This document shows positions 1 to 15,589 of a stretch of DNA of 15,589 nt, in pieces. How positions within the stretch are numbered: position 1 is the stretch's first letter; every line of letters starts with the position of its first letter. Location: the UHGV virus genome UHGV-0166683; one strand, written 5' to 3'. A program made the translations under genes and the position numbers. Source of the stretch: a virus. The notes under the pieces were generated by a model. The model had not been told where the DNA came from. It searched no databases and was given only the letters and a program-made list of their open reading frames with translations.

Positions 1-1
1 T

Positions 2-895
2 ACTTCTAAGAATGAAAGCATCGAAAAAATCCATATTTTCTTTATGTGGAAAGATATCCTTTCATTAATTTCTGATCATCATAACAGTGACTGCTCTGTC
101 TTATTTTTCACCAATGAAGACAAAAGTTATACAGTCGAACTCACGCATTTTTTACAATATAGCGAGATTAATCGCTTATCGAACTCGTCTCTTAAATATG
201 AAATTATAAAGGAGCTTCTCGACACAATAAAAATCAATGATTTACACAAAAGCGAGCGCAAGCTCGTTATACGCTCAGCCATAAACGAAGTATTTAAAGC
301 AAATGGTACGTTCAATTTCTTTGACTTGCTTAACTCTACTGAACTCGTCAGGAAAAAATATGATGAACTATATGAGATTTACACAAAGAGGTTTTCTGTA
401 AATAAAATTCTTAACGAACTCGATGAGAAAAATCTTGAGTTCACGAGTAAAATTAACGAATTCATATCATCTAATCAGACAAAAGCATTGACTATTCCCG
501 GTGCATTAATAGCAGCTGGTGGCTTAGTGAAGGCTAATGAAACAACCGAAGCAATATTGATTATCGCAGGACTTTGGATGATAAAAAAAGTCAATTACAT
601 TTCTATTGAGATATTCAATGAAACATTCGACAACTTACGTTCTCGAGTGGAGTCCGCTTTCGATAAGTATTTAAAGTTTGAAGAAAATAAAGAAATCAAA
701 GATAATGCAGATAGTATTAAGAGTAGCATTACAGGTTTGATTGATAAAGCTAAAAAAAGGATGAGAACTGTTAAATATCTCGCATCAGCCATGTTTTATG
801 GAGGCCTTATTTACGTTGGATATAAACAGTTCCCAGTCTTTTTTGAAAAATCGGCAGTAAATCTATTTTATTTTTTATGCCATACTATAAGCTAA
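2..895 (+). CDS. AT-rich hypothetical protein with predicted transmembrane segments, probably 5'-truncated by the window
   Basis: The frame of ORF 44..895 has no in-frame stop back to position 2, and there is no SD before the ATG at 44. Hydrophobic stretches are ALTIPGALIAAGGLV, AILIIAGLWMI and YLASAMFYGGLIYVGY. Composition differs strongly from the prophage genes. The ORF converges on Q and overlaps its 3' end by 21 nt. Confidence 0.5.
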   Translation, partial: TSKNESIEKIHIFFMWKDILSLISDHHNSDCSVLFFTNEDKSYTVELTHFLQYSEINRLSNSSLKYEIIKELLDTIKINDLHKSERKLVIRSAINEVFKANGTFNFFDLLNSTELVRKKYDELYEIYTKRFSVNKILNELDEKNLEFTSKINEFISSNQTKALTIPGALIAAGGLVKANETTEAILIIAGLWMIKKVNYISIEIFNETFDNLRSRVESAFDKYLKFEENKEIKDNADSIKSSITGLIDKAKKRMRTVKYLASAMFYGGLIYVGYKQFPVFFEKSAVNLFYFLCHTIS

Positions 896-1231
896 CATTG
901 CTAAACAGCCATCAACAAACCCCATTGCAGTTTGCAGTTCCTTCCTAATTGTGCCATCAGAGCATTTTCTCTTCTTCGCAATAGTGCGTAATGAGATACC
1001 GATAACAAAGTGGGCGATGATGAGCTCATATTCCTCTGGTTTATACCTTCTCAACCGAGCCACACAACTGTCTATCATGATGCCTTCGTCATCATCACAC
1101 TGAATCCGTGACTTTTTGCCATGAGGTAAAAGTCCCTTGAAACCAGCCGCTATCGGCTGCCAGTCCACTCCGCTATTGTCTGAAGCAGCCCAAGCTCCCC
1201 AACGATCCATTACTTCATACATATCACGCAT
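875..1231 (-). CDS. Phage antitermination protein Q (lambdoid Q family)
   Basis: The DRWGAWAA..GVDW motif and the size (118 aa) fit this family, and the gene sits distal to the nin-type genes. The ATG at 1231 is preceded by GGAGAAAGTTG. The track start at 1246 is a TTG with no SD. Confidence 0.8.
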   Translation of the reverse strand: MRDMYEVMDRWGAWAASDNSGVDWQPIAAGFKGLLPHGKKSRIQCDDDEGIMIDSCVARLRRYKPEEYELIIAHFVIGISLRTIAKKRKCSDGTIRKELQTAMGFVDGCLAMLAYSMA

Positions 1232-1248
1232 CAACTTTCTCCACAAAA

Positions 1249-2244
1249 TCAGGCCAACACACCAATTGCCAGCGCACGATCGATAAAACGAAATATCAAC
1301 TCCAGCTGGGAGCCATACTTCTCTTCAAATGCCACGGTATCCGCATGCAGCTCGTCGTGATGCTTTCTGCACAAAGGCAGCACAAAGAGATCATGCGCTT
1401 TTGTACCCATTCCCCCCTGACCGTGGCCTATCAGATGGTGGGGATCATCAGCAGGCTTTCCACAACATGCACACGGCTGCGTCTTAACCCAGCGCGTGTA
1501 CTTTTCATTAACCCAGCGGCGACGTTTTGGGCGTAACATAAAAGACTCCGGCGACTCCGGATCCACTTTCAGCGCCAGCACCTTTTTAGCTTTATCCTGG
1601 ATGATGCTGGTGGCAGGAACCGAAGGCACAAGGTCACTTTCCCGGGTGACAGATGGCACAACAGGCTTCGGTAATCTCAGTGCCTTACGGGCTGCACTTT
1701 CCGGTAAGGCATCCGCCAGATCATTACGAACCAGCCACCAGCACAGTTCCGGCATTGTCACAACGTGACTGTCATCAAAACCGAGATCCCGACGCACGAC
1801 AGACAACACCCAGCGGGCACAGTTATCCGTTGCCATTGATTCCAGCCGTTCCGTGAACTGGTCACGCAGCTGGTTATCGCAGTGCCAGCACAGACGAATT
1901 GCTCCCGGAGCGTGCCGCATTGTGGTCATGTTCTCGCTGTGCCAGTCAGAATGAGGCCACTGACAGCCCTTTTCACGAAGTAACCAGCTTTCAAGACATT
2001 CCACGCCACCAGCACGACGGATCACTGCCTCATTGCGGAACACGGTCCGAACGGCAGGATCATCCGCCAGCGGTTGTGATGCCGCCGGAACGGCACCACT
2101 GGCGAAAGATGAATAACGTTCCGGCTCTGGCTCCAGCAGGACACGCCCCTGCATAAACAGGGGCATCAGCTCTGAACCTGGCCTGAACAATACGATCCCC
2201 ATACGCGGGGCAATTTCAGGCGTCAGTAGTGCTCTCACGGTCAC
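1249..2244 (-). CDS. DUF968-family prophage protein (YdfU-like) with a Cys/His-rich C-terminus
   Basis: C-terminal CACCGKPADDPHHLIGHGQGGMGTKAHDLFVLPLCRKHHDELH is typical of DUF968 proteins found between rusA/ninG and Q. The start is uncertain: GTG at 2244, or GTG at 2238 after GAGG. Confidence 0.7.
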   Translation of the reverse strand: MTVRALLTPEIAPRMGIVLFRPGSELMPLFMQGRVLLEPEPERYSSFASGAVPAASQPLADDPAVRTVFRNEAVIRRAGGVECLESWLLREKGCQWPHSDWHSENMTTMRHAPGAIRLCWHCDNQLRDQFTERLESMATDNCARWVLSVVRRDLGFDDSHVVTMPELCWWLVRNDLADALPESAARKALRLPKPVVPSVTRESDLVPSVPATSIIQDKAKKVLALKVDPESPESFMLRPKRRRWVNEKYTRWVKTQPCACCGKPADDPHHLIGHGQGGMGTKAHDLFVLPLCRKHHDELHADTVAFEEKYGSQLELIFRFIDRALAIGVLA

Positions 2245-2245
2245 C

Positions 2246-3043
2246 TCAATGAACGGTATCGAGTAGCTTTAACAGCTCAGGGAATCGGGATTCGAAGAAA
2301 TGCGGCTGCGTCTCGCGCGGATTTGCGGGACTGGTGATGTTCTTGCCGAACATGCAGCCTTTCGCCGTCAGCGACCAGAATTTTTTGATGTTGTTAATCG
2401 CGGTACGGCTGTATCGTTCGCGCTGCTCGACGATCCCCAGCTTCACCATCTGGTGATATGCCTGATTAGCTGTCAGGCGGATACCATACTGCTTCAGCAG
2501 TGCACTCAGTGACAGCGTGGGGCGGCTTGAGCCATCAGGCGCGTCAGCAGGAGCATCAATGGCATAGCGCGGTGCCAGATTCGGTAAGCCAACAGCCTCC
2601 TGGAGTTTCTGACAGGCTCCAAGCACTGAAGAGTTAGACAGATTTAACTCCCGGCGCATAAAGTCCAGCAGAATCACGCCAGCCTGCATCTTGTCAGCAG
2701 CCTGTCCGGATAATTTTTCAGGTGCGCTGGTTACCATGTCGAAAGTACGGATCACCTTCAGATGGAATGACGGGCTGATCCACATTGCATAGGCATACAC
2801 CAGTTCTTTGCAGACATACGTCCCCTGGTTATTTCCGCCACGAATAACGTTAACTGGCTCTATATTGACCGAGTTGCAAATCTGCAACTCGCTTATTAAA
2901 CGTTCAGTTTGCTCATTGCGGAGCCAGAATGCAGGCTTATGCTTATCCAGAGAACCGGCAGCCCTGTGCAGATCGTTCAGGCTGTAACGACCATAAGCAT
3001 CACGACGAACTTCAATACCATCAATGACCATCAGATTATTCAT
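2246..3043 (-). CDS. KilA-N domain protein (antirepressor-like)
   Basis: The N-terminus MNNLMVIDGIEVRRDAYGRYSLNDLHRAAG..KHKPAFWLRNEQT matches the KilA-N pattern. A GAGGAG SD lies upstream of the ATG at 3043. Confidence 0.75.
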   Translation of the reverse strand: MNNLMVIDGIEVRRDAYGRYSLNDLHRAAGSLDKHKPAFWLRNEQTERLISELQICNSVNIEPVNVIRGGNNQGTYVCKELVYAYAMWISPSFHLKVIRTFDMVTSAPEKLSGQAADKMQAGVILLDFMRRELNLSNSSVLGACQKLQEAVGLPNLAPRYAIDAPADAPDGSSRPTLSLSALLKQYGIRLTANQAYHQMVKLGIVEQRERYSRTAINNIKKFWSLTAKGCMFGKNITSPANPRETQPHFFESRFPELLKLLDTVH

Positions 3044-3062
3044 ACTTCGTTTCTCCTCTTAA

Positions 3063-3452
3063 TCAGGCGGCTGCACCCGCCGGTTTCTCGTACTTACTGA
3101 TAGTGATCTCGACCTTCCCTTCCGGGATAACCGGTCCCCACTCCACCAGCATTCTTTTCACCTGACTGTCGTCTTCCCACACACCCGCGTGGGTCAGGGC
3201 GTCAAACAGCGCCTTGTTATAGTTGTCCAGATCGCGGATCCGGTTATCCGGAGGAAACAACACGATCTCCACTGAAGCTGGTGCCGACGTTGGTTTCGGC
3301 AGACGGCGTAACTGCTCAATGATGGCGGCACACGCCGCGCCCTGGAATTTACGCCCCGCCGCGCTTATCAGGCTCTTACCTGCAAAAGCCCCTTTGTTGG
3401 GGTGTCGCCAGTACGTGTTCACGCTGGGGGGAAACGGCAGGATCAGCTTCAT
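3063..3452 (-). CDS. rusA: Crossover junction endodeoxyribonuclease RusA (Holliday junction resolvase)
   Basis: LPFPPSVNTYWRH and RDLDNYNKALFDALTHAGVWEDDSQV align with E. coli RusA motifs. An ATGA overlap links it to the upstream gene. Confidence 0.9.
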   Translation of the reverse strand: MKLILPFPPSVNTYWRHPNKGAFAGKSLISAAGRKFQGAACAAIIEQLRRLPKPTSAPASVEIVLFPPDNRIRDLDNYNKALFDALTHAGVWEDDSQVKRMLVEWGPVIPEGKVEITISKYEKPAGAAA

Positions 3453-3775
3453 ACTTTCAGGCCCCTCTCATGTAACCAGTGGGCTGCACGCAGCCTGGCG
3501 TTTTCCTCACCAGCAAGCAGTGCGCGGATAATCCCGGCCACCTCGCTGTCGTCGTCCTTCACCGCGGTATGAAGAGTTATCCCCCGGGCCACGCCACGCT
3601 TTATCGTGATGACGCCTTTTTTCTCCAGTGCGCGAAGATGCTCCACCGCTGCATTCACTGAACGGTATCCCAGCATGGTTGCCACCTCCTGATTGGTTGG
3701 CGGGAAGCCACGTTCTTTCTGGTAAGAAATCAGCATATCCAGCACCTGCTGCTGGCATTGAGTTAACGTCGTCAT
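3449..3775 (-). CDS. LexA DNA-binding-domain-like winged-helix protein with no S24 peptidase domain
   Basis: QQQVLDMLISYQKERGFPPTNQEVATMLGYRSVNAAVEHLRALEKKGVI resembles the LexA N-terminal domain. At 108 aa it has no Ala-Gly site or Ser/Lys protease part. It has ATGA overlaps at both ends. Confidence 0.7.
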   Translation of the reverse strand: MTTLTQCQQQVLDMLISYQKERGFPPTNQEVATMLGYRSVNAAVEHLRALEKKGVITIKRGVARGITLHTAVKDDDSEVAGIIRALLAGEENARLRAAHWLHERGLKV

Positions 3776-4425
3776 GCCGCCATCTCCCTGACCAGTTTTT
3801 CCGCCTGCTGGCGAACCTGCGCCAGAAAGGCCTCACCACATGCCTCAAGTTCATCGCGCCCGATGTAGCTGATTGCCGATCCCTTCCAGGTCTTGTCGAA
3901 AACAGCAATAGCACCAGCGAAGAAAGCACCTGTCGGCACCTGCTTCTCGTCCTTCGGTATAAACCAGGCAGGTAGTTCAAAACCAATACGCCCGCGAATA
4001 AAAGCAATATGATCTGCATCTTCCGGCCACCACACTTCGCTGGTAGCTGCTTTGATCAAGAAAACATAGCGCCCGCCTTTATCACGCATGGCACTGGCAT
4101 GCTTCATGATGTAACGCATGCCGGTGATGTATTGCCCCTCATGCTGACTGGCGCGGCTGTATGGGGGATTACCAAAGGCAGCACCTTTAAGCTCCGCAAG
4201 ACGTTCTGACCAGTCATGCGCCAGCGCGTTGTCTTCCGCCGTGTAATACGCGGCACATTTGGCGTTATCACCGTCAGTGAACAGATCCAGAACAAACGGG
4301 CCAAACAGGGTGTTAATTCCCCAGAAAATGTTGTCCGGCGTGCGCCACTGATCGCCCACTTCCTTCAGTTCATGGGCTGGTTTGTTCCGCAGTTCCACCA
4401 GCGCCTGCCAATATTTATTACTCAT
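3772..4425 (-). CDS. Phage-type DNA N6-adenine methyltransferase (Dam family)
   Basis: Contains DQWRTPDNIF, LDLFTDGDNAKC and the catalytic FGNPPYS motif. The start is set at the ATG at 4425, which overlaps the upstream stop as TAATG; the 11-codon extension in the track lacks support. Confidence 0.85.
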   Translation of the reverse strand: MSNKYWQALVELRNKPAHELKEVGDQWRTPDNIFWGINTLFGPFVLDLFTDGDNAKCAAYYTAEDNALAHDWSERLAELKGAAFGNPPYSRASQHEGQYITGMRYIMKHASAMRDKGGRYVFLIKAATSEVWWPEDADHIAFIRGRIGFELPAWFIPKDEKQVPTGAFFAGAIAVFDKTWKGSAISYIGRDELEACGEAFLAQVRQQAEKLVREMAA

Positions 4426-4913
4426 TAAGCCCCCACGTAATTCCCTGACAGATACCACTCATCACCCGATACAGCGCACTTGCTGCTTTTCCGTAAGCAC
4501 CGCTCACGGCGCGCCAGAAAATTGTTTCGTTCTGGCTGGGAGTGGCTTTCACGGAATGCCGCCATCCACACGGTTGCAGCACGACGGTATAAGCCCCTGG
4601 ACTCCAGTTCTTCAGCCTGGCGGGTCAGGCACAAAATTACCCGTGGATCGTTAGTGCCGACATAGAAATTGCGCACAGGTCTGGTTTCACGAACTGGTTG
4701 TGGTTCCGGCTCCTGCGCTCTCTCAGTCAGGCGCGGGAAATGTCTGCGTGTATCTCCTTCACAACGGTGAGCCACACGCCCACTCTGACGTAACTTGCTT
4801 GCTGACTGCAGAACGCGCTGCCGTGAGTAATCTGCAAAAGCATCCGCAATGTCTCCGGAAGTACACCCCGGATGGGCTTCAATGAATTTCTGAACGTCAT
4901 TTAACAGACTCAT
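4425..4913 (-). CDS. PerC-family transcriptional regulator-like protein (winged-helix N-terminus plus PerC-like C-terminus)
   Basis: AEELESRGLYRRAATVWMAAF...ARRERC resembles the PerC/Pch signature (LERAGLWRRAA.W...RR..C). The ATG at 4913 follows a GGGGG SD. Confidence 0.6.
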   Translation of the reverse strand: MSLLNDVQKFIEAHPGCTSGDIADAFADYSRQRVLQSASKLRQSGRVAHRCEGDTRRHFPRLTERAQEPEPQPVRETRPVRNFYVGTNDPRVILCLTRQAEELESRGLYRRAATVWMAAFRESHSQPERNNFLARRERCLRKSSKCAVSGDEWYLSGNYVGA

Positions 4914-4915
4914 GA

Positions 4916-5857
4916 TCACCCCCTGAATCCTGCCGGGATCTGGCTGTAGTCCACATTGTCGTAACTGGATTTGAAGTACGGGTCTTCGCGTTTTTCGGTG
5001 TACGTGCTTACGGACGGCGATAAGCGCAGGGAAAGCTCATCCCATTTTTCCCGCAGCTTCGACGGGCTGAGCACGTTACGGCACCAGAACGGATCGCGGC
5101 TGACGCGGCTGTACATCTCGCAGATTTGTTTGTGAGTACGACCATCCTGCACACACATCAGGCGAATTTCGTTTGCCCAGGCTGTCCAGTTCGGTTCTTT
5201 GGGACGAACCACCTCGCCGTCACATTCGGCAGCCTGCTCGTACAGGGCGATGATTTTTTTCCAGAGCCACTGTGCGCAGGTCAAATCATCCTGCGTCCCC
5301 CACTGGCGCTTTTTAGGGCTGAATACAACCGCATCAGGATGGCGAGTTAAAAAATCCTGTTCAGCCGTCTGCGTGTCCGGTTGCGAAGCGTCCGGACGAG
5401 AAGGTTTTTTATCTGACGGATCATGTTTTGATTTTACTGACGGATCCCCGCCAGATTCTGACGGGTGAAAACCTGCTTTTTTGCCAGATTTCGACGCATC
5501 AAATTTTGACGGGTCAGATTTTGATGCGTCAGATTTTGACGGGTCAGAATCTGACAGTTGAGAAAATGCCGCTGCCTGAAGCTTCGCAACGTTAAGCTGA
5601 TAAACATTCGACGCATTGCGGTTACCCTGGCGACGCGCCTTACGCGTTAACCAGCCTTCTGCTTCCAGCCGTGCGATAGCCGTTCTGACGGTACTCATCC
5701 CCGCGCCAATCTGACGGGCAATGGTTTCAATTGATGGCCAGCACACACCTTCGTCATTACTGAAATCAGCCAGGCGGGCCATAATTGCCACGCTGGATAA
5801 CTTCATGCCTGATGCAGCGCAACCATCCCATACATAGCCGGTTAATTTAGTGCTCAT
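4916..5857 (-). CDS. Replication initiator, O-like (N-terminal HTH, repetitive linker encoded by ori iterons)
   Basis: An N-terminal winged-HTH (SIETIARQIGAGMSTVRTAIARLEAEGWL) is followed by a DPSKSDASKSDPSKFDASKS linker encoded by tandem DNA repeats. It lies downstream of cro and cII, as in lambdoid phages. Confidence 0.75.
   Translation of the reverse strand: MSTKLTGYVWDGCAASGMKLSSVAIMARLADFSNDEGVCWPSIETIARQIGAGMSTVRTAIARLEAEGWLTRKARRQGNRNASNVYQLNVAKLQAAAFSQLSDSDPSKSDASKSDPSKFDASKSGKKAGFHPSESGGDPSVKSKHDPSDKKPSRPDASQPDTQTAEQDFLTRHPDAVVFSPKKRQWGTQDDLTCAQWLWKKIIALYEQAAECDGEVVRPKEPNWTAWANEIRLMCVQDGRTHKQICEMYSRVSRDPFWCRNVLSPSKLREKWDELSLRLSPSVSTYTEKREDPYFKSSYDNVDYSQIPAGFRG
5411..5563. repeat. 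Putative phage replication origin iterons inside the O-like gene
   Basis: There are five head-to-tail 15-bp units at 5489-5563 (tttcgacgcatcaaa, ttttgacgggtcaga, ttttgatgcgtcaga, ttttgacgggtcaga, atctgacagttgaga). Related copies lie at 5411, 5435 and 5456. Each has a dyad core TGAC-nn-GTCA. Confidence 0.65.
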
Positions 5858-6026
5858 GACCGACCTCTATTTCCCTGAATTTACGACGAAACTGTTCGAG
5901 CGGACTGAAGCATTCATGCTCATAACCTTCGCGGAGGTAGATAACCCGTTGTGTTTCCGGTTCCCAACGAATGACTCTGACGGGCACTCCGTAGTGATCT
6001 TTGAACCAGCGGTTAACTTGTCGCAA
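5847..6026 (-). CDS. Small 59-aa protein (resembles DUF4222-type prophage proteins), TTG start, hidden in the -1 frame of the 112-aa ORF
   Basis: It is absent from the ORF track, being below 60 aa. A perfect AGGAGG (6034-6039, complement) lies 7 nt before the TTG at 6026. Translation is [59 protein letters not shown]. The stop overlaps the O-like start by 11 nt. The sequence reads as globular, unlike the frame-A tail. Confidence 0.5.
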
Positions 6027-6205
6027 AGGACTGCCTCCTTCTGCCGGTTGAAATCACCCACAGCCCACTCTGCAAAGCTGTGGGTTACAATTTCCCTGTC
6101 ACCTGGTACATTCACTGCATAGCAATACTCCACCTTCGCTTTTCCACCCGGAACCGGAAGCGCAATCAGTTGCGAGCGACGGTAGTGTGTTGTTAAACTG
6201 TTCAT
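5867..6205 (-). CDS. Hypothetical protein (112-aa ORF); only the N-terminal part looks like genuine coding sequence
   Basis: An ATGA overlap links it to the CII-like gene stop. The N-terminal ~60 aa are plausible, while the C-terminal half is Ser/Asn-rich and overlaps the better-supported 59-aa ORF in another frame. Confidence 0.4.
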
Positions 6206-6765
6206 GCGTTAGTTTCTCCACAGTCACGACACGCCACGGCGCCCGGAGCTGCACACTCGCGGGCGTCACTACTTTCTGAAACGCAAAAGATTTTGTAGAC
6301 CAGTGCTGCATGCTCCTGCAGCTTCGAAATTGAGAGGTACAGCTCGTCGTTAATTGCTGTCTTCTCATGCGGTTCCACTACACCGTCTTCGATTGCTGAA
6401 CGAATCTGTTTTGAATAACTGCCGATCTGTTCAATGACCTCCAGCAGGCGTTGGTTGATATCGGCATTGTCCACATCCTCGACGTCAGGAAGAGACACAA
6501 AGACGCCATTTGCAGACTGCGCCACAGCATCAGCAATGAAGTGAGTGCCACCAGCACGCTGCAAAACCATTGCCCATCCCAGCGGGAAAATCTGATCGCC
6601 ATCTGCACGAAGGCGGTTGAATAAAGCGTTTTCTGTTACATCGAGCCAGTCAGCCGCTTCAGCGTAACCACCCGGCAACGCCGCGATAGTTTTTCTGACA
6701 GCTTTCACGTACCACTCAGGCTGTTTTTCTATTTTCCAGTGATGCTTACCCACGATTAGCCTCAT
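6202..6765 (-). CDS. CII-like phage regulatory protein (CP76/186-CII-type architecture)
   Basis: It lies directly after the cro-like gene. [28 protein letters not shown] resembles the HTH region of 186-type CII proteins. The start is uncertain: ATG at 6765, or GTG at 6753 after GAGG. Confidence 0.5.
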
Positions 6766-6796
6766 CGTTCTGTGGTTAAAAATTGAAAGTGTTCTG

Positions 6797-6997
6797 CTAA
6801 TCTTTCGGATAGATATCCGGTCTTAAGTCAGATTTCGTAATTGCACCTGATGTGTATTGCTCAAGTTTTTTAGCCAGCACAAAACTGGCTTTTTTATAGC
6901 CATTGAAAACCAGCCGTAAGTAGCCAGGTGTTGAGCCAACTTTTCCGGCCAACTCGCCCTGCTGTTCTTTGGTTAAAGAGTCCCAATACGCTTTCAT
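6797..6997 (-). CDS. Cro-like / YdaS-family HTH regulator (66 aa)
   Basis: The internal ATG at 6997 is preceded by a GGAGG SD. The sequence is MKAYWDSLTKEQQGELAGKVGSTPGYLRLVFNGYKKASF...LRPDIYP, and the RPD ending matches YdaS/Cro-like proteins. It diverges from the CI gene. The upstream 101 codons of ORF 6797..7300 cross the operator region and are rejected. Confidence 0.75.
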   Translation of the reverse strand: MKAYWDSLTKEQQGELAGKVGSTPGYLRLVFNGYKKASFVLAKKLEQYTSGAITKSDLRPDIYPKD

Positions 6998-7003
6998 ACA
7001 ATA

Positions 7004-7020
7004 TGTACCTCCGGTGTACA
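7004..7020. promoter_or_regulatory. Candidate CI/Cro operator (OR1-like)
   Basis: TGTACCTCCGGTGTACA is a 17-bp near-palindrome matching TGTACC-N5-GGTACA with one mismatch. It overlaps the cro SD and the predicted PR start region. Confidence 0.55.
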
Positions 7021-7047
7021 TATTACATGATTGAAATGAACCTTCAA
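7020..7047 (-). promoter_or_regulatory. Candidate PR-like promoter for the cro-like operon
   Basis: On the minus strand: -35 TTGAAG (7042-7047), a 16-nt spacer, then -10 TAATAT (7020-7025). A weaker operator-like 17-mer, TGAACCTTCAAGATACT (7037-7053), covers the -35. Confidence 0.4.
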
Positions 7048-7052
7048 GATAC

Positions 7053-7081
7053 TTGTACCTTAACGGTACAAGGGTTTTAAT
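7053..7081 (+). promoter_or_regulatory. Candidate PRM-like promoter giving a leaderless or near-leaderless cI mRNA
   Basis: -35 TTGTAC (7053-7058), a 17-nt spacer, then -10 TTTAAT (7076-7081). The cI ATG at 7088 has no SD, as for lambda cI transcribed from PRM. Confidence 0.4.
7054..7070. promoter_or_regulatory. Candidate CI/Cro operator (OR3-like)
   Basis: TGTACCTTAACGGTACA is a perfect TGTACC-N5-GGTACA palindrome, extended to CTTGTACC/GGTACAAG. It lies between the -35 and -10 of the predicted PRM. Confidence 0.6.
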
Positions 7082-7087
7082 TTCGTT

Positions 7088-7762
7088 ATGAAAACAATCC
7101 ATGACATCCGGCGGTCTAACGCCAGAAAACTGAGAGATGGTGTTGGCGGGAATTCTTCCTTTGCCACTATGATTGATCGCGAGCCAACCCAGACCAGCAG
7201 GTTTATGGGAGATGGTGCTACTAAAAATATCGGTGACAGCATGGCACGACACATCGAAAAATGTTTCGACCTGCCTGTAGGATGGCTCGATCAAGAACAC
7301 CAGACAACGAACATCACAAAAAAACCTGATGTTTCAATCACTAATAAACAAATCACATTAGTCCCTGTCATATCATGGGTACAGGCCGGAGCATGGAAAG
7401 AAGTTGGATATTCTGAGGTTGATTTGAGCACAGCAGAAACGTATCCCTGCCCTGTACCCTGTGGGGAAATGACTTATATCTTGCGGGTGATAGGTGATTC
7501 AATGATTGATGAGTACCGCCCGGGAGACATGATTTTTGTCGATCCTGAAGTACCTGCCTGCCACGGTGACGACGTTATTGCATTGATGCACGATACAGGT
7601 GAAACCACCTTCAAAAGGTTGATAGAAGATGGGACACAGCGTTATCTCAAAGCGTTAAACCCAAACTGGCCTGAGCCTTACATTAAGATCAACGGTAATT
7701 GCTCTATAATTGGTACTGTGATTTTCTCAGGAAAACCAAGAAGATACAAAATCAAAGCCTAA
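7088..7762 (+). CDS. cI: CI-type prophage repressor (HTH plus S24 LexA-like autopeptidase domain)
   Basis: The C-terminal S24 motifs are RVIGDSM (Ser) and TFKRL (Lys). A candidate cleavage site lies at VQAGAW. The gene diverges from the cro-like gene. Confidence 0.9.
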   Translation: MKTIHDIRRSNARKLRDGVGGNSSFATMIDREPTQTSRFMGDGATKNIGDSMARHIEKCFDLPVGWLDQEHQTTNITKKPDVSITNKQITLVPVISWVQAGAWKEVGYSEVDLSTAETYPCPVPCGEMTYILRVIGDSMIDEYRPGDMIFVDPEVPACHGDDVIALMHDTGETTFKRLIEDGTQRYLKALNPNWPEPYIKINGNCSIIGTVIFSGKPRRYKIKA

Positions 7763-7774
7763 TCAATGTTTATG

Positions 7775-7798
7775 AACCTGCTTCGGCAGGTTTTTTTA
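7775..7798 (+). terminator. Rho-independent terminator after cI
   Basis: The stem is AACCTGC/GCAGGTT with a TTCG loop, followed by a run of T's. Confidence 0.75.
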
Positions 7799-7801
7799 TA
7801 C

Positions 7802-7829
7802 TTGACAATGTGCCTTTGAGATACATAAT
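7802..7829 (+). promoter_or_regulatory. pL-like early-left promoter
   Basis: -35 TTGACA (7802-7807), a 16-nt spacer, then -10 CATAAT (7824-7829), immediately after the cI terminator. Confidence 0.55.
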
Positions 7830-7845
7830 GTACCCAAGAGAAACA
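7809..7845. promoter_or_regulatory. Candidate OL operators (two 17-mers)
   Basis: TGTGCCTTTGAGATACA (7809-7825) and TGTACCCAAGAGAAACA (7829-7845) each have two mismatches to TGTACC-N5-GGTACA. They bracket the -10 of the pL-like promoter. Confidence 0.4.
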
Positions 7846-7935
7846 ACAAACAGGCAGGACGCCCACGAAGTAGCCGCCTGGGGCATATGAAGTCCAGGAT
7901 GATTCGTTAGCGGATGATTTCAGTGGAGAGAATAG

Positions 7936-8244
7936 ATGAATGAGCAGGATTTGAAGCATGTGATCGCATTGTTGCTGGAAGACGCTAAACGTTTGCAGCA
8001 GATAGAGCCAAATGCAGGCACTGAGGCCCGTATTTTGTTAGCAAAACAGGCATTAAAGACTTGCGAGGCGCAAGACCCTGATCGAACCAAGTTCATGAAT
8101 TTCATGGCTAACACGATCACCCCACTGCCATGCAATGGAGAGAGGGTGAGCCGTGTTTATCACGACACAATGGTTAAGGCATTAAGAATCGAGCTTGATG
8201 GGCTTAGGCGTAAGATCGTGATGAACAAAATCGTTGCCAACTAA
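7936..8244 (+). CDS. Hypothetical 102-aa protein, first gene of the early-left transcript
   Basis: A GGAGAG SD lies 5-6 nt before the ATG. The sequence looks helical. There is no arginine-rich N-terminal motif, so it is not an N-type antiterminator. Confidence 0.6.
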   Translation: MNEQDLKHVIALLLEDAKRLQQIEPNAGTEARILLAKQALKTCEAQDPDRTKFMNFMANTITPLPCNGERVSRVYHDTMVKALRIELDGLRRKIVMNKIVAN

Positions 8245-8523
8245 GGAAGCAGACGGAAGTAAGCATGCGCTTTGTTCAAATTTGCAGACAAATATATTTG
8301 CGTCAACACCAGCACTGTTAGCAATGGAAAAAGTTTGATCAAGGATTTGTTGGCAGTTCATTGTGCTTTTGAGGATATATCCCTCTGGAATCAGTCTGCA
8401 GCAGCTATCGTCAGACTCTTTGATTGTTTTCTGGTACAGAAAGTTAAGCATTAATTCTTCAAATTTTTTGGTCTGTTCGGCTGTTGCTTCAAACAGACGA
8501 ACGTGAACATAAAACTGGTTCAT
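8182..8523 (-). CDS. Hypothetical 113-aa protein, opposite in orientation to the surrounding operon
   Basis: The ATG at 8523 is preceded by AAGGAAA. The N-terminus is MNQFYVHVRLFEATAEQTKKFEELM. The gene is lower in GC than its neighbours, and its 3' end overlaps the 7936..8244 gene by 63 nt. Confidence 0.5.
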   Translation of the reverse strand: MNQFYVHVRLFEATAEQTKKFEELMLNFLYQKTIKESDDSCCRLIPEGYILKSTMNCQQILDQTFSIANSAGVDANIFVCKFEQSACLLPSASLVGNDFVHHDLTPKPIKLDS

Positions 8524-8666
8524 TAGGTTTCCTTGCTGGCTGTGTGAGAACTCCAGCATACCACCGAGCCTGAAGTGGTGAAAAGACAGGCAATAGTTTC
8601 ATTGCTGTGTGTAGTCCTGGCGGTACCAGTTTGTACCCTTGCTTCCGGCTGGTACCGCTCTTTTTA

Positions 8667-8753
8667 CAAAACAGAGAAGAGCATCACCGGACGACGGGCT
8701 CATAACCCAATCCATCCGGGCGGCTGCCACCGCAGGTGTTCTTCTCTGTTTTG
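8667..8753 (+). repeat. Long inverted repeat (17-bp arms, 16/17 complementary, 53-nt spacer) in the leader of the yfdP-like gene
   Basis: CAAAACAGAGAAGAGCA (8667-8683) pairs with TGTTCTTCTCTGTTTTG (8737-8753). The single mismatch would be a G-U pair in RNA. Confidence 0.6.
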
Positions 8754-8802
8754 TGGAGAAACCAACCGACCTTGCAGGGTCGATATGATGAGGAGCAGCA
8801 AA

Positions 8803-9165
8803 ATGGCTAGCGAACGCGGTACTGATGTGCAGGCATTTATCGGGGAGCTGGACGGCGGCGTATTTGAAACCAAAATCGGCGCAGTTCTCAGTGAAGTCGC
8901 TTCCGGTGTGATGAACACGAAAACCAAAGGTAAGGTCTCACTCAACCTGGAAATCGAACCATTTGATGAGAACCGTGTGAAAATCAAACACAAACTCTCA
9001 TATGTTCGCCCGACTAACCGCGGGAAAATTTCCGAAGAAGACACCACCGAAACGCCGATGTATGTCAATCGCGGTGGGCGCCTGACTATTCTGCAGGAAG
9101 ACCAGGGACAATTACTGACTCTTGCCGGTGAGCCTGACGGAAAACTCCGCGCAGCAGGTCATTAA
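8803..9165 (+). CDS. yfdP: YfdP-like prophage protein (120 aa)
   Basis: The ATG at 8803 follows a GAGGAG SD. The size, and the position directly upstream of yfdQ/yfdR homologues, match K-12 CPS-53 gene order as I recall it. The GTG-initiated 76-codon extension in the track is rejected. Confidence 0.65.
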   Translation: MASERGTDVQAFIGELDGGVFETKIGAVLSEVASGVMNTKTKGKVSLNLEIEPFDENRVKIKHKLSYVRPTNRGKISEEDTTETPMYVNRGGRLTILQEDQGQLLTLAGEPDGKLRAAGH

Positions 9166-9230
9166 TATCGTTCTTAATTAACTGATTATTTACCTCATCA
9201 CTGAATATCTTTATATAGTGAGGACTTATT

Positions 9231-10055
9231 ATGTCTCAGAACTTAGACGCAACCGCAATTAATCAAATCCATGCCCTTATTTCTGCTCAGGGTGTTAATG
9301 AAATTATCAGTAAGATTGGTGCCGACGCAGTGGCATTACCTGAAAATTTCCGCATTCATGATCTGGAAAAATTTAATTTAAATCGCTTCCGTTTCCGTGG
9401 CGCGCTTTCCACTGCCTGCATCGATGACTTTACCCGTTATTCTAAAGATCTTGCAGATGAAGGCACCCGCTGCTTTATCGATGCCGATAATATGCGTGCC
9501 GTCAGTGTTCTTAACCTGGGTACTATTGATGAACCAGGTCACGCAGATAATACCGCCACTCTCAAACTGAAAAAGACAGCACCGTTCTCTGCACTGTTGT
9601 CTGTTAACGGCGAGCGTAACTCCCAGAAGTCACTGGCAGAATGGATTGAAGACTGGGCCGACTACCTTGTGGGCTTTGATGCTAATGGTGACGCCATTCA
9701 GGCAACCAAAGCGGCTGCGGCGATCCGTAAAATCACAATTGAAGCGAACCTGACTGCTGATTTTGAAGACAATGACTTCAGCGGCAAACGCTCCCTGATG
9801 GAGTCTGTCGAAGCGAAGACCAAAGACATTATGCCAGTGGCATTTGAATTTAAATGCGTTCCGTTTGAAGGCCTGAAAGAACGTCCGTTTAAATTACGCC
9901 TCAGCATTATCACTGGCGATCGTCCTGTACTGGTACTACGCATTATTCAGCTGGAAGCAGTGCAGGAGGAAATGGCTAACGAATTTCGTGATCTGCTTGT
10001 TGATAAATTCAAAGACAGCAAAGTAGAAACCTTTATTGGTACTTTCACCGCCTGA
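9231..10055 (+). CDS. yfdQ: YfdQ-like DUF2303 family protein (274 aa)
   Basis: The length and the start [21 protein letters not shown] match my recollection of E. coli K-12 YfdQ. A GTGAGGA SD precedes it. Confidence 0.8.
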
Positions 10056-10067
10056 TTTCATTACTGC

Positions 10068-10089
10068 AAATGCCCCTGCGGGGGCATTT
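10068..10089 (+). terminator. Hairpin / possible weak terminator after yfdQ
   Basis: AAATGCCCC-TGCG-GGGGCATTT is a perfect 9-bp stem with only a short T tract, so it may be an attenuator or stabiliser. Confidence 0.5.
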
Positions 10090-10183
10090 ATGGAAACGTA
10101 ATTGACTCAATAATCGCCTGATGGCGAGGGTTTTCTTTAACCAAAATTCAGCGCGGTGCAGCGCATATAACGTGGAGAACAAA

Positions 10184-10720
10184 ATGTCATTTATTAAAAC
10201 TTTTTCCGGGAAGCATTTTTATTATGACAAGATAAATAAAGACGACATCGTTATTAACGATATCGCGGTTTCCCTTTCAAATATCTGCCGCTTTGCAGGA
10301 CACCTTTCACACTTCTATAGCGTCGCCCAACATGCGGTGCTTTGCAGCATGCTGGTACCGCAGGAATTTGCTTTTGAAGCATTAATGCATGATGCAACAG
10401 AAGCGTATTGCCAGGACATTCCCGCACCACTGAAACGCCTTCTTCCTGACTATAAACGGATGGAAGAAAAAATAGACGCCGTAATCCGTGAGAAATACGG
10501 GTTACCTCAGGCTATGAGCACGCCCGTGAAATATGCCGATCTCATCATGCTGGCAACCGAACGCCGCGATCTCGGGCTTGATGATGGCTCTTTCTGGCCA
10601 GTATTGGAAGGTATCCCGGCAACAGAGATGTTCGAAGTTGTTCCTCTGGCTCCTGGCCATGCCTACGAGATATTTATGGAACGTTTTAAAGAGCTGCATA
10701 AGATACATAAGCAATCCTGA
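10184..10720 (+). CDS. yfdR: YfdR-like HD-domain 5'-deoxynucleotidase (178 aa)
   Basis: The ATG at 10184 follows a GGAGAA SD. MSFIKTFSGKHFYYDKINKDDIVINDIAVSLSNICRFAGH and the HD motif ALMHDATEAY match K-12 YfdR. Confidence 0.85.
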   Translation: MSFIKTFSGKHFYYDKINKDDIVINDIAVSLSNICRFAGHLSHFYSVAQHAVLCSMLVPQEFAFEALMHDATEAYCQDIPAPLKRLLPDYKRMEEKIDAVIREKYGLPQAMSTPVKYADLIMLATERRDLGLDDGSFWPVLEGIPATEMFEVVPLAPGHAYEIFMERFKELHKIHKQS

Positions 10721-10775
10721 CAGCGAAATTAACTAGTGAAATAGTTTTGTAGCAAAAGAAATGAGGTTATCAAAA

Positions 10776-11021
10776 ATGCTTCAAATGCTGACACTTGAGG
10801 AATGGGCTGCGGAAAAATTTAGGAGTAATCCTCCAAGTGTGTCCACATTGCGTCGTTATGCTAAGCAGAATTTATTTTGTCCACCAGCAATGAAACAAGG
10901 TCGACTCTGGCGAGTACGTGAGGACGCAGAGTTAGTTGGGGAATTAGTTACTCCAGTAATCAAGAAAAGTGATTCTATTATTCTGCAAAGGATTTTAAGC
11001 AATGGCAGCCAGACCACGTAA
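10776..11021 (+). CDS. xis: Excisionase (lambda Xis family)
   Basis: MLTLEEWAAEKFRSNPPSVSTLRRYAKQNLFCPPAMKQGRLW parallels lambda Xis (YLTLQEWNARQRRPRSLETVRRWVRECRIFPPPVKDGREY). It overlaps the int start by 20 nt, as in lambda. The start could be 10761, 10776 or 10785; 10776 has the best spacing from GAGG. Confidence 0.8.
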   Translation: MLQMLTLEEWAAEKFRSNPPSVSTLRRYAKQNLFCPPAMKQGRLWRVREDAELVGELVTPVIKKSDSIILQRILSNGSQTT

Positions 11022-12129
11022 AAATAATGTTTCAGTACCTAACTTGTATCCGCTTTATAGTAGAAAAGTAAATAAAGTCTATTGGCGATATAAGCATCCA
11101 GTGACCGGGAAATTTCATTCGTTGGGCACAAATGAAGCTGAAGCTATTGCTATTGCCACTGAAGCTAACACTCGTCTGGCTGAGCAAAGAACCCGGCAGA
11201 TTCTAGCTATCAGTGATAGGATCGCAACCAGCAAAGGAAAAGCGATCACAACGTCAACCTGGTTAGATCGCTATCAAGCGATCCAGGATGACAGGCTCAA
11301 AAGTGGTGATATAAGACTCAACACCTATAAGCAAAAAGCTAAACCAGTATCCTTGCTCAGAGAACGAGCAGGAATGAAGTTGATCTCATCCGTTGATGTT
11401 AGAGATATAGCACAATTGCTTGATGAGTATATTGCAGCTGGACAGCCTAGAATGGCCCAAGTCGTTAGGTCTGTATTGATCGATGTGTTTAAGGAAGCAC
11501 AGCATTATGGCGAAGTTCCGCCAGGGTATAACCCTGCTCTTGCGACGAAGCAACCCAAAAGAAAAATTACCCGTCAACGCCTCAGCCTGGAAGAATGGCA
11601 AAAAATATTCGATATAGCAGACGCCAGTCATCGTTACATGGGAAATGCCATGCTCCTAGCTTTGGTCACTGGGCAGCGTTTGGGAGATATATCCAAAATG
11701 AAATTTAGTGATATTTGGGAAGATCATCTTCACGTCATTCAGGAAAAGACTGGAAGCAAAATCGCTATCCCTCTTTCTCTTCGCCTCAATGCGATTAACT
11801 GGAGTTTACGCGATGTAATAGCCCGCTGCCGTGACTATGCAGTCAGCCCATACCTAGTGCATTTTTTCCGTTCAACTTCACAAGCAGAACGTGGGGCACA
11901 GGTTAAATCCAATACATTGACGATGAACTTTAGTAAAGCGAGAGATTTAGCAGGAATTGACTGGGGTGATGGCTCACCCGCAACATTCCATGAACAAAGA
12001 TCGTTATCTGAACGCCTGTACAAGGAGCAAGGGATAGATACCAGAAAGCTACTTGGGCATAAAACACAACAACAAACCGATCGTTACCATGATGACCGAG
12101 GGAAAGGTTGGAGCAAAGTAGCTTTGTGA
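11002..12129 (+). CDS. int: Lambda-family tyrosine integrase
   Basis: Catalytic motifs are VTGQRLGD (Arg), FHEQRSLSERLY (His-x-x-Arg), LLGHK and DRYHDDRG (Tyr). These are collinear with lambda Int. Confidence 0.92.
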   Translation: MAARPRKNNVSVPNLYPLYSRKVNKVYWRYKHPVTGKFHSLGTNEAEAIAIATEANTRLAEQRTRQILAISDRIATSKGKAITTSTWLDRYQAIQDDRLKSGDIRLNTYKQKAKPVSLLRERAGMKLISSVDVRDIAQLLDEYIAAGQPRMAQVVRSVLIDVFKEAQHYGEVPPGYNPALATKQPKRKITRQRLSLEEWQKIFDIADASHRYMGNAMLLALVTGQRLGDISKMKFSDIWEDHLHVIQEKTGSKIAIPLSLRLNAINWSLRDVIARCRDYAVSPYLVHFFRSTSQAERGAQVKSNTLTMNFSKARDLAGIDWGDGSPATFHEQRSLSERLYKEQGIDTRKLLGHKTQQQTDRYHDDRGKGWSKVAL

Positions 12130-12340
12130 GCGTTTAAGTTTCTCAATCCCACATTAATTATCTCATCACACATGTAACAGGCCCAAACAGACTGCTCTGA
12201 GCGACGAACCGTTGTTGACCAGTAACGCCATAGAGTATATTCAGTAAGTGTTCCAATGTATATAAGAAATGCGCTGTGTATATTTTTAATTCAAAATAGT
12301 TTGAAGCACAATCATGAAACAGATTCTTATGAATACAAAA

Positions 12341-13456
12341 TTAAATTAAATCAAATAGCCCATGTTCATCTATAGCCTTTGAACTAATTAAGTTCGCGGC
12401 TTCTATGTCATTGTCACTTGCCTCAGAAATAAGGAAAAATGAATCAACATGATTTTGCAAAATAATTTCCTTATACTTCTTGAGCCATTGTAATTTACCT
12501 GTAGTGAACAATACTTTACGCGGTAGCAAAATACGGCTAAAAACTGATGGAAGATACTCACTTCTATTAAATGGAATAAAAGGGTCGCCTAAAGAAAGAA
12601 TAGTTAGACGATTAAATTCACCGTGCGAATTCAATTTTTCAGCTGATTTGGCTATACCACTTGGTAAAAAAACACCTGTCTTGATACCGTTGCGTAAAGC
12701 AACAACAGCCATCATTTTATCAAAGGCAGTACCTCCAAATAATAAGGAATATCCTTTTTTAACAGAAAGATCAATAGTATCAAGAACAACTTGTTTTTCT
12801 ATATCACTTGGTGACGTGCTCGAAATTATCGAAAGATCAAAATCAGTAAATAACTGCCCAGTATAATAAAGATTTTTGCCGGTGAAAGTTGACAACTTTA
12901 AAGGAAACATTTTATCATCATGCTTAATTTCAGATACATTAAGATCTGTTAAGGATGGATAGTTAAAGTTTGGTGAGGCTTTTCCGTGTTTATTATTTTT
13001 TGATGCCTGCGGACTAAAAACTAGAATTTCATTTTTATTATTACACAGGTAATCCTGTATCATTTTTTTTACAATATCCCAATCAAGACCACCGTGACCA
13101 CAACCTAAAGCTGGCAGGGTGATTGTTTTTCCATGTTTATTATCCAAATATTTCGAGAGCCAATGCAGTCCTTTTTCGATATATTCGTACTTAGACTTAT
13201 TTCTCCAATGATCCTTGGTGGGAAAGTTTATGATTTCTATTTCCTTACCATACGTATCATTACCTTTCCAAACAGCTGGTCTTCCTGGAGATATTTCTCC
13301 TTTTTTACACAGCAATACGTATTCATTATACATTTCAGGAAACTTATTCTTAAAAGCAAAAGCAACCCCTGCCCCCATTACACCAACACAATTAACTGTA
13401 TTAATTCTAATGTCAGCAGCATAATCGAAAAAATCACCATCAACATATCTAATCAT
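12341..13456 (-). CDS. darG: DarG-like macrodomain protein fused to a C-terminal DprA-like (DNA-processing A / SLOG-type Rossmann) domain, 371 aa
   Basis: Macro motifs are NTVNCVGVMGAGVAFAFK, INFPTKDHWRNKS and LPALGCGHGGLDW. The C-terminal half parallels the DprA core: GKNLYYTG..LSIISSTSPS, LLFGGTAFDKMMAVVALRNGIKTGVFLPSGI and ILSLGDPFIPFNRSEYLPSVFSRILL. The start is set at the ATG at 13456, preceded by a perfect AGGAGG; the 42-codon upstream extension has no SD. Confidence 0.8.
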   Translation of the reverse strand: MIRYVDGDFFDYAADIRINTVNCVGVMGAGVAFAFKNKFPEMYNEYVLLCKKGEISPGRPAVWKGNDTYGKEIEIINFPTKDHWRNKSKYEYIEKGLHWLSKYLDNKHGKTITLPALGCGHGGLDWDIVKKMIQDYLCNNKNEILVFSPQASKNNKHGKASPNFNYPSLTDLNVSEIKHDDKMFPLKLSTFTGKNLYYTGQLFTDFDLSIISSTSPSDIEKQVVLDTIDLSVKKGYSLLFGGTAFDKMMAVVALRNGIKTGVFLPSGIAKSAEKLNSHGEFNRLTILSLGDPFIPFNRSEYLPSVFSRILLPRKVLFTTGKLQWLKKYKEIILQNHVDSFFLISEASDNDIEAANLISSKAIDEHGLFDLI

Positions 13457-13926
13457 AAAACCTCCTTTGGTCAGAGTATACATCCTTATTTCTGGCTCTT
13501 CAATTCTATTGTCAAAAACTTTTACAAAGTCTGCATCAGTAAAACTGATGGCGCATTTTAAAATTAAAATCAATATGTCCATATCAAACGTTATATTTGT
13601 TATTTTTTGTATTTATTATTCATATCCATCATGTGCTATTAAATCGCCCAAAAGAACATAATAAATTATGTGCACCACTTTCTTCTTATTGAATTTTGGA
13701 TTACATTACGATCTAAATTAGATCTTTTGCCAATATCATAAACATATGCAGCAAACGTTGCAACAAGCTGTTCTCATTCTAACAGTTAGTAGAATATAAA
13801 CTCTGTAATTAGCACACTGAATTCCCTTCATCTATGAGTTACAACATCCTTTAAGTGAATAGTATTGTTAGTTTAAATCTATTAATATCATTCATAAAAC
13901 TATTTTATATAGTTAAAGTCATTATA

Positions 13927-13954
13927 AATCCATCTGAATATATACAGATGGATT
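13927..13954. repeat. Perfect 10-bp inverted repeat (AATCCATCTG / CAGATGGATT, 8-nt loop) in the AT-rich spacer
   Basis: Read directly from the sequence. On the minus strand it is followed immediately by TATAAT (13921-13926, complement). It could be a terminator for the DarT-HD gene or an operator. Confidence 0.5.
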
Positions 13955-14163
13955 CTGCCAATAGTCTTTGCAGGTGAAGTGCATGTTATATATTTTTTAG
14001 GGAATATATTTTCTAATTATTTCTCAGATAAAAATTTGCAGAACGAAATTACTTTACATAATACCGAATGTTACAGATTATTTTATTGCATATAAGCATT
14101 GAACTAACCACTATCACAGTGACTATGTTAATCATAAAATCTGCATCAAATTCAAAAAGCTCC

Positions 14164-15510
14164 TCATAAACTGTTCCCCTGCAATCTTTGGAGAACTTCA
14201 TCCCGGAGATCATCGATCCCGTCAGAAACCTGAGCTAACCAAACTTGACTTAATGAGCCAATATCAGCCTTACTTAGGGCTACTAACATATTGATATCTT
14301 CAGAAGATGTAACTATATCGAACAACTGATTTTTATTCCTCCCTTTAGCTACTATTTCCCCCAATAAATCATCATACGTAACTAACATCATTATTTTTCT
14401 AACTAGATCGGTTTGTATGACTGGCAGATCTTCTGTCAAAATTCGTTGTAGCATCGCAAGTGACTTCCTAGGATGCTCTCCATCTGCCTCATGCATGTAA
14501 TTATTATTCCAACGTGTTTTAGGCCCTTTGCCTATATCATGCAAATAAGCGGCCAACTCCAAAACTTCCTGATGAATAGAGTCTAATTGATAAAACTCTG
14601 GTGAATTAACTACAAGACTAGCCACTCGTCGACTATGAGAGCCAACATCTTCATTATGAGGCCCGTAGCTCGTCCCCAATCCATCGATATCTTCAAGCTC
14701 TTGGATGGAGGAGAAATTACCACGAATTGCACTTAGAGCATCACTAATACTTTGAAATTTTGGCCTCGTTTCTCGTTGAAATGAAGTTACATATTCAATA
14801 GCTTCATCAAAAAGCATTTTTAACACTACCGGTCCCGTGACTAAGGATGAGGACCAGTTTCCAGGTTGATAATAATAATGTTGAAAATCACCCTCAACAA
14901 TATTTGGTGGAACAATACCTTTGTTCTGGAAAATACTCCTCACAATATCAGACATAGAACGATTCCATGTAATTATCTGATTTATTTCGCTTAAAGAGAC
15001 ATGATCTGGCAGCAAAAGTTCTGCCATCTTTTTATGCCTCTGAGTCTCGTCAGCATAACCCCATGCATTATTATCTATGGTAGCCCAATCTAATACATCA
15101 AGCTGGTCAGCTTGAGTATTACCAGAATAAAAGTTCGGTGGATTAACTGTATTTGCGGAAGCATCTGTAAAATATGACCCATTCCTTGTTTCGAGTGATA
15201 ATATAGAAACTGAAAGATAGATAATAAATTGCTGATCTACATTTTTTTTATGAAGAACAGACAATTGCATGGGCGTTTTTTTTGCAAAATAAAAAGGAAC
15301 ATAATCATGAACACAACGACCATTCGTATTAGGCACCTGCATCACTGCCCTACGCCCCTGTATTCCTTCATCAGCAACATTCACATGTGATATACGACGT
15401 GCAATTTTCTGATTAGTCGAAAACAGCCCAGTTTCAATTATTGATTCAAGATTATCTACTGACGTAAAGTGATATGCATTTCGGTGTCTATGGTGAACAG
15501 GAACTGTCAT
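14164..15510 (-). CDS. darT: DarT-like (DUF4433) DNA ADP-ribosyltransferase domain fused to a C-terminal HD phosphohydrolase domain, 448 aa
   Basis: DarT motifs occur in the canonical order: AYHFTSVDNLESIIETGL, RCVHDYVPFYFAKKTPM, SYFTDASAN, LDVLDWATI and KKMAELLL (E164 at the catalytic Glu position). HD motifs are HSRRVA (H292), AAYLHDIGK (H324 D325), EHPRKS (H346) and TYDDLLG. Confidence 0.85.
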   Translation of the reverse strand: MTVPVHHRHRNAYHFTSVDNLESIIETGLFSTNQKIARRISHVNVADEGIQGRRAVMQVPNTNGRCVHDYVPFYFAKKTPMQLSVLHKKNVDQQFIIYLSVSILSLETRNGSYFTDASANTVNPPNFYSGNTQADQLDVLDWATIDNNAWGYADETQRHKKMAELLLPDHVSLSEINQIITWNRSMSDIVRSIFQNKGIVPPNIVEGDFQHYYYQPGNWSSSLVTGPVVLKMLFDEAIEYVTSFQRETRPKFQSISDALSAIRGNFSSIQELEDIDGLGTSYGPHNEDVGSHSRRVASLVVNSPEFYQLDSIHQEVLELAAYLHDIGKGPKTRWNNNYMHEADGEHPRKSLAMLQRILTEDLPVIQTDLVRKIMMLVTYDDLLGEIVAKGRNKNQLFDIVTSSEDINMLVALSKADIGSLSQVWLAQVSDGIDDLRDEVLQRLQGNSL

Positions 15511-15513
15511 GTA

Positions 15514-15589
15514 CTGATGAATCCCCTAATGATTTTGGTAAAAATCATTAAGTTAAGGTGGATACACATCTTGTCATATGATCAAATGG
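15514..15589 (+). mobile_element. IS10: IS10 (Tn10-type) outside end, truncated by the window edge
   Basis: CTGATGAATCCCCTAATGATTTTGGTAAAAATCATTAAGTTAAGGTGGATACACATCTTGTCATATGATCAAATGG is the well-known IS10 outside terminus. The transposase ATG would lie about 30 nt beyond the window. Confidence 0.9.

Follow-up and report, generated by a model that had tools for sequence, protein, structure and literature searches.

What do two genes at one end of a viral contig encode, given that their products recall the toxin and antitoxin of DarTG and that each carries a domain foreign to that system? We addressed this question in a 15,589-nucleotide stretch of virus genome UHGV-0166683, here referred to as the window. 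DarTG serves as a model both of reversible ADP-ribosylation of DNA and of toxin-antitoxin immunity, and its macrodomain antitoxin, DarG, reverses thymidine ADP-ribosylation (PMC11543638). A preliminary description of the window had proposed that the two genes, noted as very AT rich, form an undescribed variant of DarTG or a new system assembled from its components. Their GC content is indeed low (28 to 38%, versus about 43 to 56% in the surrounding prophage). We found no description of a DarT-HD or macro-DprA architecture in the searchable literature, the DarTG2 architecture of LeRoux et al. 2022 lying outside that scope, and the paper on enteropathogenic Escherichia coli (EPEC) DarTG2 makes no reference to a DarT with an HD domain.

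Domain architecture of the toxin and antitoxin

The toxin gene, darT-HD (14164 to 15510, minus strand), encodes 448 amino acids plus a stop codon, a call that draws on the open reading frame list, Pfam matches, an AlphaFold model (pLDDT 88, pTM 0.82), and full-length homologues of 442 to 459 amino acids from many genera. Its N-terminal part (aa 13 to 213; 14872 to 15474) is a DarT ADP-ribosyltransferase domain (DUF4433/PF14487; Pfam DarT, E value of 5e-40; PADLOC DarT, 1.4e-42) with key residues H14, R53/R54, and Y74 and catalytic E164, so that both the catalytic glutamate and the NAD/thymine-activating arginine are present. The remainder (about aa 225 to 448; 14167 to 14838) is an HD (HDIG-type) phosphohydrolase domain (Pfam HD, 2.8e-6 over aa 290 to 361), an all-helical HD fold bearing the H...HD...D metal-binding motif. 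Its predicted metal ligands are H285, H324-D325, H346, D380, D381, and D416, with histidine at the D380 position in most relatives. Across toxin sequences from many phyla, E164, H324, D325, K328, H346, and D416 are invariant (80/80), and R54, Y74, H285, and D381 are each kept in 79 of 80. Both the DarT signature that had been read from the KKMAELLL motif and the proposed extension of DarT by an HD domain thus hold, and their residues are invariant in relatives. A search of 1.84 billion cluster representatives with this HD clade returned only 102 matches, nearly all of them DarT-HD proteins and including LRR-DarT-HD and Sel1-DarT-HD fusions; the clade is almost exclusively fused to DarT. Kinship with Cas3-HD was considered and rejected, the E values of 0.003 to 0.03 being not significant.

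For the antitoxin gene, the program-called reading frame spans 12341 to 13582 on the minus strand (413 aa). The starts in the open reading frame list (13582) and in RefSeq (13573) are over-extended; translation more likely begins at position 13456, where an ATG follows AGGAGG and where all homologues start (MI/LxFV). The gene thus runs from 12341 to 13456 and encodes the 371 amino acids plus stop that the preliminary description had assumed. Residues 1 to 150 (13007 to 13456) form a DarG/TARG1-type macrodomain (Pfam Macro, 3e-17) with catalytic asparagine N22, the expected lysine K81 in an FPTK motif, and a G118-x-G-x-G122 loop; N22, K81, and G118/G120/G122 are present in 53 of 53 antitoxin sequences from many phyla. 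The catalytic lysine corresponds to K80 of Thermus aquaticus DarG.

DarG models cover only the N-terminal half of this protein. The PADLOC model (5e-58) aligns over profile positions 1 to 160 of 329 only, and the NCBIfam model (225 bits; cutoff, 250) over positions 1 to 162 of 338 only, while a canonical Vibrio cholerae DarG, used as a control, matches positions 1 to 337 of 338 at 486 bits. The other half (aa 166 to 371; 12344 to 12961) is predicted to be a DprA/ShosA-like Rossmann domain of the SLOG superfamily. This assignment rests on relatives and on the DprA-like fold of the predicted structure: the Pfam DprA model does not match the window antitoxin itself, and a profile of the C-terminal domain searched against PDB sequences found no DprA, only spurious CFTR matches. 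The DprA GxARGID motif appears, from motif reading, to be replaced. The idea that this half is a diverged canonical DarG domain was rejected, both because the DarG HMMs end at about position 160 and because hhalign gave that reading a probability of 0.06%; an HMM of the canonical DarG C-terminal domain matches Bacteroidales DarG proteins only. These results agree with the earlier suggestion that a DprA-like domain takes the place of the canonical DarT-binding one, and the profile and PADLOC searches that had been proposed as a check matched the DarT, HD, Macro, and DarG models.

Canonical DarTG2 systems (T. aquaticus, Mycobacterium tuberculosis, EPEC E2348/69, and the V. cholerae PDE) have a DarT without an HD domain and a DarG with a C-terminal DarT-binding domain, whereas here the toxin is twice as long (448 aa, compared with 213 aa in V. 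cholerae) and the antitoxin would carry a DprA-like Rossmann domain instead. The canonical V. cholerae pair clears the NCBIfam equivalog cutoffs (236.9 bits for the control DarT on toxin_DarT and 486 for DarG); both proteins of the window fall under them, the toxin scoring 135.4 bits against a cutoff of 150. Since the PADLOC DarT and DarG models match the toxin and antitoxin, respectively, programs of this kind would probably annotate the pair as DarTG, and since the curated equivalog models miss both proteins, the class is under-annotated. The V. cholerae PDE system was considered as an experimentally studied member and set aside as canonical (213-aa DarT and 345-aa DarG; PMC11481870). The same paper tested a third system, VchC (WP_025795243.1/WP_057552482.1), whose proteins share 13% and 24% identity with those of the canonical pair and which could be of the DarT-HD/macro-DprA type.

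Other known systems share single features with the module. DarTG1 (DarT1-NADAR) likewise pairs a DarT-family toxin with an antitoxin that enzymatically erases ADP-ribose, and the Legionella SidE-family effectors, among the closest known systems, combine mART and PDE domains in one polypeptide. With ShosTA, the only common feature would be the DprA-like fold, sequence similarity being undetectable by profile: ShosA (PDB 8ZVA) has an N-terminal SAM domain where the antitoxin here has a macrodomain, and the ShosT toxin is a phosphoribosyltransferase/pyrophosphatase rather than a DarT-HD ADP-ribosyltransferase.

Distribution and gene linkage

The DarT-HD and macro pair is a conserved family across many phyla, not a one-off. 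A codirectional macro gene lies immediately downstream of DarT-HD in 73 of 79 species-level loci, with a median gap of 2 bp, and 52 of these 73 macro genes carry the DprA-like domain, a co-occurrence for which the preliminary description had suggested a survey. Fourteen other loci have a macro gene with different C-terminal regions, seven Bacteroidales loci place DarT-HD alongside a short DarT and a canonical DarG, and six have no macro gene; the HD and DprA-like domains are therefore not strictly coupled. Among viral-contig loci found via the DprA-like domain, all those with upstream sequence also have DarT-HD.

Identical copies of the module occur in IMG/VR contigs, and both proteins match dedicated PHROG families annotated as unknown function. 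Among the isolated phage genomes of INPHARED there was no DarT-HD, the sole match being the short DarT of a Thermus phage. The toxin protein is recorded on about 815 contigs. Of 5426 complete E. coli genomes, only seven carry the locus, in identical form and free of the insertion sequence described below.

The preliminary description had placed the genes just outside a prophage. They lie inside one: the RefSeq gene order at the identical locus is yfdP-yfdQ-yfdR-xisE-intE-macro-darT-icd, and the intE-like integrase gene occupies 11002 to 12129 (plus strand) of the window. With intE on one side and icd on the other, the module thus fills the cargo slot of an e14-like element integrated at icd in E. 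coli, the slot in which K-12 e14 carries lit. One relative occupies a hotspot among P2-like tail genes, and some copies, such as V. cholerae L003, which lies between housekeeping genes, are chromosomal and lack an evident mobile setting.

Origin of the locus and its IS10 boundary

The wide separation of the two genes had been taken as part of the architecture of the system. The distance was correctly given at about 700 bp (707 bp; 13457 to 14163), but in 50 of the 52 DprA-type relatives the genes overlap or lie no more than 81 bp apart, and the spacer consists of pseudogene relics. One relic (13928 to 14171, minus strand), which overlaps the end of darT-HD, corresponds to the N terminus (about aa 7 to 96) of a macro antitoxin of one lineage (lineage A). 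It was detected by tblastn with the macro proteins of loci L012, L015, and L010, and its matching stretches, 'ELFEFDADFMINIVTV' and 'FTCKDYWQNPSVY', are broken by a stop and a frameshift. The other relic (13457 to 13890, minus strand), contiguous with the macro gene, corresponds to the HD half (about aa 278 to 438) of a DarT-HD toxin of a second lineage (lineage B). In blastn comparisons with the P2-type locus L002, the alignment that continues out of the macro gene as far as 13668 is 83% identical and that over 13890 to 13711 is 71% identical; the L091 and L093 toxins, used as tblastn queries, reveal in-frame stops and the stretch AAYVYDIGK.

The surviving genes have discordant affinities. 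Compared with lineage A, identity is 71 to 77% for the toxin and 44 to 47% for the antitoxin; compared with lineage B, it is 39 to 42% for the toxin and 74 to 85% for the antitoxin. Because of this discordance and because relics of antitoxin A and toxin B lie in the spacer, the locus is, on sequence comparison, a hybrid in which a deletion across two tandem modules has left toxin A paired with antitoxin B. Citrobacter sp. Cu233 carries the same chimera; relative to the window copy, the toxin has a dN/dS of 0.25 and the antitoxin one of 0.16. The spacer is 85% identical with indels, diverging at about the synonymous rate (dS 0.13 to 0.16). By this measure both genes have remained under purifying selection since the Citrobacter split, which implies that antitoxin B neutralizes a toxin sharing only about 40% identity with the one it originally accompanied. 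That toxin and antitoxin stem from different lineages had gone unremarked in the preliminary description, as had an IS10 end that abuts the toxin start codon.

We also considered whether the spacer holds a new gene or noncoding RNA and rejected this, because the search found nothing but an IS10 RNA-OUT fragment and the relics explain the spacer. Promoter- and terminator-like sites in the spacer were no commoner than in shuffled sequence, and no terminator-like site was found on its minus strand; the two genes may therefore be cotranscribed.

The IS10 outside end (15514 to 15589) begins 3 bp upstream of the darT-HD ATG and is context rather than part of the system. Identity to the seven E. coli genomes carrying the locus ends at 15513, beyond which thousands of IS copies match, and an Rfam RNA-OUT match (15559 to 15589, minus strand; E value of 7.6e-4) lies on the same strand as darT-HD. 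The native upstream sequence, preserved in locus L001 as 'GGGGGAtacATG', has been replaced, removing the toxin's native promoter and Shine-Dalgarno sequence in the source genome. Expression of the toxin there is uncertain, both for this reason and because other genomes have disrupted toxins: that of strain MDR_56 is interrupted by IS50R, and that of strain S1-SRB-02-B is split by a frameshift. The pOUT promoter of IS10 reads outward. Together with the strand of RNA-OUT and a GGGGA left by IS10 11 nt before the ATG, this suggests that the toxin may still be expressed.

Proposed function and alternative explanations

We consider the module to be probably a prophage-borne toxin-antitoxin or abortive-infection defense module of the DarTG2 class, with a distinct and widespread architecture that is hybrid at this locus. 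Its core chemistry is very probably that of known DarTG. We infer its substrate, toxicity, and defense function, as well as the roles of the two added domains, as follows. The DarT domain would most likely ADP-ribosylate thymidine in single-stranded DNA (ssDNA) with NAD+ as the donor, stalling phage and host DNA replication. The HD phosphohydrolase, modeled as rigidly packed on DarT with intact catalytic residues and probably a two-metal site, may follow DarT in cis with a further reaction on the same substrate, whether by processing the ADP-ribose adduct or by cutting or degrading nucleic acid or nucleotides. Removal of ADP-ribose by the macrodomain would make neutralization enzymatic and type IV-like, judging from homology; with the canonical toxin-binding domain absent, the mode of neutralization may differ. 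Beyond a predicted flexible linker, the DprA-like domain would guide the eraser to ssDNA and may, like DprA and ShosA, recruit repair of the RecA type; the ShosA antitoxin works by binding ssDNA and through RecA or recombination factors (PMC11961720, PMC12961424). Docking of the DprA-like domain onto the toxin is an additional or alternative possibility.

The most serious challenge to this proposal is that the module in the source genome is a silenced or decaying remnant, inactive or with the macro gene alone active, in which IS10 has separated the toxin gene from the promoter and ribosome-binding site that served it and the antitoxin is a noncognate leftover of the deletion. The lost upstream context, the two relics in the spacer, and the broken toxins of MDR_56 and S1-SRB-02-B, which suggest recurrent selection against active toxin, are all consistent with this. 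We nevertheless think it unlikely, given that both reading frames are intact with every catalytic residue kept, that dN/dS has stayed low since the Citrobacter split while the spacer drifts neutrally, that the IS10-free locus and the toxin recur in complete genomes and on many contigs, and that, in view of the RNA-OUT orientation and residual GGGGA, expression may persist. A primary role outside phage defense, as a regulator of replication or DNA metabolism or as a prophage-stabilizing addiction module, would fit the growth control exerted by DarTG in M. tuberculosis (PMC12170906) and chromosomal copies such as that of V. cholerae. It accords poorly with a patchy, horizontally moving distribution (few complete E. 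coli genomes), with the occupation of slots in e14-like and P2-like prophages that are known to hold defense or moron genes and the presence on IMG/VR contigs, and with versions bearing LRR and Sel1 sensor-type repeats, and we regard it as the least probable of the readings.

Other alternatives reassign the work of the domains. The HD domain might be the main toxic effector, as a Cas3-HD-like ssDNA nuclease, a SAMHD1-like dNTPase, or an NAD/nucleotide pyrophosphatase, with DarT supplying ssDNA targeting or a priming modification and the DprA-like domain acting as the key neutralizer by protecting or repairing ssDNA. This is doubtful, somewhat more so than a remnant: the Cas3 and dNTPase similarities are nonsignificant or generic to the HD fold, seven Bacteroidales loci have DarT-HD without a DprA-like partner, and the DarT catalytic and macro eraser residues are invariant, so that selection clearly acts on both ADP-ribosylation and its reversal. 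A slimmer chance still attaches to a "write-and-process" effector, in which DarT ADP-ribosylates ssDNA and the HD domain then converts the adduct into an eraser-proof lesion, for instance by cleaving the ADP-ribose pyrophosphate to release AMP and leave phosphoribosyl-thymidine. Such chemistry would parallel that of the mART and PDE domains of SidE, and the lesion would resist phage-encoded orphan macrodomain or NADAR erasers, a form of counter-counter-defense. With simple erasure no longer sufficient, host ssDNA would have to be shielded or repaired by the DprA-like domain, and the hybrid would show that a cognate fit between the two proteins is dispensable for neutralization in this family.

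As a probable DarTG2-class defense module, the pair gives the toxin a second, strictly conserved predicted catalytic center, and in the antitoxin a DprA/ShosA-like domain of the ssDNA or recombination-mediator kind would stand in for the toxin-binding domain. The role of the HD domain, once worked out, could reveal new chemistry on ADP-ribosylated DNA or an irreversible lesion. The macro-DprA fusion, by analogy, may couple the erasure of lesions with the targeting or repair of ssDNA and link DarTG mechanistically to ShosTA, and in the hybrid locus nature has already set up an experiment on antitoxin cross-neutralization.

Domain architecture of the two genes

The module end of the window has a GC content of 28 to 38%, against ~43 to 56% in the adjoining prophage, and carries two minus-strand genes, darT-HD (14164 to 15510; 448 aa) and a macro-DprA gene, for which the mechanical open reading frame (ORF) spans 12341 to 13582 (413 aa). 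Judging from the sequence, translation of the latter almost certainly begins with the ATG at 13456, which is preceded by AGGAGG and gives a 371-aa product; the homologues all begin at the same residue. RefSeq and mechanical starts (410 to 413 aa; window 13457 to 13582, and 8212 to 9444 in L001, an E. coli locus that keeps the native sequence upstream of darT-HD) are over-extended by ~40 codons into a darT-HD relic.

The preliminary description had recognized DarT, HD, macro, and DprA-like domains, and these calls are borne out by HMM matches, AlphaFold models, and PF02481 matches among relatives. The 448-aa protein matched Pfam DarT (5e-40; aa 13 to 213) and HD (2.8e-6; aa 290 to 361) and PADLOC DarT (1.4e-42), and the 371-aa protein matched Pfam Macro (3e-17) and the DarG models of PADLOC (5e-58) and NCBIfam (1.4e-66), the DarG matches covering only the first 160 to 162 model positions. 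Both window proteins missed the NCBI equivalog cutoffs (toxin, 135 versus 150; antitoxin, 225 versus 250), which canonical Vibrio cholerae DarT and DarG (from PMC11481870) cleared with full-length matches of 237 and 486 bits. AlphaFold models built on 35 to 36 homologues were confident: that of the toxin (pLDDT, 88; pTM, 0.82) indicates that the DarT and HD domains are held in a fixed mutual arrangement, and that of the antitoxin (pLDDT, 84; pTM, 0.56) has a disordered linker (aa 152 to 165) between two well-folded domains. PF02481 did not match the window antitoxin and matched 15 of 36 relatives (best E value, 1.1e-6), and a profile of the DprA-like domain found no DprA among PDB sequences; in sequence, kinship to DprA is weak. 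To the C-terminal domain of canonical DarG, the domain has no relation (hhalign probability, 0.06%).

Conservation and variation across the family

Hundreds of full-length homologues exist for each of the two proteins. Scanning one genome per species with two exact peptide patterns recovered at least 132 DarT-HD genes, a lower bound, from Gamma- and Alphaproteobacteria, Desulfobacterota, Bacteroidota, Bacillota, Planctomycetota, Chloroflexota, and one archaeal metagenome-assembled genome. The co-occurrence survey that had been proposed found the pair to be linked: among the 79 DarT-HD loci kept for neighborhood counts, 73 are followed directly by a co-directional macrodomain gene (median distance, 2 bp) and 6 have none. 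The DprA-like domain is present in 52 of the 73 macro genes (8 of these encode >600 aa, some >1,300 aa), and at 14 of the 79 loci the macro C-terminal region matched none of the profiles used. All viral-contig loci found via the DprA-like domain that retain upstream sequence also have DarT-HD.

The catalytic glutamate of DarT (E164) is kept in 80 of 80 DarT-HD proteins, and R54 and Y74 are kept in 79. Residues H285, H324-D325-x-G-K328, H346, H/D380, D381, and D416, retained in 79 to 80 of the 80, make up a sequence pattern that corresponds to an HD site with two metals. N22, K81, and the G118-x-G120-x-G122 glycines are invariant in 53 antitoxins. When the HD half alone was searched against 1.84 billion cluster representatives, nearly all of only 102 matches were DarT-HD proteins or fragments; thus, this HD clade is essentially dedicated to DarT.

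Seven of the 79 loci, all from Bacteroidales (L029, L034, L044, L053, L064, L079, and L086), encode DarT-HD, a short DarT of canonical length (206 to 218 aa), and a canonical DarG (macrodomain plus canonical C-terminal domain); their DarT-HD has no DprA-like partner. At eight loci (L027, L028, L033, L038, L039, L050, L060, and L069), macro proteins of ~1,230 to >1,330 aa lie downstream of DarT-HD, most of which extend up to the limit of the fetched sequence and may in fact be longer; most match the DprA-like domain and continue for ~900 residues. Rhizobium, Agrobacterium, and Neorhizobium loci (L068, L071, L072, and L076) have DarT-HD followed by macro ORFs of ~491 to 511 aa, with C-terminal parts that matched neither the DprA-like nor the canonical DarG domain. 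In some DarT-HD proteins (P0264, 932 aa; P0323, 597 aa; P0307; P0309), the N terminus is extended by leucine-rich repeats, by Sel1 repeats, or in other ways. Since repeats of these kinds are typical of sensors, DarT-HD may be used as the effector cassette of immune sensors that consist of a single protein.

A hybrid module in an e14-like prophage

The ~700-bp separation of the genes had been taken as a feature of the system; instead, the 707-bp gap (13457 to 14163) consists of two pseudogene relics. Directly after darT-HD lies the decayed N terminus of a macro gene of module lineage A (14171 to 13928; a stop and a frameshift), and contiguous with the intact macro gene is the decayed HD half of a lineage B darT-HD (13890 to 13457; in-frame stops). 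The window toxin is 71 to 77% identical to lineage A (Vibrio salilacus, Nitrosomonas, Aeromonas, and Xanthomonas) and only 39 to 42% identical to lineage B (P2-type E. coli L002 and IMG/VR L091 to L093), whereas the antitoxin is 74 to 85% identical to lineage B and only 44 to 47% identical to lineage A. Given the two relics, a deletion joined toxin A to antitoxin B. The simplest history suggested by the sequence is that modules A and B lay in tandem and that the deletion ran from inside antitoxin A to inside toxin B.

The same hybrid occurs in Citrobacter sp. Cu233, where both genes are 95% identical in nucleotides to those of the window (dN/dS, 0.25 for the toxin and 0.16 for the antitoxin), while the spacer, at 85% identity with indels, diverges at approximately the synonymous rate; the hybrid pair is thus maintained by selection. 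Its maintenance implies that antitoxin B neutralizes a toxin only ~40% identical to its original partner, which fits enzymatic, noncognate neutralization.

The locus is identical in 7 of 5,426 complete E. coli genomes. The module had been placed just outside the prophage, but the E. coli copies are flanked by icd and by the intE gene of an e14-like prophage, in the slot occupied in K-12 e14 by lit, ymfE, and ymfD, and the module is therefore prophage cargo. IMG/VR contigs hold identical copies, and a related module sits in a P2-like prophage between tail-fiber assembly and tail-sheath genes. Toxin and antitoxin each match their own PHROG family, annotated as unknown function; no DarT-HD was found in INPHARED isolated phage genomes. 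Elsewhere in the window, an AT-rich plus-strand ORF (44 to 895; 32 to 35% GC; 283 aa) adjoining the antiterminator Q gene (875 to 1246, minus strand) gave no Pfam match and a match at 1e-115 to phrog_5023, a family annotated as unknown function; possibly this ORF is a further cargo (moron) gene. A YfdR/YfbR-like HD-domain 5'-deoxynucleotidase by xis and int (10121 to 10720, plus strand) is unrelated to the HD fused to DarT.

The window is identical to the other E. coli copies as far as 15513; the remaining stretch, 15514 to 15589, belongs to the outside end of an IS10 element and begins 3 bp ahead of the darT-HD ATG. The element was recognized by this break and by an Rfam RNA-OUT fragment (15559 to 15589) on the minus strand, that of darT-HD. 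IS10 takes the place of the native GGGGGAtacATG context (promoter/Shine-Dalgarno region; strain 181.1) and puts a GGGGA 11 nt ahead of the ATG. The IS10 promoter pOUT reads outward, and its transcription would enter darT-HD; because of this promoter and the supplied GGGGA, expression is altered but not necessarily lost. IS50R interrupts the toxin gene in E. coli MDR_56 (L008, 3535 to 6424), and the P2-like prophage toxin of E. coli S1-SRB-02-B (L002, 7116 to 8449) is frameshifted and split into two ORFs. Together with IS10, these cases suggest that the toxin has repeatedly been inactivated or modulated.

Proposed function and relation to DarTG

The data establish which domains the two proteins carry, that the family and its gene linkage are conserved, that the locus is chimeric, and that both genes are under selective constraint. 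Beyond this, we propose that the pair would act as a DarTG2-class toxin-antitoxin/abortive-infection module, with predicted toxicity and a putative role in defense. The DarT domain would ADP-ribosylate its probable substrate, thymidine in single-stranded DNA (ssDNA), and the macrodomain would take the modification off. Acting in cis, the HD domain may add a further step, a hydrolysis that depends on metal. By analogy to ShosA, which neutralizes its toxin through ssDNA binding and RecA/recombination factors without toxin binding (PMC11961720, PMC12961424), the DprA-like domain may bring the eraser to ssDNA and possibly recruit RecA-type repair.

Published classes comprise DarTG1, with a NADAR antitoxin, and DarTG2, with a macrodomain and a DarT-binding domain (PMC11543638). 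The literature searched, whose coverage excludes LeRoux et al. 2022, yielded no mention of a DarT fused to HD or of an antitoxin that joins macro and DprA-like domains, and the architecture apparently remains, as first suggested, undescribed. V. cholerae "DarTG VchC" (WP_025795243.1/WP_057552482.1), which shares only 13% and 24% identity with the canonical pair and was reported to be toxic and not neutralized by AdfB (PMC11481870, supplementary Table S2), might be a member of the DarT-HD class. Defense-finding tools would probably call the window pair DarTG, since the PADLOC DarT and DarG models both match. The antitoxin lacks the canonical C-terminal domain, one defining feature of DarG, and the toxin, unlike canonical DarT, has an added HD domain; the pair is a DarTG variant with a domain swap on the antitoxin and a domain gain on the toxin.

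Follow-up and report, generated by a model that had tools for sequence, protein, structure and literature searches.

The window, by which we mean the whole 15,589-nucleotide stretch of virus genome UHGV-0166683 analyzed here, carries a toxin-antitoxin gene pair next to a prophage integrase gene. The features considered below are as follows:

11002..12129, plus strand: intE-type integrase of an e14-like prophage, with an identical locus in E. coli 181.1
12341..13456, minus strand: antitoxin gene, encoding a Macro + DprA-like protein of 371 aa plus stop (stop codon 12341-12343)
12992..13456, minus strand: DarG-type macrodomain, antitoxin residues 1-155 (Pfam Macro, NCBIfam DarG and PDB matches)
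12938..12991, minus strand: linker, antitoxin residues 156-173, with low model confidence at its start
12344..12937, minus strand: DprA-clade Rossmann (SLOG) domain, antitoxin residues ~174-371 (homology, fold and motif mapping)
13475..13872, minus strand: decayed second darT-HD gene, of which just the HD part is left (tblastn match to the L002 toxin)
14164..15510, minus strand: toxin gene, a DarT-HD fusion of 448 aa (Pfam DarT and HD)
14872-15474, minus strand: DarT domain of the toxin, residues 13-213 (Pfam DarT, E 5.1e-40)
14167-14865, minus strand: helical linker and HD domain of the toxin, residues 216-448 (Pfam HD, E 2.8e-6)

The antitoxin ORF is intact (371 codons plus stop), with the same boundaries as in the first-pass annotation, and a Shine-Dalgarno sequence, GGAGG, is located 5 nt upstream of its ATG (position 13456). 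Homologues of the protein are 371-381 aa long and share a common start methionine, and the RefSeq model, which is 410 aa long and starts further upstream, probably has the wrong start, the 371-aa form being correct. The entire protein is matched, from end to end, by phrog_30914, a family annotated without function. The gene adjoins the DarT gene and lies downstream of it; PADLOC calls the pair DarTG, with DarT and Macro in adjacent genes on one strand.

An identical segment of E. coli 181.1 has the gene order xisE, intE, macro gene, DarT gene, icd. It thus follows that the toxin-antitoxin pair is cargo of an e14-like prophage, with the integrase on one side and the attachment site in icd on the other. 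The GC content over the pair is 31-38%, compared with 43-55% in the remaining prophage. The complete window segment is present in 7 of 5,426 complete E. coli genomes, and the antitoxin sequence is 100% conserved in those seven. No Rfam matches were found in the window, and a scan for promoters and terminators produced nothing above the shuffled expectation, a result that neither supports nor opposes separate transcription of the antitoxin.

The N-terminal part of the antitoxin is readily recognized. Pfam Macro matches residues 18-132 (E 3.1e-17), residues 1-149 align with the macrodomain of T. aquaticus DarG (5m31, E 2.7e-31), and the macrodomain of M. tuberculosis DarG (5m3i) is matched with an E of 1.8e-30. 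The matches to the PADLOC and NCBIfam DarG models are strong and confined to residues 1-163, half of each profile; with the NCBIfam equivalog NF048014, profile positions 1-162 of 338 are covered at 225.1 bits, under the curated cut-off of 250 bits. The active-site residues of TaqDarG are N22 and K80 (PMC13309987). Their equivalents in the antitoxin, N22 and K81 (the latter within FPTKDHW), are both conserved, as are both glycine loops. By all sequence criteria applied, this is a DarG-type macrodomain predicted to be catalytically competent and, given its close homology and conserved catalytic residues, it very probably reverses the ADP-ribosylation of thymidine by DarT.

The first-pass annotation had proposed, from an alignment by eye, that the C-terminal half of the antitoxin has a DprA-like Rossmann fold. 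DprA/Smf (PF02481) is a recombination-mediator protein of natural transformation. The window protein itself has no match to PF02481 at E<=1 (the gathering score of this model is 29.6 bits). We used an alignment, A1, of antitoxin residues 160-371 with 30 relatives of less than 75% mutual identity. When members of A1 were scanned singly, 16 of the 31 matched PF02481 at E<=1, with a best E of 2e-6, and a distant relative (P0149) scored 32.6 bits against the same gathering score. Searched against 1.84 billion representative proteins, the A1 profile retrieved just 56 proteins at E<=1e-3. The strong matches were Macro fusions of the antitoxin's own family, and the tail (E 6.5e-5 to 1e-3) was made up of bona fide DprA proteins (Pfam E 5.6e-26 to 6e-79). 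Comparison of A1 with nine of these tail DprAs by hhalign gave a probability of 98.8% (E 4.4e-17, 158 columns). When the A1 profile was searched against PDB sequences, neither DprA nor DarG was found, and the sole matches were to CFTR NBD1 (E 0.36-0.54); we dismissed these as chance matches. Searching the PDB by sequence alone lacks the sensitivity required here, and comparison of structures and of profiles with profiles is needed.

The AlphaFold2 model of the C-terminal domain is very confident (pLDDT 92.9, pTM 0.90), with a pLDDT of 62 over the initial 10 residues modelled, where the linker starts. A Foldseek search of the PDB with this model returned DprA of S. pneumoniae, H. pylori and R. 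palustris and E. coli ShosA as top matches (E 1e-7 to 1.2e-5, TM 0.65-0.74, 207-219 columns); the next neighbors after the DprA clade were LOG, MoCo-carrier and TRPM-type SLOG domains. As can be seen, the DprA-type extended Rossmann fold is present, and so is the Rossmannoid fold of the SLOG superfamily (SMF/DprA-LOG) found in LOG, MoCo-carrier and YpsA proteins. The three motif correspondences noticed by eye were recovered in the same register by MAFFT: LYYTG with PPxLYxxG, FGGT-AFD with SGxAxGID, and EYLPSVFSRILL with xFPARNRIIxGL. Together, the hhalign and Foldseek results confirm the proposed fold, and we hold both the identification of residues ~174-371 as a DprA-clade Rossmann (SLOG) domain and the resulting protein architecture with confidence that is at least very high.

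For comparison with canonical DarG, we used seven DarG genes from plasmids, each located after a short DarT (200-221 aa, without HD, in 7/7 loci). The two canonical DarG proteins that were scanned match the NCBIfam DarG profile end to end, with 352-392 bits. Their C-terminal domains belong to a family with conserved QKLxYF and GPY segments, one member of which matches the solved structure 7yk3_B with an E of 6.8e-89. This DarT-binding domain (7yk3_B type) was not found in the window antitoxin, and hhalign of the DprA-like domain against the canonical DarG C-terminal domain gave 0.06%, i.e., the two are unrelated. With a value this low, the fold call of the first-pass annotation also stands up to the possibility that the domain belongs to the canonical C-terminal family. 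Tblastn and BLASTP alignments with a canonical Mesorhizobium DarG extend to residue 287, which would suggest C-terminal homology; beyond residue ~160 they consist of low-identity gapped filler and were rejected. The DprA-like domain has displaced an unrelated helical C-terminal domain of DarG.

DprA-style binding of ssDNA had been envisaged for this domain, and we therefore turned to the residues that mediate it. The proposed ssDNA-binding signature of DprA consists of motif 1, G-S/T/A-R (G50-R52 in HpDprA), and motif 2, F/L/Y-x-x-R-N/D (F140-N144); the R52E and R143E substitutions decrease the affinity of HpDprA 315-fold and 173-fold, respectively, and G164 also touches the inserted base (PMC3950713). 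Motif 1 of the window protein is S-S-T, and the 12 family members aligned by MAFFT have S-S-[ST], once S-G-T; the arginine corresponding to R52 is thus replaced by threonine or serine throughout the family. Motif 2 is Y-L-P-S-V in the window protein and Y-x-P-S-V in all aligned family members, so the aromatic residue is retained while the arginine and asparagine (R143, N144) are changed to serine and valine. The SGS loop, which carries G164, is absent, and a TT..L.W segment is found in its stead. ShosA, in contrast, retains both motifs, as GTR and FVRRN. Since the two signature motifs and the SGS loop are lost family-wide, DprA-style ssDNA binding is not borne out in the form in which it was put forward. 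The mutated ShosA residues R134 and R243 (PMC11961720) could not be placed on these motifs, their numbering being irreconcilable with the PDB chain, and only the visible GTR and FVRRN were used.

The loops that lost the signature residues contain others that are invariant (S54, P57, E61, G82, P106, I109, S129, G131, P133, F137, P144, V146 and R149, in domain numbering), and the A1 alignment has 16 invariant columns, the domain being under clear constraint at the family level. Because these invariant residues are family-specific and lie in the motif loops, we infer that the old DprA pocket is conserved but re-lined.

The main rival to the reading that we favor below is that the domain works as ShosA does. 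It would bind ssDNA and perhaps RecA, and either direct the macrodomain to sites of ADP-ribosyl-thymidine at stalled forks or in ssDNA gaps or promote recombinational repair, leaving the toxin untouched. Homology to DprA and the position of ShosA as nearest structural neighbor speak for such a role, the more so as the ShosA antitoxin needs ssDNA and RecA binding for neutralization (PMC11961720, PMC12961424) and as DprA homologues are antitoxins in shosTA, syrTA and rqlHI (PMC9122126). DarT, moreover, damages ssDNA, and RecF-dependent recombination repairs these lesions (PMC7003065); the domain is basic in the family, with a median pI of 8.8 and a net charge of +4 (the pI of the window copy is 6.1). 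Yet both ssDNA motifs that ShosA retains are lost in every aligned member, the SGS loop is missing, and neither a SAM domain nor a DprA C-terminal extension is present. On balance, and including the evidence from toxin pairing given below, we regard DNA or RecA targeting as somewhat unlikely.

Another explanation follows from the SLOG fold: the domain may sense a small molecule derived from a nucleotide (ADP-ribose or an ADPr derivative, for instance, or a compound that the HD domain consumes or produces) and switch the antitoxin on or off during infection. The LOG, MoCo-carrier and TRPM-type domains that come next in the structure search bind nucleotides or ADPR, and the SLOG domain of Thoeris ThsA senses cADPR isomers (PMC11204291). 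In the predicted structure, invariant residues cluster at C-terminal strand ends, on the SLOG ligand face, and the HD domain of the partner toxin is a phosphohydrolase of the nucleotide-processing type. The glycine loops of the LOG type, PGGxGTxxE, are nevertheless absent, just FGG being left, and no signal-producing enzyme is encoded by the two-gene module. A ligand sensor of this kind appears quite improbable to us.

Evidence of a different kind comes from the toxin. A long DarT with an HD domain is encoded immediately upstream of the Macro + DprA-like gene in 15 out of 15 loci with upstream sequence, a co-occurrence that rests on 15 loci rather than on hundreds since a contig scan with a single peptide pattern yielded only 8. 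The 15 loci are from Enterobacterales (E. coli, Citrobacter), Vibrio, Cellvibrio, Amphritea, Oceanospirillum, Methylococcaceae, Nitrosomonas, a Desulfobacterales MAG and uncultured bacteria and include the most distant members of the family; at most of them, the toxin and antitoxin genes overlap by a few bases. Therefore, the DprA-like swap in the antitoxin and the HD fusion in the toxin travel together, a constant pairing that DNA or RecA targeting leaves unexplained. In 11 cognate pairs, mean pairwise identity is 45% for the DprA-like domain, 71% for the macrodomain, 59% for DarT and 61% for HD. The DprA-like domain is thus the fastest-evolving of the four, unlike what a generic DNA binder would show; such a pattern would be expected of a partner-specific interface.

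[quoted passage not shown] Because the swap always occurs with an HD fusion on the toxin, we infer that the DprA-like domain may be a toxin-directed module, which took the place of the toxin-binding domain and is aimed at the HD-bearing toxin. Replacement of a toxin-binding domain, strict co-occurrence with HD, loss of the DNA-contact residues and fastest evolution are the reasons why we tentatively prefer this role, which we consider possible rather than probable. Under this scheme, the macrodomain would strip the ADP-ribose put by the neighboring DarT domain on thymidine in ssDNA, and the DprA-like domain would be a second, non-enzymatic neutralizing module acting against the HD-extended toxin, so that each of the two toxin domains would be answered by one domain of the antitoxin. 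Docking on DarT-HD would most likely occur via the old DprA pocket, which is conserved in the family and from which the basic ssDNA-contact residues are gone.

Several observations bear on the toxin-directed role from the other side. The characterized proteins of the DprA clade bind ssDNA and RecA, not toxins, and ShosA, the closest structural neighbor, neutralizes its toxin without binding it (PMC12961424); both facts count against this role. Charge counts in its favor, as the basic DprA-like domain of the family would face a strongly acidic HD part (pI 4.7, net -13 in the window toxin), and this argument fails for the slightly acidic copy in the window.

The window locus itself departs from the layout seen elsewhere. 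Its antitoxin shares 85-87% identity with the one encoded by an E. coli P2-prophage locus that has an intact cognate pair (L002); the toxin of that locus is just 43-46% identical to the window toxin. The latter is 74-80% identical to the toxins of two other loci, L022 and L023, whose antitoxins match that of the window at 58-60% in the macrodomain and at 33% in the C-terminal domain. Between the two genes, tblastn with the L002 toxin detected two pieces of a degraded HD part: residues 278-326 match positions 13872-13726 (53% identity, E 6e-9) and residues 368-438 match positions 13687-13475 (42% identity, E 1.3e-10). DNA similarity to H8-H10 likewise extends beyond the antitoxin start, and the intergenic gap is ~700 nt, versus overlapping genes as the rule. 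With an antitoxin that matches L002, a toxin that matches L022 and L023 and an HD remnant in between, the window operon is a mosaic: it combines a toxin and an antitoxin of different lineages, separated by what is left of the antitoxin's cognate toxin. The same layout is found in Citrobacter.

Since the mosaic persists, in 7 E. coli genomes and in Citrobacter, neutralization at this locus would be independent of a C-terminal domain tightly matched to the toxin lineage. Such persistent non-cognate pairing is more readily understood if enzymatic reversal by the macrodomain is enough and the C-terminal domain does not act as a lineage-specific clamp on the toxin, and it thus argues against the toxin-directed role; it suits DNA or RecA targeting, as a DNA-directed domain need not match the lineage of the toxin. 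A further possibility is that the window locus is a decaying recombinant, in which the antitoxin is retained only for the action of its macrodomain against a non-cognate toxin, the DprA-like domain being without function there. The mosaic structure with its cognate-toxin remnant and the ~700-nt gap in place of the usual overlap would be expected in this case, and the EPEC macrodomain by itself abolishes toxicity (PMC7003065). However, the antitoxin has an unbroken ORF with 85% identity to its counterpart in an intact cognate pair, its sequence is identical in 7 E. coli genomes, and the 16 invariant columns point to constraint at the family level. Decay is in our view a slim prospect and, moreover, one that applies to the window copy alone and not to the family. 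Whichever applies, the locus constitutes a natural cross-neutralization experiment.

The pair unites, in one operon, a DarT-family ADP-ribosyltransferase and a macrodomain antitoxin, the combination by which DarTG2 is defined. With canonical DarG of DarTG2 systems (T. aquaticus, M. tuberculosis Rv0060, EPEC) the antitoxin shares the macrodomain family with its catalytic Asn and Lys, a gene position directly downstream of darT, a two-domain plan with a C-terminal domain of ~200 aa, and a match to the PADLOC DarG model. [quoted passage not shown] DarTG1 (DarT1 + NADAR) also joins a DarT-family toxin with an enzyme reversing DNA ADP-ribosylation and demonstrates that the antitoxins of DarTG systems are built in a modular way: its enzymatic domain is a NADAR instead of a macrodomain and the base modified is guanine, whereas the window antitoxin retains the DarTG2 macrodomain and has the non-enzymatic domain swapped. 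In the literature searched, DarTG has just two named subfamilies, split by NADAR versus macro antitoxins (PMC11543638), and the second domain of DarG2 figures there only as a DarT-binding domain (PMC13309987).

Our literature search retrieved no paper on DarG with DprA, on a DarT + HD fusion or on BC4486 with DprA, and prior mention elsewhere is possible. As judged from sequence, we are dealing with a distinct and widespread two-gene architecture of the DarTG2 kind that is undescribed in the literature searched; in terms of architecture, it constitutes a third class alongside DarTG1 and canonical DarTG2. Present tools lump it with "DarTG" or label the antitoxin only as a "macro domain-containing protein". 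The antitoxin lacks two DarG-defining features, the canonical C-terminal domain and a full-length score, and it also lacks the motifs and the score of a DprA. DarTG has been studied as a system of phage defense and of growth control. Its regulation by DarG comprises two functions, enzymatic reversal and sequestration of the toxin by the C-terminal domain (PMC7003065 for toxin binding), and the architecture found here shows that an unrelated domain derived from DprA can take over the entire place of the sequestration domain, in step with the gain of HD by the toxin. ShosA being the first, this would be a second and independent example of a DprA-like module in an antitoxin role. It offers a tractable E. 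coli prophage system for studying DprA-like domains in non-competent bacteria and the contribution of HD to a DNA-ADP-ribosylating toxin.

An extension of the toxin-directed role can be conceived, in which the toxin's HD domain and the antitoxin's DprA-like domain make up an additional toxin-antitoxin axis inside DarTG. The latter domain would then also serve as an infection sensor: it would restrain the HD-bearing toxin and let it go once its re-lined pocket is engaged by phage ssDNA, by an SSB- or RecA-type protein of the phage or by a nucleotide product. We consider this improbable; if true, it would make the domain a DprA-derived trigger receptor and not a DNA-repair or DNA-targeting module.

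In relation to DprA/Smf, the domain has in common the YP...L...LYxxG entry, the GG...D loop, the LPxG and LSxxxP segments and the motif 2 aromatic residue. It is unlike DprA/Smf in the loss of both ssDNA motifs and the SGS loop, in having no SAM or winged-helix accessory domains, in its fusion to a macrodomain and, for the window protein, in giving no Pfam DprA score. ShosA (ShosTA; 8zva, 9vzo) is likewise the antitoxin of a prophage-borne toxin-antitoxin defense system. It is a stand-alone protein with SAM and Rossmann domains that has GTR and FVRRN, binds ssDNA and RecA and is partnered by a PRTase toxin; in the window antitoxin, by contrast, the domain is fused to an enzyme, the motifs are missing and the partner is DarT-HD. 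The known DprA-like antitoxins, ShosA and those of syrTA and rqlHI, are stand-alone (PMC9122126). The A1 family profile preferentially reaches DprA-like proteins in which motif 2 has the form A-M-x-R-N, a variant found in bacteria with a second DprA homologue (PMC3950713); ShosA itself has F-V-R-R-N rather than A-M-x-R-N.

By sequence identity, the operon at 12341-15510 is a mosaic, its toxin and antitoxin belonging to different lineages. The DarT-HD fusion toxin is 74-80% identical to the toxins of two other loci carrying the system (L022 and L023), while the antitoxin, a macrodomain joined to a DprA-like domain, is 85-87% identical to that of L002, a locus in E. coli strain LR-28. The toxin of L002 and the toxin of the window share only 43-46% identity. 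The operon is thus a naturally occurring pairing of an antitoxin with a non-cognate toxin. The same layout is seen in a Citrobacter locus (L014).

Between the toxin, which is intact, and the antitoxin there are traces of a further toxin gene, recognized by their match to the L002 toxin:

13475-13872, minus strand: remains of a second darT-HD gene, in two degraded pieces from its HD part

The fragments correspond to residues 278-326 (53% identity) and 368-438 (42% identity) of the L002 toxin. The remnant bears on the choice of the antitoxin start codon. The RefSeq product, WP_197710563.1, is 410 amino acids long and begins upstream, within window positions 13457-13582. Support is better for a predicted 371-amino-acid protein starting at 13456, because this start has a Shine-Dalgarno sequence and agrees with the lengths of homologues and because the RefSeq extension overlaps the toxin remnant.

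Damage to the toxin is found in some copies of the system. In Cellvibrio (L005, 3596-5001) the toxin is truncated and an HD remnant directly precedes the antitoxin, and in Amphritea (L006, 2657-3999) the DarT and HD parts are two separate ORFs. The antitoxin is intact at both loci.

The antitoxin (12341-13456) and toxin (14164-15510) each match one PHROG family end to end, phrog_30914 and phrog_32804, respectively. Since both families are labeled "unknown function", the pair is already present in phage databases, unannotated.

The two-gene system also occurs in further defence hotspots or islands. At L002 it lies in a P2-like prophage between a tail-fibre assembly gene and ogr; at L024 it adjoins SNF2-helicase, DUF499 and DUF1156 genes, and at L025 a Bub-type ubiquitin-like conjugation system.

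Other features of the window are as follows:

1-12129: e14-like/lambdoid prophage arm
10121-10720: stand-alone HD-domain protein, within the prophage arm
15487-15589: dispersed repeat, the final ~100 nt of the window

Besides the HD-domain protein, the prophage arm includes genes for an N6-adenine methyltransferase, the LexA-family repressor YmfK and a PerC-family regulator, together with YmfL, YmfT, YfdP/YfdQ, xisE and intE. A replication-region gene (4916-5857) has an internal stop according to the annotation of the reference strain. The terminal repeat, for which no Rfam match was obtained, occurs 6,335 times across 2,296 E. coli records at 90-100% identity; chromosomes and plasmids both carry it.

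Follow-up and report, generated by a model that had tools for sequence, protein, structure and literature searches.

The DarT-HD gene and its macrodomain partner

The window, by which we mean the whole of the 15 589-nt stretch of DNA that was analysed, is the integrase-proximal portion of an e14-like prophage sitting at icd, the gene for isocitrate dehydrogenase. Towards its right end the minus strand carries an intact gene of 448 codons (14164–15510), here termed DarT-HD, that starts with an ATG at 15510–15508. Residues 13–213 of the encoded protein form a DarT domain (PF14487) that matches the Pfam profile over its full length (profile positions 1–200 of 201; E = 5e-40), and residues 290–361 form an HD domain (Pfam). 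PADLOC also assigns this gene to DarT. On alignment with the crystallised DarT of Thermus (chain 7OMV) a glutamate of the window protein (in KKMAELLL) lies opposite an alanine (in KKQAAFLV), which we take to be the E160A substitution of the catalytic glutamate. A second intact gene lies 581 nt downstream on the same strand (12341–13582, minus strand). It encodes a 413-amino acid macro-domain protein resembling DarG, the presumed antitoxin (Pfam Macro, E = 4e-17; PADLOC DarG, E = 7e-58). No terminator-like site was found when the 581-nt spacer between the two genes was scanned. The module is located at the end of the prophage, beside the integrase, and has a GC content of 27–39%, compared with ∼44% in the neighbouring prophage genes.

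DarTG2 systems are defined by a DarT thymidine ADP-ribosyltransferase and a macrodomain-containing DarG (PMC11825919, PMC11543638). From its sequence the present module appears to be DarTG2-like, comprising a DarT with a macrodomain partner; the DarT domain has glutamate at the position of the mutant alanine, and is followed by the macro/DarG gene on the same strand. Unlike the crystallised Thermus DarT of 210 amino acids, the DarT of the window carries an HD domain fused at its C-terminus, giving the total of 448, and unlike tightly coupled DarTG2 genes the pair is split by its spacer, with a GC content of 27–30%. A literature search found no paper describing such a DarT-HD fusion.

The locus is present in seven complete RefSeq genomes of Escherichia coli, mostly avian, that match positions 1–15513 of the window with 99.2–99.9% identity (six of them at 99.9%). 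The alignments of all seven terminate at 15513. Compared with APEC O2-211 the window contains just 13 SNPs, and all the window proteins that were checked are the same as in this IS-free allele, except for one LexA-like protein of 108 amino acids. The DarT-HD protein is identical to the copy in IS-free genomes and the macro/DarG protein to that of the reference allele. The coding sequences of both genes are unaltered by the insertion described below, and the remaining 15.5 kb of prophage is collinear with the IS-free genomes.

The insertion junction

The final 76 bases of the window (15514–15589, plus strand reading into the element), CTGATGAATCCCCTAATGATTTTGGTAAAAATCATTAAG..., are nucleotides 1–76 of the outside end of an IS10 of the IS10-Right type, with identity at 76 of 76 positions. 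The sequence CTGATGAATCCCC begins at 15514, where the terminal sequence of the IS10 outside end is CTGATGAATCCCCTAATGATTTT..., and the window stops inside the element. The same 76 nt are found with 100% identity at IS10 ends in more than 2700 plasmid records. In the Tn10 of R100 this terminus lies 107 nt ahead of the transposase ATG (at nt 108), which marks it as the ‘outside’ end, where pIN and pOUT are located; the position of the transposase in R100 rules out the inside end. Within their first 76 nt the two IS10 arms of the R100 Tn10 show four differences from each other, and the window has no mismatches with one arm and four with the other. We take the arm with no mismatches to be IS10-Right, the transpositionally active copy, and the other to be IS10-Left. 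On these mismatch counts IS10-Left is rejected. The gene for the DDE transposase of IS10 (IS4 family, 402 amino acids) begins at nt 108 of the element, past the end of the window.

Between the IS10 terminus and the ATG of DarT-HD there are just three bases, GTA on the plus strand and TAC on the minus strand. Both the identification of the outside end at 15514 and its placement 3 bp upstream of the start codon agree with what an earlier note on this DNA, made by reading the sequence, had claimed. The visible junction is compatible with a solo IS10, with the IS10-Right arm of a Tn10, or with an IS10-mediated rearrangement.

The presumed 9-bp target of the insertion is TGTCATGTA (TACATGACA on the strand of the gene) at 15505–15513, spanning the start codon and codon 2. 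In the native sequence the DNA is contiguous across this site, reading GGGGGA-TACATGACA-GTT. The target consensus of IS10 has been given as NGCTNAGCN in a strict form and NRCNNNGYN in a relaxed form (PMC4574204). The presumed target agrees with the strict consensus at two of six positions, and with the relaxed consensus at three of four. Non-consensus target sites are also used by IS10. A simple insertion should have left a second copy of the 9 bp at the element's far end.

The junction was sought elsewhere. The near junction had no exact match in the collections of genomes, metagenomes and viral contigs, and the predicted far junction, GGGGATNNNNCAG-TGTCATGTA-TCCCCCATG with either IS10 end allowed, had none in genome and metagenome contigs. 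The IS10 allele is absent from all complete RefSeq E. coli genomes. Exact copies of DarT-HD occur in 1616 blocks, of YfdR in 571 and of the 108-amino acid LexA-like protein in 12 839; among the matches listed for these proteins, longest contigs first, no contig bearing IS10 was found. The allele rests on one sequence. This insertion allele has no earlier record and is of a very familiar type, with IS10 beside a gene and pOUT facing it.

The upstream region of IS-free alleles

The native upstream region was obtained by comparison with 13 IS-free loci, from ∼10 different E. coli assemblies, that match the window up to 15513. All 13 have a common sequence ahead of the gene, in which ...TTTTTCATGGGGGATAC runs directly into the ATG (that is, ...ACCTAAATTTTTATAGTTTTTCATGGGGGATAC-ATG). 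A Shine–Dalgarno (SD) sequence lies directly ahead of the start codon, GGGGGATAC, in which GGGGG is 4 nt before the ATG. At 58–85 nt upstream of the native ATG there is a candidate sigma70 promoter, TTGATA-16-TACAAT, matching the consensus at 10 of 12 positions; the native upstream DNA contains one such promoter-like match compared with 2.4 expected in shuffled sequences, and is thus no better than chance in this respect. Further upstream the stop codon of icd, on the same strand, is 401 nt from the native ATG, and is followed by a clear terminator comprising a hairpin and a run of T.

The native alleles also define the start of the gene. The same ATG is the start annotated by PGAP in the IS-free allele. 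An in-frame TAA is found at −30, and there is no ATG, GTG or TTG between it and the ATG. A start further upstream is ruled out by the TAA, the PGAP annotation and the beginning of the DarT profile at residue 13, so that the comparison with IS-free alleles that the earlier note had suggested places the start where the note had put it. The comparison also bears out the proposal that the native promoter, 5′ untranslated region and SD had been displaced, for in the window the candidate promoter, leader and SD of the IS-free alleles are replaced by IS10.

Transcription and translation signals in the IS10 end

The orientation of pOUT is indicated by RNA-OUT. The 3′ half of this RNA (RF00240, model positions 40–70) is matched on the minus strand at 15559–15589 (Rfam, 33.5 bits, E = 6e-5), with its 5′ part cut off by the end of the window; the match covers half of the model, which is the sole reason for its falling short of the 41-bit gathering score. 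In a control with the full IS10 of R100 the whole RNA-OUT was detected from nt 115 to nt 46 with 98.8 bits, antisense to the 5′ end of the transposase gene. In the window the 3′ end of RNA-OUT is 49 nt upstream of the DarT-HD ATG. Since the 3′ half of RNA-OUT is on the strand of the gene and upstream of it (running from 15589 to 15559), pOUT points into DarT-HD, in agreement with the earlier reading that it faces the gene from just beyond the window. The full-length control places the start of pOUT transcription at ∼15628, ∼39 nt past the end of the window, and the promoter itself is expected at ∼15628–15665. A simple sigma70 scan misses pOUT even on a bona fide IS10 and is therefore uninformative, so the orientation is taken from the Rfam match to RNA-OUT together with the literature. 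A pattern scan of the IS10 end gave no terminator-like site.

Transcription out of IS10 into flanking genes is documented. According to that part of PMC9330008 which cites Simons et al. (1983), some pOUT transcripts run into neighbouring genes, at ∼10% of the strength of PlacUV5. Adjacent genes can be activated by pOUT, for example acrEF in Salmonella (PMC9330008; PMC4574204). Other outward promoters of IS10, OUTIIp and pIII, are located at nt 1000–1230, near the opposite end (PMC11481808); at that position they are not relevant as promoters for the present junction.

A transcript reading through from pOUT would have a leader of 118 nt, made up of RNA-OUT and the IS10 terminus. The sole remaining SD-like element in it, AGGGGA, lies inside the IS10 end at 15522–15527 (minus strand, from 15527 to 15522); 11 nt intervene before the ATG, or 12 nt when counted from its last G. 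An in-frame TAG at 15526–15528 (minus strand, from 15528 to 15526), 18 nt upstream of the ATG, closes the DarT-HD frame to translation entering from IS10. Both of these elements had been noted previously, and both were found at the spacings given. The duplex with the anti-SD sequence is calculated to be −8.4 kcal/mol for the native GGGGG and −6.4 kcal/mol for the AGGGG of the IS10 allele, and the spacing from the last G to the AUG is 4 nt in the native allele versus 12 nt in the IS10 allele. In the minimum-free-energy fold of the read-through leader AGGGG is predicted to be paired with a CCACC of IS10. The 11 nt directly before the AUG are predicted to be unpaired, so some initiation is plausible. 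These estimates, all calculated from sequence, favour attenuated translation in the IS10 allele. The native spacing of 4 nt is itself suboptimal, so that expression may be poor even in the native allele, which counts against attenuation.

Other insertions in the module

The module has been hit by mobile elements in other strains. In MDR_56, one of the seven complete RefSeq genomes, IS50R interrupts the same gene, lying inside the DarT domain. Elsewhere the spacer between DarT-HD and the macro gene contains a copy of IS5 (at the equivalent of window positions 13779–13782) and an IS3-family element (13788–13791). A rearrangement breakpoint falls in the AT-rich spacer, at the equivalent of 13879–13912. 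The sample is small and shows unusual contexts preferentially; of the seven complete RefSeq genomes with the module, one carries an IS inside it.

DISCUSSION

The account that we consider probable is a genuine transposition of an IS10-Right-type element into TACATGACA at the start of DarT-HD, with attenuation of the toxin as its most likely consequence. An element of this type, whether standing alone or forming one arm of Tn10, would have transposed into the 9-bp site overlapping the start codon. The downstream copy of the target keeps the DarT-HD reading frame intact, and all the DNA upstream of −3 is now IS10. If the element is full-length, the native GGGGG, the leader of ∼50 nt and the candidate sigma70 promoter have been shifted away by at least 1.3 kb. 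Transcription into DarT-HD would then come from read-through of pOUT only, and most pOUT transcripts would terminate 49 nt short of the ATG, giving the 70-nt RNA-OUT. Translation of the remainder would have to start from the weaker, over-spaced and partly sequestered AGGGG, with read-in prevented by the TAG. The net effect would most likely be a strong attenuation, and not an abolition, of DarT-HD synthesis. The antitoxin gene is intact, and its expression would be driven either by a promoter of its own or by the read-through that enters DarT-HD. Attenuation is favoured over enhancement by the combination of the loss of the native promoter, the ending of most pOUT transcripts as RNA-OUT and the in-frame TAG. 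Such an insertion is a standard route by which IS elements lessen the load that a toxin gene imposes, while leaving the gene itself whole. There is precedent for IS10 inserting between a promoter and an open reading frame under selection (PMC4574204).

Might the structure itself be something other than a simple insertion? A chimeric contig end that joins unrelated reads is extremely improbable. The IS10 portion is 76 nt, equal to k − 1 for k = 77, and the DNA at the left end of the window is single-copy, so that only the right end resembles a contig end; this suggests that the window stops where a de Bruijn-graph contig assembled from short reads ended inside a repeat. A contig reaching k − 1 bases into a repeat is, however, the product of a true junction, and the position of the break matches, to the nucleotide, both IS10 nt 1 and the alignment end of the seven complete RefSeq genomes, which is neither chance nor what a chimeric misassembly would give. 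A deletion, inversion or replicon fusion mediated by IS10 or Tn10, in which the DNA past the element would not be icd-proximal, is less improbable than an artefact and still distinctly unlikely. In its favour are the lack of both predicted junctions from the public sequences searched and the poor match of the target to the consensus; only a single junction is visible, and the record OU349843 carries the same module split by a rearrangement with its breakpoint in the spacer. Yet a junction exactly at nt 1 of the element is common to both models and so provides no positive evidence for rearrangement, and the collinearity of the 15.5 kb of prophage argues against it. Simple insertions are far commoner than rearrangements among observed IS10 junctions. 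Of the possible structures, a simple insertion is much the most probable.

Given an insertion, its effect could be the reverse of attenuation, or there could have been no selection at all. A weak or silenced native promoter in an AT-rich moron might have been exchanged for constitutive read-through from pOUT with a very stable RNA-OUT stem-loop at the 5′ end, raising the expression of both DarT-HD and the macro gene. With its low GC content compared with the neighbouring prophage genes the locus may, in our reading, be silenced by H-NS, and if the native gene was already weak or silenced then pOUT could raise DarT-HD expression rather than lower it. The facing pOUT, the documented activation of neighbours such as acrEF (PMC9330008, PMC4574204), the chance-level promoter match, and the lack of a terminator in the scanned spacer, by which both genes could share one transcript, are all consistent with this. 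Against it, the replacement SD is weaker, spaced by 12 nt and predicted to be paired, most pOUT transcripts end as RNA-OUT before they reach the ATG, and it is not obvious how a strain would stay viable with more transcription of a toxin, barring a rise of the antitoxin as well; we regard activation as unlikely. That the insertion is a recent and unselected hop in a strain with an active IS10 or Tn10, silent on the cost of the module, is a possibility of greater weight, albeit one that we hold to be doubtful. IS10 ends are present in 1878 of 5426 complete E. coli genomes (∼35%), this allele is unique, and DarT-HD and macro proteins identical to the reference would fit a very recent event. The module is AT-rich, and AT-rich accessory DNA generally accumulates IS elements. 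A neutral hop fits less well with the location, for there are few positions besides the gap that separates SD and ATG where an insertion into a toxin gene alters expression without destroying the reading frame. Also against it are no fewer than three further independent IS insertions, together with one rearrangement, in the same 3.8-kb module among ∼20–50 genomes, a sample biased to unusual contexts.

Attenuation by insertion has close parallels. The switching of adjacent genes by IS10 or Tn10 insertions via pOUT was reportedly described by Ciampi, Schmid and Roth in 1982, and pOUT is said to have been found to turn adjacent genes on or off by Simons et al. in 1983. The present case is like the known ones in having the same element, the same outside end, and RNA-OUT and pOUT facing the neighbouring gene. 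It also resembles the insertion of IS10 between Pcat and cat in pSU vectors, in that the native promoter is separated from the open reading frame (PMC4574204). In that case the other end of the element (nt 1329) faced cat and the leader with its SD (53 bp) was kept (PMC4574204), whereas here the IS is 3 bp from the ATG so that the ribosome binding site is lost along with the promoter. As in IS-mediated inactivation of toxins in toxin–antitoxin and defence systems, a prophage-borne toxin gene of DarTG2 type is hit while the antitoxin is intact. It differs from the inactivation of toxin reading frames in that the coding sequence is untouched and the expression signals alone are replaced, and low-level toxin may persist. 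The rewiring or silencing of neighbouring genes by IS elements is textbook knowledge, of which IS10 pOUT is a classical example, and the event therefore teaches no new principle.

In the strain carrying the IS10 allele the toxin of the DarT-HD/DarG module is probably not normally expressed, judged from the sequence of its expression signals, and for this reason gene content would be an unreliable guide to phage defence. Every statement of the earlier note that could be checked on the sequence was correct, as was its structural reading. Its functional proposal, of a gene silenced or attenuated or else placed under IS-derived transcription, is plausible, the sequence-based estimates leaning to attenuated translation and the literature to some read-through from pOUT (PMC9330008). 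Its further claim, that something of the cost of the module can be learned from the insertion, fared less well. The other IS hits in the same module speak for it, while the small and biased sample, the AT-rich region and the commonness of IS10 ends speak against it, and the repeated hits lend weak support to a burden imposed by the module. Together with IS50R, IS5 and the IS3-family element, the IS10 insertion hints at a possible fitness cost. It is rather unlikely that the insertion is an adaptive ‘dimmer’ and that lineages of E. coli repeatedly tame a costly DarT-HD/macro module with IS elements. Were this so, the IS10 allele would retain a low, pOUT-dependent level of intact toxin, translated from an mRNA with the stable stem-loop of RNA-OUT at its 5′ end, and it would be a natural hypomorph with which the cost and benefit of a DarTG2-HD defence system could be measured.

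The DarT-HD gene and its start

The DarT-HD gene (window 14164–15510, minus strand) encodes DarT and a C-terminal HD phosphohydrolase domain within a single protein of 448 aa. The exact protein is common, with 1,616 assembly-collection blocks containing it; no paper describing the fusion was found in the literature search. A second 'HD domain-containing protein' by RefSeq annotation, YfdR (178 aa; 10184–10720, plus strand), is a stand-alone product of this prophage, and there was no match for it in the precomputed Pfam table.

In both the IS10 allele and the native, IS-free allele a very small upstream ORF terminates in a TGA that overlaps the DarT-HD start (ATGA). In the IS10 allele this ORF comprises 13 codons (15508–15552, minus strand), with its ATG located in nucleotides 39–37 of IS10, while the native version reads ATG GGG GAT ACA TGA (7908–7922, minus strand, in the retrieved E. 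coli locus L001). An obvious SD is absent before the upstream ORF in native and IS10 alleles alike. The overlap of these small ORFs with the DarT-HD start is probably due to chance.

An independent insertion, within the DarT-HD gene itself, is found in E. coli MDR_56 (NZ_CP019903.1, locus L002), where IS50R lies inside the DarT domain at the equivalent of window 15025–15037. The gene is thereby left in two pieces, annotated as a DarT pseudogene plus an 'HD domain-containing protein', and the length of the insert is consistent with IS50 plus a 9-bp duplication.

The spacer and the ends of the locus

The spacer between DarT-HD and the macro gene (13583–14163) is 581 nt in length with 27–30% GC, and has undergone independent events in three other genomes: CP125351 (loci L012 and L020), OZ039108 (L021) and OU349843 (L005 and L017). 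These are an IS5 copy at 13779–13782 (a 4-bp overlap, target CTAA), an IS3-family element at 13788–13791, and a genome rearrangement with its breakpoint between 13879 and 13912 that leaves DarT-HD and macro ~2.8 Mb from each other.

Upstream of DarT-HD in several genomes (loci L004, L007, L008, L010 and L016) the prophage end adjoins a 50-aa ORF rather than an intact icd. This ORF is located where the 3′ end of icd would lie, and past it lies another prophage, with tail genes and a metal ABC-transporter cluster. The ORF is taken here to be what is left of the 3′ end of icd; on that reading, two prophages would be arranged in tandem at this site.

At the left end of the window an ORF (1–895, plus strand) extends beyond the window. 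Its counterpart in the IS-free reference genome APEC O2-211 encodes a 404-aa hypothetical protein and adjoins a 'nucleoid-associated protein'; the annotation of some RefSeq genomes (H59, H60) names the product 'anti-phage protein'.

Compared with APEC O2-211, the gene for a LexA-DNA-binding-like protein of 108 aa (3449–3775, minus strand) contains a patch of 7 SNPs, giving 4 amino-acid changes, with only 6 SNPs in the remainder of the 15.5 kb. From this comparison the patch probably arose by recombination, since many other lambdoid prophages carry the window's variant, which is very common (12,839 blocks).
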